In this document: one piece after another, positions 1-64,000 of the stretch | Position numbering within the stretch: the first letter of the stretch is position 1 | Layout: each line of letters begins with the position of its first letter | DNA from: an uncultured Anaerolineaceae bacterium | Lineage (GTDB): Bacteria > Chloroflexota > Anaerolineae > Anaerolineales > Anaerolineaceae | NCBI GenBank assembly: GCA_964435475.1 | Contig: CAYSZB010000003.1 | Span: 4,220 to 68,219, forward strand | Length of the DNA: 64,000 nucleotides | Reading direction: 5' to 3' | Notes under the pieces: model-generated | Told to the model about the DNA's origin: nothing | What the model saw: the letters and a program-made list of their open reading frames with translations, nothing else | The model's database searches: none | Program-made: the position numbers and the translations under genes

Positions 1-769
1 CAGTGATGGCTTTGCCGCCCACAAATACGCGCTGGTTACCCAGGCGCACCCGAATTTCACCTGTCCTGGGAGAAGCCTGAAATGCCAGGAATTGCGTTTT
101 TCCCAGTGTCTTTGCCCAATATGGTCCCAGCACACAATGCGCCATGCCAGTTACGGGGTCTTCATTGATGCCTTGTTTTGGTGAAAAGAAACGGGAGACA
201 AAATCATACTTGCCAGGGTTGGCTCTGGCGGTCACACAAATATCTATGTAAGGAAGTTGATCCAGCAACTTGAAATTCGGGTTTAAAGATCGAATGACCT
301 CTTCATTTTCAAATTCTGCAAGAACAAAACTCTCATTGTAGACAGACGTCTTCACAGGTGTAGCGCCCAAGGCCTCATTCAGGGTTTGTGAAGGAGCCAC
401 CTCACCCGGATCATGGAGGGGCATGTCCAACTCAACAAATCCGTCATGATACCTGGCGACCAGGGTGCCACTTTTTGTGTAGAACTCTATCTTTTCATCT
501 TCTTCGTAGAAACCAAATTCATAGAGGATATGGGCACTGGCAAGGGTGGCATGGCCACAAAGATCAATTTCCGTGGTCGGGGTGAACCAGCGCAAATTAA
601 AACCGTCTTTATGAGAAACAAGAAAAGCAGTCTCTGAAAGGTTCATTTCAGCAGCCACGGCCAGCATCCATTTTTCGTCCTTTTCATGCTCGAGGAGGCA
701 GACTGCAGCAGGGTTCCCGGTGAAGGGTTTTATGGTGAAGGCATCCACCTGATATATTGGTATGTTCAT
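1..769 (-). CDS. PhzF-family isomerase-like protein (3' end of gene outside window)
   Basis: The minus-strand frame is open from the window edge to ATG at 767-769. It is absent from the ORF track because there is no stop in the window. My translation begins MNIPIYQVDAFTIKPFTGNPAAVCLL, the typical PhzF/YddE N-terminus. AAGGAG lies 7 nt upstream. Confidence 0.75.
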   Translation of the reverse strand, partial: MNIPIYQVDAFTIKPFTGNPAAVCLLEHEKDEKWMLAVAAEMNLSETAFLVSHKDGFNLRWFTPTTEIDLCGHATLASAHILYEFGFYEEDEKIEFYTKSGTLVARYHDGFVELDMPLHDPGEVAPSQTLNEALGATPVKTSVYNESFVLAEFENEEVIRSLNPNFKLLDQLPYIDICVTARANPGKYDFVSRFFSPKQGINEDPVTGMAHCVLGPYWAKTLGKTQFLAFQASPRTGEIRVRLGNQRVFVGGKAIT

Positions 770-843
770 GCCAATGCTCCTTTTATGGTCTGACCTTGCT
801 TAACCTCAACAATTATACCCAAAAGCTGTGGCAATTGGGCGAA

Positions 844-2454
844 TTAAACCAGTTGTAAAATCAACCCGCTGGTGCCATCCATGTCTATCTGCCAACCTTT
901 GGGGGTTTCTTTTAGCGTGGAAGAAAGCGACAAAATAAGCTGAGGAGGTTTGTTGACAAGCGCCTGGTCCAAGGCGTAAGTGAGAGGTTCAGCTTTGGGG
1001 TTAATGGCAATGATAAACTTATGTCCATCCAATTCCCGGCTGTAAATGAAGGGCAGTTCCCCGGGATCCGCCTTGATGACCTTAAACTCTCCATCCGATG
1101 CGAGGGAGGGGTAGGCAAGGCGGGTGCGGGTCATGTTCCGGAAAAAGTTAAGCAGGGATGCAGGATCTTCATCCTGTAAGAGGACATTAACCTCCTGGAT
1201 CTCCCGCCCGATGGGCAGGTAGAGATCAGCCTCTTGCGAACATGAAAACCCACCATTCAACCCGGTAGACCATTGCATGGGTGTGCGAACACCAGTGCGG
1301 ACGTATCCGCCTTCCTTTGAGGGCAATCCAGGCTGGAATCTCATGCCAATCTCATCGCCGTAATAGATGATCGGGGTACCGGGCATGGTGAGGAGAAACA
1401 TGTAGACCAGCTTCATCATCTGGGCAGAGCGTCCATCGGCCAGGCGAGGGTGGTCATCATGGTTGCCCGTGATCAGGGCGATGTATCCCTCTTCCCGGGT
1501 GGCATTGTAAAACCGCAAATACTCACCCACAAATTCGCAGATGTTACCATGACCAGTTGGATCAAAAAAACTCCAGGCTTGCGGATCGCGATGATTACCG
1601 ATCCCCCTTTTGCGAAAGAGGGAGATGGCGCCCGGGTTTGAGAAACCCAAGAGCATGTCGATATGAAAACCTGCCGGGATCGCTTCAGAGGGTGTGCCCC
1701 ACTCAGCGACGAGAGCGGCTTGCGGATAATCCTTATCCAACCAGTGACGGATTTCCTGCCAGATCCGCGCAGTTCCAACCTTTCCCGGATCGCGTTTGAC
1801 AAGGGAGGCTGCCATATCGACCCTAAAGCCACTGGCACCTTTGTCCAACCAGAAGCGCATGATATTCTTCAATTCCTGGCGGACAGCTTGTGGACCAGGT
1901 GCATCCACACCCTGTTGCCAGGGCTGGGCGGGGTCAGGCCTGGCAAAACCGTAGTTCAGTGCCGGCTGGCAGTAGAAAAAATTCGTAACATACCCGGCAT
2001 CCCGTTCGGCAAATCCCTTGATGATGGTCAAACCTGGTTCTGAATCCTTCCATACACTGTCATTCCAGATATACCAATCAGAATATTTATTCCTTTGATG
2101 TTTTTGTGACTTCTGAAACCAGGGATGCAGAATGGATGTATGCCCCGGCACCAGGTCCAATAAGACACGAATTCCATGGGATTTGGCAAGCCTGAACAAT
2201 TCCTGAAGGTCTTCGTTGGATCCATAACGGGGAGCAACTTTGTAATAATCAGAGACATCATACCCGGCATCCTGGAAAGGGGAGTCAAAGCAGGGATTTA
2301 ACCAGATGGCAGTGACCCCCAGGCTGGAGATGTAATCCATTTTTTGGATGACCCCACGGAGATCGCCGATACCATCGCCATTGGAATCATAAAAGGTTTG
2401 TGGGTAAATTTCATAAAAAATAGCGCTGCCGAGCCATGCAGGTGTGTTCTTCAT
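844..2454 (-). CDS. GH13 alpha-amylase-family glycoside hydrolase (alpha-glucosidase/oligo-1,6-glucosidase-like)
   Basis: 536 aa. The N-terminus is FYEIYPQTFYDSNGDGIGDLRG. GH13 regions are present: DLVPGHTS, GFRVDMA, AEWG, GNHDDHPR. Confidence 0.85.
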   Translation of the reverse strand: MKNTPAWLGSAIFYEIYPQTFYDSNGDGIGDLRGVIQKMDYISSLGVTAIWLNPCFDSPFQDAGYDVSDYYKVAPRYGSNEDLQELFRLAKSHGIRVLLDLVPGHTSILHPWFQKSQKHQRNKYSDWYIWNDSVWKDSEPGLTIIKGFAERDAGYVTNFFYCQPALNYGFARPDPAQPWQQGVDAPGPQAVRQELKNIMRFWLDKGASGFRVDMAASLVKRDPGKVGTARIWQEIRHWLDKDYPQAALVAEWGTPSEAIPAGFHIDMLLGFSNPGAISLFRKRGIGNHRDPQAWSFFDPTGHGNICEFVGEYLRFYNATREEGYIALITGNHDDHPRLADGRSAQMMKLVYMFLLTMPGTPIIYYGDEIGMRFQPGLPSKEGGYVRTGVRTPMQWSTGLNGGFSCSQEADLYLPIGREIQEVNVLLQDEDPASLLNFFRNMTRTRLAYPSLASDGEFKVIKADPGELPFIYSRELDGHKFIIAINPKAEPLTYALDQALVNKPPQLILSLSSTLKETPKGWQIDMDGTSGLILQLV

Positions 2455-2572
2455 AGTATATTTAACCTTCTTATCAAAATCATTCCACTATCATCCTGAA
2501 GAGATGTACTTCAACCAAGATTATATCAAGAGGAGGTATTATGCATTATCTTAATTGAACGCAGAGGGTGGG

Positions 2573-2578
2573 TATAAT
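2573..2578 (+). promoter_or_regulatory. -10-like TATAAT 6 nt upstream of the ATG at 2585 (possible leaderless transcript)
   Basis: The sequence reads GGTATAATTCaattATG. There is no SD between the hexamer and the ATG. The same 10-mer recurs at 27290-27299. Confidence 0.3.
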
Positions 2579-2584
2579 TCAATT

Positions 2585-3778
2585 ATGAAAAAGTTGGGTC
2601 CGGTCGGAAGTCTGGTTATCACTACAGTCATGTTGTTAACAATCCTTGCACCGATGAATGATGTCAGTGCCAGGGATCAAGACTTCACGGCAAGGGATAG
2701 CGATATCCCTGAGATATTTGACAGCCCTTTATGCCTGCCAGACCTGTATATGGAAGAGCCCCTGGATTGCCTGGCATTAGGCGCCTCACAATCCATCAAG
2801 GAACTGGCAGATGATGGCATTGCATATCCCATCCGTGAACTGCCGGCAGCATCACCTGACAGGTCCCTGATCCTGATGCCAGCCTTGATCGCCCGCATCA
2901 ACCTGGAGGCAACTATGCCGGCACCCTTTTATGCTTCATTTGATGATGCCATTGCGCAAAACAATCCCTCACGGTACCTGGACCCTGGCGGATTACGATA
3001 TATCAGTTACATCGAGCGGATCGATCACAACGGTAAACCTTACCTGCGGACGATCTCAGGTGACTGGGTCAGGGCAGCCCCCATAGCATACTCGGATTTC
3101 CAGGGACTGGTTTTTCAAGGCAATCCCGGCAATGATTTTGGCTGGTTGGTTGACCAGACCACCGGATATTCAGCACCAAGTTTCTCTGCCAGCTCAACGG
3201 GAAACACATTTTACTTGGAAGAGGTCATCCAGATCTACAAGACTGTGGAAGCAGAAGGTGTCTCATGGTACCTGGTCAGCCCGGGTGAGTGGGTCAATTC
3301 GGTTAAAGCACGCAGAGCTTATTTTGATCCCACTTTACCCCAGGAGAAGGAATTAGACCGCTGGATCTCCATCGATCTCGAGGAACAGATCCTTTATGTT
3401 TATGAGCGGGGGGATCTCAAGTTTGCCACCCTGATATCGAGCGGGATGGAGCCATTTTACACAAAACCCGGCTTGTTCCAGATCTACAGCAAACTGAGCC
3501 TCGAAACCATGCAAGGCGCTTTTGAGGCAGACCGTTCTGATTTCTATTATCTTGAAGACGTGCCCTGGACGATGTATTACGATGAAGCAAGGGCATTGCA
3601 CGGCTCGTACTGGCGCACCATGTTTGGCTATCCCCAATCGCATGGTTGTGTCAACCTTTCCCCAAGCGATGCGCGATGGCTTTTCAATTGGGCAAATGAA
3701 GGTGATTGGGTCTATGTGTACGACCCATCGGGGTTAACGCCAACCGACCCAGACCAGTATGGTCCAGGTGCACCCTAG
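2585..3778 (+). CDS. L,D-transpeptidase (YkuD fold), secreted
   Basis: The catalytic motif HGCVNLS lies near the C-terminus, with SSGMEPFYTKPGLFQIY upstream. I prefer the ATG at 2585 (MKKLGPVGSLVITTVMLLTILAP, a signal peptide) over the TTG at 2555 used by the ORF track. Confidence 0.8.
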   Translation: MKKLGPVGSLVITTVMLLTILAPMNDVSARDQDFTARDSDIPEIFDSPLCLPDLYMEEPLDCLALGASQSIKELADDGIAYPIRELPAASPDRSLILMPALIARINLEATMPAPFYASFDDAIAQNNPSRYLDPGGLRYISYIERIDHNGKPYLRTISGDWVRAAPIAYSDFQGLVFQGNPGNDFGWLVDQTTGYSAPSFSASSTGNTFYLEEVIQIYKTVEAEGVSWYLVSPGEWVNSVKARRAYFDPTLPQEKELDRWISIDLEEQILYVYERGDLKFATLISSGMEPFYTKPGLFQIYSKLSLETMQGAFEADRSDFYYLEDVPWTMYYDEARALHGSYWRTMFGYPQSHGCVNLSPSDARWLFNWANEGDWVYVYDPSGLTPTDPDQYGPGAP

Positions 3779-3821
3779 AGGTTCCATTTACGATGTTTCA
3801 AGTTCAGCCAGGAGAAACAGG

Positions 3822-4190
3822 CTACAGTTTAGGCATATCGCGGCTGGCAATGATGTCAATGCCGGTATTGAGGGCATTTTCTATGATCACCTGGTTGATC
3901 TTGACCGGGGCGGAAACCTCAACCTGGCGTAAAATTTTTGCCAGTTCAGGGATCAGTGGTTTGGGGAAGGCTTTAGCCGTGTAGACCGGCAGAAGAGGAT
4001 GCAAACCGGACCTTACCTTAACCGAAGAGGCGACCATGCGCCTGGGATCCTGCAACTCACAGATGGCATATTCTTTTCCCCTCCTGCACCCGCTTCCCAG
4101 GACATCAATGACCTGGTTGCCTTCGTGCAATACTTTTAAGGTGCAGCCTTTGGGGCATGTTACGCAGATAAGTTCACTTTCCTGGGGCAT
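3822..4190 (-). CDS. DUF1667-type small Cys-rich protein (third gene of the G3P-dehydrogenase-like module)
   Basis: 122 aa with CVTCPKGC...GSGCRRG. It sits directly downstream of two FAD oxidoreductases, which is the usual DUF1667 context. Confidence 0.65.
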   Translation of the reverse strand: MPQESELICVTCPKGCTLKVLHEGNQVIDVLGSGCRRGKEYAICELQDPRRMVASSVKVRSGLHPLLPVYTAKAFPKPLIPELAKILRQVEVSAPVKINQVIIENALNTGIDIIASRDMPKL

Positions 4191-4199
4191 ATTTTCCTC

Positions 4200-5495
4200 T
4201 CACCCTGTGGTTTGTTTCTGCGCAACAGTAACGCAGTTAATGGTGATTTTTTGGGCTTTTTTTGCCATTTCATAGGCATCCGGTTTGATCTCAAGGGTGA
4301 TGATCTCACCAGGGCGGGCATAGGGCTCTGCCTTTTTTGCCAGTATGTTTCCTTGCTCGTCCTCAACCATTATCCGGACATGCTCTTCGACTGGTTGTGT
4401 CACGCGCAGCTGCAGCCGCGTAGATTCGGACCGGAGGCTATCGATGTCGATCATGTGGGGAACCACATAACGGATATTTTCTCCGGCCTTGAGAGCAATT
4501 TGCTTTGTCCCGGCAACTTCTCCCTGTAAAGCGTAGACCGCTGCGCCTTTGCCAGCAGTAAACCCGGCTTCTGTGACCCAATCCACCAGGTCATAGACAT
4601 GGACAACATTGCCTGCGGCGAAGATACCCGGCCTGCTGGTCATGAAGTGGTTATCGACAATCGGTCCGCCAGTCAGGGGGTCGAGACTGACGCCGACATT
4701 CTTGGATAATTCATTTTCAGGGATCAGTCCGACCGAAAGCAAGACTGTATCACAGGGGATGATCTCCTCACTGCCCGGGATGGGATTCCATTTCTCGTCG
4801 ACCGCCACACTTTCGACAGCTTCAACACGTTTATCACCGATAATGCGGTTGATGGTATGGCTTTTCTGCAGGGTTATGTTGTAGTCCATCAGGCACTGGA
4901 CAAAATTGCGGGTCAACCCGGTCAGGTAAGGCATGATCTCGAGCACACGCTCCACTTTGGCGCCTTCAATTGTCAAACGCCGCGCCATGATCATGCCGAT
5001 ATCACCTGAGCCAAGGATAACAAAGCGGTTGCCAGGCATAAACCCTTCAATATTGACCCATCTTTGGGCTGTACCGGCAGAATAGACACCCGCCGGCCTG
5101 GTTCCTGGCAGCAGGATCTGGGCACGAGTCCGTTCGCGGCAGCCCATCGCCAGGACGATCGCCCTGGCTTGAACCTCCTGGATCCCATCGCGCTTATTCA
5201 TTGTAACAACTGAAAGATTGGGACGAACATCCAGGACCATGGTGTCCAGCAGCACTTCAACGCCCAGGCTATGTGCCTCTTCAATGAAATGCTGGGCATA
5301 GCTGGGACCAGGCATGTCCTTGCCAAATATCTCAAGTCCAAAACCATTGTGGATGCACTGTAAAAGAATGCCGCCCAATTCCATGTCCCGTTCAATGATC
5401 AAAACATCAGCTGCGCCATTCTTTTTGGCAGAGATCGCCGCTGCCAAACCACCTGGACCAGAACCTACAACAACCACATCGTATAGATTTTTCAT
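4200..5495 (-). CDS. NAD(P)/FAD-dependent pyridine-nucleotide-disulfide-type oxidoreductase
   Basis: 431 aa. Two dinucleotide-binding motifs are present: VVVVGSGPGGLAAA and FVILGSGDIGM. It overlaps the upstream gene by 4 nt. Confidence 0.8.
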   Translation of the reverse strand: MKNLYDVVVVGSGPGGLAAAISAKKNGAADVLIIERDMELGGILLQCIHNGFGLEIFGKDMPGPSYAQHFIEEAHSLGVEVLLDTMVLDVRPNLSVVTMNKRDGIQEVQARAIVLAMGCRERTRAQILLPGTRPAGVYSAGTAQRWVNIEGFMPGNRFVILGSGDIGMIMARRLTIEGAKVERVLEIMPYLTGLTRNFVQCLMDYNITLQKSHTINRIIGDKRVEAVESVAVDEKWNPIPGSEEIIPCDTVLLSVGLIPENELSKNVGVSLDPLTGGPIVDNHFMTSRPGIFAAGNVVHVYDLVDWVTEAGFTAGKGAAVYALQGEVAGTKQIALKAGENIRYVVPHMIDIDSLRSESTRLQLRVTQPVEEHVRIMVEDEQGNILAKKAEPYARPGEIITLEIKPDAYEMAKKAQKITINCVTVAQKQTTG

Positions 5496-6991
5496 TTTTC
5501 CACCTCTGCCAGATCCTTGGTCCTGCGGAAAAGATAAGGAGAACCTGTGCCCTTTTTGGTTACCTCTTCAGGTGGAATGCCCAGTTCATCAGAGAGCATC
5601 CTGACAACGCGCGGCATATCAAATCCGCCCTGGCAACGACCGGTGCCTGTCCAGGTACGCCGTTTAATGGCATCGTAAGTTCTTGCGGGTATGGGTGCAT
5701 GGATTTCGGCAAGGATCTCACCTTCGGTGACCGTTTCACAGCGGCAAATGATGCGTCCATAACTTGAGTCCTGTCTGACCAATTCCGCCCTCTGTTCGAG
5801 GGTAAGGTGCCTGAAGACCGGTCTAGCTTTGCGTACCGGGTTCCAATAATGTTTTTTGATCAGTGGTTCACCTGCCTGTTTCAAAAGGTCAATGACCATC
5901 AAGGCGATGGCAGGTGAAGCACTCAAGCCCGGGGATTCGATGCCCGCGACATTGACGAAACCCTGTACTTCCGTGGGAATCTCGATCACGAAGTCGCCAG
6001 TGTAGTCCACCTGGGGGTCCAGGCACCGGGCGTTACCATTGGCGCGAAGACCGGAAAAAACGGCAATGATGTTGCGGCGATTGATGCTGGGGATCAATTT
6101 CTGGGCACCCTGCCAGATCTCCGTAAAACCATCTTTGGTAAAGGTTTTATCATCCCTGGAGTCAACATAATTGCTATTAGGGCCAACGATGGTGTTGCCG
6201 TGCATGGTTGATGTGACCACAATACCTTTACCCTTATCAGAGGGAGTGGGAAAGAAACATGTATTTTTGGTCAAGCGATAATCGGCTTTATCCAGGATGA
6301 CATACTCTCCCCGGCGAGGACGAATCTTGAAATCCGGTCGGACATGGGCTTTATGCATCACTTCATCAGAGAATAATCCTGCTGCATTGATCACCCAACG
6401 GGAATAAAAATCACCCTTTGAAGTCTTGATGCCAACAATGCGCGTACCCTGCCAGATGAAATCTTCAAAGGAGGTCTCAAGTTGGACCTCTACACCATTC
6501 ATCACTGCATTTTCAGCTGCGGCGACGGTAACTGCAAATGTATCAATCAAGCCGCCAGTCGGTGCCCACAGGGCTCCCACGGTGTCTGGCGATAACAAGG
6601 GTTCACGCTGGCGCATATCCGCACCACTGATCAATCCAACACCGAGAATGCCGTTTTGACGTCCACGATCTAGCAAGACCTCCAGCATAGGCATCTGGTC
6701 GGCAGCGGTAGCCACCACATAATCACCCGTGCGCTCAAAAGCAAAACCCAACTCCTGGCTTAATTGATCCCACATAGGGCTGGCCAAGGCATTGGTTTTC
6801 GCTTTGAGTGTGCCGGGGATCGGGTCGTAGCCGGCATGCATGATGGCTGAGTTGGCTGAACTGGTGCCTGCGCCAATATCAGCCTCTTTTTCGATCAATA
6901 AGACCTGGATGTTGTATTGTGAAAGAAAACGTGCCATCATACTGCCTACCACGCCACCCCCAATGATGATGACATCATATTGTTTTGCCAT
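5492..6991 (-). CDS. FAD-dependent glycerol-3-phosphate dehydrogenase/oxidase-like protein with BFD-like [2Fe-2S] domain
   Basis: DVIIIGGGVVGS lies at the N-terminus and CRCETVTEGEI...GRCQGGFD in the C-terminal part. I prefer the ATG at 6991 (MAKQYD), which has GGAGG 5 nt upstream, over the TTG at 7003. Confidence 0.8.
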   Translation of the reverse strand: MAKQYDVIIIGGGVVGSMMARFLSQYNIQVLLIEKEADIGAGTSSANSAIMHAGYDPIPGTLKAKTNALASPMWDQLSQELGFAFERTGDYVVATAADQMPMLEVLLDRGRQNGILGVGLISGADMRQREPLLSPDTVGALWAPTGGLIDTFAVTVAAAENAVMNGVEVQLETSFEDFIWQGTRIVGIKTSKGDFYSRWVINAAGLFSDEVMHKAHVRPDFKIRPRRGEYVILDKADYRLTKNTCFFPTPSDKGKGIVVTSTMHGNTIVGPNSNYVDSRDDKTFTKDGFTEIWQGAQKLIPSINRRNIIAVFSGLRANGNARCLDPQVDYTGDFVIEIPTEVQGFVNVAGIESPGLSASPAIALMVIDLLKQAGEPLIKKHYWNPVRKARPVFRHLTLEQRAELVRQDSSYGRIICRCETVTEGEILAEIHAPIPARTYDAIKRRTWTGTGRCQGGFDMPRVVRMLSDELGIPPEEVTKKGTGSPYLFRRTKDLAEVEK

Positions 6992-7082
6992 GCATGCCTC
7001 CAAGTAATGTTTCTGGTCGACCCTTATTATACTCGCAGAGTAAGATCATCCTTTTTATGTAGCATATTGAAAAGGAAGGATT

Positions 7083-7856
7083 TTATGGGCTAACCCGGTA
7101 TGTGAAACTCTCAAGGGCGATATTGCCCGGGATTGTTGAGCCAGTCTGGCGGATGACCAGGATCGCATCGCGAATTGCCGGCACTGTGTATGGAATGGTC
7201 TCAGCGAAATAGAAATACTCATTTCCAGGATCACCAGGGACGGAGAACTGTCTTGAATTCAAAAGGCCTCCTGAAGCTGACAATAATTCGATGATGATCG
7301 GGGATGTGGAAGAGGAGCGCGCCCAACCAGTGACATGGAATTTTCCCCCAGTCACAACAGAACTTTCTACTGGAGATAAAACGATGAAGTTGGCCTGGTG
7401 GTCAGGATTGCCACCTGCAATTTTCATGGAAGAGGACAGTTCAATCTCCGTAGACGATACTGCACGGGTGACATCTTCGATATCGATCAAGCCAAGGACC
7501 AACCGCGATCTCGGGTTGGACAGGATGTCGAAGAAAATTGTCCTGCTGATATCTATATATCCATCCGGTTGACATCCTGGAAACGATAATTCGCGGTAAA
7601 GCAACTTTCCCTGCTTATCCAGCAACTCAACTGTCAGCGCATTCCCGGGAGAGCATTTGAGTTGGGCGTTCAGCGATAAAGGTGAAGTCTCAATGGAGCC
7701 ACTTGTGGGGCTTTTAATGAGAATTGCCGCCTGGGGCAAAGGCGTTGGGGGTTGGATCTGGCTAAATGCAGGTAAGAAGAGGAGATTACAAAGCACAAAA
7801 ACGCAGATACTCAAAAACCGGGTCCTTTTTACCGAAGAAAAGAGATGCAATGACAT
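7083..7856 (-). CDS. secreted hypothetical protein with two internal Ig-like (Gmad2-like?) repeats
   Basis: It has a signal peptide (FLSICVFVLCNLLFLPAFSQ). Two similar halves are visible: ILIKSPTSGS...LTVELLDKQGKLL and FIVLSPVESS...IIIELLSASGGLL. Confidence 0.55.
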   Translation of the reverse strand: MSLHLFSSVKRTRFLSICVFVLCNLLFLPAFSQIQPPTPLPQAAILIKSPTSGSIETSPLSLNAQLKCSPGNALTVELLDKQGKLLYRELSFPGCQPDGYIDISRTIFFDILSNPRSRLVLGLIDIEDVTRAVSSTEIELSSSMKIAGGNPDHQANFIVLSPVESSVVTGGKFHVTGWARSSSTSPIIIELLSASGGLLNSRQFSVPGDPGNEYFYFAETIPYTVPAIRDAILVIRQTGSTIPGNIALESFTYRVSP

Positions 7857-7862
7857 GTATCA

Positions 7863-7868
7863 ATTTTA
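7863..7868 (-). promoter_or_regulatory. -10-like TAAAAT 6 nt upstream of the ATG at 7856 (possible leaderless transcript)
   Basis: The minus strand reads TAAAATtgatacATG with no SD. Confidence 0.3.
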
Positions 7869-7885
7869 CTCAATAACTGTAACAA

Positions 7886-7926
7886 TCTAAAAAGAAAACA
7901 GGCAGTTCATTGCGAACTGCCTGTTT
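7886..7926 (-). terminator. rho-independent terminator after the M32 carboxypeptidase gene
   Basis: A 13-bp perfect stem pairs aaacaggcagttc with gaactgcctgttt (7896-7908 and 7914-7926) around a 5-nt loop. On the minus strand it is followed by tcttttt. Confidence 0.65.
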
Positions 7927-7944
7927 ATTATGCTGTGTAACCAG

Positions 7945-9447
7945 CTACAAGCTGTAAATCTCGCGATATTTTTTGTTCAGATATCTCAAGTAAGGCTCTG
8001 CATTGATCCTGGAACCGGTGATTTTGATGATCAGTTCCTGGGGATCGTACCTGGCACCATATTGATGTACATTTTCGCGCAACCATGCCAGGATCGTACT
8101 AAACTTGCCCTGGGCAATCTCATCGGGAATATTGGGGTGAGCCTGCAGCATTTTCTCCCAAAGTTGGGCTGAGAGCAAGTTGCCAAGCGCATAGGTAGAG
8201 AAGTAGCCGATCATCCCTCCAGACCAGTGCACATCCTGAAGAACGCCCAGAGAGTCGTTGGGTGGGGTGACCCCAAGGTATTCCTGCATTTTGCTGTTCC
8301 AGATCTCCGGCAGGTCTTTGGCTTCAATCGATTTTTCCATCAAGCCAATTTCAATTTCAAGCCTCAGCATGATATGGAGGTTGTATGTAGCTTCATCGGC
8401 TTCAACACGGACCAGGGAAGGTTCCACGCGGTTAATGCCTTTGTAAAATGTCTCCAGATCGACATTGCCGAGGTGTTCGCTGAACAGCATCTGGAATGTA
8501 GGATAGAAGAAAGTCCAGAATTCCTTACTTCTGCCAATCAAGTTCTCCCACATCCGTGATTGCGATTCGTGGAAAGCTAGTGAGGATGCTTCCTGCAGGA
8601 AAGTGCGTGAAAATTTCGGATCACATCCCTGGCTATACATGGCATGACCTGATTCATGCATTGTACTGAAAAGTGCAGAAACGCCATCAGCTTCAGGATA
8701 ACGGGTCGTGATGCGTACATCACCCAGACCAAAGCCTATTGTAAAAGGATGAGGGGTTGTGTCAAGGCGACCACGGTTCCAATCATACCCAAAGCGGGTG
8801 ATGACATGCCGACCGAATTTGTCTTGAAGCGATTTATCATAATCCTGCTTTAGGAAAGAATTTTCCACCTGTTTGGCAGATCTAATTGCCTTGATCAATT
8901 CTACCTGTTTGGGGCGAAGATCGTCAAAGATCTGCTTCACATCTGCTGTTTTCATGCCGGGTTCGTACATGTCCAGGAGGGGATCATATACATGATCGTA
9001 TGGTTTAAAATACTCCGCCAGTTCGCGCCTCATCTCAACAATGCGCTGCAATACGGGTTGAAAGCTGGCAAAATCGTTGTTCTGCCTGGCTTTAACCCAG
9101 ACTTCATTTGCCTGGGTGGTAACGATCATGAACTCCATCACTTTTTCTTTGGGAATTTTTACAAATTGATCAAATGTCCACTTGGCTTTGCGTACGAGAC
9201 GGGCGTTTTCATTGTCAGCGTTGAGATCACCGATCTCATTTTCCAGGTCGCTGATCAGTTCGCCCAGTTTTGGTGAGGTTATACGGTCATGGAGCATGCC
9301 ACCGATCAGTGCTGCCTGTTGACTGCGGTCCTCAACCCCACCCGGGGGCATGTTAACCAATTGATCCCAATTCAGCAGGGCGCTAATCCCATTGAGACTT
9401 GCTATGTCAGCAGATAATGCGTTTAATGAATCAATTTTCTCTTTCAT
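7945..9447 (-). CDS. M32 carboxypeptidase (carboxypeptidase Taq family)
   Basis: 500 aa. The motifs HPFT, HESGHAMY, IRVEADEATY and GVLQDVHWSGG are present. Confidence 0.9.
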   Translation of the reverse strand: MKEKIDSLNALSADIASLNGISALLNWDQLVNMPPGGVEDRSQQAALIGGMLHDRITSPKLGELISDLENEIGDLNADNENARLVRKAKWTFDQFVKIPKEKVMEFMIVTTQANEVWVKARQNNDFASFQPVLQRIVEMRRELAEYFKPYDHVYDPLLDMYEPGMKTADVKQIFDDLRPKQVELIKAIRSAKQVENSFLKQDYDKSLQDKFGRHVITRFGYDWNRGRLDTTPHPFTIGFGLGDVRITTRYPEADGVSALFSTMHESGHAMYSQGCDPKFSRTFLQEASSLAFHESQSRMWENLIGRSKEFWTFFYPTFQMLFSEHLGNVDLETFYKGINRVEPSLVRVEADEATYNLHIMLRLEIEIGLMEKSIEAKDLPEIWNSKMQEYLGVTPPNDSLGVLQDVHWSGGMIGYFSTYALGNLLSAQLWEKMLQAHPNIPDEIAQGKFSTILAWLRENVHQYGARYDPQELIIKITGSRINAEPYLRYLNKKYREIYSL

Positions 9448-9462
9448 GGTAATTCCTTATGT

Positions 9463-10401
9463 TTATACTAATTTCCAACGCAATGGTTTGCCATCCAAGC
9501 AATTGATGACCTCATGGGCGATGTCAATAGCCGCCCTTAATTGGGCTTCCCTGGTTTGGGCGCCAATATGTGGTGTGGCGATCACATGGGGGTGTGAGAT
9601 GAGGGCAAGATCGACAGGTGGTTCGACTTCAAAGACATCCAGTGCAACCCCAGAGACTTTGCCGGAGTTGAGGGCTTCCAACATGGCAGGCTCATCGATC
9701 ACACCTCCACGGGCAGCGCATATGATCCTGACCCCATCTTTCATCCTGGCGATGGTTTCTGCATTGATCATGTGTTTTGTCGCAGGGATCAATGGGACAT
9801 GCAAGGTGATGATGTCGGACCTTTCGATCAATTCTTCCAGGTTAACCGGTTCAGCACCTGTTGCCCTGATCTGTTCAGATGGACGGACAGGGTCATAGCC
9901 CAGAACGGTCATGTCAAAAGCCTGTGCACGTTTGCCGACAGCTTCGCCGATGTTGCCGTAACCGATAATTCCCAGGGTTTTATGACATAATTCGCAACCT
10001 TCCAACTCCTTCTTCATCCATTTGCCATTCTTCATTCCATGGTCGGCAAATGGGATTTCGCGAACGAGATCCAACATGAAGCCCATGGTGAGTTCAGCTA
10101 CTGCCAAAGTGGTTGATACAGGCGTATTGACGACCCTGATGTCAAGTGATTTGGCTGTGTTGAGATCAATATTATCGACACCAACACCCATACGTCCAAC
10201 AACCTTCAGGTTCTTGCCTGCGTTAAGGACCTCTGCAGTCACCTTGGTGCGTGAACGCACGATCATGGCATCCACACCCGGAACGATCTTTAGTAAGTCT
10301 TCGGGGGTGATCCCTTTCATGTCAAGCGCCTGATCTTTTTGATTGATGATGGCAGCTCCTTCTTTTTCGATACCATCAGTTATCAATACCTTCCAACCCA
10401 T
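9463..10401 (-). CDS. D-isomer-specific 2-hydroxyacid dehydrogenase (SerA-like, no ACT domain)
   Basis: 312 aa. The NAD-binding site is GIIGYGNIGEAVG, and the catalytic region is ARGGVIDE...TPHIGA. Confidence 0.85.
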   Translation of the reverse strand: MGWKVLITDGIEKEGAAIINQKDQALDMKGITPEDLLKIVPGVDAMIVRSRTKVTAEVLNAGKNLKVVGRMGVGVDNIDLNTAKSLDIRVVNTPVSTTLAVAELTMGFMLDLVREIPFADHGMKNGKWMKKELEGCELCHKTLGIIGYGNIGEAVGKRAQAFDMTVLGYDPVRPSEQIRATGAEPVNLEELIERSDIITLHVPLIPATKHMINAETIARMKDGVRIICAARGGVIDEPAMLEALNSGKVSGVALDVFEVEPPVDLALISHPHVIATPHIGAQTREAQLRAAIDIAHEVINCLDGKPLRWKLV

Positions 10402-10449
10402 TTTATATCTCCTTTTTCCAAGTATTTATTAATGAGTATATCTTATCAC

Positions 10450-12351
10450 TCAAGAGTTTGATTTTAAAACGCGAAATTCACCTTTACGTGCTGTAATGTT
10501 CAGTGAATCCATGTATTCCAGGACCGGAAGGGCATATTTCCTGCTGGTCTGGAATTGATCTCGCAGGTCGGCCAGGGTGATCGTGCCATGTTCCTGCAGA
10601 TGCCTGCGCACCGCCTGGATCATCTTTTCCAGTGACCCAGGCAGAAACACAATATCTTCAGAGATTCTTACCAAATGGTTCAGGAAAATAACTGCCTCCA
10701 GCAGATCTTCACCTAGTAATTCCTGGCAAAACTTGACGTCTGGTGGCGAAAACGGGGTTTCTCTAAATATTTCCAACAGTGAAGCGAAGAGTCTCTCCTG
10801 GTCAGTTGACAGGGAAATCTGGTGACCAAATTTTAGTACCAGGGGACCTTTTTGTTCAATGATCTGCTGGAATTCCAGTTCGTGCATCACCTGGTTGAAC
10901 CTGGAAGGCTCAAAAGACAGTAGTTTTCGAAGATATTCCCGCGGCAGGCCTGGTTTTAAAGGATTGCTGGAATAAAAATCAGAAAATTGCTGTGAAACCT
11001 TTAGTACCAGTTCATCCCATGATTGTTTGGAAATGAGGGGAGAGACAGCTGTAAGGTCTTTTTGTTCGTGATCCAGGCGTATGAGCAAACCGGAATTGTC
11101 CATTTCACTTACCAGGGTTAACAGATCAGGCAGGGGCAGATTGACCTTTTTGACCAGATCGTTGACTGTAAGGATAAAGGTTTGTGATAATTGCTGGATG
11201 ATCAGATCTTGCGGTTCTCCCTGTAACAGACGGTTTAATCTTGAAATCACTGAAATATTGAAGCGGCGGTAGAGCTTCTGGGGATACGGATCGAGAATGA
11301 TGCCACCGCCCAGGGTTTCGGGTGGTGAGGGACGTCGAATCACATAATGGTCTCCCTTGGCAACCAGACCCGGTTTTGACAAATGAACCTGGATATAACA
11401 TTCCTCACCAGGATTAAGCTGGTCTTTTCCCAGTATGCGAATCCTGGAGATGATTTCTGATGATCCGCTATAGAAAACCACTTCCATGTTATGTTTCAGA
11501 CTAACTGATGAATTTTTAAGGACCCGACAGTGGCAATCCAATAGACCTGTTGCTTCATAGGTGCCCGGTTTGATGACGACCTGCCCGCGTTCGATCCGTT
11601 CTTTGTTGACCCCGGTGATATTCATCGCTGTCCTGGTTCCGGGAGAGGCATGGTCGACTTTATTCTTGTAGGATTGAAGTCCGCGGATGCGACCTTTTAA
11701 ATCCCCTGGAAGGATCTCGATCTCGTCTCCCGTATAAAAATCACCATCAGATAAGGTGCCGGTGATAATCGTCCCAAACCCTGGTAAGCTGAAAATGCGA
11801 TCGATGGGCAACCTTGGGCGATGAAGGTTTATCCGAGGAGGACGTTTTTCAAGTAAATCTTGAAGAGACAACTTGAGTTCATTCAGCCCAGTCCTGGTGG
11901 CAGATGAAACCTTGATAATGGGAACGCCATCGAGTGATGTGCCCTTAAGTGCTTCCTGGATCTCCAATTCCACCAGGTCGATCCATTCTTGATCGCTGAC
12001 CAGGTCGATTTTATTCAAGATGACCAACCCTGAAGAGATACCCAGCATGTCAAGAATTGCCAGGTGTTCTTTGGTCTGAGGCATCATACCTTCATCAGCA
12101 GCGATGACCAGTAGGACAGCATCAATGCCGCCAATGCCGGCTAGCATATTGGCGATAAAATCACGGTGTCCCGGGACATCGATCACACCCACTGTTTTTC
12201 CATCCGGCAGGTCAAACCAGGCAAAGCCGAGGTCTATGGTCATTTCCCGCTCGATCTCTTCTTTCAACCTGTCCGGGTGGATCCCTGACAAGGCTGCGAT
12301 CAGGGTAGATTTCCCATGATCGACATGACCTGCGGTGCCAATTACATACAT
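10450..12351 (-). CDS. selB: selenocysteine-specific translation elongation factor SelB
   Basis: 633 aa. The G domain carries GTAGHVDHGKSTL, DVPGH and NKID. A long C-terminal winged-helix-type extension typical of SelB follows. Confidence 0.9.
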   Translation of the reverse strand: MYVIGTAGHVDHGKSTLIAALSGIHPDRLKEEIEREMTIDLGFAWFDLPDGKTVGVIDVPGHRDFIANMLAGIGGIDAVLLVIAADEGMMPQTKEHLAILDMLGISSGLVILNKIDLVSDQEWIDLVELEIQEALKGTSLDGVPIIKVSSATRTGLNELKLSLQDLLEKRPPRINLHRPRLPIDRIFSLPGFGTIITGTLSDGDFYTGDEIEILPGDLKGRIRGLQSYKNKVDHASPGTRTAMNITGVNKERIERGQVVIKPGTYEATGLLDCHCRVLKNSSVSLKHNMEVVFYSGSSEIISRIRILGKDQLNPGEECYIQVHLSKPGLVAKGDHYVIRRPSPPETLGGGIILDPYPQKLYRRFNISVISRLNRLLQGEPQDLIIQQLSQTFILTVNDLVKKVNLPLPDLLTLVSEMDNSGLLIRLDHEQKDLTAVSPLISKQSWDELVLKVSQQFSDFYSSNPLKPGLPREYLRKLLSFEPSRFNQVMHELEFQQIIEQKGPLVLKFGHQISLSTDQERLFASLLEIFRETPFSPPDVKFCQELLGEDLLEAVIFLNHLVRISEDIVFLPGSLEKMIQAVRRHLQEHGTITLADLRDQFQTSRKYALPVLEYMDSLNITARKGEFRVLKSNS

Positions 12352-12360
12352 TGGGCAATC

Positions 12361-13554
12361 CTAACTGCGTTGTTTACTTAATTCTGTGTGTGTTAGGATC
12401 GATTCCTGGTATGTTTTGAGGATCCCTTGGAAACGCTTGATGGATTCCTGTGAGATCTGGTCAATCGCATCATGCAGAGTCTGGATGGAGGATTTTAATT
12501 CATCGATCTGTGGTTGGAAGACATCAAGTTGCCTATTCATCTCGCGATGTTGCTCCTCCTGTCCGAGAACATAATTTGTCCAACGTTTCTGGTCATCCAC
12601 CTTAAATGCAGTCCATTCCTGCCTGAAACGTTCGTCATTTAAACGGTTGATCTCGCTGATCTCGTTAATCCTTCTTTCAAACTTCTGGGTCGCCTCGTCT
12701 AGCGAGGATATGGATTTGTTGACCAGTTTATTTGTTTTGTCCAATTCAGCCATCTGAACATCAAGGTCTGTATTGATCCCTTCAATGCGTGTAAAACGTT
12801 CAGCCCATTCTTTAAAGGTGCGGTCACGCTCCAGTGCCTGTAAATTCATGCGGTCAATAAAGGCAACCTGTGTTTCCCTGCGCTCTTTTTCGATTGTTTG
12901 CAGCTCATTTATCCGGTTTTCAAAGGGCCTGAAATTGTCACTGATCAGGTCAATGCGAGAACGATTTTCTTCCAGGCGTTTTCTTTGGGCAATGATCTCT
13001 CCCTGCAGGTCGGAAATCCGCTTTGTATCCTGACGGGCAGTCTCTTCAACCAGACGCAGTGAGCGCTTGTAGTCTTCATCAAAACGGGATACTTCTGTGA
13101 CCTTTTGTTTGACTTCTTCAATCGCTTTGCTTAAGCGGTTAAATTCCACGTGGTGAGTCTTTACTTCTGATTGGGTATTGGTGATCAGTTCTGGAATTGG
13201 TTGGAAGGCGGCGATGGCTTTGTTTGTATTGTCTACTTCAAAGCGAAAGCGCTTGCCTTGTTCATTTATCATCGAATCCAACTTGGTTTCAGTGGTTTTA
13301 ATTTTGTCGTTTATCTCTGTTTGTAGCCGGTCTATGCGAGCATCAAATTTTTCGAAAGAAGAAAGTTTTTGCGCCAACTGCAAAACCCTCTCTTCAGACT
13401 CTTTGACCATTTGTCTTAAAGAAGTGTTCTCATTATTAAGTGTTTTAACCTGGTTCTGTAACAAGGCAATATCCGATTTGTCTTTGCGGCGCTCAGAATC
13501 CAACCAATCTACCTTATTTTCAAGTTGTTTAATCAAATCCAGTTCATCGATCAT
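12361..13554 (-). CDS. coiled-coil hypothetical protein
   Basis: 397 aa, rich in E, K, R, Q and L with heptad-like periodicity throughout. AAGGTGA SD is present. It ends 9 nt upstream of selB. Confidence 0.55.
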   Translation of the reverse strand: MIDELDLIKQLENKVDWLDSERRKDKSDIALLQNQVKTLNNENTSLRQMVKESEERVLQLAQKLSSFEKFDARIDRLQTEINDKIKTTETKLDSMINEQGKRFRFEVDNTNKAIAAFQPIPELITNTQSEVKTHHVEFNRLSKAIEEVKQKVTEVSRFDEDYKRSLRLVEETARQDTKRISDLQGEIIAQRKRLEENRSRIDLISDNFRPFENRINELQTIEKERRETQVAFIDRMNLQALERDRTFKEWAERFTRIEGINTDLDVQMAELDKTNKLVNKSISSLDEATQKFERRINEISEINRLNDERFRQEWTAFKVDDQKRWTNYVLGQEEQHREMNRQLDVFQPQIDELKSSIQTLHDAIDQISQESIKRFQGILKTYQESILTHTELSKQRS

Positions 13555-13666
13555 AATTCACCTTAATTTCTAGAAGAAATTTATCTCCTACCATAATTGA
13601 TTATACACAGGTTGAGTAAGAGAATTGTAAAACAGGTCCCATTGTAAATGAAAATTACAGAAAAAA

Positions 13667-15076
13667 TCACGGAGTGATCGGGAAGCGGGGAAAAGCATCC
13701 AATATCCCGGTAAACCTGGGTAGTAATAGATGGGGGAAAATCCCGGCAAAAATGGTCAAGCCAACAATCAGGAGAATGGGAATGATGATCCCCAGGTTTT
13801 CTGTAACCTTCCAGTCTGTAATTGCATCTTCTGATTTGATCATGTGGACCATTACTTTAAATGTAAATATATAGATTCCCATGGTGCCAAGGAAGATCCA
13901 TAATGCATTGACTAGGTCTGGTTGGGCGGCGATGAACCAGATCATCCTTTTCACAGGAAAACCTGCCAGCATGGGTATGCCTGCGATACTTAACTGGGCT
14001 ATGATCAAACCTCCACTTAAGAAAGGTTTTTCATGCATTAATGCAGGCAGGTTGCTGAATTCCAGGCTGCCATATTCATCCTTAATTTTGCCCAAACAAA
14101 ATGCCCAAAGCCAGTATCCGATCATCCTGGGTAAAAGCAGCATAGAAAAGTAGTACATTCCCCCCAACTCGTTCAAACCAAAACAAAGAAGTGAAAAACC
14201 GGTCTCGATTATCACGGAATACCCAAATGCCTTACCCAGGTTCTTTTGAAATAACACCAGGGCTCCTCCCAGGGCAATCATTGAGGTCCCGATGAATCTA
14301 AATGTGGGATACAGTCCTTCGAGTGATCTCAACCATGCGTAACGATCCAGGAAAGTCAACATGAATAATAAAAGACTTGAGGGAAGAAGAATCAGGAAAT
14401 AACTTGACATCCAGGGATGGGCTGATTCGGTCAGTAAAGGTAACCATGAATGAAAAGGGATGATTGCTAATAACAAAAGAAAGCCAATTATCAGAGAAAT
14501 GGTAGCCTGGTTGATCAAAGGACTATTAGCGGGGGCTGTTTCAGCACCGGAAAGAGCCCAACCAGCAAATAGAATAAATGGAAAAGCCAGGAATTGAAAA
14601 ACGAGATATCTTAAAATCCCTTTAGTTGTTTTTTCAGTTTCAGGGGAAAGGAGTGGAATAGAAATCAATATGATGATCTCAATGAACAATGCGGCATAAA
14701 GAAATGGTTCCACTGCCAAAGCAGCTACCAGGAGGGGGGTTATGACCAGTGACATTGCAGGAAAAAACTTGTTTGTTTTGAACCAGCAAGATCCCAAGTT
14801 CCAAAAGGCATTAATGTAAAATATTATTGACACCAGGGTCAGGTTATCATAGGTAATGGTCAGGGTTCTGCCCAAGATGACCATTATATCTTTCACTTCT
14901 AAGGAATTCGATCCAAACCCTAATATGAAATCTTTCGGAAAGTAGGTTGCTGCCACAGCTAGAACAAGTGAAAAAAAAGTTCCCAGGATACCACATAATA
15001 ACCTTTTTGATTTGGTCAGGAACAATGCAACTGAAAACAGAATTGGCAGAAAGATCCAGATCAAGGGAGAGCTCAT
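13667..15076 (-). CDS. proton-conducting antiporter-like membrane subunit (NuoN/MrpD superfamily)
   Basis: 469 aa polytopic protein. The signatures IIPFHSWLP and GIPMLAGFPVK of the complex-I/Mrp antiporter-like family are present. Confidence 0.7.
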   Translation of the reverse strand: MSSPLIWIFLPILFSVALFLTKSKRLLCGILGTFFSLVLAVAATYFPKDFILGFGSNSLEVKDIMVILGRTLTITYDNLTLVSIIFYINAFWNLGSCWFKTNKFFPAMSLVITPLLVAALAVEPFLYAALFIEIIILISIPLLSPETEKTTKGILRYLVFQFLAFPFILFAGWALSGAETAPANSPLINQATISLIIGFLLLLAIIPFHSWLPLLTESAHPWMSSYFLILLPSSLLLFMLTFLDRYAWLRSLEGLYPTFRFIGTSMIALGGALVLFQKNLGKAFGYSVIIETGFSLLCFGLNELGGMYYFSMLLLPRMIGYWLWAFCLGKIKDEYGSLEFSNLPALMHEKPFLSGGLIIAQLSIAGIPMLAGFPVKRMIWFIAAQPDLVNALWIFLGTMGIYIFTFKVMVHMIKSEDAITDWKVTENLGIIIPILLIVGLTIFAGIFPHLLLPRFTGILDAFPRFPITP

Positions 15077-15669
15077 GGGTTATTATCCGCCTTTTCCTTG
15101 ATTAACAGGTACGAACCTACCAGGACCAATCCCATATTGACAATTGCCAGCAAGCCAACGACCAAACTTGAAACCTCTAAAATTGAATAAAAGCTTTCGA
15201 ACCCCCAGAAGGCAGTGAGCAGTCCGGTGATGAGATAAAGGGGTTCCATGGTTAAAGCCAATTGCACCAAGCCAATAAGTATCAGGAAGCTTGCTGCAAG
15301 CAATGTAGCGCTGGGTACTGACACTGAAAATGCCAATCCAACATTCGTTATAGTAAATCCAACAATGGTGGCGACCAGTGCAACTACCAGGATACGGAAC
15401 ATTATCGATGAAAAAATTGTCTTTCCCCCATGACCATCTTTAAATTTTATGGAAAAGCAGGAAATACCAAGCACTGAACAACACATCCAACCAACAAGAA
15501 GTTTTATTACTACAACGCTGATAGGGACGGATGTTGAAATAATAATTGACATCGCCAGGTATTGTATAGCCAGGGCGATCAGGGTGAGCTTCCAGTTGTG
15601 AATGACCGTTGATATGACCGAAGAACTCAGGATCAAGGCCAGGGCGATCTGTAAAACAAAATCTGGCAT
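15073..15669 (-). CDS. polytopic membrane protein, unknown function
   Basis: 198 aa and almost entirely hydrophobic, with about 6 predicted helices by eye. It overlaps the downstream gene by 4 nt. Confidence 0.5.
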   Translation of the reverse strand: MPDFVLQIALALILSSSVISTVIHNWKLTLIALAIQYLAMSIIISTSVPISVVVIKLLVGWMCCSVLGISCFSIKFKDGHGGKTIFSSIMFRILVVALVATIVGFTITNVGLAFSVSVPSATLLAASFLILIGLVQLALTMEPLYLITGLLTAFWGFESFYSILEVSSLVVGLLAIVNMGLVLVGSYLLIKEKADNNP

Positions 15670-15673
15670 GAAA

Positions 15674-17278
15674 TCAATCTCCGATCCTTAAGAATGACAG
15701 GAGAAGTATGATGATAACAAATGCCCATAGAATTGCGCTATCGCCTTCGATAAATCTTGTTACTGTCAACACAAGATTACCGACTACCTGGTAAGTCCTT
15801 AAGAAAATGCTTTTTACCCAAGTCAATGAAAAGAAAGAATTCAAAAATTGAAAAAAGTTATGGATACGTTGATTGGCAATGACCTTCCTTTGAATTCCCA
15901 GGTTGACAGGAGAATTTCTTAGCTTGTTTCCTACAAAGAGCAAGGTAATTGCTAATAAAAGACCGACCATGCCCGCCCACCAAAAATCAGCGGAAAGCAC
16001 CCCAGGCCAACCAACGATCCCGAGGGCAATTTGGGTCTGGATAATAAAAATCAACCCTATTGGAAAACTGATCTTGGACCATGATTCAAGGTTCGTTGTC
16101 AATCCCTTTCCTGTCAAGAGGAACTTCATATAACCGGCAATGAGTAGGGAGTGGCTTGTCAAGGCAGATATTGATAAAAAAGAGATGCCTTGTCCGAAGA
16201 TACCCGGCCAGCCACTGCTGGCCATTGTGTAAGGTAAGGCAACCATTCCCAACAGTCCAGGAATCAACAAGAACCGCAAGCGTCTTATAGGTGGGTCAAA
16301 GAGCATCAATAGGCTGCCTGATAAGAGCAGGGCTAATCCCCAAGAGCGGCTAAATTCAGCCTGACCATTTATGGCACATATTATCGCCATCGCCGCCAAA
16401 GAAATATACCAGTAATGACTTGCTTCGTATAAGTTTTCCTTTAATAACCAAATTAATGCAGTTATGAAGACTACCAGGCCAATCATTATTTGGATCGGCA
16501 TCACCCAGTATGGCCTTATTGTGAAAGTCTCGGGGGGCATCCTTGCGATCAGACCCAGGCTGGACGCAATGGGTGCCAGTCGAAGCAGGATACCAGAACC
16601 TCTTCTTTCGTGTAGATCTTTGAAAAATGATGTATTGATGGAAAACACTCCAAGCCTTATGGCTCCTGCAATTAGAAAATAAACGCCGGAACGGTTTGGA
16701 ATGTCATCGATATCAAATTGACCGACATCCAACCAACCGACCATGGTAGCCCAGGAAAAAATGATCAGGCTCAGCACTCTCAGTGCGAAGAGAATGATGA
16801 TCTGGCGGTTCCACCTGTCGTTCTGTTGAATTGAAATAAGGTAGATAAATTCAATGATATCCACCAGTGCCCATGCAAGGACCATGGTAAGAGGGTTACC
16901 AGCCAGTAAAGCCATTAGACCGATGGCAGTAATTGCCATGCTGCCCGCCCAAGACATTGGATTGACGATGTCTTGGGCCCTTGCAGAATCTGTAAAAATG
17001 TAGGCAATCTCAATTGTCAATAACGCCATTGCGTACGGCCACGACACATAATCGATCATCAAGGATGGTGAAGCGTAAAAAAGGTTCGAAGGAGTCCAGT
17101 CGATCAATGGTACGTCAGTAGGCAGGAAGAAACGTAAATAGACAAGAATCAACCATGCGAAAAAGGTGCTTCCTGCAGCTATCAACCAGGTTAGACCGAT
17201 ACGCGACTTTAATCTGTAAATAATGGTTATGGCGATTGAGCCAAATATGAGCAAAAGGATGGGAATGAAAATCAACAT
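15674..17278 (-). CDS. polytopic membrane protein, possibly a degenerate antiporter-like subunit
   Basis: 534 aa. The LAWALVDIIEF and LIAGAIRLGVFSINTSF segments resemble Nuo L/M/N helices, but the PFH motif is lost. Confidence 0.5.
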   Translation of the reverse strand: MLIFIPILLLIFGSIAITIIYRLKSRIGLTWLIAAGSTFFAWLILVYLRFFLPTDVPLIDWTPSNLFYASPSLMIDYVSWPYAMALLTIEIAYIFTDSARAQDIVNPMSWAGSMAITAIGLMALLAGNPLTMVLAWALVDIIEFIYLISIQQNDRWNRQIIILFALRVLSLIIFSWATMVGWLDVGQFDIDDIPNRSGVYFLIAGAIRLGVFSINTSFFKDLHERRGSGILLRLAPIASSLGLIARMPPETFTIRPYWVMPIQIMIGLVVFITALIWLLKENLYEASHYWYISLAAMAIICAINGQAEFSRSWGLALLLSGSLLMLFDPPIRRLRFLLIPGLLGMVALPYTMASSGWPGIFGQGISFLSISALTSHSLLIAGYMKFLLTGKGLTTNLESWSKISFPIGLIFIIQTQIALGIVGWPGVLSADFWWAGMVGLLLAITLLFVGNKLRNSPVNLGIQRKVIANQRIHNFFQFLNSFFSLTWVKSIFLRTYQVVGNLVLTVTRFIEGDSAILWAFVIIILLLSFLRIGD

Positions 17279-17296
17279 GGATTTTTACTGATGGTT

Positions 17297-18712
17297 TTAC
17301 AGGATTTCACCCTTTTTACAGGTCTGATATTTTCCAGAGCCCGGCTCTCCTAACCATTTTTCATGGTCTACAAGTAATTTGCCTCTTAAAAAGACTTTTT
17401 CAGGATAGCCTTTTAATTGCCAACCTTCATAAAGATTGTAATCTGTGCGGTGGTGGGCAATTTTGACACCGTAGTTAACTTGCTTGCCTGGATCCCACAT
17501 GACAATATCTGCATCACTGCCTACAGCAATGGTTCCTTTCTGGGGATAAAGTCCAAATATTCGGGCGGGGTTTGTGCACATCAGGTTCACAAATTGGTTT
17601 GGGGTCAAATGACCTTTTCCGACACCATATGTCCAAAGAACGGGCATGCGGTCAGCAATCCCTGGCAGTCCATTGGGAATTTTGGTGAAATTGTTTTTTC
17701 CAAGTTCCTTACCAGGAATTCTTACAAATTCATTCTCATATTTGATTGGTTTCGTTCCATCATAAAAAAACGGACAGTGGTCAGTAGAAATGACCTGGAT
17801 TTCACTAGAGGATAATGCACGCATCAATCTCTCGTTATCCTCTTTCTTCCTGACGGGTGGAGAACAGATCCATTTTGCACCGTCAGGTTTTTTAAGGTCA
17901 TCTTCAGTAAAGAAAAGGTATTGGGGGCAGGTTTCGCCCATCACCTTGATGCCTTCAATGCGCGCTCTGGACAATTCATCCACTTCACCAGCCACATTCA
18001 TGTGGACCAGGAATAGTGGAGCGTCATTCTTTGCACTCAATTCGATAATGCGCCTGAATGCCCGCACAGTACCGGAGGCAGGACGCGTAATGGCGTGCCA
18101 AATGGGTTCTGTATGACCCTGGGCAGTAACTTCTCTCACCATAGTCTCAATTTCATCGCCATCTTCGGCGTGGAGCATGGTCAGAAGCCCGTAGCTGCGT
18201 GAGACCTGCATGACCTTGTCAATTCCCTGGTCTGCAAGTCGCAGGCGGTTGTTGTAAGCGGTAAATACTTTTATGCTGGTGATGCCCTCAGCAGGCAGTG
18301 TTTCGAGTTGCCTGAGAATCGTCTCATCGAAACGGGTAATGTTCATATGCAAGGCAAAATCAATACTGGCTTTAGGTGCTGCCTTATCAAGTAGTCTGGA
18401 AATGTTGTCATGCAAGGTGCCTTCATCATGAGATACAAAGTCGATCATGGTTGTTGTTCCACCAAAGGCAGCTGCTTTTCCACCTGTGTAGTAATCATCC
18501 GATGATATGGTGTCAAACATGGGTAATTCCAGGTGTACATGGGCATCCACACCACCGGGCATGACCAATTTACCTTCTGCATTAATCAAGTCAGCATCGG
18601 GGTCAATGATATTTGTCGCGACCTGTATTACCTTTTCATTTTCAATTAAGACATCTGCTTGGCGGGTTTCTTCTCCGGTGATGACTGTGCCGTTTTTTAT
18701 CAGCGTTTTCAT
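17297..18712 (-). CDS. dihydropyrimidinase / D-hydantoinase
   Basis: 471 aa. GGVDAHVHLELP is present, TSIKVFTAY is the carboxylated-Lys region, and the overall pattern is that of a cyclic amidohydrolase. Confidence 0.85.
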   Translation of the reverse strand: MKTLIKNGTVITGEETRQADVLIENEKVIQVATNIIDPDADLINAEGKLVMPGGVDAHVHLELPMFDTISSDDYYTGGKAAAFGGTTTMIDFVSHDEGTLHDNISRLLDKAAPKASIDFALHMNITRFDETILRQLETLPAEGITSIKVFTAYNNRLRLADQGIDKVMQVSRSYGLLTMLHAEDGDEIETMVREVTAQGHTEPIWHAITRPASGTVRAFRRIIELSAKNDAPLFLVHMNVAGEVDELSRARIEGIKVMGETCPQYLFFTEDDLKKPDGAKWICSPPVRKKEDNERLMRALSSSEIQVISTDHCPFFYDGTKPIKYENEFVRIPGKELGKNNFTKIPNGLPGIADRMPVLWTYGVGKGHLTPNQFVNLMCTNPARIFGLYPQKGTIAVGSDADIVMWDPGKQVNYGVKIAHHRTDYNLYEGWQLKGYPEKVFLRGKLLVDHEKWLGEPGSGKYQTCKKGEIL

Positions 18713-18792
18713 ATTTCATTTTCCTAATCGTGAACCCAATATTTCAATCAGTCTAATAGACTTGAAAACATGGCCATCCCTGGGTTTTTTGC

Positions 18793-19338
18793 TTAATGCT
18801 TGCCCAGGACACCCAGCAATGCCAATATTGCCGGGTCAATGGCAACCTCTGGCAACTCATCTACCTTATATTCATTTGCCTGCAATGCACGCTCGCGTAG
18901 TGACGACCAGAGAATTTCCCGCTCCTCATCGCGAACGATCAAATCCGTCATGGATGAAGCATTCAATAAGTGTTCACCGGTCGTGTAAAAGAAGGTGATG
19001 CGTTTCCATTTGCCTGATAGAATGGGGTTGGGTAATATTTCCAATGGGTCAATGATCAATTTAAAATATTCCTCATTTACCCTGGGATGATCTTTTTCAT
19101 CAACCAGCAATTCTTTGCGGGTGGTCAACTCGTGCCCTTTAACACGGGCAAAGTATTTAATTTGCCAACGCTCATTTTTATTGAAGGCAGCGGTCTGGTA
19201 AAAAGCCAGATAGTCCGCTGAGATGACTTTTGGCGCAGATTTTAGAGGTATGCGATACCAACCCAATAACCTGGCTATATCCAGGTCCCTTTTATCGGGT
19301 AATATGGCTACCAGGACCAAAGATGTCGAATTGATCAT
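18793..19338 (-). CDS. hypothetical protein
   Basis: A 181-aa ORF co-oriented with its neighbours. I recognise no motif. Confidence 0.45.
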   Translation of the reverse strand: MINSTSLVLVAILPDKRDLDIARLLGWYRIPLKSAPKVISADYLAFYQTAAFNKNERWQIKYFARVKGHELTTRKELLVDEKDHPRVNEEYFKLIIDPLEILPNPILSGKWKRITFFYTTGEHLLNASSMTDLIVRDEEREILWSSLRERALQANEYKVDELPEVAIDPAILALLGVLGKH

Positions 19339-19353
19339 TGTCCCTTATCTCGA

Positions 19354-20820
19354 TCAGAGCAGTCCAACCTGGGTGTTAAATTCATTGATCATGGTATCGA
19401 TCTGTGGCACCTGTTGTTGGATCTCGATCCAGTAATCCGGGTCATACCACTGGGCAAGGATTTCCTCGTAGGTTTTGCCTTGCTGTTCAACCCATGTGTA
19501 ATATTTAAGATTGTGGATGCGTTTTTTGCCCTGATAAGTCAATTCCTCCAGGTAATCTACATCCTGTCCTTTTAACCATCGGCTATCATCTTTCGAAGCT
19601 TGCAGTGTTGTGTAGGTGCCCATCTCGGTATGCATTTCTTCCAACCTGCTTTGGTACAACTCCATAGAATCCGTGAGAACAGTCAGAACGATATCATGCG
19701 ACCCCATTTCGTAATATTTGGCGAATTTAATCGCTGAAAGCATGTTGGACGCGCCTGAGAAACCCAAAAGATCGAGCTGCTGGACGGTTGCCTCGGGCAC
19801 TCCCTGGTCTATGAGGTATTGTCTGCCGACAGGTTCATTGAAGAGACGCGCCAGGTTGACAACTGCATTATCATCAATGGCAGTGATCATGTCTGTATTT
19901 TTCGAGTTGTGGATCCAGGGTACGTGTTTATCTCCGATGCCTTCGATCCGATGGGCACCAAAACCGTTGTTAAGTAAAGTGGGGCACTGCAAAGCCTCGC
20001 TGGCGATTATTTTCGAGTTAGGGAAGCGTTGCTTCATATAATCCCCGCTGGCGATCGTGCCGGCGGATCCGGTGGCAGAGACAAAGCCCCGATATTCATC
20101 TTTTGGACCGGATACTTCTTGAACCAATTCTTCCAGTGCATGGCCGGTGATGTCGTAATGCCACAGGTAATTCCCAAATTCTTCAAACTGGTTAAAGATC
20201 GCCAGGTCTGTGCCTGACCTGCGCAATTCCCAACATTTATCAAAGATCTCTTTCACGTTCGATTCACTGCCTGGTGTGGCGATCACTTCATCTGCAATAG
20301 ACCTAAGCCAATCAAAACGCTCACGGCTCATACCTTCGGGAAGGATGGCAATGGAATTGCAGGCGAGCAAGGCAGAATCATATGCCCCACCACGGCAATA
20401 ATTGCCAGTGGATGGCCAGACGGCTTTTTGAGTTGTGGGGTCAAACTGCCCAGAGATCAAAGGTGGAACCAGGCAACCAAAAGCAGCGCCTACCTTATGG
20501 CAACCGGTGGGGAACCACTTGCCCACGAGAGCAATGATGCGAGCATCGACACCAGTCAGGCTGGATGGAAACTCCAGGTAATTAACCCCTCCAAAAAGAC
20601 CACCTTTGAGGCTGGCTTGATTGTGCCAGGTGATCCTGAATAAGTTCCGTGGGTGGATATCCCATAGACCGATATCTTCCAGTTCATCTTTGATCTTTTG
20701 GGGGATCAAGGATGGATCTTTCTGCTGGGCAAATGTAGGGATGATGATGTTTCTTTCCCTGACACGTTTAATGGTGCGTTCCAATCGGTTGGTGTCTATT
20801 GCAAGGTTAATGCGAGCCAT
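19354..20820 (-). CDS. fold-type II PLP-dependent enzyme (Trp-synthase-beta/cysteine-synthase superfamily), long form
   Basis: 488 aa. A candidate PLP-Lys lies in GCHKVGAAFG and a Gly-rich loop in SATGSAGTIASG. The specific function is not recognisable. Confidence 0.6.
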   Translation of the reverse strand: MARINLAIDTNRLERTIKRVRERNIIIPTFAQQKDPSLIPQKIKDELEDIGLWDIHPRNLFRITWHNQASLKGGLFGGVNYLEFPSSLTGVDARIIALVGKWFPTGCHKVGAAFGCLVPPLISGQFDPTTQKAVWPSTGNYCRGGAYDSALLACNSIAILPEGMSRERFDWLRSIADEVIATPGSESNVKEIFDKCWELRRSGTDLAIFNQFEEFGNYLWHYDITGHALEELVQEVSGPKDEYRGFVSATGSAGTIASGDYMKQRFPNSKIIASEALQCPTLLNNGFGAHRIEGIGDKHVPWIHNSKNTDMITAIDDNAVVNLARLFNEPVGRQYLIDQGVPEATVQQLDLLGFSGASNMLSAIKFAKYYEMGSHDIVLTVLTDSMELYQSRLEEMHTEMGTYTTLQASKDDSRWLKGQDVDYLEELTYQGKKRIHNLKYYTWVEQQGKTYEEILAQWYDPDYWIEIQQQVPQIDTMINEFNTQVGLL

Positions 20821-20838
20821 TTCTTTCTCCAGTGATAA

Positions 20839-21822
20839 TTAGTTATTTGTTACTTCTTTCTTGTTAAGATCAAGCCGGGTGGGGTCAAATCCTTCTGAGG
20901 GTCCTTCAGCCACTACATATATGGGGCGTCCTTTTACTTCATCATAGATCCGACCAATATATTCTCCAATAATTCCCAGGCTGACCAACTGAATACCGCC
21001 CAGGAAGAGGACAATGATCAATGTGGTTGCCTGACCGGCAAACTGGGCATTACCCAGCAGCCTTAAAATGATGACCAGTGGAATGGCAATAATGCTCAGC
21101 CCGGCTGCAATGAAACCAAGGTATGTGGCTATTTGCAGGGGAACATATGAAAAACTGGTGGTGGCATTAAGTGCCAGTTTGAGCATTTTCTTGAAAGGAT
21201 ACTTGGTAATACCTGCAAACCGGGCTGCACGTCTATATTCCACCCCGATCTGTTTAAAACCGACCCATGATGCCATACCTCTCAGGAAGCGGTGGCGTTC
21301 CCGCATGCGGCACATGATTTCGACCACTTTTCGATCCAGTAAGCGGAAATCACCGGTATCCAGTGGGATCTTCACATCGGTGATGCGATAAATGATCCTA
21401 TAGAAGAGAGAAGCGGTTACTTTCTTGAACCAGGTTTCTCCTTCGCGTTCCTTACGGACAGCATAAACCACTTCGTATCCCTCGCGCCATTTTGCGATCA
21501 ACTCAAGGATCACTTCAGGCGGATCCTGGAGATCGGCATCGATAATTATGACAGCTTTACCGCGGCTGTAGTCCAGCCCGGCAGTCACTGCAATCTGGTG
21601 TCCGAAGTTGCGGGCAAAGATCACCGGGCGGACATGGTCATCTGATTGTGCTATCTTGCGTATAACATCAGTCGATCCATCCTTGCTTCCATCATCCACC
21701 AGGATCAATTCCCAGCTCTCACCGCTGGTTTTCATTACGTCACGCATCCGTTGATATAGCTCGGGAATATTCTCTAATTCATTATATATTGGGGCAATGA
21801 TCGAAAAAGTGGGATCTGTCAT
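20839..21822 (-). CDS. GT2 polyprenyl-phosphate glycosyltransferase (GtrB/ArnC-like) with C-terminal TM helices
   Basis: 327 aa. [13 protein letters not shown]...[12 protein letters not shown] and [12 protein letters not shown] are present, with two C-terminal hydrophobic helices. Confidence 0.85.
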
Positions 21823-23060
21823 CTAATAACCTTTCTTAAGGAATTGATCGTGGGTTCAATGATAGGCGGGAAAGGCAGGCTTTCAAGACTGGCATTAATA
21901 TCTTTTAAGCCACTACCTGTGTTGATCACGATCACCTGTTCATCAGGCGGTATTAGTTTTTCATGGCAGGCCTTTTTCAGTCCGGCAAATGCAGTTGCGC
22001 CAGCTGGTTCAGCAAAAATACCGACCCTTCCAAGGTCTTTTATTGCCTGCAGGATAGCGTGATCATCTACTGTGATGTAAGTACCTCCAGTTTGCCTGAC
22101 AGCTCGCAGGGCACGGAAACCATCTCTTGGGAGATCCACCGCGATGCTATCGGCAATAGTCCTGGCGTTGACTGGAATTATGTGATCACTGCCTGTAGAG
22201 AATGCGTTGGCAATTGCTGCAGATCCAATTGCCTGGACCCCAACCAACCTAGGTATCTTATCAATCCAGCCCAGAGAAAGCAGGTCACTAAAACCTTTGT
22301 GAATACCTGTGATAATATTGCCATCGCCAACCGGGATAAAAATGGCAAATGTTTCATTTTTATTTGACCTTGAGACCAGTAGCTGTTCCCAGATCTCAAA
22401 CGCAGCTGTCTTTTTCCCTTCAACTGTGAATGGGTTAAAGCCTGTGTTGCGGTTATACCAGCCAAATTCACGCGATGCTTCGATGCTGAGATCAAAAGCC
22501 TGGTCGTAGTTTCCATCGACCAGGATCACCTGAGCACCATAGACCAGAAGCTGGGCGATTTTTGCTTTTGGAGCGGATCGCGGTGCAATGATGATGGCAG
22601 ACAATCCCAGGCAGGTTGCCATGCAAGCAGTCGCTGCTCCGGCATTACCGGTGGAAGCTGCCACAACTGCTTTGCTGTGGATCTGAAGGGCATGCGCCAT
22701 TACAACCGCGCTTGCCCGATCTTTGAAAGATGCTGAAGGGTTGCGGCTTTCATCCTTGATAAATAATTTCTTGATGCCAAGTTCCCTTGCAAGAAGTTCA
22801 GACTCATAAATTGGGGTCATCCCGACCTGGTGGAGGGGGGTGCGCTCAAAACCAGGGTCCTGGACAGGTAAAAGGTCAGCATAACGCCAAATGGATGTTT
22901 CATTTGACCGCAAAATGACCTCAGGATCCAGTTTATTCTGTAAACCTTCATAGTCAAGAATCACATCCAGGTTGCCAGCATCCTGTGGGCAGGTGTATTT
23001 AACCTGACCGGGTTGATACTGTTTTCCACAAGATGAGCAAACAAATTGATCAATTACCAT
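21819..23060 (-). CDS. thrC: threonine synthase(-like) PLP enzyme with N-terminal zinc ribbon
   Basis: 413 aa. The motifs are CSSCGKQY...YTCP, the PLP-Lys motif SFKDRAS and ASTGNAGAA. Confidence 0.75.
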
Positions 23061-23124
23061 AATGTAGACGCACTTTTTGAAATATCTTGATCATCGAAGG
23101 CTTTATTAATGATACTCTATCCTA

Positions 23125-23919
23125 TCAAACAATTGGATGCATGGACATATCTGCCATTAAGCCATAATGGTCCGAGGCATAGATTTCCGGGTTTTTAGCA
23201 TCCGGTTCTGTAAACACCAGCTGGCAATCCAAAACCTTGACTTTTTCGGATACCAGCAGGTAATCGATCGTTCTCAGTTGGTCAATTTGGTCGGTCGAAG
23301 GGATTTCATATTTGTCATTGCCCAGGCAATTGATCTTCATGCCAAGTGGAGTGGGGAATGTAAAGGGAGTCTCTTTGCCATGAGCTTTTTCAAAAGCTGA
23401 GCCAAATTTTTGTTTCAGAATGCAGACAGATTCTGACCCTGGCAGGCTGTTGAGATCACCGCAGATGATCTTGGGGGTCTTTTGGGGGTAAAGATCCAGG
23501 TGAGCGCTTATGATTTGCGCCTGTTCCATCCGTCCAGGCGCAGGATCATCCTGCCACAGTAAATGAGTGTTTGCCAATAAGAAAACGGTGTAGTTTTTCA
23601 TCAAAGTAAAGACTTGCGCTTTTCGGTTTTGGTAAAGCAGGTCCAGCACATTCAGGTTAAGTACATCCAGGTGGGTCAGGATTGCCAGGGCTTCGTTTTC
23701 GCCCATCATCCCGGCATTGGGTGTCGTGTAAACCTTGTATCCTTCCAGACGGTCGGCAACCCATTGTGCGCTGTTACCCGGTAGAACGACTTCCTGGAAA
23801 GCAATGACATCCGGGTTTAGCCTTCTAAGTTCGTCCACGATCAACTGACCGCGTTGATCCCACTTGGTGAGGTCAACCAGGATATTAAGGGTAACCACCC
23901 TGATCAATTCAGGTTTCAT
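23125..23919 (-). CDS. endonuclease/exonuclease/phosphatase (EEP) family protein
   Basis: 264 aa. VVTLNIL, IAFQEV and the terminal SDHYGL are typical EEP motifs. Confidence 0.75.
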   Translation of the reverse strand: MKPELIRVVTLNILVDLTKWDQRGQLIVDELRRLNPDVIAFQEVVLPGNSAQWVADRLEGYKVYTTPNAGMMGENEALAILTHLDVLNLNVLDLLYQNRKAQVFTLMKNYTVFLLANTHLLWQDDPAPGRMEQAQIISAHLDLYPQKTPKIICGDLNSLPGSESVCILKQKFGSAFEKAHGKETPFTFPTPLGMKINCLGNDKYEIPSTDQIDQLRTIDYLLVSEKVKVLDCQLVFTEPDAKNPEIYASDHYGLMADMSMHPIV

Positions 23920-23928
23920 AAACCTCTT

Positions 23929-24876
23929 CTATGGCACAATCCAGGTGCCGGTCTTACCTTGTAGCGCGGTGATGATGTGTTCCGGGTCGGTGATCAAGGC
24001 TTGCTTTCCGCCATTTTCGAAGTACTTGAGAATGGCCTGGATCTTGGGTAGCATGCTGCCTTTGGCAAAGTGACCTTCACTTACAAACTGCCTGGCCTGA
24101 TCTGTGGTGATCTTATCCAGCCATTGCTGCCCCGGTTTGTTGAAGTTTATGGCAACTTTTTCAACAGCCGTACTGATCAGGAAAAGATCTGCTTGGATCA
24201 TACTGGCTAAAATAGAGGAACCGAAATCCTTGTCAATTACCGCTTCAACGCCTACAAGTTCACCTGAGGGCGTTTCAAGAACAGGGATACCGCCCCCGCC
24301 GACCCCGATGACCACAAAGCCGGCTTTGATCAAGCTCTGGATTGCATCTGCTTCCACAATTCTCTGGGGAATGGGTGAGGGCACAACCCTGCGCCAACCT
24401 CTTCCAGCATCTTCGACCATGGTCCAGCCTTCAGTCTCCATCTTGACCCTGGCTTGTTCTTCGCTCATGAAGGAGCCGATAGGCTTGGTTGGATGCTCAA
24501 AAGCCGGGTCATTACGATCCACGATCGTTTGGGTTACCACAGTCACAGCCTGTTTATTCATTTTGCGGGATAGAAAATGGTTGTGCAGGGCTTGTTGGAA
24601 CATGTAACCAATCGCACCCTGGGTATCTGCTCCACAGTAATCGAGAGGTACCTCATGCAGCTCGTGGCTGGAAAGCTCCGAACGGCGCAGTATAAATCCC
24701 ACCTGGGGACCATTCCCGTGGGTGACCACCACATCCCAGCCCATGGCGATCATGCTGGCTATGTGTCCCATGGTCTCAACGGAACAGGCGTATTGGTCGG
24801 GGACGGTCTGGTGATCTTTATCCTTGATCAAGGCATTCCCACCAACTGCAACAACGGCTAAACCTTTTTTACTCAT
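23929..24876 (-). CDS. arcC: carbamate kinase
   Basis: AVVAVGGNAL, VTHGNGPQVG and GVGGGGIPV are present. I prefer the ATG at 24876 (MSKKG), which has GGAGA upstream. The TTG at 24891 used by the track lies inside that SD. Confidence 0.85.
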   Translation of the reverse strand: MSKKGLAVVAVGGNALIKDKDHQTVPDQYACSVETMGHIASMIAMGWDVVVTHGNGPQVGFILRRSELSSHELHEVPLDYCGADTQGAIGYMFQQALHNHFLSRKMNKQAVTVVTQTIVDRNDPAFEHPTKPIGSFMSEEQARVKMETEGWTMVEDAGRGWRRVVPSPIPQRIVEADAIQSLIKAGFVVIGVGGGGIPVLETPSGELVGVEAVIDKDFGSSILASMIQADLFLISTAVEKVAINFNKPGQQWLDKITTDQARQFVSEGHFAKGSMLPKIQAILKYFENGGKQALITDPEHIITALQGKTGTWIVP

Positions 24877-24909
24877 TAATTGTTTCTCCAAAATTTTATA
24901 GTTATTTTT

Positions 24910-26295
24910 CTATCCATTGATCAATGATCGGGCAAGCTGGTTATGTTTCCTGGCATGGGTTTTGATATCCAGCGTATTGAGATGACCTTTTTCGACGATC
25001 AAATTGCCGCCCACAATGTTGTAATCGACCTGCAGGGGAGAGCAGAACAACACGGCGCTAACCGGGTCATGCAAAGCACCCGTGTACTCCAGGCGATTGA
25101 GGTCAATAGCGATCATATCGGCGCACTTGCCCACCTCGAGCGATCCAATGTCGTTTCGACCAAGCACCGCAGCCCCGCCACGGGTAGCAAGGGATAATGC
25201 CTGGCGTGCAGTCATCAATTGAGGAGCGTCGGTTCCCGACAGGGATGCACCTTGCAGACCGCTGTTCAGCCTCGCCAGGAGCATAGCCTGGCGTGCCTCT
25301 GCCAGCATGTGGGAACTATCATTGCTTGCAGAGCCATCCACACCAAGGCCTACCTTGACACCGACTTTCATCATATCCACTATCGGGGCAATTCCGGATG
25401 CCAGGCGCATGTTTGAACTGGGACAGTGAGCAACACCGCAACCAGTATGTGCATAGAGATCGATTTCATCACGGTTAACATGCACGCTATGGGCAAACCA
25501 TACATCACTTCCGATCCAGTTGACCTGCTGCATGTAAGCCACCGGCTTGTGACCAAACATCTGCAGGCAGAATGCCTCCTCGTCCTGGGTTTCGGCCAGG
25601 TGGGTGTGCAGGTGCACGTTATATTCGCGGGCAAGGATGGCTGATTGGCGCATCAGTTCACCGGTCACGCTAAAAGGTGAGCAGGGTGCCAGGACGATCT
25701 GTACTTTTGAACCCGGTTTGGGGTCATGGTAGCGTTCGATCAGTCTCTGGCTATCCTTTAATATGCTTTCCTCATCATCCACAACACTATCCGGCGGCAG
25801 TCCACCTTGAGACTCACCAAGGCTCATGGAGCCACGCGAAGCATGCAGCCTGAGGCCGATAGTCGATGCGGCGTTGATCTCATCATCCAGGTGGGAGCCG
25901 TTAGGAAAAAGATAGAGATGATCTGACGCGGTCGTGCAGCCACTCAGTGCCAGTTCAGCAAGGGCGGTTTGGGTGGAGGTGAAAATATGATCGGCATTCA
26001 TGCGCGCCCAGACGGGATAGAGAGTTTTCAACCAGTTAAACAGGTTGGCATCCTGTGCGGCAGGCACTGCACGGGTCAGGGTCTGGTAAAAATGATGGTG
26101 GGTATTGATCAAACCCGGCAGAACAATGTGATCCGCCAGGTCCAGGACCTGGTCTGCCTGCTGGGGCAGCTCATGACTCAAACCGATCTTTTTTATAAAT
26201 CCGTCCTGGCAAAAGATCGCCGAACCTTTCAACTCACGTTCTAAGCCATCCATGGTGACAATAATGGATGCATTTTTGATCAATAGAGTGGTCAT
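24910..26295 (-). CDS. amidohydrolase of the 8-oxoguanine deaminase / SsnA / guanine-deaminase group
   Basis: 461 aa. PGLINTHHHFYQTLTR, HLAET and GVDGSASND are the metal-binding motifs of this subgroup. Confidence 0.8.
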   Translation of the reverse strand: MTTLLIKNASIIVTMDGLERELKGSAIFCQDGFIKKIGLSHELPQQADQVLDLADHIVLPGLINTHHHFYQTLTRAVPAAQDANLFNWLKTLYPVWARMNADHIFTSTQTALAELALSGCTTASDHLYLFPNGSHLDDEINAASTIGLRLHASRGSMSLGESQGGLPPDSVVDDEESILKDSQRLIERYHDPKPGSKVQIVLAPCSPFSVTGELMRQSAILAREYNVHLHTHLAETQDEEAFCLQMFGHKPVAYMQQVNWIGSDVWFAHSVHVNRDEIDLYAHTGCGVAHCPSSNMRLASGIAPIVDMMKVGVKVGLGVDGSASNDSSHMLAEARQAMLLARLNSGLQGASLSGTDAPQLMTARQALSLATRGGAAVLGRNDIGSLEVGKCADMIAIDLNRLEYTGALHDPVSAVLFCSPLQVDYNIVGGNLIVEKGHLNTLDIKTHARKHNQLARSLING

Positions 26296-26345
26296 ATTAA
26301 TACCTTTCCCGGGAGAGTAGCTCAGACATGGTCAGGTTTTCACGC

Positions 26346-27233
26346 CTACAGGGTTTGCTTATCTGCCAATTCAGCGGCGTGCAGGGTGGAGCGCATCAGC
26401 ATGGCGATGGTCATGGGGCCAACGCCACCCGGGACCGGTGTGATCGCACCGGCAACCTGGGAAACCTCATCATAATCCACATCACCGACCAGGTGATATC
26501 CCCGTTTGTTTGAAGGATCGTCGACACGGTTAATCCCCACATCGATAACCACAGCGCCTGGTTTGACCCAATCCCCTTTGACCATATTGGGTTGACCGAT
26601 GGCGGCTACCAGGATATCTGCCTTTTGGATCTCCTGGGCAAGGTTGGCTGTACGTGAATGACAAATGGTAACCGTGGCATTGGCTTTCAGCAAGAGCAAA
26701 GAAACCGGCATCCCGACGATATTTGAGCGTCCCAGGACGACTGCTTTAGCTCCAGCGAACTTAACGCCGGATTTTTCCAGCAGGACCATCACACCGGCTG
26801 GTGTGCAGGGAACGAATAAGGGTTCGCGTCCTTTTTGTGCCAGGTGACCGATGTTTATTGGGTGAAATCCGTCTACATCTTTTGAAAGACTGATGGCGCT
26901 CAGTACTTTCTCTTCATCCAGACCTTTGGGAAGAGGTAGCTGGACGAGGATGCCATGAATGGATGGGTCCTGGTTAAGCTGGCTGACAAGTTTTTCAACC
27001 TCGACCTGGCTGCTGTCGGCTGGCAGAGTGTGGGCATATGAATTGATACCCAGTTCCTGGCAGGCTTTGTGCTTCGAACGCACATAAGCCTGGGATGCAG
27101 GATCATCACCGACCAGAACGGTTGCCAACCCGGGCACGCTCAATCCTTTGCTTATTCTATCAGCAACCGATGCTTTCACTTGTGCACGGATCCCGTCCGC
27201 AACCAGCTTGCCATCAATGACCACAGCCGTCAT
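26346..27233 (-). CDS. folD: bifunctional methylenetetrahydrofolate dehydrogenase/cyclohydrolase
   Basis: 295 aa. YVRSKHKAC, VQLPLP, GRSNIVGMP and PVPGGVGPMT are present. Confidence 0.9.
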   Translation of the reverse strand: MTAVVIDGKLVADGIRAQVKASVADRISKGLSVPGLATVLVGDDPASQAYVRSKHKACQELGINSYAHTLPADSSQVEVEKLVSQLNQDPSIHGILVQLPLPKGLDEEKVLSAISLSKDVDGFHPINIGHLAQKGREPLFVPCTPAGVMVLLEKSGVKFAGAKAVVLGRSNIVGMPVSLLLLKANATVTICHSRTANLAQEIQKADILVAAIGQPNMVKGDWVKPGAVVIDVGINRVDDPSNKRGYHLVGDVDYDEVSQVAGAITPVPGGVGPMTIAMLMRSTLHAAELADKQTL

Positions 27234-27291
27234 AACCCGCTCCTATCGTAAAGTTTATATATTACTTAAGGATTATACCCGAATCAAAAGG

Positions 27292-27297
27292 TATAAT
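27292..27297 (+). promoter_or_regulatory. -10-like TATAAT 6 nt upstream of the udk ATG (possible leaderless transcript)
   Basis: The sequence reads GGTATAATTCgagcATG with no SD. The 10-mer is identical to the one at 2571-2580. Confidence 0.3.
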
Positions 27298-27303
27298 TCG
27301 AGC

Positions 27304-27957
27304 ATGGCTTACACCCACTCTCCCCTCATAATTGGCATAGCCGGTGGTTCGGGTTCCGGCAAAACGACCCTTGCACAGTTAATCCTTGACCATATCGGTG
27401 CCGACAAGATCGCCTTCCTACCCCATGATGCCTATTATCGTGACCAGGATCACCTGCCTTACGAGGAAAGACTCAAAGTCAACTATGACCACCCGGATTC
27501 ATTGGAAACCGAATTGCTGGTCAGGCACATTCAGGAGTTAAAAGCAGGTCGGGCGATTGATCTGCCAGTTTATGACTTTAACATCTATTCCAGGAAGCAT
27601 GAGACGCGACGCATTGAACCACGATCGATCATCCTGGTCGAGGGCATTTTGATATTTTATGAAAAGATCCTGCGTAAGTTGTTTGATGTGAAGATATTTG
27701 TGGATGCAGACCCGGATATCCGCTTAATCCGACGATTAACAAGGGACATCACGGAGCGTGGACGGTCAGTTGATTCGGTGATCAGCCAGTACCAGGCTAC
27801 GGTTCGGCCAATGTACCTGGAGTTCGTTGAGGCTTCAAAACGTTACGCTGACATAATCATACCCGAGGGTGGGCGCAACCCGGTTGCTCTTGAGATGGTC
27901 ATTGCCAGGCTTGAAAGCCTGTTAGGGGCGGAAAATGACAACCGAACAAACCACTAA
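27304..27957 (+). CDS. udk: uridine kinase
   Basis: The P-loop IGIAGGSGSGKTT and the YDF...ILVEGI pattern are present. I use the ATG at 27304. The track ORF start at 27148 would overlap folD. Confidence 0.9.
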   Translation: MAYTHSPLIIGIAGGSGSGKTTLAQLILDHIGADKIAFLPHDAYYRDQDHLPYEERLKVNYDHPDSLETELLVRHIQELKAGRAIDLPVYDFNIYSRKHETRRIEPRSIILVEGILIFYEKILRKLFDVKIFVDADPDIRLIRRLTRDITERGRSVDSVISQYQATVRPMYLEFVEASKRYADIIIPEGGRNPVALEMVIARLESLLGAENDNRTNH

Positions 27958-28492
27958 AACAAGCAAACCCTGGTTGAATGTGATCAGGGTGATCGTGTTG
28001 GTGCTGGTCATGGCGCTCTCGGTGGTGCTGATCATCTACCGCGACAAGGTCCAGGCACTGCAAGGATATGGCTACCCCGGGATCTTCCTTTTTTCGATCC
28101 TGGCCAACGCCACCATTTTCATCCCAATACCGGGTGTGTTATTCACCTCGGCAATGGGCGCTGTGTTCAACCCATTCTGGGTGGCTGTGGCAGCCGGGGC
28201 TGGCGCAGCGATCGGTGAACTTTCGGGGTACATGGCAGGTTTCAGCGGACAGGCTGTGGTTGAAAAAAGCCCAAAATATGAAAAAGTGATGAACTGGATG
28301 AGAAAAAATGGGGACCCCACGATACTGGTACTGGCGATCATCCCCAACCCGCTTTTTGATATGGCAGGCATGATCGCCGGGGTTTTGAAGATGCCGGTGT
28401 GGAAATTCCTGATCTTTTGTACCGTCGGCAAGATCATCAAAATGCTGGCGTTTGCCTACCTGGGTTCCAGCCTGCTGAACGTGTTACAATAG
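27935..28492 (+). CDS. VTT/DedA-superfamily small membrane protein (YqaA-like)
   Basis: 185 aa with YGYPGIFLFSILANATIFIPIPG. It overlaps the udk end by 23 nt. Confidence 0.65.
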   Translation: MTTEQTTKTSKPWLNVIRVIVLVLVMALSVVLIIYRDKVQALQGYGYPGIFLFSILANATIFIPIPGVLFTSAMGAVFNPFWVAVAAGAGAAIGELSGYMAGFSGQAVVEKSPKYEKVMNWMRKNGDPTILVLAIIPNPLFDMAGMIAGVLKMPVWKFLIFCTVGKIIKMLAFAYLGSSLLNVLQ

Positions 28493-28520
28493 GGCGTTAT
28501 TTTATTACAAAGGCTTCAAT

Positions 28521-28547
28521 TGACCCGTGCGCGGGTCATTATTTTGA
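28521..28547 (+). terminator. possible weak terminator hairpin
   Basis: The hairpin is tgacccg-tgcg-cgggtca (7-bp stem), followed by ttatttt. Confidence 0.35.
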
Positions 28548-28562
28548 AAGAATGGATGTCAA

Positions 28563-29234
28563 ATGACCGAGATCATTGAGTTTTTGAGGATGTGGTCTGA
28601 AAAGATCATGATGGCGCTGGGATACCCGGGTATTTTCCTGGTCATGCTCCTGGAATGCGTTTTTCCGCCAATTCCATCCGAGGTGATCATGCCCCTGGCA
28701 GGCTTTTTGGTCTCACAGGGTGAGTTCAACTTCTGGGGGGTAATGCTTTCAGGAACTTTGGGCTCGTTGGTGGGAGCTCTGTTGCTGTATTGGTTGGGTG
28801 CCTGGGCGGACGAAGTGATTTTGCGTTCGTGGGTAAGAAAACACGGCAAATGGATCCAGGTGAGTGAAACAGATATTGATCGGGCTGAGAAGTGGTTTGC
28901 CAAGCATGGTCAAAGTGTGATCTTTTTTGGACGGATGATCCCGATCATCCGCAGCCTCATCTCCATCCCGGCAGGCATGGAAAGAATGCCAATGTGGAAG
29001 TTCCTGCTATACACATCCCTGGGATCGATCATCTGGAATTTCCTGTTGACCTATGGAGGTATTCTTTTAGGTGAGAACTGGGAAAAGATCATTGGCTGGC
29101 TGGATATCTACCAGAATGTAGTCCTGGTGATCCTGGCGATAATGTTCCTTCTTTTCATTATCTGGTTGATCGCACGGCGTCGAAAAGCGCGCCTCGCTGA
29201 ACAGGCAGCCCAGACTTCGAGTGAGGTCGACTAA
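28563..29234 (+). CDS. DedA family membrane protein
   Basis: 223 aa. GYPGIFLVMLLECVFPPIPSEVIMPLAG and GRMIPIIRSLISIPAG are present. Confidence 0.85.
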   Translation: MTEIIEFLRMWSEKIMMALGYPGIFLVMLLECVFPPIPSEVIMPLAGFLVSQGEFNFWGVMLSGTLGSLVGALLLYWLGAWADEVILRSWVRKHGKWIQVSETDIDRAEKWFAKHGQSVIFFGRMIPIIRSLISIPAGMERMPMWKFLLYTSLGSIIWNFLLTYGGILLGENWEKIIGWLDIYQNVVLVILAIMFLLFIIWLIARRRKARLAEQAAQTSSEVD

Positions 29235-29246
29235 CAAATATAAGGG

Positions 29247-29275
29247 AAACCGCTGAGAGATCAGCGGTTTTTTTT
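29247..29275. terminator. rho-independent terminator between convergent genes
   Basis: A 10-bp stem pairs aaaccgctga with tcagcggttt around a GAGA loop, followed by a T-run to 29275. The minus-strand gene's stop codon is at 29276-29278. Confidence 0.65.
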
Positions 29276-30250
29276 CTAGCGGATGCGGAAGACGTCCCCG
29301 GGGTAGATGAAGTAAGGGTAGGTGAGGTTGTTCATGGCGGTGAACTGCTGCCAGGTGAGGTTATGTCTGGTGGCAAGGCCGACAAGTGTATCTCCTGCCT
29401 GGACAGTGATGAAGATGACGGGCGTGGCTGTCGGGGTAGGTGTGGCGGTGGGTGTGGGTGTTGCCGTGGAAGTGGGTGTCAGGGTGGGGGTGGGAGTTAG
29501 GGTTGGCGTGGGTGTTTGAGTGGGTGTAGACGTTATGGTGGGAGTAGGTGTTTGGGTTGGCGGGTCGGTTGGGGTGGGATCTGGGAAGTCCGCCAGGACA
29601 GCCTGGTTCTCAAGAACCGCCCATGATGACAGAAAATTATTCAGGTAATAGGTCTTTTCGGTGCCGGTGTAGGGGTCAATGGCGTAGATGATATCGCCAT
29701 CGTAGCCCTTGAGGATCATGGCATGCTCATAATGGGCGACGATAACCTGCCGACCTGCTTCAGTTGTATAGGTAATTTGGGTGCCATTCCACATTTCACT
29801 GATCACCCAGACGATGACCGGGTGGCCTGAGGCGATCTCCCACTGCAGGGTGGTCCAGTCGAGGTATTTTTGGGAATAGGCAGGCATGCCAAAGTCAGTC
29901 AACACCTGTGCCACAGGTTGTGAATGGACGCCGTAATCATAGGGTGGAATGCTGCCCCAGTAGCCGTTGATGTAGCCGACAAAACCGAGTTCAGGATCGT
30001 CGGAGGTCGGCATGGCATCGATGAACTGGTCTTCGGTGATGTAAACGCCAAAATAGGCAGCAAAATCAACGGCTGCGCGGGCTTCGCAGGAGAGGGTGTA
30101 TGCCTGGCGGTAACCATAAAGCCCTGAGATATATGCTTCTTCGGGCGGGGTGAATTGGGCTGAGACCGGTTTGGTAACCAGCGTTGCCAAAAACAGGAAG
30201 AGGCAGAGAAGGAGGGATATTTTTCGTCCTGGCGCAGTCATTTTCATCAT
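29276..30250 (-). CDS. secreted C39-like cysteine peptidase domain + Thr/Pro linker + C-terminal LysM domain
   Basis: A signal peptide starts at MMKMTAPGRKISLLLCLFLFLATLVTKPVSA. The candidate catalytic Cys is in YTLSCEARA and the His in YEHAMIL. A 55-aa TP-rich linker follows, then LysM (ITVQAGDTLVGLATRHNLTWQQFTAMNNL). I moved the start from 30319 to about 30250. Confidence 0.7.
   Translation of the reverse strand: MMKMTAPGRKISLLLCLFLFLATLVTKPVSAQFTPPEEAYISGLYGYRQAYTLSCEARAAVDFAAYFGVYITEDQFIDAMPTSDDPELGFVGYINGYWGSIPPYDYGVHSQPVAQVLTDFGMPAYSQKYLDWTTLQWEIASGHPVIVWVISEMWNGTQITYTTEAGRQVIVAHYEHAMILKGYDGDIIYAIDPYTGTEKTYYLNNFLSSWAVLENQAVLADFPDPTPTDPPTQTPTPTITSTPTQTPTPTLTPTPTLTPTSTATPTPTATPTPTATPVIFITVQAGDTLVGLATRHNLTWQQFTAMNNLTYPYFIYPGDVFRIR
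29420..29584 (-). repeat. low-complexity GGTGKG-type DNA encoding the (T/P)n linker
   Basis: It encodes PDPTPTDPPTQTPTPTITSTPTQTPTPTLTPTPTLTPTSTATPTPTATPTPTATP. Confidence 0.8.
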
Positions 30251-30381
30251 TATAGCTGAAGTAGATGCAATTATGGTGCCAGAGGTATTTGGATATCTTG
30301 CCAAATACGAGCAAACCATCCGTGCTACCTTGCTGGGAAGTGCGTTATGGGTTCTGGTATGAGGATGGTAAAGAAAAAAGT

Positions 30382-31007
30382 TAGTTTCCTAGTTTCCTAG
30401 TTTCCCTGCACATGTGCCCCATGGGGGAAACTGGAAGAAACACAAAGGTTGTTCCATCAACCTAAAAACCAGATTGCCACACCCCCTTGCTGAAGGATTT
30501 GTATTCTTCAACATTCTAGATCGGGGGTTCGCAGTAACTGACGGAGAAAAAGAAAAGATCGCATCCCTTTACAGCGCGCTACGCGAAGATCGCATTGATC
30601 GCATAGATCGCAAGTTCGCTGCACATATACCCCTGTTGCGAAGTTGAAGCTCGGGGCATAGCTACACATGTACCCATGTGTTTGTCAGGCTGGAAGCCTG
30701 ACCTACAACGGCGAGTTCTGCCAGGAGACTTGGCAAGAACCAGGCACCCGGATCAAATGTTAACCACCCTCACACCCTTTGGGCTCAGGGTGCTGCGCTA
30801 GTTTCGCAGTTTCGCAGTTTCGCTGCACATGTGCCCCTGCTGCGAAACTGGAAAGATCGCATAGATCGCAAGTCACTGACTTCTCATGAAGTCCGCCCTT
30901 TCAGGGTGCTACGCAATGTACCCCGAAGCGCTCTGTCCCTCGAAAAGAACGAGGGAAAATTAAAGGCGCTCGGGGCATCGCTGCACAGGTACCCCTGCTG
31001 CGAAGTT
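30382..31007. repeat. cluster of degenerate repeat modules (tandem 8-mers/9-mers plus conserved CTGCACATGTGCCCC core)
   Basis: Tandem repeats are tagtttcc x3 (30382-30405), agtttcgc x3 (30800-30823), gatcgcaNN x3 (30588-30614) and x2 (30855-30872). Core copies lie at 30406-30420, 30619-30633, 30823-30837 and 30981-30995, with weaker copies near 30662 and 30914. Confidence 0.7.
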
Positions 31008-31070
31008 AATGCTTGGGGATCTACATCGGCTGGCAAGATCAGGACATCTGAGGATGTCTTTGGGGTCGGT

Positions 31071-31076
31071 TATAAT
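31071..31076 (+). promoter_or_regulatory. -10-like TATAAT 8 nt upstream of the rsmG ATG
   Basis: The sequence reads GTTATAATTCgggaacATG with no SD. Confidence 0.3.
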
Positions 31077-31084
31077 TCGGGAAC

Positions 31085-31801
31085 ATGGAAAAATTGATCA
31101 AGGATGCCAGGGATATCGTCGGTTTAACTTTGACCAACAGCCAGGTCAGTGCCTTGCAGGTTTTGGAACAAGAGTTGATCGATTGGAATTCGCGTTTCAA
31201 CTTGACCGCCATCCGGGATGTGGAGGGAATCCGCACCAAGCACTTCCTTGATTCATTGACAATCCATCTGGCGCTGAACAGCCAGGCAATGCCAACCAGC
31301 ATCATTGACGTAGGGACGGGGGCAGGTTTCCCGGGATTGCCATTAAAGATCCTTTTGCCGCGTATCAAGCTCACCCTGGTGGAGTCGGTGCACAAAAAAG
31401 CCCATTTCTGCGAGCACATGGTCGAGAGACTGGGTCTGAAAGACGTGCTGGTTTTGGCAGAGCGGGCGGAGGATGTTGGCCGGATGGTCAACCAGCGCCA
31501 GGCCTATGACCTGGCAGTGGCACGGGCGGTGGCGCCGATGGCAGTGCTGGTGGAATACCTGCTGCCGCTGGTAAAAATGGGCGGGGTGGTGGTAATGCAG
31601 AAGGGGGAAAGTGCGCATGCCGAAGCGCAGGCGGCTGCCAGGGCGATCGAGATTTTGGGGGGAAGATTAAAGCAGATCATCCCGGTCTTGCTACCAGGGG
31701 TGGTGGAGGAGCGCTTCCTGGTGGTTTTGGACAAGGTGGCGATGACCACGCAGGAATACCCGCGTAAAGCAGGCACGCCTTCCAAGCATCCCCTGGGATA
31801 G
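31085..31801 (+). CDS. rsmG: 16S rRNA (guanine527-N7)-methyltransferase
   Basis: 238 aa. WNSRFNLTAIRD...KHFLDSL and the SAM motif IIDVGTGAGFPGLPLKI are present. Confidence 0.9.
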   Translation: MEKLIKDARDIVGLTLTNSQVSALQVLEQELIDWNSRFNLTAIRDVEGIRTKHFLDSLTIHLALNSQAMPTSIIDVGTGAGFPGLPLKILLPRIKLTLVESVHKKAHFCEHMVERLGLKDVLVLAERAEDVGRMVNQRQAYDLAVARAVAPMAVLVEYLLPLVKMGGVVVMQKGESAHAEAQAAARAIEILGGRLKQIIPVLLPGVVEERFLVVLDKVAMTTQEYPRKAGTPSKHPLG

Positions 31802-31813
31802 ATAACACCAATC

Positions 31814-33400
31814 TTATCTGAAGATCAGGGGCAAAAATAGGTCATTCACAAGTTCATATTCATCAGCGCCAATGTCATAGGGGGTTGGACCAGAGCCGAT
31901 CGGCCTTATGCCTATCGTATCGATATCATCACCAGGTCCTTCTCCTAAAGACAGGCGATCGATAGCAGCAGAGCCTCTTAAGACATGCAGATCGCCATCA
32001 GACATGTTGACAAATTTCGGGTCACCATCAAACGGATTGGTACCGACTGAGCCATCACTGGAATTGCCAAAGAAGAGGTTTGATTCGATCGTGGCGGTTA
32101 CACCAGTGCCGAAATTATAGATCCCACCCTGACTGTGTGCAATGATGTTCTTTTTAATATATGGGTTGACATAGTCATTGATGTTGATCGCATCCACACC
32201 GCCAGCTATTGAATTCTGGTAAATGTACACAAGTAATTGGTCAGGACTGATTCCTACCAGATAAATATTCTTTTGGTTCACTCGCGAATCCCGAAGCGGA
32301 CTGTTGTAGGTAATGAAGTTGTTGCGGACTATATGGGAGTCCCTGCCCTCGAGGTGGATCAAGGAATCAGCAATGTTACCAGTAAAAACATTGCGTTCGA
32401 TGGTATTAAATGAACCACGGGATGGAGTCATAAAGCTGTGCAGGATGGTCCGACCGTAATTGCCTGAGATAAAGTTTTCTGCAAAGTAGAACGTGCTGCT
32501 GGACATCTCCAGGAAATAAACTGCCGCACCATCGATAGCGTTTTTCAGGTTGTTATTCTCAATAAAGGAATTACGATAGATTTCAAGATGCCCTGTTTGA
32601 TAGACAAGGATCGCACCTCCCCGACTGTAGTCAGATCCCGGTAAAGTATTCGCAGAAAAAACACACCCTGAGATGCCCCCTGTTGTTGGGACTGCTGCAC
32701 CTTCGACATAAATAGCACCGCCCATGCCAATCCCTGTTTGCCCGGAGGTGTTTTCGGTAAAGAGGGAGTCGTATATGAATAACTCATGCAGTTTATAAGC
32801 GTACAATGCACCGCCCATGGCAGTGCCCGCCCCGGTGGTATCCGAAGAAGCAACATTATGTTCAAAGGTGATATCTCCAAGGGTCAAGGACAGGATATCA
32901 TATGCGAAAATACCACCACCGCATCCCAGGGCAGGGGCACCACCTTTTAAGGGACAATAGCTGGTATTAATCCCATGGGCATCGCCGTTGCGGATCGTCA
33001 AACCGTTAAGATTGACATCCGTGTTTTCACCCTCGATGGTGATCACCCGGTGCATATTTTGTCCATCCAGGATACTCGGGGTAGTGGTGGGGGAACAATT
33101 GACATCACTTGCGCTGGTCCAGGTGCACCCGCCAAAAAGCGTAAATTGACCCTGGATATAAAGGACATGATGATCGCCAGAATCTTCAGCGTAGTAATTG
33201 CCTGAGTGTACATAAACGAAGTCGCCTGGTTGAGCTTTCTTGACCGCATATTGCAGGCTGCAGGGGGCATCGATGGTACAGTCTTCCCCTGAACCTTCTG
33301 GTGATGCATAGTACTGGACCCCGCGAGTCGCCTTTGCACTGGATAGCGAAAGTAATAAGAGCAAGACCAAGATGCTCAACAGTACAAGAAGTTTCTTCAT
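31814..33400 (-). CDS. secreted beta-helix-like protein, array paralog 1
   Basis: I use the ATG at 33400 (MKKLLVLLSILVLLLLLSLSSAKA), which has GGAGG upstream. Landmarks are APCSLQYAV, GCGGGIFA, GDLHV..GSAAID and DIGADEY. It ends in LFLPLIFR. Confidence 0.8.
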   Translation of the reverse strand: MKKLLVLLSILVLLLLLSLSSAKATRGVQYYASPEGSGEDCTIDAPCSLQYAVKKAQPGDFVYVHSGNYYAEDSGDHHVLYIQGQFTLFGGCTWTSASDVNCSPTTTPSILDGQNMHRVITIEGENTDVNLNGLTIRNGDAHGINTSYCPLKGGAPALGCGGGIFAYDILSLTLGDITFEHNVASSDTTGAGTAMGGALYAYKLHELFIYDSLFTENTSGQTGIGMGGAIYVEGAAVPTTGGISGCVFSANTLPGSDYSRGGAILVYQTGHLEIYRNSFIENNNLKNAIDGAAVYFLEMSSSTFYFAENFISGNYGRTILHSFMTPSRGSFNTIERNVFTGNIADSLIHLEGRDSHIVRNNFITYNSPLRDSRVNQKNIYLVGISPDQLLVYIYQNSIAGGVDAININDYVNPYIKKNIIAHSQGGIYNFGTGVTATIESNLFFGNSSDGSVGTNPFDGDPKFVNMSDGDLHVLRGSAAIDRLSLGEGPGDDIDTIGIRPIGSGPTPYDIGADEYELVNDLFLPLIFR

Positions 33401-33474
33401 GTTCACCTCCACAATTTCAATTACTGGCAATATGTAAAAACGTTCCAGGCAGGTATTTGGTTTGAACCACCTGC

Positions 33475-35037
33475 CTAGCGGAATAATAAGGGCAGGAATG
33501 TCAGACTAACAAATTCATCCGCGCCAAGATCTGAAGCACCAAATGTACGAGGTTGATAATCGATATCATTAATGACATTGAGAGTTTCCAATGCCATGTT
33601 AATCGCAGCAGAATTGGAACTTATGTGGAAGTCGCCATGCGCTGGATCTACCAGGCGCGGATTATGCGTATCGATCAAAGCATTGGTGCCTGTCCACCCG
33701 CCACCAAATGCCCAAAACAGGTTGCGGTCGATCTCTTCACCCACAGGCTCCGAGATATAGATCGCATCTTCATTAATAAATGCAAAGATATTATTCTTTA
33801 CAGTCATTGTTGAGACTTCACTTGCAGAAATCCCACGATCGAGTTTGGCAAAGGTGTTAAATTTAATATTAACTGAGGAATTCAGGTTTGATAAAGATAC
33901 AGCAGTATTCATTCCGCCCCTATCCGGATCGTCCTGCCGTAAGGTTTCAGCATGCCCGAAAAAATTATTTTGGATATTTGTCGGGTTATACCCTGTAATC
34001 TGAACCATATCCAGGGATGTGTTGTTCCAGAATTTATTATTTTCGATCTTATCCCAAGCCGTCGCGGTATCACGCGTTGAAGTGATCACACTGCTGCCCT
34101 GGTTACCCTCAAAATAGTTACCTGCCAACCCGAATTGCCCATTCATGCGGAAATATAATGCACTACCTTTTATTAACTTGGCCTCTTGAGAATTTCCAAG
34201 GGTGAATGCGTTCTGATAAACAAATAAATAGTAAGAGGAATTGAAGAATGCATGGCATCCCAGGCTGTCAGCATCTGTCATGGTACAGTCGTTCTGATGG
34301 AAATCGTTGAATTCTATTTGACCATATTCAGAAATATCTTGAACGAAAAGTCCTCCACCAAATCCCAAGCCGTTAACCGATGCAGTATTGTGAGCAATTT
34401 CATTGTAATCGAAGGTTAACGTATCGATATCTTCCAAATACACCCCACCGCCATATCCGGCAGTAAAAGGCGATAACGTGGCATCATTGCTTTTAATGTG
34501 GTTATTGCGCATTGTCAAGCTATCCAGGTTACTGGCATATAAACCTGCTCCACATCCTGATGTGGTGATCCCAACAGGGTTAAGATCGGTGGGGCAATCT
34601 GCAGTGTCGATCCCTTGGGCTTTCCCGTAAGAGATTGTCAGGTTGTAAAGTTGAACATTTTCAATGCCAGTTCCTTGTATGGTAATTCCCCGACGGGCAT
34701 TATCACCATCAATCAAAGTGGAAGGAATAGTATCTGGAATGCAATTCCAAAATGGACCACTGCATCCACCATAAATTTGCAGGCTTTTATCGATGAACAG
34801 AACTTGATCGCCTGATGCAGCTGTATAATTTCCCACTTGAATATATATTGTGTCACCACTTGCAGCTGATTTGGCAGCATGCTGCAAAGAACATGGATCT
34901 TCGGGGGTACAGGCATCAGTATTTGTACCTGCCATGGAAACGTACCAACTCGCTTCTGCCTGGACTTTATTTCTGGGAACGCCAAGCAGGGTGAGCAGGA
35001 AAATAAAGGTGAAGAAAAAGTTAATTAGCCGTTTCAT
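33475..35037 (-). CDS. secreted beta-helix-like protein, array paralog 2
   Basis: 520 aa with a signal peptide. Landmarks are DPCSLQHAA, GCGAGLYA, NNFFGH, GDFHI..NSAAIN and DLGADEF. It ends in TFLPLLFR. Confidence 0.8.
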   Translation of the reverse strand: MKRLINFFFTFIFLLTLLGVPRNKVQAEASWYVSMAGTNTDACTPEDPCSLQHAAKSAASGDTIYIQVGNYTAASGDQVLFIDKSLQIYGGCSGPFWNCIPDTIPSTLIDGDNARRGITIQGTGIENVQLYNLTISYGKAQGIDTADCPTDLNPVGITTSGCGAGLYASNLDSLTMRNNHIKSNDATLSPFTAGYGGGVYLEDIDTLTFDYNEIAHNTASVNGLGFGGGLFVQDISEYGQIEFNDFHQNDCTMTDADSLGCHAFFNSSYYLFVYQNAFTLGNSQEAKLIKGSALYFRMNGQFGLAGNYFEGNQGSSVITSTRDTATAWDKIENNKFWNNTSLDMVQITGYNPTNIQNNFFGHAETLRQDDPDRGGMNTAVSLSNLNSSVNIKFNTFAKLDRGISASEVSTMTVKNNIFAFINEDAIYISEPVGEEIDRNLFWAFGGGWTGTNALIDTHNPRLVDPAHGDFHISSNSAAINMALETLNVINDIDYQPRTFGASDLGADEFVSLTFLPLLFR

Positions 35038-35130
35038 TGTTTACCTCCAGTAAATGTGCTGAGATGCTTTGAATGACCTGTATTGGTGCACTTTGCGGGT
35101 TCAAGTTATTCGTATTTTGAGTATATGAAG

Positions 35131-35159
35131 ATAATATTCCTTTCTCACAGAAATATCAA
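35131..35159 (-). promoter_or_regulatory. candidate sigma70-type promoter for paralogs 2-1
   Basis: The minus strand reads cCTATTGATAT-N17-TATTAT. The -35 lies at 35154-35159 and the -10 at 35131-35136, about 95 nt upstream of the ATG. Confidence 0.4.
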
Positions 35160-35251
35160 TAGGCGAATGGGGAATATTCTTAAAATCGCATACACCCTTG
35201 ATCAATGATATGGCTGTCATTTATTGTGAAAGTCAAACTACATTTTATGCC

Positions 35252-36865
35252 TTATCTGAAAATCATGGGCAGGAAATAACTGTAATAACACTCATCCGCT
35301 CCAATATCCGGACCTGACCCAAATGGGCGCAACTGGAGGTCAATATCCCTGTCATAACGAAGGTCAAAAGCGGAATCAATTGCCCTGGAATTCGGTTGAA
35401 GATGGAAATCGCCATTATCCACATCCACGAAGTTAGGAAAATGATGGAGCAAGTTAGTCGTTGGAATGTCGCCGCCTGTGCCATTCATCGATTCAATGTT
35501 TGTAGTACCGGTGATACTAGGCGTTCCACCGCCGATGGTCGCATGAGAAAGCACAGCAGTATCTGTATAGGCAATAATGTTATTGGTAATATACGCGTCA
35601 ACAAAATCCCTGACATAGATTCCACGATCGAGCATGGCGATGGTATTGTGATACAACTCTGCATACATCCTATGTCCATAGATATATCCATCAAGGAAAA
35701 CACCAGTAAATGTTTTTTCATCTGTGTAGTCCGGACTATACCCGATAAAATTGTTACTTAGCCTTAAAAAGTCATGACCACTGACAGAAATAGCATTAGC
35801 AGCATAATTGTTCCAGAATTTATTCTGGCTGATATGGTCATATGTTGAATTTTCTGACATATAGGCAAATAGAACTGAGTTGCCCCTGTTCATTGTAAAA
35901 GTGTTTCGATATGCAAGGAACATACCGGTGAGATCAGAATAGATAGCCCCTCCTTCTTTACCAGTTTTGGTGTTGATCGGGATGTTGGAGTTGTTCATGT
36001 TAAATTTACTGTCAAGGATCTCGGCATAATTGGACTGGTTAATATGGATTGCACATCCTTCCCCGACATCATCTGTAAAACTGCAATGATTGGAATCAAA
36101 AATGTTGTATTTGAACTCATTCCAATCGCTTTGGGTCAATATTGCCCCACCATACCCGCTGCCATCACCCACAGCTGTGTTGCCATAAAAAGTTGAGTTC
36201 GTCACTGTGAGGGGACCGCTGTTTTGAAAATGGATGGCACCGCCAGTCCCCTGGAGATCTGAAATGGCTGTGGTATTAAAATATGCATAATTGCCCTGGA
36301 ACCAGCAATTGTCAATGCTCAATGTCAGGGTCCCGTTGGATAATGCATGGATCCCTCCACCACATCCAACCGGATCACCATTGCCATAATCATTGCAGTT
36401 TGACGTATTCGGATCTTCTGTTCCCAGACCATTGATGATCTTGAGGTTCCTGAATACAAAGGTCTCATTCCCAGAGGTCGATATTTTAATGACTCGCCCA
36501 TCACTTTGCCCATCCAGGATGGAATAACCATTGGCGACTGAACAAATGGCGGTGCCACTGGAAAAATTACAGCTACCGATGAGTTCAACGCTATCCCAAA
36601 GGATCACTACCTCACTGAAATTTTGATATGATGCAGAATAAGTTCCAGTTTTGATATAAATGATGGCATCATTAATGGTATCTTGATTGGACGAGTAGAC
36701 TGCACGCTCGAGAGAACATGGCTCCGAAATCGTACAAGCATCATCCCAAGTACCATCTGCTGCAGCATACAATACCAGGGTAACCGCTTGCACAGATTGC
36801 TGTGGGCTGGCTGATAGACCTGCCAGGCAGATCAGAATGAACATGCATGAGAATATTTTCTTCAT
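35252..36865 (-). CDS. secreted beta-helix-like protein, array paralog 3
   Basis: 537 aa with a signal peptide. Landmarks are EPCSLERAV, GCGGGIHA, NKFWNN, GDFHL..NSRAID and DIGADEC. It ends in YFLPMIFR. Confidence 0.8.
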   Translation of the reverse strand: MKKIFSCMFILICLAGLSASPQQSVQAVTLVLYAAADGTWDDACTISEPCSLERAVYSSNQDTINDAIIYIKTGTYSASYQNFSEVVILWDSVELIGSCNFSSGTAICSVANGYSILDGQSDGRVIKISTSGNETFVFRNLKIINGLGTEDPNTSNCNDYGNGDPVGCGGGIHALSNGTLTLSIDNCWFQGNYAYFNTTAISDLQGTGGAIHFQNSGPLTVTNSTFYGNTAVGDGSGYGGAILTQSDWNEFKYNIFDSNHCSFTDDVGEGCAIHINQSNYAEILDSKFNMNNSNIPINTKTGKEGGAIYSDLTGMFLAYRNTFTMNRGNSVLFAYMSENSTYDHISQNKFWNNYAANAISVSGHDFLRLSNNFIGYSPDYTDEKTFTGVFLDGYIYGHRMYAELYHNTIAMLDRGIYVRDFVDAYITNNIIAYTDTAVLSHATIGGGTPSITGTTNIESMNGTGGDIPTTNLLHHFPNFVDVDNGDFHLQPNSRAIDSAFDLRYDRDIDLQLRPFGSGPDIGADECYYSYFLPMIFR

Positions 36866-36887
36866 AGCTCCTCCAATGATTGTCTTC

Positions 36888-38537
36888 CTATTTGAAGAGA
36901 ATTGGTATAAAGGTTTGCAGGATCAGTTCGTCTGCTCCCAAGTCGTAGGGAGTGGCACTCACACCGAAGGGGCGGGCTTGCATGTCAATGTCCTCTGAAG
37001 GGACACCCAACCCGGAGGATGCCTTATCTGTTGCTGCTGAAGGGTAGGCAAGGTGAAAGTCACCCGTGGTGATATCCGCCAGGTTGGGATCGGCATAAAC
37101 GGGCATGGACCCGGTGTCACCATTGGCGAAGTTGTCCCAATACAGGTTTCTTACGACGGAAGTCGCGGCTCCACCGAATAAAGCTATGTTACTGATATGG
37201 GCGAATATATTGTTGTAAGCCTCGACCAGGACCATATCATCGCTGGAAAACCCGATATCCAGGGCTGCAAAAGTGTTATTGAAGATCCAGGCAGAGGTGT
37301 TGTCAGTTGGACCACCACTGGTGATCAGGCGAATGCCTGTCTGACCACCTCCACGATCCTGAAAGTCCCTGATTGGGATATTATGGCCAAAGAAGTTGTT
37401 GCGGATCATGACCCAATAGATACCTTCATAGTTCAGAAGGTAAAAAACATCATTATCCCAGAACTTGTTGCGTTCGAATACATCATCCGGGGTAGCGAAG
37501 TCATTCCATACCTCAACGGCTGAATAGCCGTAATTCCCAGTAAAAGTATTGGTCAGGAGCTTCAGCCCACCACTGTTATTGACATAGATGGCACTGCCAT
37601 GCAATGGCTGGGGCGTCGTTGGATTGTTGCTGTCTTCGAACTGGTTATAAGCGACAGCAGCCGTTGGGGTGTTGAGGATGAAAAGCCCACATCCCTTATC
37701 AGTTGTGGTGGTACCTGATTGTCCGCAATCATTTTCCAAAAAATGGTTGCCTTTGATCTCGATTTTGCCAACCCCGCCAGGGTTTCCGGCCAGGGCGATG
37801 GCACCACCATAGCCCCTACCAGCGACATATGCCTGGTTGGAATTGAACTCGTTGTTCCTGATGTGAATGTCGCTTACATCCTGCAGGTAAATTGCACCGC
37901 CGTACCCAACGCCAGGTGCGCCGGCAAGAGGTTGCTGAGCACCAGAGTTATCATAAAAGAAGCAATTTTCGATGGTCAAAGATGCCAACTGGTTGGCATA
38001 AATGCCACCACCGCAGCCCACAGTTACACCAGTACCATCGCTGTAACACGGTAAATCATTGATGATCCCATCACCAATGCCCCGTACTATGTGCAGATTT
38101 CTTAGGGTCACAGAAGGGCGAAATGCCTTGCTGCCCTGGATGGTTATAACACGGGTAAAAGGCCAGACCGGATCATGGTGAGGGTCGCCATCAAAGATGG
38201 AACTGGTATACTGGTAACCCAATTCACACGTTGAATAATCTTCGTTGCAGCCCCCGATGATGGTCAGGCTTTTATCAATGTAAAGTACCTCATCATCGGT
38301 GCTGTCATGAACAACATAAGGTCCATATCTTAGGTAGATGGTATCGCCATTGCCTGCCAGGTCAACGGCATCCCAGAGAGAGCATTCGTTGCCAATGGTA
38401 CAGTTATCTGCTCCAACCGGTCCAGCAGCAGCATACCAGGTGTCCGGGACAGCTTTTACTGGCAGGGGTTGAGAAGCAAGAATTATCAGGATAAGAAAGG
38501 CTGCGATATTGAATAAGTAGCGTGATGACTTGATCAT
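36888..38537 (-). CDS. secreted beta-helix-like protein, array paralog 4
   Basis: 549 aa with a signal peptide. Landmarks are NECSLWDAV, GCGGGIYA, NKFWDN, NNFFGH, GDFHL and DLGADEL. It ends in TFIPILFK. Confidence 0.8.
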   Translation of the reverse strand: MIKSSRYLFNIAAFLILIILASQPLPVKAVPDTWYAAAGPVGADNCTIGNECSLWDAVDLAGNGDTIYLRYGPYVVHDSTDDEVLYIDKSLTIIGGCNEDYSTCELGYQYTSSIFDGDPHHDPVWPFTRVITIQGSKAFRPSVTLRNLHIVRGIGDGIINDLPCYSDGTGVTVGCGGGIYANQLASLTIENCFFYDNSGAQQPLAGAPGVGYGGAIYLQDVSDIHIRNNEFNSNQAYVAGRGYGGAIALAGNPGGVGKIEIKGNHFLENDCGQSGTTTTDKGCGLFILNTPTAAVAYNQFEDSNNPTTPQPLHGSAIYVNNSGGLKLLTNTFTGNYGYSAVEVWNDFATPDDVFERNKFWDNDVFYLLNYEGIYWVMIRNNFFGHNIPIRDFQDRGGGQTGIRLITSGGPTDNTSAWIFNNTFAALDIGFSSDDMVLVEAYNNIFAHISNIALFGGAATSVVRNLYWDNFANGDTGSMPVYADPNLADITTGDFHLAYPSAATDKASSGLGVPSEDIDMQARPFGVSATPYDLGADELILQTFIPILFK

Positions 38538-38577
38538 TTATCCTCCAGAAACAAGTAGACTGAATCTCGTTAAGTAA

Positions 38578-40149
38578 TCATTTAAACAGGATCGGCAGGT
38601 AGGTTTGTTTTATGAACTCGTCTGCACCCAGGTCATAAGGAGTAGCACCGACTCCAAAAGGACGTGCCTGGTTATCAATATCATTGATCTCAGCAAATGA
38701 AAGTGTGTAAGTTCCCTGATTAATAGCTGCTGAATTGATTGCTATATGAAAATCGCCGTTCATTGGATCTGCCAGGAGTGGGTCTCCCCAAGCGGGATCG
38801 GTTCCTCCCATACTATCACCTGGGAAGGCATTATGAAACAGATTACGGATGATCTGTCCACTTGATACTCCGGTTATTGCACTTCCGTATATTTCTGCAA
38901 AAATATTGTTCTGGATCGTGCCACCAGCTAAGGTATCGGTGATGACCCCGTAGTCCAATATCGCAAATGTATTAAAATATATCGCTGCTGAACCTGACCC
39001 ATTATCATTTTCGTACATGTAAATCCCCGTTTGCCCACCACTGCGGGTCTTGTCCCGGGTGGGGCTAGTTGGTTTTTGCCCGATCCAATTGTTCATGATG
39101 CGGGCACCAAAGTAACCGGTGTATTCGATGACATTTAATACCTGGTTGTCCAGAAATTTATTTCGCAACACTCTATCCAATGGGGTTGGGTCGTATGAAT
39201 CAACCATTAAGACGGATTTGCCGTTTTCGTTGGAAAATGTATTTTCAATAATGTCAGTGCCTGAGGTATAGCCCACAAAGATCGATCCGCCTTCGTAGTT
39301 ATAGGCTGGTCCCAGATTATTATTATTACTGAATAAATTCCCAACAATATCGAAATAATGACTACCTATGTATATCGCACAACCCTGACTGCCAGGTCCG
39401 TTTAGAGGGCTGCAGTTATTTGAGTCAAACAGGTTGTTGCTGATAACAAGATCGTAACTTGGTGAGGAGGAGCCGGTGAATATTGCACCACCATACCCTA
39501 TCCCATCATTAACTGCTGTGTTATCAAGAAACTGATTGTCACTGATATTAATGTGGTTTCCTCCAAAAACAGCCATGGCTCCTCCATGGCCTTCATATAT
39601 TGCGCCAACGCCAACCTTCCTGGCAGCAAAATTCTGGTAAAACTTACATTCCGTGACATCCAGGGACTCGAATAATGTTGCATTTAGTCCACCCCCAACC
39701 CCTTTCAACGTAGCTATTTCAGTAGCATTGCCATGTGCTATGTCAAAAAACCTTAACGAAACCGAGATATTATTACCAGCTGCTCCCGTGATGGTAATAA
39801 CGCGCCGTTCCAGCTCACCATCCAATATGGATGAGGGGTTCTTAGCAGAGCAGGTCGCAGTCAGTCCTGAAAATGAGCAGCGTCCCACCAGGCTGAGATC
39901 CTTATTGATTAATAATACCTGAGCAGCCTTTGACGTGTAGGTTCCGGACTCAACATAAACCGTATCTCCTGACCCGGCAATATCCACAGCATGCTGCAAG
40001 GTACAGGGAGAAATAAGCGGGCAAGTTGGGTTGGTTGCCGAGCCGGTAGGAGAAGCATAATGATCGGTAAACGCTGAGACTGGTCGAACGGTATTTGAAA
40101 TAGCCAGAATCATCATTCCCAAGGTCGCGATAATGATCAACTTTTTCAT
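38578..40149 (-). CDS. secreted beta-helix-like protein, array paralog 5
   Basis: 523 aa with a signal peptide. Landmarks are SPCTLQHAV, GVGGGLNA, GDFHI..NSAAIN and DLGADEF. It ends in TYLPILFK. Confidence 0.8.
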   Translation of the reverse strand: MKKLIIIATLGMMILAISNTVRPVSAFTDHYASPTGSATNPTCPLISPCTLQHAVDIAGSGDTVYVESGTYTSKAAQVLLINKDLSLVGRCSFSGLTATCSAKNPSSILDGELERRVITITGAAGNNISVSLRFFDIAHGNATEIATLKGVGGGLNATLFESLDVTECKFYQNFAARKVGVGAIYEGHGGAMAVFGGNHINISDNQFLDNTAVNDGIGYGGAIFTGSSSPSYDLVISNNLFDSNNCSPLNGPGSQGCAIYIGSHYFDIVGNLFSNNNNLGPAYNYEGGSIFVGYTSGTDIIENTFSNENGKSVLMVDSYDPTPLDRVLRNKFLDNQVLNVIEYTGYFGARIMNNWIGQKPTSPTRDKTRSGGQTGIYMYENDNGSGSAAIYFNTFAILDYGVITDTLAGGTIQNNIFAEIYGSAITGVSSGQIIRNLFHNAFPGDSMGGTDPAWGDPLLADPMNGDFHIAINSAAINQGTYTLSFAEINDIDNQARPFGVGATPYDLGADEFIKQTYLPILFK

Positions 40150-40280
40150 GAGATTCTCCTTTGGTAGAAGAAAACAAAATTGTTGAATATAGATTACAAA
40201 TGGTTGATGAAAGAACTCCCCTTATCCTTTGAACGGTGAAAAATCACAGAACATAATTGGGTAAAGGTATTGATACATTT

Positions 40281-40309
40281 ATATTAGCACTTAACATTTG
40301 GGATTTCAA
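40281..40309 (-). promoter_or_regulatory. candidate sigma70-type promoter for paralogs 5-4-3
   Basis: The minus strand reads gCTATTGAAATCC-N-TAATAT, that is TTGAAA-N17-TAATAT. The 12-mer ggatttcaatag (40301-40312) is repeated at 42243-42254. Confidence 0.4.
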
Positions 40310-40482
40310 TAGCCAATATGTGAATTTCGGATTGATAAGTTTGTCTAATCAATATTATTATTTGAAGGTGAAGAGCTCATTTTTAGGAAGGGATAACCCT
40401 CATAATACAAAAATACTGGTTGTACAGGGATTCACAAGACACATTTCAAAATTTGTGACTGACTGATGGTTTATTAATGAAG

Positions 40483-42084
40483 TTATCTAAACACAACTGG
40501 CATAAAAGTCTGCAACATGAACTCATCAGCCCCGACATCATAATTGTCCGGTTCGACGCCGACGGGGCGTATCTGTCCATCAATGTCGACCCCGCCCTGC
40601 CATGAGAAGACCTTATCAATGGCAGCTGAACCTGGCTGGATGTGATAATCACCTGAATCTGGATCGGCCAAGAGTGGATCGCCGGTAAAAAATTCCGTAC
40701 CAAATGTTCCATAAGGGGAATTATCATGAAATAGATTCTTTGTTATGGTAAAAGTTGTGGTTGGTGGAAAAATCAGATAAATAGCTGCTTCATCAAGAAT
40801 TTGAGTAAATATATTTCTTTCAATATTGATGTCCGAGTTTTCATCTACCGCTACCCCAACGCTCAATTTTACAAAGGTGTTATAACCGACATACACATCC
40901 GGATTACCGTTAGTAGTATCGCCTAAAGTGTAGATACCTATGAAGTAGCCATGCCACTCAGCAGGATTGTTTGTCCCAACAAAGTTATTCATGAACATTA
41001 CTTCCGCATCACCCAAAACTTCGAGATTAATGTATGTGTCTTCGCGGACGATCTTGTTCATTTGCATGCCTACTATCGTGTTGCCGTCGCCGATACCTTC
41101 GATAAGAATAGATGACAGACCATAATTGCTATGGAACTCGTTATTTTGTATGTAAGCATATTTGGTGTGTTTAAAATAAATAGAACTGCCATAAACATTA
41201 CGTCGAAGGATATTCTCCTGCCAAAGGAAGTCATTATTTACCACCAATATATCTTCAGAATCAACTGCCAGGATTGCTGCCCCCATGGCATCCAACTTTT
41301 CTTTATTACCGGTCAGCTCATTGCCATAAAACAGGTTATCTTCGATCAGAACACCATCGATCGCGCCTGAATCTTCAATGTAGATCCCACCACCATAGCC
41401 CTTGCCCTGCCTGGCTGCCTGGTTAAATTGGAAGGTGTTATTTTTTACAACGAGATGTCCAACCTGCTCCGAATAGAGTCCGCCTCCCAGGGATACAGCA
41501 GTTGTGGTGTCACTGCGGCCGGCGAAATTTGCCCAGATGAAATTATTTCGCAATTCCAGGTGGTCGACTCCCTCAGCAAAGATGCCACCTCCACAACCCA
41601 GGACAGGTGCGCCAAAGGCGGTGGAACAGGACCCTGGACCGACCCCTTCAGCGTTGCCCTGCAAAATGGTGAAGCCTTCGATGGTGACTGTCATGCCGTC
41701 GCCGGGAAGTCCCTGGATGGCGATGCCACGCATGGTGTTCTCGGCGCGGATGTTGGAGGTATAAGTCTCCGGGTGGCAGGTGACCGGCCCTGTAACTGCC
41801 CACTCACAGGAGCCTATGATATGCAAGCTTTTGTAAATGTACATAACATAGCTGTCAGACGAAAAGGGGGCATAATAATTCCCGGATTTTGCCAGGATAG
41901 TATCCCCACTGGACGATTTCATCTGAACTGCGTTGTCAATCTTGCATGGGTTTGCCTGGGAACAATCGCCACCACTTCCGGCCGGAGAGACATACCAGGT
42001 ATTGACTGCCCTTGGGGCTTCGAGGGGAGCAAAAGATAGCTGGCTCAACAGGAGAACCAGGATCAACACAAACGATTTTTTCAT
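40483..42084 (-). CDS. secreted beta-helix-like protein, array paralog 6
   Basis: 533 aa with a signal peptide. Landmarks are NPCKIDNAV, GCGGGIFA, GDYHI..GSAAID and DVGADEF. It ends in TFMPVVFR. Confidence 0.8.
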   Translation of the reverse strand: MKKSFVLILVLLLSQLSFAPLEAPRAVNTWYVSPAGSGGDCSQANPCKIDNAVQMKSSSGDTILAKSGNYYAPFSSDSYVMYIYKSLHIIGSCEWAVTGPVTCHPETYTSNIRAENTMRGIAIQGLPGDGMTVTIEGFTILQGNAEGVGPGSCSTAFGAPVLGCGGGIFAEGVDHLELRNNFIWANFAGRSDTTTAVSLGGGLYSEQVGHLVVKNNTFQFNQAARQGKGYGGGIYIEDSGAIDGVLIEDNLFYGNELTGNKEKLDAMGAAILAVDSEDILVVNNDFLWQENILRRNVYGSSIYFKHTKYAYIQNNEFHSNYGLSSILIEGIGDGNTIVGMQMNKIVREDTYINLEVLGDAEVMFMNNFVGTNNPAEWHGYFIGIYTLGDTTNGNPDVYVGYNTFVKLSVGVAVDENSDINIERNIFTQILDEAAIYLIFPPTTTFTITKNLFHDNSPYGTFGTEFFTGDPLLADPDSGDYHIQPGSAAIDKVFSWQGGVDIDGQIRPVGVEPDNYDVGADEFMLQTFMPVVFR

Positions 42085-42221
42085 CTTACCTCCTGTTTGC
42101 GTAGAGAATGCAGCAACAGCCTGGACGGTATAATTAACCAGACCATGTCATTTCCCTTGTTCTTCGAGTGCGATGGTTTAGGTTATGATGGAACGAAGGA
42201 AGTAATGTGGTGTTCTAGATA

Positions 42222-42251
42222 ATAATAACATTAATTGATGGTGGATTTCAA
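42222..42251 (-). promoter_or_regulatory. candidate sigma70-type promoter for paralog 6
   Basis: The minus strand reads aCTATTGAAATCC, that is TTGAAA-N18-TATTAT. It sits about 135-160 nt upstream of the ATG at 42084. Confidence 0.4.
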
Positions 42252-42269
42252 TAGTTAAAGGAAGAATAA

Positions 42270-43277
42270 ATGAGCAAACCTGATTTGACCTTCTTTTGTG
42301 AATTGGAAGCAGCGCCCCTGGAGAAATTCTTCCAGGATCGCTTCATCATGGATGACCTGAAGGCCTTAAATGCCCGCTTGAGCCTGGGCATCCTGGACCT
42401 TTCGGATGAGCGTGCCCAGGTGGTTAAAAAGCTTAACAAGCTGGGAGTGAAGGTGATCGCCTGGCTTTTGCTGCCGAAAAACGAAGGTTACTGGTTCAAC
42501 CTGGATAACCATCCACAGGCTGTGGCGCGCTATGAGGCTTTTAAAGCCTGGAGCGCGGCAAACGAGTTGAAGTGGGATGGCATCGGTCTGGACATTGAAC
42601 CGGACATCAACACCTTCCAGGAGACACGTCACAAGAAGCTCGCCATGCTGCCGGAACTCTTCAAACGGCTTTTGGATGGCAGGCGGGTCAGGCAGGCACA
42701 GGAGGCTTACCGCAAGCTGGTTGAGCAGATGCACGCTGATGGTTTCTATGTAGAGTCATACCACCTGCCATTGATCATCGATGAACGCAAAGCGCACTCT
42801 ACGGTCATACAGCGCCTGGCGGGGTTGGTCGACCTGGAGGTGGATCATGAAGTGCTGATGCTCTATTCGAGCTTCATGCGTCCGCATGGTCAGGAGATCC
42901 TCTGGCAGTACGCCAAAGAGGCGGACTCGGTAGGAATTGGTAACACGGGCGGTGGGGTTGACCTTGAGGGTGTGATCGACGTGCCCCCGCTGAGCTGGGA
43001 GGAGTTTTCGAAGGACCTGAGGCTGGCGCATGCCAGCGGCAAGCCAGTGCACATCTTCTGCCTGGAGGGGTGCGTGGCACAGGGCTTTCTGGAAAAGTTG
43101 TCTACTTTTAACTGGGATGAAAAGGAGGTGGCACCCGGCAGCCTGCTGGTCAGAACGGGGCGGGGGATCCTGCAGACGGTGTTGTGGAACATGCAGAGGC
43201 CCTGGGTGTTGCCGGTGACACTCCTGGGGGTGATCGGTGGCATCCTGGTCATTAGAGACAGGAAGAAACGACAATAA
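42270..43277 (+). CDS. hypothetical protein with C-terminal TM anchor (possible divergent TIM-barrel glycosidase-like fold)
   Basis: 335 aa with AAGGAAG SD. DGIGLDIEPD resembles the DGxDxDxE-type strand of GH18-like barrels. The C-terminus is WVLPVTLLGVIGGILVIRDRKKRQ. Confidence 0.5.
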   Translation: MSKPDLTFFCELEAAPLEKFFQDRFIMDDLKALNARLSLGILDLSDERAQVVKKLNKLGVKVIAWLLLPKNEGYWFNLDNHPQAVARYEAFKAWSAANELKWDGIGLDIEPDINTFQETRHKKLAMLPELFKRLLDGRRVRQAQEAYRKLVEQMHADGFYVESYHLPLIIDERKAHSTVIQRLAGLVDLEVDHEVLMLYSSFMRPHGQEILWQYAKEADSVGIGNTGGGVDLEGVIDVPPLSWEEFSKDLRLAHASGKPVHIFCLEGCVAQGFLEKLSTFNWDEKEVAPGSLLVRTGRGILQTVLWNMQRPWVLPVTLLGVIGGILVIRDRKKRQ

Positions 43278-43279
43278 AT

Positions 43280-43310
43280 AAAACCGCACTGGGTGACCAG
43301 TGCGGTTTTT
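43280..43310. terminator. bidirectional rho-independent terminator
   Basis: A stem pairs accgcactgg with ccagtgcggt (10 bp, extendable by A/T pairs) around a GTGA loop. T-runs lie on both strands between the convergent genes. Confidence 0.7.
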
Positions 43311-43324
43311 GTTGCGCATAGTGA

Positions 43325-44752
43325 TTATTGCTGCAGCTGCTGGAGTTTTTCAGCTTTATCTGCATGCATCTCAAGCACTTTTTGTTGAACCTGCTTGAGA
43401 TAACTGCCTTTGAGGGGGTAGAAGATGAGTAAAAAGGCACCCAACAGGCAGGCTACACCAGGTACTATCCCGATGAAGGTCTTAATGCCAAAAATGGCAG
43501 TTTCAGGTTGGTTGATAAAGGTTTGGCCCTGGTTGGAAGCACGGGTGACAAAATTGGTTGCTTCCAGGATGGCAGGAACGATCCACAAAGCCACCGATTG
43601 GGCGGGTTTGGTGAGCAGGGCATTGACACCAAAGAAGGCACCTTCGCGGCGTACACCTGTGCGCACTTCGTCTTCGTCAGACACCTGGGCAAAGAGGACA
43701 TTGGTGAGGGTCTGTGGCCCGGAAAGGCCAAAACCAGCCATCACCAGGCAGATCGGGATGAGACTCTTGGGAACGAAGGCGACAGCAATCAGGCCGATGC
43801 CGGCGATCACCAGGAGGAGCTGCTGGGCACCCACGACACCCAGTTTCCTGCGGATCAGGGATGTGATCGGGATGCCGATGATCAGGGGGACAAAGACGAA
43901 AACCAGCAGGAGGATGACAGGCATCTGCATGACATAATCAGCGAGGTAGAACATGGAGCCGAGGATCAACGAACTCATCAGGATGGACATGAAGTTGGCA
44001 GCGACAAGGACCAGGAAGGATTTACTGCTGAAGGTGTAGCCAATGGCCTTCCAGAGACCGAGCGGTTTATCAACCTGGGTGAATTCCTTGCGTTCCTTGA
44101 CCTTGAAAGTGGTAGCCATGATCAGGAGCATACCGACGACAGCCACGACGATCATGGCGATGCGCAAAGGCCATAAGCTGGTATCCGTGCCGGCTTTGGG
44201 ACGCACCATATCGGGGATCAGGAAACCAAGCAGCGTGCCTAACATGGCGAAAAGGGAACTGGATATCTGCAACCCGTTGCGCTCGCTGTCGGACTCGCTG
44301 ACCTCGGGTAAAAGGGCGGAATAGACCAGGCCGATGATGGTGTAAGCCGTGTCGTAGAGCAACATGGAGCCCAACATCCAGCCAAAAAGCACCAGCTGGC
44401 GTTGGTCACCGATCAAAGCGGTTTTATCCGGGGCAAACCAGACCAGGACGAAGGTCAAGGCCAGGAAGGGGGCAGTGTAACGCATGTAGGGAATGCGCCG
44501 GCCGAGCTTTGAGCGGGTGCTGTCGGTGATATAGCCAAAAATTGGGTCGTTCAGGGCATTCCAGATCGCATAAACGATGGCGGCAATGCCGATCCATTTC
44601 GCTGTGACACCGAGGTAGTCCTGGTAGAAGCTGGTGAGCAGCCCGCCGTAGATGCCTGAAATAAGCGATGTGCCCAGGGAGGCAATGCCCCAAACAATCT
44701 TGAAGCCCAGGGTGAGCTTTTTGGGTTTTGCTGTGTCCGTACTTGCAGTCAT
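43325..44752 (-). CDS. MFS transporter, glycoside-pentoside-hexuronide (GPH) symporter family
   Basis: 475 aa with about 12 TM segments. The N-terminal region KLTLGFKIVWGIASLGTSLISGIYGGLLTSFYQDYLGV and the motif DSTRSKLGRRIPYM are typical of MelB-like GPH transporters. Confidence 0.8.
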   Translation of the reverse strand: MTASTDTAKPKKLTLGFKIVWGIASLGTSLISGIYGGLLTSFYQDYLGVTAKWIGIAAIVYAIWNALNDPIFGYITDSTRSKLGRRIPYMRYTAPFLALTFVLVWFAPDKTALIGDQRQLVLFGWMLGSMLLYDTAYTIIGLVYSALLPEVSESDSERNGLQISSSLFAMLGTLLGFLIPDMVRPKAGTDTSLWPLRIAMIVVAVVGMLLIMATTFKVKERKEFTQVDKPLGLWKAIGYTFSSKSFLVLVAANFMSILMSSLILGSMFYLADYVMQMPVILLLVFVFVPLIIGIPITSLIRRKLGVVGAQQLLLVIAGIGLIAVAFVPKSLIPICLVMAGFGLSGPQTLTNVLFAQVSDEDEVRTGVRREGAFFGVNALLTKPAQSVALWIVPAILEATNFVTRASNQGQTFINQPETAIFGIKTFIGIVPGVACLLGAFLLIFYPLKGSYLKQVQQKVLEMHADKAEKLQQLQQ

Positions 44753-44780
44753 ATGAGTTCTCCTTTTTGATCAAAAATAA

Positions 44781-45683
44781 CTACATGGATATTGGACTGA
44801 TAAGGTCTTTAAGTGAGCGGTAGCCGATCACTTGGAACCCTTGTTGCTTGATATATGAACGGGTTTCTTCACTCATGAAGGTCTGGTAATCCGCGACGCG
44901 GGTCGCCCAGGTAATGGTGATGGCACGCAGTTCCGGGGTGTCTTTGGAGGGATGGATGATGAAATGGGTGATGCCCGGTTTGATGGTGGACAGGATCTTT
45001 TTTAGATGACCAAATCGATCCAGGGGATCCCTGGATGACAGACCTGAAAGTCCATCCAGGAGTGGGACACCCATTTCTTCCAGGTTCAAAATTATCTGGG
45101 CAGCCATGGCAGCTGTGGCGGGGTCGATCCCACCATAGGCGATCCATTCCTGCTCACTCAGTCGCGGCAACATCAGGGGCAGACCATACTGGATGGCCAA
45201 CTGGATGTAGATCTGCAGGTACTTGGGATGGGCGACAGAGCCCATGTGCGTGTCGATGTGGGTAGGATTGACGCCTTCGCTGATGGCACGGCTGATCTGG
45301 GTGCTCAGTTCAAGCTCAACCGCTTCCGGGTCGCCTGTTTCCTGGACGTCCTCTGAGCGACGGGGGAAGAAACCCTGTGAGTCAAGCAGCCCGGTGGCGA
45401 GGTTGCGCGTGGAAAGCGGCCCCCAACGGTAGGTGTCCCACTCGCTGGTGAGAGTGAGGTGGACGCCCAGGTCAGCTGCGGGATGCAGACGGGCAAAGCG
45501 GGCAGCTTCCAGGGCCCAGGGGCAGGGCATCATGATGGCACCGGATGAGATCAACCCGAAATCGACCAGGTCAGAGAAGGCATCAACGCTGGCCTGGCAC
45601 ATGCCGATATCATCGGTGTGGATGATCAGGATGCGATCATCATTGGCAAAACCAAGTTTTTTGAGGACGGGATTAGGTTGCAT
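44781..45683 (-). CDS. ChbG/YdjC-like carbohydrate deacetylase family protein
   Basis: 300 aa. LIIHTDDIGMCQASVDA...HLTLTSEW...HIDTHMG matches the YdjC metal-site pattern as I remember it. Confidence 0.6.
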   Translation of the reverse strand: MQPNPVLKKLGFANDDRILIIHTDDIGMCQASVDAFSDLVDFGLISSGAIMMPCPWALEAARFARLHPAADLGVHLTLTSEWDTYRWGPLSTRNLATGLLDSQGFFPRRSEDVQETGDPEAVELELSTQISRAISEGVNPTHIDTHMGSVAHPKYLQIYIQLAIQYGLPLMLPRLSEQEWIAYGGIDPATAAMAAQIILNLEEMGVPLLDGLSGLSSRDPLDRFGHLKKILSTIKPGITHFIIHPSKDTPELRAITITWATRVADYQTFMSEETRSYIKQQGFQVIGYRSLKDLISPISM

Positions 45684-45858
45684 TCAGGCTCCCTTCAGAT
45701 AAATTTCCATAATTTTAGCAGACATTTGAGTTGGCGGCGGAAGAATCTGCAGGAAACCGGCAATTGGTGATATGATTTCCCAGTTGCCTGGGGCATGGGT
45801 CATGATTTTACCTATCCTGTGGTGACTTGACTGCCAGAAAAGAGACAATAACATTTTT

Positions 45859-46596
45859 TTGAGAGTAATTGATTTGAAGATCATCATTGTCATTCCAACC
45901 TACAACGAAGCTGAAAACCTGCCGATACTGGTCGAGCGCATATTTGCCAACCAGGTGGATGAGCTCTCGATCCTGGTGGTGGACGACAACAGCCCGGATG
46001 GGTGCGGGCGGGTGGCAGATGCACTGCATGAGCAGCATGGTGAGCGGCTCATGGTCGTTCACCGCGAAAAGAAAGAGGGACTGGGGCGGGCTTACGTGCA
46101 GGGGTTTGACACTGCGCTGTCCCTGGGGGCGGATGTCATAGGCATGATGGACGCGGATCTTTCGCATCCCCCTGAAAAATTGCCGGAGATGATCCGGGCG
46201 CTGGAGCATGCTGACCTGGTGATCGGTTCGCGTTATGTCAAGGGGGGCAGCCTGGACCAGGATTGGCCGTTCTGGCGAAAGGGATTATCGGGATTTGCCA
46301 ATTTCTACACACGGACCATCCTCGGTTTGCCGATCAAGGATACAACTGGTGCGTACAGGTTGTGGAAAAAAGCTGCGTTGGAAAAGATCAAGTTCGCTGA
46401 TACCCGTTCCAGTGGTTACGTATTCATCGTTGAACTGGCATACCTGGCAAAACTGGCGGGATGCCGGTTTGTGGAAGTGCCGATCCATTTTAAGGAACGC
46501 GAACATGGGGTGTCGAAGATGTCCTTTAAAGTCCAGCTGGAAGCAGCTCTGCGGGTCTGGCAATTGAAACGGGTCTACCGGAAGGTCAAGCTTTAA
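45859..46596 (+). CDS. GT2 polyprenol-phosphate mannosyltransferase (Dpm1/Ppm1-like)
   Basis: IIIVIPTYNEAENLP...ILVVDDNSPDG...MDADLSHPP is present. The start is a TTG at 45859 or 45874, and I cannot decide between them. Confidence 0.8.
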   Translation: MRVIDLKIIIVIPTYNEAENLPILVERIFANQVDELSILVVDDNSPDGCGRVADALHEQHGERLMVVHREKKEGLGRAYVQGFDTALSLGADVIGMMDADLSHPPEKLPEMIRALEHADLVIGSRYVKGGSLDQDWPFWRKGLSGFANFYTRTILGLPIKDTTGAYRLWKKAALEKIKFADTRSSGYVFIVELAYLAKLAGCRFVEVPIHFKEREHGVSKMSFKVQLEAALRVWQLKRVYRKVKL

Positions 46597-46599
46597 GGT

Positions 46600-47925
46600 T
46601 CAGGAAGGGTAGTCAGCCACTTTTTTGTTAAGATCCTTGTGCATCAGGCGGGAAAGGCGTTTTTCAACCTCTTTTTGAATTAACTGTTTGTCAAGGGTAA
46701 GATGTTTGCCATGCTGGTAGAGCAGCCTGCCATTGCAGATAACCGTGTCGACATCAGCAGCACCCAGGTTGTAGACCAGTGTGGCAGCGGGGTTAAGGTC
46801 GGGAAAACTGGCGGTGCGGTCCTTTTTCAACAAAACAATGTCTGCCAGGCAGCCTTCCCTGAGGTTGCCCAGTAAGGGTTGACGGAGCACCCTGGCACCT
46901 CCCTGGAATGCCAGGTCGAGAATGCCATCCAGGTTCATGACGGTTGCATCCCGGTGGAGATGTTTTTGGGTCAGGGCGGTCAGGCGCATCTGTTCAAAGA
47001 GGTCCAGGTTGCTGCTGCTGGTTGCGCCATCCGTTGCCAGGCCGACCGGGATGCCCAGCCTGGTGTATTCCGGTAGGTTCGCCAGGCCCATAGCCATAGC
47101 CAGGTAGGTTTTGGGTGCCTGGGCGACGCCAACGGGATGGTTGGCTATGATCCCCAGGTCTTCAGGCGTCGGGTAAAGACAATGACCGAATATGCAGGGT
47201 TGATCAAGGATACCGGCGTCCAACAGGACCTGGACTGGTGACTTGCCATAGCGATCGTATGAAAGCGTGACCTGCTCACGGGTTTCGGAAACATGCAGGT
47301 GGGTGCCGATTTCCATGCGGGATGCCTCTTGTGCACAGCGCTGCAAAAACTGAGGGTCACACAGGTAGGGCGAATGTGGACCCAGCCAGGTGGTGATGCG
47401 TCCGTCTGCCTTGCCCTGCCAGCGGTCTACGAAATCCAGGGTTTCTTCCAATTTCTGATAACCCTGGTGGCCGAAAACCGCCCAAACCAGGTTGGCACGC
47501 AGCCCGGACTGATCAATCGCCTGGGCGACATGATCCATGAAAAAGTAATGATCTGCCACGCAGGTGATGCCGGCTTCGATCATCTCGACTATGCCAAGCA
47601 TGGCACCCCAATAGACATCCTCCGGGGTCAGGTTGGCTTCGAGGGGAAAGATCACCTTGTTGAACCAGTCGTCTGCGTTAAGATCCGGTCCGGCATTCCT
47701 GAACAGGACCATCGGCACATGGGCGTGGGTGTTGATCATACCTGGAATGGACAACATGCCCCTGGCATCGAGGAACTGGACAGAGTTATCGGTTGCTGGA
47801 TCCGCTGGGCCAACACGGCTGATCAGGTTGCCCTCAACCAGGATGTCCTGGTTTTCAAGAAATGCCGGAATACTGCCATCGAAGGTCAAAACATCACAAC
47901 CATGCAGCAAGATCTTGTTACTCAT
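46600..47925 (-). CDS. mtaD: amidohydrolase, 5-methylthioadenosine/S-adenosylhomocysteine deaminase-like
   Basis: 441 aa. PGMINTHAHVPM, HVSET and GLATDGATSSS are present. Confidence 0.75.
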   Translation of the reverse strand: MSNKILLHGCDVLTFDGSIPAFLENQDILVEGNLISRVGPADPATDNSVQFLDARGMLSIPGMINTHAHVPMVLFRNAGPDLNADDWFNKVIFPLEANLTPEDVYWGAMLGIVEMIEAGITCVADHYFFMDHVAQAIDQSGLRANLVWAVFGHQGYQKLEETLDFVDRWQGKADGRITTWLGPHSPYLCDPQFLQRCAQEASRMEIGTHLHVSETREQVTLSYDRYGKSPVQVLLDAGILDQPCIFGHCLYPTPEDLGIIANHPVGVAQAPKTYLAMAMGLANLPEYTRLGIPVGLATDGATSSSNLDLFEQMRLTALTQKHLHRDATVMNLDGILDLAFQGGARVLRQPLLGNLREGCLADIVLLKKDRTASFPDLNPAATLVYNLGAADVDTVICNGRLLYQHGKHLTLDKQLIQKEVEKRLSRLMHKDLNKKVADYPS

Positions 47926-47964
47926 CGGTTCGGGTCCTTTATTTATAGTGTTATGACTTAAATT

Positions 47965-48801
47965 TTAGGCTTTCTGATCATAGGCCCGGGATAATTTCTC
48001 CCATTCACTTATGGAAAGAGTCTCTGCGCGCCGTTGGGGGTCAATGCCGGAAATTTCCAGTAAATGGGCAGCTTTATCAGCTGAAATTGACAGACCTGCT
48101 GAAAGTGAGTTGCGCAAGGTTTTTCTTTTTTGGGCAAAACCGGCATGAGCCAGGACGAAAAATGTGTCCAGCAGACGCGGGGGGATGGCAGGGTCAGGGT
48201 AGAGATCTATCTTGATCACACTTGATTCAACATCCGGGACGGGGTAGAAACAACCGGCAGGGATCCTGGAGGCGATTGAGGGTTTGCCATATATATGAAC
48301 TGAAAGCGATAAAAGGCTCATTTTTGCATCCCTGGCACAGATACGTTCGGCAACCTCCCGCTGGATGGTGAGAACCATGCGATCCGGCCTGGGGTGAGAG
48401 CCAAGCAGATGGCGGAGAACAGCCGATGTGATGTAGTACGGGATGTTGGCAACGACGATGTAGTTTTCGGTTGTGATCAATTTGGATATGTCCAGCTTAA
48501 GAATGTCACCCTGGATGACTTTTACATTGGAAAAAGGTGTTAACACCTCTTTCAGGACGGGGATGAGCTGGTCGTCAATTTCAACAGCAGTCACCTGCCT
48601 GGCTGTGACTGCGAGAAGGCGTGTCAGGCTGCCCAGTCCGGGGCCGATCTCCAGGACTTCATCGCCCGGCTCGATCTCTGCTGCTTCGATCACCCTTTGC
48701 AGGGCGTGGGTATCCACCAGAAAATTTTGCCCCAACTGCTTTTTGGGGTGGAGGTTGTGGTCTTTCAGGATGCGGGTGATATTGAGTGGTGCAAGGTTCA
48801 T
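47965..48801 (-). CDS. rsmA: 16S rRNA (adenine1518/1519-N6)-dimethyltransferase
   Basis: KKQLGQNFLVD and VLEIGPGLGSLT are present. The start MNLAPLNITR at 48801 forms an ATGA overlap with the upstream stop. The 385-aa track ORF is an artefactual extension. Confidence 0.9.
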   Translation of the reverse strand: MNLAPLNITRILKDHNLHPKKQLGQNFLVDTHALQRVIEAAEIEPGDEVLEIGPGLGSLTRLLAVTARQVTAVEIDDQLIPVLKEVLTPFSNVKVIQGDILKLDISKLITTENYIVVANIPYYITSAVLRHLLGSHPRPDRMVLTIQREVAERICARDAKMSLLSLSVHIYGKPSIASRIPAGCFYPVPDVESSVIKIDLYPDPAIPPRLLDTFFVLAHAGFAQKRKTLRNSLSAGLSISADKAAHLLEISGIDPQRRAETLSISEWEKLSRAYDQKA

Positions 48802-50204
48802 GGCAGGAGGTATGGGATGTAAGCTGGAACAGGGGTAAGAAAGTACATGGTGGTCCAAAAATGCCATGACTCGTAGTCTTCTTCGCCAAAACCGAGGTCG
48901 ATCCAATTTCTGCCGGGAATGCCCCCACCGGTGTCTGCTATGCTCCCATAGCCATATCCCGGGATGTAAACAGATTGAAACTTCATAGCACGATACCAGG
49001 AGGGGAGAACAGCGACGATGCCTTTTTGCAGGACCACCCCTGAAGCGGTTGCAGTTGTGCAATAAGAATACCCCTGCTTGCAGGGTGAATATGATGTGGC
49101 ATACACTGTGATCTTGCGCCAATATTCGAGGGTTTGTCCATCCACCACTTCAGTACGAGTGACAACCTGTGTGCCATAGCCCAGGATTCCTTCGCGGGGA
49201 TCGCTGGCTTTCCAGGAGGGGTCACTTTGGCGGTTGACTTCAACGCCATTGGCATATTGAATGCGGGAGCGCGTTATTGCCAGACCAACCTGGCCCGGCT
49301 GGATGACAGAACCCTGGTCGAGTTCTGTGTTAGGGTCAGGTTGATAGGAATTGGTGTAAGGCGTTTCCACTTTCACTATGGAAAGAGTTTCCTGTACACG
49401 GGTCAACTGGATCTGCCTGTTGGCGGGCAAAGGTGAATTCTCTGGTGGGTTGGCATAGTCCAATCCCTGTAAGGAAATTCCCAGGTCTTTAAGCGCCTCT
49501 CCAACAGTCAAGGCTGAAGACAAGCCCGAAAAAGTCTGATCATTCATGATCACTGCAACTTCCCTGGCTTTGAGGATGGTTATCCCGGTCGGTGAGGATA
49601 ATGCAGTATCCAGGTCAATGGAAACAGTGTCTTTGGGGTGAATAACAATGCCAGATTCTGCCAAAGCCATCCCCACAGTGGGTTGGGATGAATAAAGCGT
49701 CCATTGATTGCCATCAATCGAGACTGATAAGGGCAGGGCTTGTTGAAATTGCAGAACGAGCGTGTCTTTTGGATCAATCGGTAGGTTTGGATCGATCTCA
49801 GCGCCATTGATCAAGACCCTATCGTGGGGAAAAACAATGAAGCCTGCTTTTGCCAGGATATTGGCCGGGATGCGATCAACGGTATTTACCTGTGGCGATC
49901 CATCCCTGGTCACCAGGGTGTAATCATAGGCACGGGTCACCTGGATAAGGGGTGGATTGTAAAACAGCTTTCCCAAAGGCGGGTTGACCTGGTCGCCATT
50001 GCTGAGCTTGATCCCTGCCTGTCTTAATGCACCCTGGGTGCGGAGCGCGAATGTCTGCCTGGTGATCAACTGATCATCGACTGCGATCTGGACCGTATGC
50101 CTGAGCGATAAAGTGAGCAAAAGCAGTCCAAGCAGGATCATTCCCCCCATGACGATCCACATGTAATTTTTCTTCAAAACAGAATTGGGTCCTGGTTGCA
50201 TCAT
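48798..50204 (-). CDS. YabE/RpfB-like protein (TM anchor, DUF348 repeats, G5 domain, C-terminal 3D/DPBB domain)
   Basis: 468 aa with an N-terminal TM helix. A G5-like segment is VETPYTNSYQPDP...PGQVG. The 3D-domain end is ATSYSPC...TASG...GYGYGSIADTGGGI. Confidence 0.75.
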   Translation of the reverse strand: MMQPGPNSVLKKNYMWIVMGGMILLGLLLLTLSLRHTVQIAVDDQLITRQTFALRTQGALRQAGIKLSNGDQVNPPLGKLFYNPPLIQVTRAYDYTLVTRDGSPQVNTVDRIPANILAKAGFIVFPHDRVLINGAEIDPNLPIDPKDTLVLQFQQALPLSVSIDGNQWTLYSSQPTVGMALAESGIVIHPKDTVSIDLDTALSSPTGITILKAREVAVIMNDQTFSGLSSALTVGEALKDLGISLQGLDYANPPENSPLPANRQIQLTRVQETLSIVKVETPYTNSYQPDPNTELDQGSVIQPGQVGLAITRSRIQYANGVEVNRQSDPSWKASDPREGILGYGTQVVTRTEVVDGQTLEYWRKITVYATSYSPCKQGYSYCTTATASGVVLQKGIVAVLPSWYRAMKFQSVYIPGYGYGSIADTGGGIPGRNWIDLGFGEEDYESWHFWTTMYFLTPVPAYIPYLLP

Positions 50205-50240
50205 TTGCAGTATATCATAAGCAATAAACCGGCATTTCCA

Positions 50241-53200
50241 CTACCTGGCGGTTGCCAGTTCGATCTTCTGCAGGACTTCCGGGAGGAATTTCTGCCAGGA
50301 TTCATCCTTCAGATTACTTAATGCTATCCAATAGGCGTTTTTTCCTGGTCTGACCAGCGGGTCAACCATGGGCAGGTTGCGCTGTTTGATGTTTTCAGGA
50401 AGCTGGGGATAGCGCAGGATGATCTGTCCATTTTCAAAGGTGATGGATGACAAGCCGACCTTATAAGCCTTGAGTTTGATGCGCATTTGTAGCAAAAGGT
50501 TTTCAACCTGGTCAGGCAGAGCCCCAAAACGATCTGAAAATTCAATTGCCGTGGCAGTGATCTCTTCTTCACTGCGCAAATTAGCGATGCGGCGGTATAA
50601 ATTCAGCCTGAGCTCCTGGTCGGGGATGTACTCCGGGGGAATGCCGATTGAAAGGGGTAATTCCACGTTAATTGGGATACTGGGAATATCATGGCTGGGC
50701 AGAGCGATCTCAGGCACTTCCTCTCCCAATGCCCGGCGGAATAAATGGATGGATTCGGAGAGCAATTTCGTGTAAAGATGAAAACCGACTGATGCAATAT
50801 AGCCGGATTGGCGTGTGCCCAGCATCTCTCCAGCCCCTCGCATTTCCAGATCACGCATGGCTATGCTGTAGCCAGCTCCCAACTGGGTGTTATCTGCCAA
50901 GATTTCCATTCTTTCCTGTCCTTCGGGTGTGGGTGGGCGCCGTTTATGGCGGAAAAGGTAGGCATAAGCCCGCTGTGCTCCACGACCGACCCTGCCACGC
51001 AACTGGTAAAGTTGAGCCAGGCCAAAGGTGTCTGCACGGTCGATGATCAGGGTGTTGGCATTGGGTATATCCAATCCAGATTCGATGATCGAGGTACAGA
51101 GAAGAATATCCATTTCACCATTGGTAAACTGGTGCATGACATCCGCCAGTTCATCTTCAGGCATTTGACCATGACCGATGCCAATCTTTGCCTCAGGCAC
51201 CAACCTTGAAAGGTGGGTATACATGGCGGGGATGGTCTGGACCCGGTTATGAACAAAAAATACCTGGCCGCCCCGTTCCAGTTCGCGGATGATCGCTTCA
51301 CGAACGATCTTTGGGTCATAAGGACCAATATGGGTGACAATTGGTAAACGTTCCTCTGGTGGTGTGTTGATGGTGGAAATGTCCCTGGCACCGGTCAATG
51401 CCATATAGAGAGTACGGGGAATGGGTGTGGCAGTCAAGGTCAAGACGTCAACTGAAGCCCTTAATTTTTTCAGGTATTCCTTGTGGGTAACACCAAAGCG
51501 CTGCTCTTCATCGATGATGACCAGACCCAGGTCTTTGAAAGCCACGTCGCGGGATATCAAGCGATGGGTTCCAATGATTATGTCAACGTCGCCCCCGGCG
51601 AGGTCTTTGATGATCGCGCTTTGCTCTTTGGCACTGCGGAAACGTGACAGCATTTCGACCTTGACCGGGAAAACAGCCAACCTTTCGCGGAACGTGTCAT
51701 AATGCTGCTGCGCCAGGACGGTGGTGGGGACCAATAATGCCACCTGTTTGCCATCCATGACGGCCTTGAATGCTGCCCTGAGGGTCACTTCGGTCTTGCC
51801 GTACCCCACATCACCGCACAGCAAACGATCCATGGGTTTTTCTGACTCCATGTCATTTTTGACATCGCGGATGGCCTTTACCTGGTCTTCAGTTTCAGTG
51901 TAAGGGAAAGAGGCTTCCAACTCTTTTTGCCATTCATTATCAGGAGAAAAAGCGAAGCCTTTCGAAACTTTGCGCAAGGTGTACAGCTCCAGCAGATCAG
52001 TGGCGACCTCCTGGACAGCATGACGGACGTTCTGCTTGGTGACCGTCCATTCGCTGCCGCCCAGGCGGGTGATATTTGGACTTTCGCCTGAGGGACCGAT
52101 GTAACGGGTAATGCGGTCAGCCTGGTGGATGGGAACAAAGAGCTGATCATTGTCTTTGTATTCAATGCAGAGGAACTCACGCTCCACTTCTCCCATGACC
52201 GGTTTGATCAGACCGACGAATTTCCCAATGCCGTAATCGACGTGGACAACATAATCGCCCGGTTTCAGGTCACCAAAAATAGATTCAGGCGTTTCGGCTG
52301 TTGCCTGGAACTTACGGCGCGGCAAAGGCCGTCCCCAGCCAAATACTTCACTGTCGGTCAGCAGGTGATGTTGTTTGCCGTCAGGGAGTTGAAGGATCCA
52401 GCCGCTGGATAATGTGCCCTCAATAAATTTCTGGTTGAGATCATCTGTCAATCCTGGACCCGCTGTTTCCTTCCATAACTCAACCAGGCGACCCGACTGG
52501 CGGGAAACTACCACCCAGGGTTGATCCTTTTTGTCCAGGTCAGCAAGGTAGTTTGTGAAGTCTTTTAGCCTTCCGGCAAAGCGCGGCCCGGCGTTGAAGT
52601 TGCTTGCCAGGGCTGGCAGGTCTGGAGCATTGGTGTGACCCAGTTCGATCACCTGTAAATTTTGGAAACTATCTTCGATCTCCGACCAGGTCATGTAAGG
52701 CACAGGTTCATCATTCTGCAATTGACCGGAAGAGATCATCTCCGTCCGGCGGTTGATGGCATCTTCTTCAATGTCATTGACTGCAGCGGTAATGAATTCG
52801 CGCCCGTCCAAAAAGATCAATGTCTCCTGGGGCAGGTAATCCAAAGGACTGGCAGGAAAGGAATAAATGCGGGCAAGGTCGGATTCGTTGATCTTGCCTG
52901 ATTCAAGATCCAACTTCGCGGCGTCCGAGGGAAGATATTCCCTGGCAGGATAAACAGTGATCTTTTTCAGCGATTCAACTGTGCGTTGGGTGGCAGGGTT
53001 GAAACTCCTTAATGTGTCAATTTCATTGCCGAAAAACTCGATGCGGATGGGAAGCAGGGCAGAGGGCGGCCAAAAATCCAGGATCCCACCACGTCTTGAG
53101 AACTGACCCACCTGGACAACGATGTTGCTGTATTCGTAACCCATGCCAACCCAACTAGCCAGGAGATCATCCGGTATGATCACCTGACCGATAGATAATA

Positions 53201-53651
53201 ATTTGCAGCTCCTCAGAAAATCCCGACGTGGAATGGTCCTGGTCATGATCGAGCGGATCGGGGCAACGATCATGGGCGGTAAGTATGGCTTTTGGGTGTT
53301 GGGCAGGTGGTAAGCTGAAAGTTCGGTCAAAACCGTCAGCCTTTCCCGCCTTGTGGTGGGCGACCAGTTTAAAGACTCATAAAAAAGCGGATTGGGTTCC
53401 GGGAAGTAGAGGCGGTTGGCATCGGGTGCCCAAAAGCCCAATTCATCGAAAAGGGTGAGAGCCCGATCTGCCCTGTTGGTCAGGAGAAGAACCGGCATCT
53501 TGAGGTCTTCGTAGAGTGCGGATAAAACTGCAAGGCGGGCCGTGCGTGGCAAACCCAGCCCCGGGAAAGTTGTGGCTTTAAATTCTGAAGACTTGAGCGA
53601 CTCCAGCAATTCCTGGTAAGGTACGACGGAGCGTATGTGTTGCAGCATCAA
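50241..53651 (-). CDS. mfd: transcription-repair coupling factor
   Basis: 1136 aa. The helicase motifs are LLCGDVGYGKTEV, IIDEEQRFG, TLTATPIPRT and QLRGRVGR. A CarD-like segment is GDYVVHVDYGIGKF. Confidence 0.95.
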   Translation of the reverse strand: MMLQHIRSVVPYQELLESLKSSEFKATTFPGLGLPRTARLAVLSALYEDLKMPVLLLTNRADRALTLFDELGFWAPDANRLYFPEPNPLFYESLNWSPTTRRERLTVLTELSAYHLPNTQKPYLPPMIVAPIRSIMTRTIPRRDFLRSCKLLSIGQVIIPDDLLASWVGMGYEYSNIVVQVGQFSRRGGILDFWPPSALLPIRIEFFGNEIDTLRSFNPATQRTVESLKKITVYPAREYLPSDAAKLDLESGKINESDLARIYSFPASPLDYLPQETLIFLDGREFITAAVNDIEEDAINRRTEMISSGQLQNDEPVPYMTWSEIEDSFQNLQVIELGHTNAPDLPALASNFNAGPRFAGRLKDFTNYLADLDKKDQPWVVVSRQSGRLVELWKETAGPGLTDDLNQKFIEGTLSSGWILQLPDGKQHHLLTDSEVFGWGRPLPRRKFQATAETPESIFGDLKPGDYVVHVDYGIGKFVGLIKPVMGEVEREFLCIEYKDNDQLFVPIHQADRITRYIGPSGESPNITRLGGSEWTVTKQNVRHAVQEVATDLLELYTLRKVSKGFAFSPDNEWQKELEASFPYTETEDQVKAIRDVKNDMESEKPMDRLLCGDVGYGKTEVTLRAAFKAVMDGKQVALLVPTTVLAQQHYDTFRERLAVFPVKVEMLSRFRSAKEQSAIIKDLAGGDVDIIIGTHRLISRDVAFKDLGLVIIDEEQRFGVTHKEYLKKLRASVDVLTLTATPIPRTLYMALTGARDISTINTPPEERLPIVTHIGPYDPKIVREAIIRELERGGQVFFVHNRVQTIPAMYTHLSRLVPEAKIGIGHGQMPEDELADVMHQFTNGEMDILLCTSIIESGLDIPNANTLIIDRADTFGLAQLYQLRGRVGRGAQRAYAYLFRHKRRPPTPEGQERMEILADNTQLGAGYSIAMRDLEMRGAGEMLGTRQSGYIASVGFHLYTKLLSESIHLFRRALGEEVPEIALPSHDIPSIPINVELPLSIGIPPEYIPDQELRLNLYRRIANLRSEEEITATAIEFSDRFGALPDQVENLLLQMRIKLKAYKVGLSSITFENGQIILRYPQLPENIKQRNLPMVDPLVRPGKNAYWIALSNLKDESWQKFLPEVLQKIELATAR

Positions 53652-54220
53652 CTATCTTTCCCGTAATTTGCATTGAAAAAGGTCATTGCCTTTTCCAAAC
53701 CTTCATTGAGGATCATCAGCAAAGCTTTGCTCGATCGCTCGAGGACGTCTTCAAGTTCATCCTTCTCGGCAGATGAGAAGTCCTGCAATACATAATCGGC
53801 GGGGTCCATCCTGCCTGGTGGACGGCTGATGCCGACCCGCAGCCTGGGAACCTGGCGATCTCCCAGTTCATTGAGAATGGATTTTACCCCCTGCTGTCCG
53901 CCGGTCCCGCCACCTGGTCGGATGCGGATCGTGCCCAGCGGGATGTCGAGGTCATCGTGGATGATGACCAGGTTTTCCAATGGTATTTTGAAAAAGCGTA
54001 CCAACGGTGCCACTGATTTGCCAGATAAATTCATGAAAGTCTGCGGTTTCACCAGGATGATAGACTTTTCTTCATACCTGGTTTCAACGATCAAAGCTTT
54101 GCTCTTTGCTTTCTTTAGCTTCAGGTCCAGCTGTCTTGCCAGGGCATCAATGACCATGAAACCGACATTGTGCCGGTTATGGCGATATCGCAAACCCGGG
54201 TTGCCCAGACCAACGATCAT
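53648..54220 (-). CDS. pth: peptidyl-tRNA hydrolase
   Basis: MIVGLGNPGLRYRHNRHNVGF is present. I chose the ATG at 54220 over the TTG at 54298. It overlaps mfd by 4 nt. Confidence 0.9.
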   Translation of the reverse strand: MIVGLGNPGLRYRHNRHNVGFMVIDALARQLDLKLKKAKSKALIVETRYEEKSIILVKPQTFMNLSGKSVAPLVRFFKIPLENLVIIHDDLDIPLGTIRIRPGGGTGGQQGVKSILNELGDRQVPRLRVGISRPPGRMDPADYVLQDFSSAEKDELEDVLERSSKALLMILNEGLEKAMTFFNANYGKDS

Positions 54221-54427
54221 GAAAGTATTCTGATTAAATCCTTCTTCTACCACGCGAAACCTCGGTAAATTAAAACCTCGTAAAACTCCAATTTGCAATC
54301 TTTAAGTTTAACATGAAAATTTGGATCGAGCAGGAATCAATAATCATCCATCGGGCATGACCTGCCAAGCAAAGGATCAAGCAGAATTGGTATTAAACCT
54401 GGTACTGGATGTAGCCCTGTTTACGGT

Positions 54428-54772
54428 TTAAAGGAAAATAACCAGCAGAACGATCACTGCAATACAGAGAAGGATCAGTGGCAAGGCGATGATCAGGATG
54501 ATCCACCAGGGAAATTTCTTTTTCTTCTCAACAGTCTGTTCCTTTTTGGGGAAAAGATCTTTAAGTTGTGGACTGTCGGAGGTGTCCAGTTTCTCTGATC
54601 CCCAGCGATTGCTCTCATCAGGGATTACTGGCGGAACAGGTGAGCCCCAGCGATCAGACGCAGTTGCCCGTTCAGCAGGTTCGGAAGGCTGCGGTGTTGG
54701 TTTGCTCCACTCTTCTGCAGAGGCCTTCATAAAGTCATCATCCGGTAAATGATCAGGTTGATCGTTGGTCAT
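54428..54772 (-). CDS. tail-anchored hypothetical protein
   Basis: 114 aa. The N-terminal part is acidic and Pro-rich with two xRWGS repeats. There is a single C-terminal TM helix (WWIILIIALPLILLCIAVIVLLVIFL). Confidence 0.45.
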   Translation of the reverse strand: MTNDQPDHLPDDDFMKASAEEWSKPTPQPSEPAERATASDRWGSPVPPVIPDESNRWGSEKLDTSDSPQLKDLFPKKEQTVEKKKKFPWWIILIIALPLILLCIAVIVLLVIFL

Positions 54773-54883
54773 GGTTTTACCTTTCTCTAATTAACGAAAA
54801 TTATACATCCAATCATCCACCAAGACAGGCTTTGGAAATCAGTTAGGCTGTTTTATAATCAATGACAAAGGTATCTCTGGCAT

Positions 54884-55765
54884 ATGAAGTACACCGAAAT
54901 CCAAGTAAAAAGCATTTTGAACAAGGTCACTGGAAATGATGACCTGTTTGGTTTGATGTATAACATGAACCTTTACCGGGGATGCGAGCATCAATGTGTT
55001 TATTGCGATTCGCGTAGTGAATGTTACCAGATCGCTGACTTTAATACTGAAGTACTGGTCAAGATCAATGGTGTCGGTCTTTTGAGGAACACGCTTCCGA
55101 AGAAAAAAGTGATCGGCACGATCGGGTTTGGCTCGATGAACGATCCTTATACATTTGCTGAAGCAAAATATGGTTTGACCGGGCAGGCATTGGAAGTGAT
55201 CGCTGACCAGGGATGGCCGGTTCACATCATCACCAAGAGTGATATGGTACTAAAAGACCTGGTTACACTTAAACGAATTAACCAAAGCAGGGCACAGGTG
55301 AGTTTTACGATCACGACCGTTGATGATGAGCTTGCCAGCAAGATCGAACCAGGCGCACCAGCCCCCAGTCGAAGGTTGAAAGCGATGAAAGTGCTGGCTG
55401 AAAATGGCATTTATACCGGGATTACCATGATGCCGCTATTACCTTTCATATTGGATAACCAGTTAAATATCACCACTTTAGTCGAAGCTGCCCATGCCTT
55501 CAAAGCAGCGTATATTGTGCCTGGTTTTGCAGTGACCCTGCGTGACCGCCAGCGAGACTATTTTTACGCGCAACTTGACAAGACGTTTCCCGGGATCCGC
55601 CAAAAATATGAAGAAAACTTTGCAGATTCATACGTGGCGACAATTAATCGTAAACCTTTTCTTGAGAGCCTTTTCCAGAAACTATGTGCACAATATGGAA
55701 TTGCCACCTGGATTGAGAAGTACCCTCCCAGGCTCAAGGTATCCCAGTTGGGCTTATTTGATTGA
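54884..55765 (+). CDS. radical SAM protein (COG1533 / SplB-like DNA repair photolyase family)
   Basis: 293 aa with CEHQCVYC (CxxxCxxC) near the N-terminus. A TTGGAA-N16-TATAAT candidate promoter lies at 54832-54859. Confidence 0.75.
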   Translation: MKYTEIQVKSILNKVTGNDDLFGLMYNMNLYRGCEHQCVYCDSRSECYQIADFNTEVLVKINGVGLLRNTLPKKKVIGTIGFGSMNDPYTFAEAKYGLTGQALEVIADQGWPVHIITKSDMVLKDLVTLKRINQSRAQVSFTITTVDDELASKIEPGAPAPSRRLKAMKVLAENGIYTGITMMPLLPFILDNQLNITTLVEAAHAFKAAYIVPGFAVTLRDRQRDYFYAQLDKTFPGIRQKYEENFADSYVATINRKPFLESLFQKLCAQYGIATWIEKYPPRLKVSQLGLFD

Positions 55766-55789
55766 CTTAAAATTGAAAAATCATATAAT
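55762..55789 (+). promoter_or_regulatory. near-consensus sigma70 promoter for mscL
   Basis: TTGACT-N16-TATAAT lies 38 nt upstream of the ATG, with a TAAGGAGA SD in between. Confidence 0.5.
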
Positions 55790-55826
55790 TTGGATTGAAG
55801 TTATCAAATAAATCTAAGGAGAAATT

Positions 55827-56288
55827 ATGAAAAAGACTTTAACAGAATTAAAGGAATTCATTTTGAGAGGTAATGTTTTAGACCTGGCAATTGGTGTGGT
55901 CATTGGCAGCAGTTTTGGCGCGATCGTCAATTCCCTGGTCAAAGACATTATCATGCCACCCATCGGGATGCTGCTGGGTAAGGTCGACTTCCCGAACCTG
56001 TATGTGCAGCTCAACCCGAAAGCAGTAGCAATTGCGCCAGGCACAACCCTGGCAGCCGCCCAGGAAGCGGGTGCGGTAACCTGGAATTATGGCGCGTTCA
56101 TTAATGCGATCATTACCTTTGTGATCATTGCCCTGGTTGTTTTTGCAGTCATCAAACTGATTGCCAGGCTGCAGAAACCGAAAGTGGAAGCTCCGGCAGA
56201 ACCAACCGAGAAGGAATGCCCCTATTGCTACACCAAGATCCATATCAGCGCAACACGTTGCCCAAACTGTACATCCAAGCTTGACTGA
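55827..56288 (+). CDS. mscL: large-conductance mechanosensitive channel with C-terminal zinc-ribbon extension
   Basis: [37 protein letters not shown] is present. The C-terminus is [18 protein letters not shown]. Confidence 0.9.
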
Positions 56289-56306
56289 GGCTTGACAAAA
56301 ATTAAG

Positions 56307-56337
56307 AAAGCTCCTGGAGAAACCGGGAGCTTTTTTT
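56307..56337 (+). terminator. rho-independent terminator after mscL
   Basis: An 11-bp stem pairs aaagctcctgg with ccgggagcttt (one G-U) around a 5-nt loop, followed by a T7 run. Confidence 0.7.
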
Positions 56338-56363
56338 GTCCCGGGATAAAGGCATGTTAAAAT
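56336..56363 (+). promoter_or_regulatory. candidate promoter giving a leaderless methyltransferase mRNA
   Basis: TTGTCC-N16-TAAAAT is followed by 7 nt (agcctgc) before the ATG at 56371. There is no SD. Confidence 0.3.
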
Positions 56364-56370
56364 AGCCTGC

Positions 56371-57210
56371 ATGGAAAATCACATTTATTTTGGGGATAAC
56401 CTGGACATATTACCATCGCTGCCTCCCAACAGCGTGGACCTGATCTATATTGACCCCCCATTCAACACCGGTAAAGTTCAATCAAGAATACAGATCAAGA
56501 CTGAGCGATCAGAGACCGGAGACCGCAAAGGTTTTGGTGATAACCTCTACGAGACAACCAGGGTCCAACAGCGTTCTTACCTTGACAGGTTTACCGATCT
56601 TGAAACTTTCCTGCACCCAAGGATAATTGAAGCCTACCGCATATTAAAAGACAATGGCAGTTTCTACTTTCACATTGATTATCGTGAAGCCCATTATTGC
56701 AAGATCATGCTGGATGATATCTTTGGAAGAGAGTGTTTTATCAATGAAATCATCTGGGCTTATGATTTTGGAGGGAGAGCCAGGGACCGATGGCCTGCCA
56801 AGCACGATACCATCTTTTTTTATGCCAAGGATCCTACCAATTTTATTTTCAACACAAACGATATTGATCGCATTCCTTACATGGCACCAGGCCTGGTCGG
56901 GAAGGAAAAAGCGGCGAAAGGCAAGCTGCCAACGGATACCTGGTGGCATACGATCGTAGGTACGAACAGCAAGGAGAAGACGGGTTATCCGACCCAAAAG
57001 CCTCTTGGCGTGCTCAAACGCATCATCACTGCATCGTCGCCCCAAAATGGCACCGTCCTGGATTTTTTTGCCGGAAGCGGCACAACAGGGCAGGCATGCA
57101 GTGACCTGGGCAGGCAATTCATCCTGGTGGATAATAATCCACAGTCGATCGAAGTAATGCAAAAGCGATTTGCTGATATTCCCGGAATCACCTGGCATCT
57201 GCCAGGATAA
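56371..57210 (+). CDS. DNA methyltransferase, beta-class (N6-adenine or N4-cytosine)
   Basis: 279 aa. Motif IV IYIDPPFNTG is near the N-terminus and motif I DFFAGSGTTG near the C-terminus. No restriction endonuclease is adjacent. Confidence 0.85.
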   Translation: MENHIYFGDNLDILPSLPPNSVDLIYIDPPFNTGKVQSRIQIKTERSETGDRKGFGDNLYETTRVQQRSYLDRFTDLETFLHPRIIEAYRILKDNGSFYFHIDYREAHYCKIMLDDIFGRECFINEIIWAYDFGGRARDRWPAKHDTIFFYAKDPTNFIFNTNDIDRIPYMAPGLVGKEKAAKGKLPTDTWWHTIVGTNSKEKTGYPTQKPLGVLKRIITASSPQNGTVLDFFAGSGTTGQACSDLGRQFILVDNNPQSIEVMQKRFADIPGITWHLPG

Positions 57211-57225
57211 GAAGAAAACGTCATC

Positions 57226-57996
57226 ATGATGATCTCATCAGAATTTCCAATTATTGAATTTGATCCAGCCGACAAGGCGATCATCGAACCATCCGAACAT
57301 GTCAGGCAGGCAGATGTGCCGGCACATGCCGTGATCTGTTTCTTTTCAGAAGTGATCCAAAAGATAGTTAAAGAGCATAATGCCCAGGTAATCTTTACGT
57401 CAAAGTCAGAGATGGGATCCTTTCCGATATATGAGATCAATTTCCAGGGAAAGCGTTTGGCTTTTTTTCATCCTGGCGTCGGGGCGCCGCTGGCAGTAGG
57501 TTTGGCTGAAGAAGCAATTGCTTTAGGCATAAGGAACTTTGTCGCGTGTGGCGGTTGTGGCGTGCTTAACAAGGAAATCGCAGTGGGGCACCTGCTGTTG
57601 CCAACCGCGGCCATCAGGGATGAGGGTACCTCTTATCATTACATTCCTGCTGCGCGTGAAATTGAGATGAACCTGGAGGTGCTTGAGGTGATCGCTTCGG
57701 TACTGGATATTCACCGGGTGCCCTACCTGCGCACCAAAACCTGGACCACTGACGCCATTTACCGGGAGACACTTGCGAAAGCAGAAAAATACCGGGGAGA
57801 AGGATGCCTGGCAGTGGAAATGGAAGCTGCCAGCCTGATCGCCCTGGCACAGTTCCGCAAGGTGAAATTCGGACAGATCCTGTATGCCGGGGATGCTGTA
57901 CTGGCTGAGGGCTGGGACCCCAGGGCATGGAACTCACGCCTTGAGATCCGCGAAAGGCTGTTCTGGTTATCAGCAGAAGCTTGCTTGAGACTATGA
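57226..57996 (+). CDS. nucleoside phosphorylase family-1 (PNP/UDP) protein
   Basis: 256 aa. FFHPGVGAPLA, FVACGGCGVL, RDEGTSYHY and the VEMEAASL motif are present. Confidence 0.7.
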   Translation: MMISSEFPIIEFDPADKAIIEPSEHVRQADVPAHAVICFFSEVIQKIVKEHNAQVIFTSKSEMGSFPIYEINFQGKRLAFFHPGVGAPLAVGLAEEAIALGIRNFVACGGCGVLNKEIAVGHLLLPTAAIRDEGTSYHYIPAAREIEMNLEVLEVIASVLDIHRVPYLRTKTWTTDAIYRETLAKAEKYRGEGCLAVEMEAASLIALAQFRKVKFGQILYAGDAVLAEGWDPRAWNSRLEIRERLFWLSAEACLRL

Positions 57997-58049
57997 ACCC
58001 GGGCAATTTCCTGATCAGCATATGAGTATTAATATTTTAGGAGCAAAGA

Positions 58050-59333
58050 ATGCCTGATTTACAAAATAAATTAGAAAATGTTCTAAAAGAATTCACTCCA
58101 GGGGGGATGGAGCGCTACCCGGATATCCTCTACCCCCAATACCAGGGTTATTCTTTATCCAACATCCCATCCACGGTGTGCCACTTACTGAATGTGCCAG
58201 GGATGGGTGAACCTGCATTATGCGGAGAATACCTTGATAAATTCACCGAGTCATTTGATAAAGTTGTCCTGGTGGTCGTTGATGCCCTGGGATATGACCT
58301 ATTAAACCGCTTCATGGACTCAGGAAAAGCAGATGCCCTTAAGCAGAGGCTGGGCGAAAGTGTTTATGCACCGATGACCAGTATTTGTCCCAGCACGACT
58401 TGTTCAGCGCTGACGACCCTGTGGACGGGTGTCAGCCCGGTCACCCATGGGGTCATCGGTTATGAAATGTGGTCGAAAGAATATGGCATGGTAATCAATA
58501 ACATCCTGCACAGTGCGATGAGCTTTGCGGGTGACACGGGCGGGCTCAGGCGGGCAGGTTTTGACCCGGACCAGTTCCTGGATCAGCCGACTTTGGGCAC
58601 ACATCTTTCCAACCTGGGGGTGGAAACAGATGCTTTCATGCATTATTCCATTGGTGGATCAGGCCTTTCAACGATGCACATGAAGAATGTGGATGTGCAT
58701 GGCTTTATCAGTGAGTCCGATCTATGGGTCAGCCTGAGGAACAAGATGAATAACAACCCAGGTCGAAAAGCATATTACTATGTGTACTGGAGCCCGATCG
58801 ACACCCTGACCCATCGTTTTGGAGCGGATGACGAGCGGTTAGCCCATGAATTCGCCGGTTTTATCGATTTGATGCGCTCTGTTTTCATGGATGAACTGTC
58901 AGACAATGCCAAAAGGAAGAGCATCATGATCATCACAGCAGATCACGGATCGGTTGTGACACCACGCTATGAAGAGTTTTCTTTAAAGAATCATCCCATT
59001 TTCAACAGCCTGTTACGCATCCAGCCAACCTGTGAAAACCGGCTGGCATTCCTTTACATAAAACCTGGCGCAGAGGATGCAATCAGGCAGTATTTTGATG
59101 CGACATGGCCTGGAAAGTTCTCAATTATCAGTTCGAAGCAAGCATTTAATGCTGGTTTGTTTGGACCTGGACCAAATAAAAGTGCAGTTGATGACCGGGT
59201 GGGGGACCTGGTGGCGATCGCGCATGGCGATTCATACCTGTGGCGGGGCGAAAAGCCAAATCTGATGTTGGGCAGGCATGGCGGGTTACATCCTGATGAG
59301 ATGCTGATCCCGTTTTTGGCCATACCATTGTAA
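58050..59333 (+). CDS. alkaline-phosphatase-superfamily protein (phosphodiesterase/PglZ-like core)
   Basis: 427 aa. VVLVVVDALGYD, the ITADHGS motif and GRHGGLHPDEM are present. Confidence 0.65.
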   Translation: MPDLQNKLENVLKEFTPGGMERYPDILYPQYQGYSLSNIPSTVCHLLNVPGMGEPALCGEYLDKFTESFDKVVLVVVDALGYDLLNRFMDSGKADALKQRLGESVYAPMTSICPSTTCSALTTLWTGVSPVTHGVIGYEMWSKEYGMVINNILHSAMSFAGDTGGLRRAGFDPDQFLDQPTLGTHLSNLGVETDAFMHYSIGGSGLSTMHMKNVDVHGFISESDLWVSLRNKMNNNPGRKAYYYVYWSPIDTLTHRFGADDERLAHEFAGFIDLMRSVFMDELSDNAKRKSIMIITADHGSVVTPRYEEFSLKNHPIFNSLLRIQPTCENRLAFLYIKPGAEDAIRQYFDATWPGKFSIISSKQAFNAGLFGPGPNKSAVDDRVGDLVAIAHGDSYLWRGEKPNLMLGRHGGLHPDEMLIPFLAIPL

Positions 59334-59352
59334 TATTACTGTAAGCAAAGAA

Positions 59353-59392
59353 AACCTGGTCGGTCAAAGATGATCGGCCAGGTTGTGTTTTT
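59353..59392 (+). terminator. rho-independent terminator
   Basis: A 13-bp stem pairs aacctggtcggtc with gatcggccaggtt (two G-U pairs), followed by gtgttttt. Confidence 0.6.
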
Positions 59393-59425
59393 GGGGGAAA
59401 ACTCACCATGACAGAAAATTCCCAC

Positions 59426-59453
59426 TTGACATTCTGTAAAAACTGTCTATAAT
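59426..59453 (+). promoter_or_regulatory. consensus sigma70 promoter
   Basis: TTGACA-N16-TATAAT is followed by an AAGGAAG SD at 59481-59487 and the ATG at 59493. Confidence 0.6.
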
Positions 59454-59492
59454 ATAGAACATAAGTTCTAATTACTAAAAAAGGAAGCCAAA

Positions 59493-60323
59493 ATGAATGT
59501 TTCGAGTGCGCCTGCCATAAATCTAATTGAAAGCCATGTCTTTGCTACAAAATTATCCCACCCAGTAAGGGCTGTGCACTGTTCACAGAGAAATCCTTGT
59601 TTCCATCCCATACGATCGGTGGGCAGAATTATGAATTCCTTGAAAGACCTTCCCAGGCGGGCGATCCTTCTGGGGGTGGCTGATGATGACAAACCGGTGC
59701 TGCTCGACCTGGACGAATCCGATCCCGGGTCGATCCTTGTCTATTGTGACCAGGGTTATGGCAAAACCCACCAGTTGCAGGTTATCGTAGATTCGATCAT
59801 AAAGGCGCGCTATTGTAGCCGGATGAAGATTGAGGTCTTGAGTGCAAATCCCTGGGAATGGGAAGGTCCATCAGTGATGAATATTCAAAGAAAAAAATGT
59901 GTCAATGTCTTGGCATGGAATGACCCGCAAGTGGAAAAAATGATCGCCAGGTTGGCTGAAATTGTCCAGCAGAGGATCATTGACCAGTGCGATAGCCGGG
60001 AAATCATCCTGGTCCTGGATGAGGTCAACCGAATGGAAAAACTTAGCGAGCAGGCACAGGTCAACCTCAACTTCATTTTCAGCACTGGTCCCAAGGTGAA
60101 GGTCTGGCCGGTTGCATCCATGTCTGTCGAAAGACGGCGAACATTCACTTCCGACCTGGTTGACCTGTTTGATACTTTGATCCTGGGGCATATATCCAAC
60201 CAGATGCGCATGGCTGGTTACCGATGTGATGAATGCCTGGCCAGTGAGCTGGACCCGGGTGAGTTCATGGTCAAAGCAGGGGGCAGATGGAATGCCTATC
60301 GCCTGCCGATGATCGGGGCATAA
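59493..60323 (+). CDS. stand-alone divergent FtsK/SpoIIIE-like P-loop domain protein
   Basis: LGVADDDKPVLLDLDESDPGSILVYCDQGYGKT is a Walker A-like segment in FtsK-type context. IILVLDEVNRM is Walker B-like. VWPVASMS...LILGHIS...LDPGEFMV parallels the FtsK motor C-terminal part. There is no TM segment and no gamma domain. Confidence 0.5.
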   Translation: MNVSSAPAINLIESHVFATKLSHPVRAVHCSQRNPCFHPIRSVGRIMNSLKDLPRRAILLGVADDDKPVLLDLDESDPGSILVYCDQGYGKTHQLQVIVDSIIKARYCSRMKIEVLSANPWEWEGPSVMNIQRKKCVNVLAWNDPQVEKMIARLAEIVQQRIIDQCDSREIILVLDEVNRMEKLSEQAQVNLNFIFSTGPKVKVWPVASMSVERRRTFTSDLVDLFDTLILGHISNQMRMAGYRCDECLASELDPGEFMVKAGGRWNAYRLPMIGA

Positions 60324-60338
60324 AGAAGGATCGGGAAA

Positions 60339-60566
60339 ATGAACCGCGGCATGTTGTGGTTTGATGATGATCCAAAAGCTGATATTCAGGACAAGATCAA
60401 AAAAGCTATCTTGTATTATCAAAAAAAGTATGGACAGGAACCTGACCTATGCCTGGTCAACCCCAAGCTGGCTGATGAGATCACCAAGAACTCCACACCG
60501 ATTAAAGTGATGGTTGACCAGTTCATCCTGCCGCATCACTTCTGGATCGGGGTAAAGAAGGTATAG
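60339..60566 (+). CDS. small hypothetical protein (75 aa)
   Basis: An AAGGAT SD is present. It starts 15 nt after the FtsK-like gene. I recognise no motif (MLWFDDDPKADIQDKIKKAILYYQKKYGQEPDLCLVNP). Confidence 0.45.
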   Translation: MNRGMLWFDDDPKADIQDKIKKAILYYQKKYGQEPDLCLVNPKLADEITKNSTPIKVMVDQFILPHHFWIGVKKV

Positions 60567-60589
60567 GAATGTTGGGCGTAAGTGGAGTT

Positions 60590-61264
60590 TCAGAGATCAA
60601 TTAATTGGTATCCACAAGCATTGTAGATGCAGGTCTGGTGGTGTAGTAACGGCCTGGCATCCATATGTGGCTGAGTGTGAATATGGCCGTGAACAAATAC
60701 TTTGGGAGAAAAGGTTTCGATTAACCAGCGGAATGCTTTGATCCCCTGGTGGGCAAGGTCTGTGTCATCATTTAATTTCCAGGCCGGGGCATGGGCAACA
60801 AAGACGTCCAGGTATCTGCCGTGGACCACTTTGTTCCAGATCAATTTGGGAACCATGCGCAGCACCATGAGCCACATCTCAAACTGTGTGTATTGGTATG
60901 GTCCCTTGTTGTAGCGATGAGATCCTTCGATCCCTGCTACCAGGAGGTCCTTGTTCCTGATGTATAAAACCTGGCGGTGCAGATCAGTCCCAAAGTGGAT
61001 ATCTTCCTTACTCTCGCCCGGTTCATTGAACAGGGAGGTCACGTGATTGCCGTTTACGTATAACATGGGCACATCCAGCATGCTGATCACATAATCAAGA
61101 TATTTTCCTGGCAGGTCACCACAGGAAACCAGGAGATCCACATTGCTGAAGCGTTGCTTAACCCTTGAATCGTAAACCCGGGAGTTTTCAATGTCGCTTA
61201 CTGCCAATATTCTGACGGGTTTGCGGGCAATGCTTTGAGGTTTAACCTCTGATGTGGGGGACAT
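60590..61264 (-). CDS. metallophosphoesterase (calcineurin-like)
   Basis: ILAVSDIEN, CGDLPG, NGNH, VAHAP and VHGHIH are present. Confidence 0.8.
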   Translation of the reverse strand: MSPTSEVKPQSIARKPVRILAVSDIENSRVYDSRVKQRFSNVDLLVSCGDLPGKYLDYVISMLDVPMLYVNGNHVTSLFNEPGESKEDIHFGTDLHRQVLYIRNKDLLVAGIEGSHRYNKGPYQYTQFEMWLMVLRMVPKLIWNKVVHGRYLDVFVAHAPAWKLNDDTDLAHQGIKAFRWLIETFSPKVFVHGHIHTQPHMDARPLLHHQTCIYNACGYQLIDL

Positions 61265-61267
61265 GGG

Positions 61268-61636
61268 TTAGTTTTCGCTCGCCCCGATGGCGATCGCCAG
61301 GGCTTTTGTCCTGTCATGGCTGATGCTGACAGACCAGTCTCCCAAGCCCTTTTGTTTGGCTTCAATCAAGGCATTTCCGTGCAAGGTTACGGTCGGCTCA
61401 CCACTGGGCAGATGAATAATCTCTATATCTTTCCAGGCAACCAGGCCAATACCGGTGCCCAGTGCCTTTGAGACAGCTTCTTTTGCTGCGAAAAGACTGG
61501 TCAGAAAGTCGTTGCGATCGCGTGCCTGCGTCAATTCAGTTGGTGTAAAGACGCGGGTAAGAAACCTGGCGCGGATGGCAGGGTTCAAGGTTCGTAATCG
61601 ATCCAATTCGATAGAGTCAATTCCACATTTGATCAT
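61268..61636 (-). CDS. acpS: holo-[acyl-carrier-protein] synthase
   Basis: 122 aa. GIDSIELDRL, FAAKEAVSKALGTGI and SISHD are present. Confidence 0.85.
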   Translation of the reverse strand: MIKCGIDSIELDRLRTLNPAIRARFLTRVFTPTELTQARDRNDFLTSLFAAKEAVSKALGTGIGLVAWKDIEIIHLPSGEPTVTLHGNALIEAKQKGLGDWSVSISHDRTKALAIAIGASEN

Positions 61637-62904
61637 GATATCGGCTTTCCTGCAGAGGCTACTACCAGGTTTTCTGCTGAAAGATAGTGACGTGAGGCTT
61701 CCATGATCATGTCACCGGTTACAGCAGAAACGTTTCCGGCATAACGCTGAAGGTAATCAAAACCCAGGTCAAACCGCTGCATGTTAATCAAAGAAATGGC
61801 TACCCCAAGATTGGATTCAAGGGAAAGCGGTTGACGGCTGATAAAAAAGGACTTTGTGTCTTCCAGTTCCTCTTTTGTCACCCCCTTTTGAACGTAACGC
61901 TTGATCTCTTTTTTGATAAGGGAAATCGCTTTTTCCATGTTTTCCGGGTTAACTCCGGCGACAAATTCCCAGGCGCCAGGGCCATGCCCGGCGTTGAGGT
62001 TGCTTTGCGCATAGTATGCCAACCCTTCCTTTTCTCGGACTACGTCGCCAATCCGCCCCATCATGCCAAATTGGCCAAGAATGTTGTTGCCCAGCAGGCA
62101 GGGGAGGTAATCTTGTGAGTCCCTGGATGGACCACGTGAACCCAACACGATGTCCGACTGGCTTTTTTCCGGGATTTCAACATGAGAACGGCAGGATTTT
62201 AATTGAGCAGTCATTGTTGGAATGGGCGAGGGCAACACCTGGTCTGGATTATGCCAACTGCCAAGGGATTCCTGGATGCTTTCTATGACAAACTCAGGGG
62301 AAGCAGCACCAACCACCACCATCACCATATCCTTGGGACCGTAATATTGCCGGTGAAACCTTGCAAGATCCGGAATGGTGATCTTTTGTACCGTTTCGAC
62401 AAAACCTTCTTCAGGGCGGGCATATGGGTGGCCCTGGTATAGCATTTTGTCGAACTCAAGAGCAGCCATTTCTGCTGTATCCTGGGCGCGGATCGCCAGA
62501 CCGGTCAGACTCTGTGCCTTAAGACGGTTGAATTGTTTTTGGGGGAAGGTGGGATGCTGCAGGATATCGGATAACAGGTCGAAAATTACCGGCAGATCCT
62601 CTTTCAGGCATTGGGCTGAGAAATCTGTGATGTTTGTGCCGCTGCTGAAGTGCATGCTGGCACCGATCGATTCAATAAGGTTAAATATTGACTGTAGGTC
62701 ATGCCTTTCAGTCCCTGTCATCAAGGCAGCGGCGGTAAAATCAGCCAGGCCTAAAAGGTCGTCAGGATCAGAAATGGCACCGGCTTGCAGGTAACCCAGG
62801 CATGTCACGCTTTCACAGTATGGATTCTCACGGATCAGCAGCCTGATGCCATTAGGCAGATCGTGAGTGACAATATCGTCAGGTCCGGGAAGTGGTTTCA
62901 TCAT
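61633..62904 (-). CDS. M16 (pitrilysin) family peptidase, non-catalytic-type subunit
   Basis: 423 aa with M16 fold landmarks, but GLADFTAAALMTGT replaces the HxxEH zinc motif. Confidence 0.8.
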   Translation of the reverse strand: MMKPLPGPDDIVTHDLPNGIRLLIRENPYCESVTCLGYLQAGAISDPDDLLGLADFTAAALMTGTERHDLQSIFNLIESIGASMHFSSGTNITDFSAQCLKEDLPVIFDLLSDILQHPTFPQKQFNRLKAQSLTGLAIRAQDTAEMAALEFDKMLYQGHPYARPEEGFVETVQKITIPDLARFHRQYYGPKDMVMVVVGAASPEFVIESIQESLGSWHNPDQVLPSPIPTMTAQLKSCRSHVEIPEKSQSDIVLGSRGPSRDSQDYLPCLLGNNILGQFGMMGRIGDVVREKEGLAYYAQSNLNAGHGPGAWEFVAGVNPENMEKAISLIKKEIKRYVQKGVTKEELEDTKSFFISRQPLSLESNLGVAISLINMQRFDLGFDYLQRYAGNVSAVTGDMIMEASRHYLSAENLVVASAGKPIS

Positions 62905-64000
62905 GAGATCACCTCCTGTACTTCAGGACTTGCATTACCCTGCCTGGGTGAGTAAGTGCCAACGACACGGTTGTCTTCTCTTAGGTATCTCTGGGCAACA
63001 TCCAGGATAGCTGCAGGTGTGACCCGGGAAAGTCGTTCAACATAGCTTGTAAACCATTGGTAAGTGGCGAACTGGCTGGCATATCCCATCCAGAAAGCCT
63101 GGTTGGTGATGTTTTCGCTTCCATAAACGAATAAGGCCCGGGCTTGCTTGATCGCCCTTTCCAATTCTTCCAAGGAAACAGGATTTTGTTGCAGTTCATT
63201 GATCTTTTCGTCAAGTACTTTGATCACATCCCGGGAGGAGCGATCGGGATGCACAATGAAGTGAAAATTATAGAGATAAGGATCGACGGTTGCCTGGAGA
63301 TTGCCGTGGGCAGACACTGCGATCTCAGTTTCGACCAGTGCCTGGTATAAACGGCTGGTCTTGTTGCTTGTGCCACCTGCACCGAACATGTTCAATCCGG
63401 AGGGACCGGTGAAGATAGAGTCGAGTACGGTCAGAGCGAAAAAATCATCGCTGTCTGCTTTCGGGGAGTGATAGGCGACCTGGATGTATTCTGTTTCACC
63501 GGGGCCATTCAAGGTGACTGCCTTTGATCCTTTAGCAGGGTTTTCCTGGGCTATGAATTCATCATGGGGGGGACCTGGCGGCAGGTTTTCAAAGTGCTTG
63601 CTGACCATGTCAATCATATGTGAGGTTGAGAAGTCCCCACTGATACACAAGGTGGCATTCGAAGGCTTATAGTAATCCTGGTAATGGCGATAAAGGTCTT
63701 CCCTTGAGATGGCATGCAAGTCTGCCATGCTGCCACCGGTGTCATAGCGATATGGATGCTGTTCAAACGCAGCCAGGCTCACTGCTTCACCTAACAGGAA
63801 AAGAGGGTTGTTTTCAGAACCTTCTCTTTCTGAAATCACGACGGTGCGTTCGCTTTCAACCTCCCTGGGAAGAAACTTGCTATGGATCATGCGATCAGCT
63901 TCCAGTTCCAATGCGATCTCAAAGGAATTCGAAGGCAGGGTCTCATAATATGTCGTCCAATCAAGGTTAGTAAATGCATTCCAATTACCGCCCAACCTCG
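62901..64000 (-). CDS. M16 family peptidase (5' end outside window)
   Basis: The frame is open to the window edge. GGNWNAFTNLDWTTYY is the conserved M16 N-domain segment, so the HxxEH region must lie beyond 64000. Confidence 0.8.
   Translation of the reverse strand, partial: RLGGNWNAFTNLDWTTYYETLPSNSFEIALELEADRMIHSKFLPREVESERTVVISEREGSENNPLFLLGEAVSLAAFEQHPYRYDTGGSMADLHAISREDLYRHYQDYYKPSNATLCISGDFSTSHMIDMVSKHFENLPPGPPHDEFIAQENPAKGSKAVTLNGPGETEYIQVAYHSPKADSDDFFALTVLDSIFTGPSGLNMFGAGGTSNKTSRLYQALVETEIAVSAHGNLQATVDPYLYNFHFIVHPDRSSRDVIKVLDEKINELQQNPVSLEELERAIKQARALFVYGSENITNQAFWMGYASQFATYQWFTSYVERLSRVTPAAILDVAQRYLREDNRVVGTYSPRQGNASPEVQEVIS

What the first reader, a model, noticed from the sequence alone, without database searches (positions are those of the whole stretch)
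31814..42084. Tandem array of six divergent paralogs encoding secreted ~520-550 aa beta-helix-like proteins
Six consecutive minus-strand genes fill 10.3 kb, about one sixth of the window. They lie at 31814-33400, 33475-35037, 35252-36865, 36888-38537, 38578-40149 and 40483-42084.

Each gene has a strong GGAGG or AGGAG SD. Each protein has a Sec-type signal peptide ending in an AxA-like site, for example MKKLLVLLSILVLLLLLSLSSAKA and MKKLIIIATLGMMILAISNTVRPVSA.

The same ordered landmarks recur in all or most copies:
- PC(S/T)L..A followed by GD(T/F)(I/V)Y..xG.Y near the N-terminus
- (L/F)DG....R(V/G)I(T/K)I
- GCGGG(I/L) in 4 of 6 copies (GCGAGL in paralog 2, GVGGGL in paralog 5)
- repeated GYGGA(I/L)-type turns
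- NKFW(N/D)N and NNF(F/I)G
- GDFH(L/I)...S.AI(D/N), DID.Q.RP.G and D(I/L/V)GADE

The sequence between the landmarks is poorly conserved. These therefore look like old duplicates kept side by side, not a recent amplification.

The composition and repeat pattern fit a right-handed parallel beta-helix. From memory, the GDFHL..SPAID..DIDGQPR..DIGAxE ending resembles the NCBIfam choice-of-anchor Q type of domain.

No catalytic site can be read from the window. No dedicated exporter, sortase or regulator is visible either.
Basis: partly seen in the sequence, partly recalled or inferred. Interest (0 to 1): 0.75.

Follow-up and report, generated by a model that had tools for sequence, protein, structure and literature searches.

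The report
Six old beta-helix surface-protein paralogs
An uncultured Anaerolineaceae (Chloroflexota) genome carries six anciently duplicated genes for exported beta-helix proteins, each ending in a tiny hydrophobic tail related to a database-flagged but untested "YLP-box" sorting motif; they are uncharacterised members of a very large known superfamily, not a new kind of system.

Summary
Six adjacent minus-strand genes (31814-42084) encode 520-549 aa proteins with signal peptides and Shine-Dalgarno sites. Pairwise identity is 28-37% (E 1e-27 to 1e-77), and there are no further copies in the window.

AlphaFold2 gives a confident right-handed beta-helix (pLDDT 86.8, pTM 0.87). Pfam Beta_helix passes its cut-off in 4 of 6. 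The choice-of-anchor Q match stays below cut-off (15-18 vs 25 bits, 3 of 6).

The duplications are old. Each paralog has closer orthologs in other metagenomes (46-80%) than among its neighbours. The same syntenic site holds 2, at least 4, about 4, about 5, or 6 copies in relatives.

All six end in [FY][LIM]P[LIMV][LIV]F[RK]-COOH. This is a divergent form of the Chloroflexota "YLP-box" (NCBIfam NF050076/NF053834, "putative sorting motif"). In homologues that tail also follows unrelated domains, and in other phyla its place is taken by T9SS, dockerin or TM-anchor signals.

The helix body has no invariant catalytic-type residue. Fold matches are generic (TM below 0.5).

The superfamily is huge (54,747 cluster representatives), and tandem clusters recur in other Chloroflexota. 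My best reading is non-enzymatic, envelope-retained surface proteins. Interest is moderate to low.

The parts
31814..33400 (-). Paralog 1, 528 aa: signal peptide, N-cap, beta-helix, C-cap, tail LFLPLIFR
   Evidence: ORF. GGAGG lies upstream of the ATG at 33400; a TTG at 33430 is a less likely start. Pfam Beta_helix 34.6 bits. Closest orthologs elsewhere: 71% in L002 and 47% in L001.
33475..35037 (-). Paralog 2, 520 aa; tail TFLPLLFR
   Evidence: Pfam Beta_helix 42.8 bits and NosD 26.7 bits. Ortholog P0011 is 75.5% identical.
35252..36865 (-). Paralog 3, 537 aa; tail YFLPMIFR
   Evidence: NCBIfam choice_anch_Q 18.4 bits, below the cut-off of 25. Chlam_PMP repeat 17.4 bits, below the cut-off of 20.6.
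36888..38537 (-). Paralog 4, 549 aa; tail TFIPILFK; the most conserved copy across relatives
   Evidence: Orthologs at 56-80% identity. AF2 models. Pfam Beta_helix 45.3 bits.
38578..40149 (-). Paralog 5, 523 aa; tail TYLPILFK
   Evidence: Sister to paralog 4 in the NJ tree, with ortholog P0022 at 61%. choice_anch_Q 15.1 bits.
40483..42084 (-). Paralog 6, 533 aa; tail TFMPVVFR
   Evidence: Pfam Beta_helix 60.5 bits. Ortholog P0013 is 70% identical.
31817..31837 (-). C-terminal tail of paralog 1 (FLPLIFR), YLP-box-like
   Evidence: Regex scan. The tail class is enriched at C-termini: 80 of 238 homologues against 20 internal matches in 425,190 aa.
33478..33498 (-). C-terminal tail of paralog 2 (FLPLLFR)
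35255..35275 (-). C-terminal tail of paralog 3 (FLPMIFR)
36891..36911 (-). C-terminal tail of paralog 4 (FIPILFK)
   Evidence: AF2 leaves residues 541-549 at a mean pLDDT of about 50, while the cap before them scores 80-86.
38581..38601 (-). C-terminal tail of paralog 5 (YLPILFK)
40486..40506 (-). C-terminal tail of paralog 6 (FMPVVFR)
42222..42251 (-). Promoter-like site upstream of paralog 6 (tentative)
   Evidence: TTGAAA-18-TATTAT with a TG extension. The total count of such sites in the region is not above shuffles, so this is weak evidence.
40281..40309 (-). Promoter-like site in the 333-nt gap upstream of paralog 5 (tentative)
   Evidence: TTGAAA-17-TAATAT with TG. It suggests a paralog 5-4-3 transcription unit, with gaps of 40 and 22 nt between those genes.
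35131..35159 (-). Promoter-like site in the 214-nt gap upstream of paralog 2 (tentative)
   Evidence: TTGATA-17-TATTAT. It suggests a paralog 2-1 transcription unit.

Best explanation
The six genes encode a lineage-restricted subfamily, from uncultured Anaerolineaceae (Chloroflexota), of single-module right-handed parallel beta-helix proteins.

Each protein has these parts, in order:
- a Sec-type signal peptide;
- an N-terminal cap (PCSLxxA ... GDTIY);
- a helix body held together by Gly turns and an Asn ladder, with GGA[IL]/FxxN-type repeats like those of Chlamydia Pmp passengers;
- a conserved acidic C-terminal cap (GDFH...S.AID...DIDxQxRP...D[LI]GADE, the choice-of-anchor Q type);
- a 7-residue tail [FY][LIM]P[LIMV][LIV]F[RK]-COOH.

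Inferred mechanism. The proteins are exported by Sec and fold outside the cytoplasmic membrane, with paired Cys residues and a pI of 4.3-4.6. The tail then retains or routes them at the cell envelope. The tail is the local variant of the Chloroflexota 'YLP-box' ultrashort C-terminal motif. At the envelope the proteins act as non-catalytic binding, adhesion or structural surface proteins.

The paralogs have diverged everywhere except the scaffold residues, so together they present six different surfaces on one fold.

Shown: the genes, the paralogy, the fold, the age of the duplications, copy-number variation between relatives, and the modularity and C-terminal specificity of the tail class.

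Inferred: export, envelope retention through the tail, and the lack of enzymatic activity.
For: - **Genes and paralogy:**
- **Fold:** Pfam Beta_helix in 4 of 6; AF2 pLDDT 86.8, pTM 0.87, with strands from residue 33 to 496; Foldseek returns only beta-helix proteins.
- **Taxon:** Mfd is 70-73% identical to Anaerolineaceae MAGs.
- **Old duplications:** orthologs at 46-80% identity against 28-37% between neighbours; no long DNA repeats.
- **Copy number at the same syntenic site** (between a 335-aa ORF and rsmG): 2 in L083/L084, at least 4 in L089/L090, about 4 in L001, about 5 in L002, and 6 in the window.
- **Tail specificity:** present in all six. 80 of 238 homologues carry it within the last 12 residues, against 20 internal matches in 425,190 aa.
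- **Tail modularity:** 21 of those 80 follow a last domain without the GADE cap, which by inspection of ten of them look PKD-, CARDB-, DUF11- or Ig-like.
- **Tail on other proteins:** FG-GAP, GH43-related and unknown proteins in other Chloroflexota loci also carry it.
- **Match to curated models:** canonical versions hit NCBIfam NF050076 'sort_motif_YLP' and NF053834 'ultrashort_CTERM'.
- **Same position as known anchors:** homologues from other phyla end instead in T9SS domains, dockerins or TM-plus-basic anchors.
- **Tail flexibility:** it is not confidently docked in AF2, while the preceding cap is.
- **No shared active site:** invariant residues in the helix body (residues 130-485) are only G, N, A, F, I and P, with no D, E, K, R or H.
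- **Envelope context:** Chloroflexota filaments have outer and proteinaceous envelope layers of unknown composition and lack BAM and LPS markers (PMC13319060).
Against: - The six window tails give no hit to either NCBIfam YLP-box model, even at E<=10. Their assignment rests on position and on alignment with homologues that do hit.
- The YLP-box itself is only a 'putative' sorting motif. I found no experimental paper on it.
- No processing enzyme is encoded nearby.
- Lack of invariant catalytic residues among 28-37% identical paralogs does not exclude enzymes with different active sites.
- The best structural neighbours are carbohydrate-active enzymes.
- A sugar transporter (MFS_2) and a YdjC-like gene lie next to the array.
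- Signal peptides were judged by eye and by a hydrophobicity heuristic only.
Confidence: 0.5

Rival explanations
1. The six proteins are a battery of secreted polysaccharide-degrading enzymes (beta-helix lyases or glycoside hydrolases) with different substrate specificities. They would feed oligosaccharides to the adjacent MFS_2 transporter and YdjC-like enzyme.
For: The top Foldseek matches are GH136 lacto-N-biosidases, PL6 and PL9 lyases, RbmB and phage depolymerases. There is a weak Pfam Pel9A-like hit at the N-cap of paralog 5 (E 4.8e-4) and a Pectate_lyase_4 hit at E 0.04. The MFS_2 sugar transporter and YdjC are conserved next to the array.
Against: All fold matches have TM-scores of 0.15-0.48 and 8-14% identity, which is generic beta-helix similarity. 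No CAZyme-type family reaches its cut-off. No acidic or basic residue is invariant in the helix body across 16 family members. The whole region is syntenic housekeeping, so adjacency to the transporter is not specific.
Confidence: 0.25
2. The hydrophobic tail is only the last structural element of the C-terminal cap, or an oligomerisation strand, and not a sorting or anchoring signal. The proteins are released freely.
For: The window tails fail the NCBIfam YLP-box models. With 7-11 uncharged residues they are too short for a membrane anchor. There is no sorting enzyme nearby.
Against: The same tail class follows unrelated last domains, which look PKD-, CARDB- or DUF11-like by eye, in giant proteins. 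It also follows FG-GAP and GH43-related proteins. It sits where other phyla place T9SS, dockerin or TM anchors. AF2 models the cap confidently but not the tail.
Confidence: 0.15
3. The array is a contingency or antigenic-variation set, like the Chlamydia pmp gene families. One or a few paralogs would be expressed at a time to vary the cell surface against phages or grazers.
For: There are GGA[IL]/FxxN-type repeats and sub-threshold Chlam_PMP hits. The paralogs are tandem with divergent surfaces. Copy number varies between close relatives. There may be three separate promoters.
Against: There are no simple-sequence tracts, invertible elements or gene-conversion tracts. The duplicates are old and orthologs are stably kept. 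There are no expression data.
Confidence: 0.1

Closest known systems
NCBIfam 'choice-of-anchor Q domain-containing' / 'CSLREA domain-containing' / 'right-handed parallel beta-helix repeat-containing' proteins (uncharacterised superfamily)
   Same: The order of parts is the same: an N-cap with a PCSLxxA-like motif, GGxGGA[IL]-type coils, and a C-terminal GDFHL..SPAID..D[IL]DG..R..D[IL]GA.E cap. More distant homologues found with the family profile carry exactly these names.
   Different: The window proteins score below the NF041518 cut-off (15-18 vs 25 bits, 3 of 6) and give no CSLREA hit. They form a narrow clade: a word-indexed search of 5.8 billion proteins scored only its 8,000 best candidates and found 18 with E<=1e-5.
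YLP-box putative sorting motif (NCBIfam NF050076 sort_motif_YLP; NF053834 ultrashort_CTERM)
   Same: Both are an ultrashort hydrophobic tail at the very C-terminus of signal-peptide proteins, with the pattern aromatic-L/M-P-hydrophobic x3-R/K and an invariant Pro. Family homologues at the same alignment position carry canonical [IV]YLPL[VI][LM][RK] tails that hit these models.
   Different: The window version has F or Y at the first position, F before the final R/K, and ends exactly at R/K. It gives no hit to either model. The function of the YLP-box is untested; no paper was found.
Chlamydia polymorphic membrane proteins (Pmp; Pfam PF02415 repeats on a beta-helix passenger)
   Same: Both have GGA[ILV]/FxxN-type repeats on a right-handed beta-helix, form multigene paralog families partly in tandem, and are presumed surface or adhesin proteins (family properties from general knowledge; repeat counts).
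   Different: There is no autotransporter beta-barrel, since each protein ends 7 residues after the cap. The PF02415 hits are sub-threshold (15.6 and 17.4 vs 20.6 bits). According to PMC13319060, Chloroflexota lack BAM.
Beta-helix carbohydrate-active enzymes (GH136 LnbX/BsaX, PL6, PL9 Pel9A, RbmB, phage tailspike depolymerases)
   Same: They share the overall right-handed beta-helix fold and are the best Foldseek matches (E 5e-9 to 1e-3).
   Different: TM-scores are at most 0.48 and identity is 8-14%. No family HMM passes its cut-off. No conserved catalytic-type residue is found in the helix body.

Membership tests
Pfam Beta_helix (PF13229), right-handed parallel beta-helix | HMM score above the gathering cut-off (25.9 bits) and a beta-helix fold | tested here: met
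   Scores of 34.6, 42.8, 45.3 and 60.5 bits for paralogs 1, 2, 4 and 6. Paralogs 3 and 5 are not reported but are 28-37% identical to the others. The AF2 model is a beta-helix with pTM 0.87.
NCBIfam NF041518 choice-of-anchor Q domain | HMM score of at least 25 bits over the 58-position C-terminal domain | tested here: not met
   Scores of 18.4, 15.1 and 15.7 bits for paralogs 3, 5 and 6. There is no hit at E<=0.1 for paralogs 1, 2 and 4. The motif is visibly present in all six.
NCBIfam YLP-box (NF050076 / NF053834) | HMM hit to the 10-11 residue C-terminal motif (cut-offs 15 and 10 bits) | tested here: not met
   The six window tails give no hit at E<=10. Homologue tails score 12.1-17.6 bits.
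NCBIfam YLP-box (NF050076 / NF053834) | Motif located at the extreme C-terminus of a signal-peptide protein, independent of the preceding domain | tested here: met
   The tail is the last 7 residues in all six. The tail class shows 80 C-terminal against 20 internal matches, and 21 of 80 follow a last domain without the GADE cap. 69 of 76 tail-bearing proteins that start with Met have an N-terminal hydrophobic segment.
Chlamydia Pmp / autotransporter | PF02415 repeats above cut-off and a C-terminal autotransporter beta-barrel | tested here: not met
   PF02415 scores 15.6 and 17.4 bits against a cut-off of 20.6. There is no sequence beyond the cap except the 7-residue tail.
Beta-helix polysaccharide lyases and hydrolases (PL1/3/6/9, GH28/GH136) | Family HMM match and conserved catalytic acid/base or Ca-binding residues in the helix groove | tested here: not met
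   Only sub-threshold Pel9A-like (19.6 vs 25.2 bits, N-cap only) and Pectate_lyase_4 (13.9 vs 24 bits) hits. The helix body has no invariant D, E, K, R or H. Enzyme activity itself cannot be tested here.
NosD (TIGR04247 / PF05048) | HMM above cut-off (300 bits for TIGR04247, 23.6 bits for PF05048) and nos operon context | tested here: not met
   TIGR04247 scores 12-22 bits. PF05048 passes only in paralog 2 (26.7 bits), as generic beta-helix similarity. There are no nos genes nearby.
Sortase (LPXTG) / exosortase (PEP-CTERM) type sorting signals | Motif followed by a transmembrane helix and a basic cluster; cognate enzyme gene in the genome | tested here: not met
   The tail has only 7-11 uncharged residues, then one R/K and the stop codon. 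No sortase- or exosortase-like gene lies within the window neighbourhood. The rest of the genome is not available.

The most novel reading that the evidence does not exclude
The [FY]LPxxF[RK] / YLP-box tail is a genuine sorting or attachment signal of a mechanistically new kind: it has no transmembrane segment and only about 8 residues. An as yet unidentified machinery in Chloroflexota would recognise it. Under this reading the six paralogs are cargo that build or decorate the outer proteinaceous layer of the multicellular filament, whose composition is currently unknown.
Probability: 0.3. Interest if true: 0.7.

Novelty: new member of a known kind. Interest (0 to 1): 0.35.

Why it matters
The array itself is an ordinary expansion of a very large, uncharacterised family of beta-helix surface proteins.

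Its value is as a clean example. It offers six small, single-module, clearly paralogous cargo proteins carrying a variant of the Chloroflexota ultrashort C-terminal motif.

How Chloroflexota build and populate their atypical multilayered envelope is an open question (PMC13319060). Compact cargoes like these would suit experiments on whether the tail is a sorting signal and what recognises it.

Tried and rejected
- **Characterised enzyme family.** Rejected. Pfam and NCBIfam give only generic or sub-threshold hits. The PDB sequence search gives one weak hit, to an unnamed 'parallel beta-helix repeat protein' 9rx2 (E 1.5e-4). Foldseek TM-scores are below 0.5.
- **Recent amplification or gene conversion.** Rejected.
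- **Tail as an LPXTG or PEP-CTERM-type signal, or as an outer-membrane-protein beta-signal.** Rejected. There is no TM segment. F is penultimate rather than terminal, and homologues carry 0-4 extra residues after the R/K. Chloroflexota are reported to lack BAM.
- **Searches of named genomes and JGI metagenome contigs for paralog 4 relatives.** They found nothing. An alignment of the six paralogs was too divergent to seed a locus search.
- **Rfam.** It found no RNA family in the window.
- **Literature searches.** Searches for YLPL-type peptides, 'YLP-box' and 'choice-of-anchor Q' found nothing relevant.
- **Neighbouring genes.** NCBIfam and Pfam on the 335-aa ORF and other neighbouring unknown ORFs gave no lead to a sorting enzyme.


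Full report
**1. Observation**

The six minus-strand ORFs are at the stated coordinates: 31814-33400, 33475-35037, 35252-36865, 36888-38537, 38578-40149 and 40483-42084. Each ATG is preceded by GGAGG, GGAGGA or AGGAG. Each product begins with a basic N-terminus, a hydrophobic segment and an AxA-like site.

All-against-all tblastn gives 27.6-36.9% identity over nearly the full length, with E values from 1.9e-27 to 9e-77. There is no seventh copy in the 64 kb window.

Paralog 6 is the most deviant at the N-cap.

DNA-level repeats are only 18-57 nt matches at 60-90% identity that recur roughly once per gene. Two of the families read as the reverse complement of the conserved GYGGA and GCGGG motifs.

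**2. The missed feature: a shared C-terminal tail**

All six proteins stop seven residues after a short linker that follows GADE. The tail pattern is [FY][LIM]P[LIMV][LIV]F[RK].

**3. Fold and family**

- Pfam Beta_helix (PF13229) passes its cut-off in paralogs 1, 2, 4 and 6.
- NCBIfam choice-of-anchor Q is only sub-threshold: 15.1-18.4 bits against a cut-off of 25, in paralogs 3, 5 and 6.
- NosD, Chlam_PMP, Pel9A-like and Pectate_lyase_4 hits are weak or sub-threshold.

An AF2 model of paralog 4 built on 16 sequences gave pLDDT 78.5, with the last 45 residues unresolved. With 36 sequences the model improved to pLDDT 86.8 and pTM 0.87. It shows a continuous beta-helix from about residue 33 to 496 and a C-terminal cap at pLDDT 80-86. 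The last nine residues, which include the tail, stay near pLDDT 50.

Foldseek against the PDB returns only right-handed beta-helix proteins: GH136 lacto-N-biosidases, PL6 and PL9 lyases, RbmB, phage depolymerases and the adhesin PfbA. TM-scores are 0.15-0.48 and identity is 8-14%. A profile search of PDB sequences finds only one weak hit, to an unnamed 'parallel beta-helix repeat protein' (9rx2, E 1.5e-4).

Across 16 family members, the invariant positions inside the helix body (residues 130-485 of paralog 4) are 14 Gly, 10 Asn, and one each of Ala, Phe, Ile and Pro. There is no invariant Asp, Glu, Lys, Arg or His. The invariant charged residues lie in the N-cap (D65, R129) and above all in the C-cap (H495, D516, D518, R522, D532, D536, E537).

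The mature proteins are acidic (pI 4.3-4.6). Three Cys positions are invariant across the 16 family members, and most of the other Cys positions recur among the six paralogs.

**4. Organism and distribution**

The window's Mfd protein is 70-73% identical to that of uncultured Anaerolineaceae MAGs, several of them from anaerobic reactors. Identity falls steadily through the rest of Chloroflexota.

The close family is narrow. A word-indexed search of 5.8 billion proteins scored only its 8,000 best candidates. It found 18 with E<=1e-5, all from metagenomes and unnamed.

An exhaustive HMMER search with the family profile shows that the superfamily is very large. It counts 54,747 cluster representatives at E<=1e-3, 14,825 at 1e-10 and 1,565 at 1e-30. 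The best 150 are of two kinds:
- about 50 single-module proteins of 490-560 aa;
- giant proteins of 1,000-7,000 aa that contain up to 27 matched stretches.

More distant members are named by their sources as choice-of-anchor Q, CSLREA, 'predicted outer membrane repeat', right-handed parallel beta-helix repeat, or T9SS sorting-domain proteins.

**5. History of the array**

The same site, between a conserved 335-aa ORF and rsmG, holds different numbers of copies in relatives:

| Locus | Copies |
|---|---|
| L083/L084 | 2 |
| L089/L090 | at least 4 (contig ends) |
| L001 | about 4 |
| L002 | about 5 |
| Window | 6 |

In both L001 and L002 one copy is fragmented. In L002 this may be assembly error, because folD is also split there.

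In a neighbour-joining tree each window paralog groups with orthologs from other samples. Their identities are 77-80% for paralog 4, 75% for paralog 2, 70% for paralog 6, 61% for paralog 5 and 46-71% for paralog 1. No window paralog groups with a window neighbour.

The duplications therefore predate the divergence of these relatives, and copies have since been gained or lost.

More distant Chloroflexota also have clusters. L087 has four genes of 564-574 aa within about 12.6 kb, three of them clustered at 5.7-13.5 kb around an FG-GAP protein; two of the four hit Pfam Beta_helix.

Tandem expansion of this family is therefore not unusual.

**6. The tail**

Among 238 collected homologues, 80 carry [YF][LIMV]P[LIMVF]xx[RK] within the last 12 residues. 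The same pattern occurs only 20 times in 425,190 internal residues. The R/K is followed by 0-4 residues.

In 59 of the 80 the tail follows the GADE cap. In the other 21 it follows a last domain that lacks the cap. Read by eye in ten of those giant proteins, that domain looks PKD-, CARDB-, DUF11- or Ig-like.

In other Chloroflexota loci the tail VYLPLV[LM]R.. also ends an FG-GAP protein, a GH43-related protein and a 720-aa unknown protein.

Canonical tails hit two NCBIfam models, NF050076 'sort_motif_YLP' and NF053834 'ultrashort_CTERM'. Both are described as 'YLP-box putative sorting motif-containing protein'.

The six window tails give no hit to either model, even at E<=10. They are a divergent variant, recognised by position and by alignment with homologues that do hit.

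Homologues outside Chloroflexota end at the equivalent place in T9SS C-terminal domains, dockerins or TM-plus-basic anchors. That is the pattern behind the 'choice-of-anchor' name, and it argues that the tail occupies an anchor or sorting position.

With 7-11 uncharged residues the tail cannot span a membrane.

I found no paper on the motif.

**7. Context**

The neighbours are ordinary genes:
- rsmG, two DedA/VTT proteins and folD;
- a secreted C39-like peptidase with a LysM domain;
- an MFS_2 sugar transporter and a YdjC-like protein;
- a GT2 glycosyltransferase and an amidohydrolase.

Further upstream are selB, PLP-dependent enzymes and unknown ORFs.

No exporter, sortase or regulator is present. 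Rfam finds nothing in the window.

The array genes have GC3 of 0.41-0.53, against 0.55-0.72 in the flanking genes. This is unexplained, given that the array is old and syntenic.

The gene spacing (333, 40, 22, 214 and 74 nt) and three promoter-like sites in the larger gaps suggest three transcription units. The promoter scan as a whole is not above shuffled expectation.

**8. Interpretation**

My best reading, at about 0.5 confidence, is this. The proteins are Sec-exported, non-catalytic beta-helix surface proteins with a binding, adhesion or structural role. A YLP-box-type tail retains or routes them at the envelope, and the paralogs have diversified in their exposed surfaces.

A cryo-ET study of the Caldilineae member Litorilinea aerophila describes an outer layer of unknown composition decorated by a putative proteinaceous layer, and notes that Chloroflexota lack BAM and LPS markers (PMC13319060). 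That leaves room for such cargo but does not identify it.

The rivals are:
- a battery of polysaccharide-degrading enzymes (0.25);
- a tail that is merely structural (0.15);
- a Pmp-like variable surface set (0.1).

**9. Novelty and score**

The fold, the superfamily, the cap and the tail class are all already represented in curated databases, although none has been studied experimentally. Tandem clusters are common.

The window adds a well-defined, lineage-specific six-copy array with a variant tail that current models miss. I classify it as a new member of a known kind and score its interest at about 0.35.

The most novel reading still open is that the tail is a true sorting signal without a transmembrane segment, served by unknown machinery. 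I give that a probability of about 0.3.

Noticed in passing
window 31814-42084 versus flanks; also window 12361-17278: The array genes have GC3 of 0.41-0.53, while flanking housekeeping genes have 0.55-0.72. A second low-GC3 block covers three ORFs without a passing family hit (397-aa coiled-coil-like, 198 aa, 534 aa) and a 469-aa Proton_antipo_M membrane protein (PF00361, above cut-off). The cause is unknown.
   Followed up: partly
window 42270-43277 (+): This 335-aa ORF has no Pfam or NCBIfam hit and ends in a hydrophobic segment plus a basic cluster (…LLGVIGGILVIRDRKKRQ). It is divergently adjacent to the array in every syntenic relative: L001, L002, L083/84 and L089/90.
   Followed up: partly
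window 29276-30319 (-): A secreted Peptidase_C39_2-like domain is joined by a long Thr/Pro-rich linker to a C-terminal LysM domain. It is conserved next to rsmG in relatives. A link to tail processing is pure speculation.
   Followed up: no
proteins P0031-P0165, e.g. P0031, P0038, P0052, P0057: Giant proteins of 1,000-7,000 aa contain up to 27 stretches matching the same beta-helix module. Many end in canonical [IV]YLPLVLRN-type tails after last domains that look PKD-, CARDB- or DUF11-like by eye. Another subset ends in Pro/Thr-rich 'GPRPTPTP' sequences.
   Followed up: partly
protein P0216 (Anaerolineae bacterium): It ends in 'WLPLLVMGLVLVGGSGVVFGRKQ', which is an LPL motif followed by a full transmembrane segment and a basic cluster. 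It may be a long form of the same signal.
   Followed up: no
L001 11908-13514; L002 12184-13381 and 18943-19833: One array copy is fragmented into short ORFs in each of these contigs. In L002, folD and an amidohydrolase are also split, so the fragments may be frameshift errors of the assembly rather than pseudogenes.
   Followed up: no
window 10450-12351 (-): A selB gene (selenocysteine-specific elongation factor) is present, implying selenoprotein use in this Anaerolineaceae genome.
   Followed up: no
L087 5705-13487; L085 8-3727 and 8672-10861: In more distant Chloroflexota, YLP-box proteins of different folds sit together in clusters: beta-helix, FG-GAP, GH43-related and unknown.
   Followed up: partly

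What the first reader, a model, noticed from the sequence alone, without database searches (positions are those of the whole stretch)
31814..31861. Conserved ultra-short C-terminal tail [FYL][LIM]P[LIMV][LIV]F[RK]-COOH on all six paralogs: candidate new sorting/anchoring tag
A few residues after D(I/L/V)GADE, every paralog ends with the same hydrophobic heptad plus a terminal basic residue:
- GADEYELVNDLFLPLIFR
- GADEFVSLTFLPLLFR
- GADECYYSYFLPMIFR
- GADELILQTFIPILFK
- GADEFIKQTYLPILFK
- GADEFMLQTFMPVVFR

The equivalent positions in the other genes lie just above their stops at 33475, 35252, 36888, 38578 and 40483.

Proteins that have otherwise diverged strongly still keep their extreme C-terminus, including the final R/K. 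That is the behaviour of a C-terminal sorting or processing signal.

The tail does not fit the known classes:
- It is far too short for the tripartite signals (LPXTG, PEP-CTERM, GlyGly-CTERM, PGF-CTERM), which have a motif, a TM helix and a basic cluster.
- It does not end in an aromatic residue, unlike an outer-membrane beta-signal.

Choice-of-anchor-type domains are named for sitting in front of varied sorting signals, which makes an undescribed tag plausible. The alternative is that the tail is simply the last capping strand of the beta-helix.
Basis: partly seen in the sequence, partly recalled or inferred. Interest (0 to 1): 0.7.

Follow-up and report, generated by a model that had tools for sequence, protein, structure and literature searches.

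The report
YLP-box C-terminal sorting tail, divergent copies
Six neighbouring secreted beta-helix proteins of an Anaerolineaceae bacterium end in a 7-residue tail that is a divergent form of the "YLP-box", a C-terminal tag found on many unrelated exported Chloroflexota proteins; NCBI already curates it as a putative sorting motif, but how it works is unknown.

Summary
All six minus-strand paralogs end GADE-x(4-7)-[FY][LIM]P[LIMV][LIV]F[RK]-stop. No other ORF in the window does.

The tail is not specific to this protein family. One degenerate DNA pattern for [FY]LPL[IVM]-hydrophobic-R-TGA, scanned over 185,579 species genomes, returned 120 loci:
- 64 loci were Chloroflexota, and 57 of their 65 hits end an ORF of at least 100 aa.
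- 10 of 56 hits in other phyla do so, and 0 of 56 in a viral control run with a closely related pattern.

The carriers have signal peptides and unrelated domains: GH44, GH26, amidase, M23, SpoIID, C25 peptidase, LRR, RCC1, DUF11.

Beta-helix relatives carry LPXTG, T9SS or MYXO/PEP-CTERM-like signals at the same position.

The tag is not undescribed. NCBIfam release 20 holds NF050076 (sort_motif_YLP) and NF053834 (ultrashort_CTERM), both named "YLP-box putative sorting motif". Canonical tails and some beta-helix homologues match them. The six window tails do not, so they are a divergent flavour with F at position -2.

I found no paper and no partner enzyme.

Verdict: a real sorting-type tag, a new member of a curated kind, with the mechanism open.

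The parts
31814..33430 (-). Paralog 1: signal peptide, right-handed beta-helix, GADE, tail LFLPLIFR-stop. The tail codons are 31817-31837. The likely true start is the ATG at 33400 (MKKLLVLL...).
   Evidence: ORF and translation; Pfam Beta_helix and NosD; codons.
33475..35037 (-). Paralog 2, tail TFLPLLFR-stop (tail codons 33478-33498).
35252..36865 (-). Paralog 3, tail YFLPMIFR-stop (tail codons 35255-35275).
   Evidence: NCBIfam choice_anch_Q scores 18.4 bits against a cut-off of 25.
36888..38537 (-). Paralog 4, tail TFIPILFK-stop (tail codons 36891-36911). This is the most divergent tail, with a position-matrix score of -1.6.
38578..40149 (-). Paralog 5, tail TYLPILFK-stop (tail codons 38581-38601). 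This is the protein modelled with AlphaFold2.
40483..42084 (-). Paralog 6, tail TFMPVVFR-stop (tail codons 40486-40506).

Best explanation
The heptapeptide is a divergent copy of the Chloroflexota 'YLP-box', an ultrashort C-terminal linear motif. Its general form is [RQK]-[LVI]-[YF]-L-P-[LIV]-[VI]-x-[RK], at or within about 4 residues of the C-terminus.

**Shown here.**
- It is appended to Sec-exported proteins of many unrelated families.
- It evolves under protein-level selection.
- It is restricted essentially to Chloroflexota (Anaerolineae and Chloroflexia).
- It occupies the slot where homologues in other phyla carry established sorting signals.

**Inferred.**
- After export, the flexible tail is read in trans by an envelope factor not yet identified. 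That factor could be a receptor, or a peptidase or transpeptidase.
- This retains or attaches the cargo at the cell surface or cell wall of these monoderm filaments.
- Because there is no transmembrane helix, recognition cannot work like sortase, exosortase, rhombosortase or myxosortase, which act on a membrane-held substrate.
- Whether the tail is cleaved is unknown.

**The cargo in this window.** The six proteins are secreted beta-helix proteins resembling carbohydrate-active enzymes or adhesins. They carry a family-specific flavour of the tag: T at -8, F at -2, R or K at -1.
For: **Cross-family and clade-restricted.**
- 64 of the 120 loci returned by the genome scan are Chloroflexota. 57 of their 65 hits terminate ORFs of at least 100 aa, against 10 of 56 elsewhere (Fisher p = 3e-15).
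- The viral control gave 0 of 56.
- About 12 further tails that the scan pattern had not selected for were found on neighbouring genes. 64 of all 65 tails in these loci end exactly at R/K.

**Cargo.**
- Nearly all complete carriers start with a signal-peptide-like N-terminus.
- Pfam domains found: DUF11, GH44+CBM11, Amidase_2+PA14, Vgb_lyase/SGL, SpoIID, M23, PMT_2, glucoamylase, LRR, RCC1, CBM9, PD40, Peptidase_C25+cadherin, GH26, Laminin_G_3.

**Choice of anchor.** Beta-helix relatives end in an LPKTG/LPQTG motif followed by a transmembrane segment and basic residues, or in a T9SS C-terminal domain (PF18962), or in MYXO/PEP-CTERM-like signals. About 40 others end in YLP tails.

**Curated models.**
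- NF050076 and NF053834 'YLP-box putative sorting motif' hit canonical tails at 13-18 bits.
- They also hit beta-helix homologues P0006, L005 and L190.

**Window tails.**
- They score -1.6 to 22.4 on a position matrix built from canonical tails. The background of 2,574 ORF ends has a mean of -23.7 and a standard deviation of 6.9.
- Their codons differ at synonymous sites.

**Structure.** The tail is not a regular strand. Its pLDDT of 70-78 equals that of the signal peptide, against more than 90 for the core.

**Host and location.**
- The window is from Anaerolineaceae.
- Cysteines C43, C49 and C91 are conserved, which is consistent with an extracytoplasmic location.
Against: - No partner enzyme or receptor was found. 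Neighbourhood clustering gave only ABC ATPases and epimerases, and four more contexts gave nothing recurrent.
- No experimental data or paper exists in the searched library.
- The six window tails do not reach either NCBIfam model.
- In metagenomic relatives, 18 of 39 tails have 1-4 extra residues after the basic residue. A strict free-carboxylate read-out at a fixed distance is therefore unlikely.
- With the deeper alignment, AlphaFold2 gives the tail moderate confidence rather than low confidence. Some packing onto the body is not excluded, because I had no access to the model coordinates.
Confidence: 0.6

Rival explanations
1. The tail anchors the protein by itself. A short hydrophobic stretch flanked by basic residues dips into the outer leaflet of the membrane, or into a hydrophobic envelope layer, and holds the protein there without any dedicated enzyme or receptor.
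For: - The motif is 7-8 hydrophobic residues bracketed by R/K/Q at -9 and R/K at -1.
- There is no conserved small-residue cleavage site.
- No partner gene was found.
- Extra residues after the basic residue are tolerated.
Against: - The stretch is far too short to span a bilayer. By the Wimley-White interfacial scale (my own knowledge, not computed with a tool), VYLPLVL contributes only about -2 kcal/mol.
- L-P is near-invariant and the aromatic at -7 is conserved (64/64 L, 64/64 P; 57/57 P). That is the signature of a specific binding site, not of generic hydrophobicity.
- Restriction to one phylum argues for a lineage-specific reader.
Confidence: 0.15
2. The tail is a structural element of the cargo, such as a last capping strand or a hydrophobic latch that packs onto the beta-helix.
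For: - With a 44-sequence alignment, AlphaFold2 gives the tail pLDDT 70-78 rather than below 50.
- In other lineages the GADE motif is also followed by a short hydrophobic tail, of the form xxIFxxGFE.
Against: - The same tail follows completely unrelated domains and low-complexity linkers rich in Pro/Thr or Glu.
- In P0013, P0018, P0020 and P0024 it lies 130-320 residues after the GADE motif.
- DSSP assigns it no strand, and its confidence equals that of the cleaved signal peptide.
- With the shallower alignment it had pLDDT below 50.
Confidence: 0.05
3. The tail is a processing or turnover signal rather than a localisation signal. It would be recognised by an extracytoplasmic tail-specific or PDZ-type protease (Ctp/Prc or HtrA-like), for maturation, activation or quality control of exported proteins.
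For: - The motif is C-terminal, hydrophobic and exposed.
- The cargo includes enzymes that often need controlled activation: cell-wall hydrolases M23, Amidase_2 and SpoIID, and Peptidase_C25.
Against: - Known tail-specific proteases prefer non-polar C-terminal residues, not a terminal Arg or Lys (my own knowledge).
- Variable extensions of 0-4 residues after the basic residue fit poorly with PDZ-type recognition of a free carboxylate.
- Homologues carry true anchoring signals, not degrons, at this position.
Confidence: 0.15
4. The shared tail is a chance or DNA-level artefact: recent gene conversion among tandem paralogs, or an overlapping terminator or repeat.
For: The six genes are tandem paralogs on one strand.
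Against: - Tail codons and stop codons differ between the paralogs.
- The tail is kept in homologues of 24-61% identity from other assemblies, and in the syntenic locus L202.
- It occurs in hundreds of unrelated genes.
Confidence: 0.01

Closest known systems
NCBIfam NF050076.1 sort_motif_YLP and NF053834.1 ultrashort_CTERM ('YLP-box putative sorting motif-containing protein')
   Same: - Same position at the extreme C-terminus.
- Same aromatic-L-P-L-aliphatic-x-basic core.
- Same phylum.
- Same type of carrier: signal-peptide proteins of many families.
- Homologues of the window proteins (P0006, L005, L190) reach the NF053834 cut-off.
   Different: - The six window tails give no reported hit to either model.
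- They have T instead of V/L/I at -8, I or M allowed at -6, I/M/V at -4, an invariant F at -2, and K as often as R.
- The models are database curation. I found no publication and no mechanism.
Tripartite C-terminal sorting signals (LPXTG/sortase, PEP-CTERM/exosortase, PGF-CTERM/archaeosortase, GlyGly-CTERM/rhombosortase, MYXO-CTERM/myxosortase; architecture as defined in bioRxiv 10.1101/2023.06.07.544157)
   Same: - C-terminal position on signal-peptide proteins.
- Many unrelated cargo families per genome.
- Lineage-restricted.
- A short signature motif, then hydrophobic residues, then a basic residue: a miniature of the same order.
- Interchangeable with these signals in beta-helix homologues.
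   Different: - There is no transmembrane helix, only 3 hydrophobic residues after the Pro.
- There is a single basic residue instead of an Arg cluster.
- The whole signal is 8-10 residues, against 20-35.
- No cognate intramembrane or membrane-anchored enzyme is known.
Eukaryotic ultrashort C-terminal receptor-read signals (KDEL/HDEL, PTS1 -SKL)
   Same: A very short C-terminal linear motif that works on any cargo. This is an analogy of mechanism only, drawn from my own knowledge.
   Different: There is no homology. These signals sit in a different compartment and domain of life, and they require an exact C-terminal position. The YLP-box tolerates 0-4 trailing residues.
Choice-of-anchor Q domain (NCBIfam NF041518)
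   Same: The region just upstream of the tail (DPxLVD...GDFH...SAAID...DIDGxxRP...D[ILV]GADE) aligns to positions 16-57 of this 58-position model.
   Different: Scores of 15.1-18.4 bits are below the cut-off of 25. This describes the cargo domain, not the tail.

Membership tests
YLP-box putative sorting motif (NCBIfam NF050076 / NF053834) | HMM score at or above the curated cut-off (15 bits for NF050076, 10 bits for NF053834). | tested here: not met
   None of the six window tails gave a reported hit at E<=10. HMMER's filters drop weak hits, so the exact scores are unknown. Family homologues pass NF053834: P0006 13.2 bits, L005 13.6 bits (and 15.3 on NF050076), L190 13.3 bits.
YLP-box putative sorting motif (NCBIfam NF050076 / NF053834) | Aromatic-L-P-L-aliphatic-x-basic core at the extreme C-terminus. 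| tested here: met
   [FY][LIM]P[LIMV][LIV]F[RK]-stop in 6 of 6. Position-matrix scores of -1.6 to 22.4 against a background mean of -23.7 and SD of 6.9. Five of the six exceed every background ORF end that had not itself been picked by the scan pattern.
YLP-box putative sorting motif (NCBIfam NF050076 / NF053834) | Carrier is an exported protein with an N-terminal signal peptide. | tested here: met
   N-termini of the form MKK, hydrophobic stretch, A-x-A. N-terminal helix at residues 2-17 in the model. Conserved Cys pairs. This is heuristic only, as no SignalP was available.
YLP-box putative sorting motif (NCBIfam NF050076 / NF053834) | Host lineage is Chloroflexota, where the motif decorates many unrelated families. 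| tested here: met
   The best named hits of the window's Mfd protein are Anaerolineaceae, at 62-76% identity. Distribution of the motif.
Tripartite C-terminal sorting signals (LPXTG, PEP-CTERM, GlyGly-CTERM, PGF-CTERM, MYXO-CTERM) | A hydrophobic segment long enough for a transmembrane helix after the signature motif. | tested here: not met
   Only 3 residues lie between the Pro and the terminal R/K.
Tripartite C-terminal sorting signals (LPXTG, PEP-CTERM, GlyGly-CTERM, PGF-CTERM, MYXO-CTERM) | A cluster of basic residues at the C-terminus. | tested here: not met
   There is a single R or K. No NCBIfam sorting-signal model was hit by the full proteins at E<=0.1.
Outer-membrane beta-signal | A terminal aromatic residue on a beta-barrel protein of a diderm. 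| tested here: not met
   The terminal residue is R or K. The fold is a soluble right-handed beta-helix.
T9SS C-terminal domain (PF18962 / TIGR04183) | A folded C-terminal domain of about 70-100 aa. | tested here: not met
   No Pfam or NCBIfam hit in the window proteins. The domain is present in distant relatives P0042, P0054, P0059, P0061, P0065 and P0093.
Choice-of-anchor Q domain (NF041518) | HMM score of at least 25 bits. | tested here: not met
   15.1-18.4 bits for three paralogs and no hit for the other three. The similarity is real but sub-threshold.
Right-handed parallel beta-helix (Pfam PF13229 / PF05048) | Pfam score above the gathering threshold, and a beta-helix fold. | tested here: met
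   PF13229 scores 34-60 bits in four paralogs. AlphaFold2 mean pLDDT 90. Foldseek matches to LnbX, Pel9A and PL6 lyases at E of 1e-6 to 1e-3.

The most novel reading that the evidence does not exclude
The YLP-box would be a mechanistically new class of bacterial protein sorting. It would be an 8-10 residue C-terminal signal with no membrane-spanning segment, read outside the cell by a dedicated Chloroflexota envelope receptor or transpeptidase that is not yet identified. The window's F-at-minus-2 / T-at-minus-8 flavour, which is missed by the curated HMMs but conserved across two syntenic genomes, would mark a sub-specificity: a second reader or a different destination for this beta-helix family.
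Probability: 0.3. Interest if true: 0.7.

Novelty: new member of a known kind. Interest (0 to 1): 0.35.

Why it matters
**Why the biology is interesting.** Chloroflexota are abundant filamentous bacteria in sludge, sediments and hot springs, and how they build and decorate their cell surface is poorly understood. A tag of fewer than ten residues, found on hydrolases, proteases, cell-wall enzymes and adhesin-like proteins, would be the main handle for predicting their surface proteome. Because it lacks a transmembrane helix, it cannot work like any characterised sortase-type system.

**What this adds for annotation.**
- The motif's sequence space is wider than the two NCBIfam models capture. 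All six proteins here, and their relatives in a syntenic genome, are missed.
- The beta-helix family gives a clean 'choice of anchor' series: YLP-box, LPXTG, T9SS and MYXO/PEP-like signals at one position.

**What it does not add.** It does not reveal a new kind of system, because the motif is already curated.

Tried and rejected
- **Capping-strand idea.** Two AlphaFold2 runs. The shallow alignment gave pLDDT below 50 for the whole last 60 residues, which is uninformative. The deeper alignment gave 70-78 for the tail with no strand. I rejected the idea mainly on the cross-family distribution.
- **Partner enzyme by gene neighbourhood.** All-against-all clustering of 1,211 ORFs from 71 sources (69 tail-bearing or syntenic loci plus the window) found only ABC ATPases and NAD-epimerases recurring. 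Four further contexts with precomputed Pfam showed nothing recurrent.
- **The neighbouring C39-like+LysM gene (29276-30319).** It is conserved in the syntenic locus L202 but absent from all other tail loci, so I rejected it as a general partner.
- **Literature.** Searches for the peptide strings, for 'YLP-box', and for Chloroflexota sorting signals found nothing relevant.
- **PDB sequence search.** No solved homologue covers the GADE-plus-tail region.
- **Considered but not run.** Tail-only searches of the 5.8-billion and 1.84-billion protein sets. A 7-10 residue profile cannot reach significance at that database size.
Full report
**1. The observation**

Window positions 31.8-42.1 kb carry six tandem minus-strand ORFs of 520-549 aa. 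Each begins with a signal-peptide-like N-terminus (MKK, a hydrophobic stretch, then A-x-A). Each contains right-handed beta-helix repeats: Pfam Beta_helix or NosD above threshold in four of them. Each ends D[ILV]GADE-x(4-7)-[FY][LIM]P[LIMV][LIV]F[RK]-stop.

The given coordinates 31814-31861 are the stop codon plus the last 15 codons of the first paralog. No other long ORF in the 64-kb window ends this way.

The paralogs are 31-37% identical overall, but the Pro is invariant in all 17 family members aligned. Tail codons and stop codons differ between the paralogs. Conservation therefore acts on the peptide, not on the DNA.

**2. Is the tail a property of this family only?**

No.

*Within the family.* The closest homologues keep the tail. 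Two proteins on contig L001 carry it without a GADE motif in front...WKIYIPLVTRNKS and ...FVFLPLAIRNSH.

*Genome-wide scan.* I scanned one genome from each of 185,579 species for TWYCTNCCNCTNRTNNTNCGNTGA, which encodes [FY]LPL[IVM]-hydrophobic-R-TGA. The scan stopped at its 120-locus limit.
- 64 loci are Chloroflexota: Anaerolineae including Caldilineaceae, and Chloroflexia including Roseiflexus, Oscillochloris and Viridilinea. By my own knowledge, this phylum makes up only a few percent of species.
- 57 of the 65 Chloroflexota hits lie at the very end of an ORF of at least 100 aa.
- Only 10 of 56 hits in other phyla do so (Fisher p = 3e-15). Most of those are off-frame ORFs or cytoplasmic or membrane proteins that match by chance.

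*Control.* A closely related pattern (TAYCTNCCNCTNGTNNTNCGNTRR) run on viral contigs gave 0 of 56 hits at the end of a long ORF.

*Unselected neighbours.* In the same Chloroflexota loci, about 12 further tails that the scan pattern had not selected for sit on neighbouring genes. 64 of all 65 tails end exactly at R/K. The loose motif occurs internally only 11 times in 259,049 aa.

*Consensus.* A logo from 57 tails not selected by the DNA pattern is [RQK]-[LVI]-[YF]-L-P-[LIV]-[VI]-x-[RK], followed by 0-4 residues.

**3. Who carries it**

Nearly all complete carriers have a signal-peptide-like N-terminus. Their Pfam content is unrelated from one to the next:
- Glycoside hydrolases and carbohydrate-binding modules: GH44+CBM11, GH26, glucoamylase, CBM9.
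- Cell-wall enzymes: Amidase_2+PA14, Peptidase_M23, SpoIID.
- Proteases: Peptidase_C25 with cadherin-like domains.
- Repeat and adhesin-like domains: DUF11, LRR, RCC1, PD40, Laminin_G_3.
- Others: Vgb_lyase/SGL propeller, and a PMT_2 membrane glycosyltransferase.

This is the cargo spectrum typical of surface-anchoring signals.

**4. Choice of anchor**

A profile search with the family alignment returned 101 proteins, bringing the session's set to 102. About 40 end in YLP-type tails. Others of the same beta-helix type end differently:
- LPKTG or LPQTG, then a transmembrane segment, then a basic tail (P0053-P0081).
- A T9SS C-terminal domain, PF18962 (P0042, P0054, P0059, P0061, P0065, P0093).
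- MYXO/PEP-CTERM-like ends (P0102, P0070).
- Dockerin-like repeats.

The tail therefore occupies the slot of established sorting signals.

**5. Already known?**

Yes, at the level of database curation. NCBIfam release 20.0 contains NF050076.1 'sort_motif_YLP' (11 positions, cut-off 15 bits) and NF053834.1 'ultrashort_CTERM' (10 positions, cut-off 10 bits). Both are described as 'YLP-box putative sorting motif-containing protein'.
- Canonical tails score 13-18 bits.
- Beta-helix homologues P0006 (LYLPLIMN), L005 (LYLPLVMRRG) and L190 pass NF053834.
- The six window tails give no reported hit.

On a position matrix built from canonical tails the window tails score -1.6 to 22.4. The background of 2,574 ORF ends has a mean of -23.7 and an SD of 6.9. 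They are therefore a divergent flavour of the same motif: T at -8, F at -2, R or K at -1.

The flavour is shared by the syntenic locus L202 from a related assembly. Other Anaerolineaceae proteins use the canonical form, so the flavour looks family-specific.

I found no paper on the motif. The 2023 survey of C-terminal sorting signals defines the tripartite architecture of motif, transmembrane helix and Arg cluster, and does not mention this motif.

**6. Structure**

With 17 sequences, AlphaFold2 modelled the whole last 60 residues poorly.

With 44 sequences the model reached mean pLDDT 90:
- The beta-helix core is above 90.
- Residues 511-520 average 78 and residues 521-523 average 70.
- No strand is assigned to the tail.

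That confidence level equals that of the N-terminal signal peptide (70-77), which is certainly not part of the mature fold. The structural test is only weakly informative.

Foldseek places the body among beta-helix carbohydrate-active enzymes: LnbX, Pel9A and PL6 lyases, and also Rhombotarget A.

**7. Context**

The window comes from an Anaerolineaceae bacterium. The best named hits of its Mfd protein are Anaerolineaceae at 62-76% identity.

The cluster is flanked by housekeeping genes: RsmG/GidB, two DedA/VTT proteins, FolD, amidohydrolases, YdjC, a GPH symporter and a GT2 glycosyltransferase.

Two other neighbours are conserved in the syntenic locus L202 but not near tail-bearing genes elsewhere:
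- A secreted Peptidase_C39_2+LysM protein (29276-30319).
- A 335-aa membrane-anchored protein of unknown function (42270-43277).

**8. Mechanism**

*Shown.* The tail is a portable, selected, phylum-restricted C-terminal linear motif on exported proteins, interchangeable with known anchors.

*Inferred.* It is read in trans outside the cytoplasmic membrane and retains or attaches the cargo at the envelope. It cannot be handled like LPXTG, PEP-CTERM or GlyGly-CTERM, because there is no membrane-spanning segment. Whether it is cleaved is unknown.

*Rivals.*
- Autonomous interfacial anchor: weak by hydrophobicity, and at odds with the invariant L-P.
- Protease-recognition tail.
- Structural cap: contradicted by the cross-family spread.
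- DNA-level artefact: refuted.

No candidate reader emerged from gene neighbourhoods.

**9. Verdict**

The interpretation as a sorting-type tag is supported, but the tag is not new. These six are new, divergent members of the curated YLP-box class, which current HMMs miss. The open and interesting part is the mechanism of the class as a whole.

Noticed in passing
L008-L012, L017, L021, L022 (metagenome loci) and P0098: In beta-helix relatives from other lineages, the GADE motif is followed by a different ultrashort C-terminal tail of the form x(3-6)-[IVL]IF[AKS]x[GDS]F[EQ]-stop. Examples are EIIFANGFE*, DVIFKDDFEG* and DRIFAGGFQ*. No NCBIfam model matches it at E<=1. It may be a second ultrashort tag that has not been described.
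   Followed up: partly
L116:4959-5987 (-), complete genome CP006914.1, candidate division WWE3: A 328-aa signal-peptide protein of a CPR bacterium ends ...GKYEVFLPLILR, a perfect YLP-box outside Chloroflexota. It sits between two large membrane proteins. It has no Pfam hit. It could be chance, horizontal transfer, or a wider distribution of the tag.
   Followed up: partly
window 29276-30319 (-): A secreted Peptidase_C39_2 domain, then a Pro/Thr-rich linker, then a LysM domain, encoded about 1.5 kb beyond the 3' end of the cluster with the rsmG/gidB gene in between. It is conserved but split by a frameshift in the syntenic locus L202. It is absent from other tail-bearing loci, so it is probably not the reader of the tag.
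   Followed up: partly
window 42270-43277 (+): A 335-aa protein with a C-terminal transmembrane anchor and no Pfam or NCBIfam match, transcribed divergently from the beta-helix cluster. It is 76% identical in the syntenic locus L202. Function unknown.
   Followed up: no
L141:2704-4149 (-): A polytopic PMT_2-family membrane glycosyltransferase also ends in a YLP-box (FFLPLVMR). The tag is therefore not confined to soluble secreted proteins. Here its C-terminus would have to face outward.
   Followed up: no
L171:2392-7593 (+), MAG labelled 'Proteobacteria bacterium': A 1,734-aa signal-peptide protein ends NQVFLPLVLR, the best position-matrix score in the 'non-Chloroflexota' set. The contig is probably a mis-binned Chloroflexota fragment.
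   Followed up: no
window 35038-35251 and 40150-40482: Two of the gaps between the paralogs are long (214 and 333 bp), while the others are 22-44 bp. This suggests the six genes form more than one transcription unit. Not examined.
   Followed up: no
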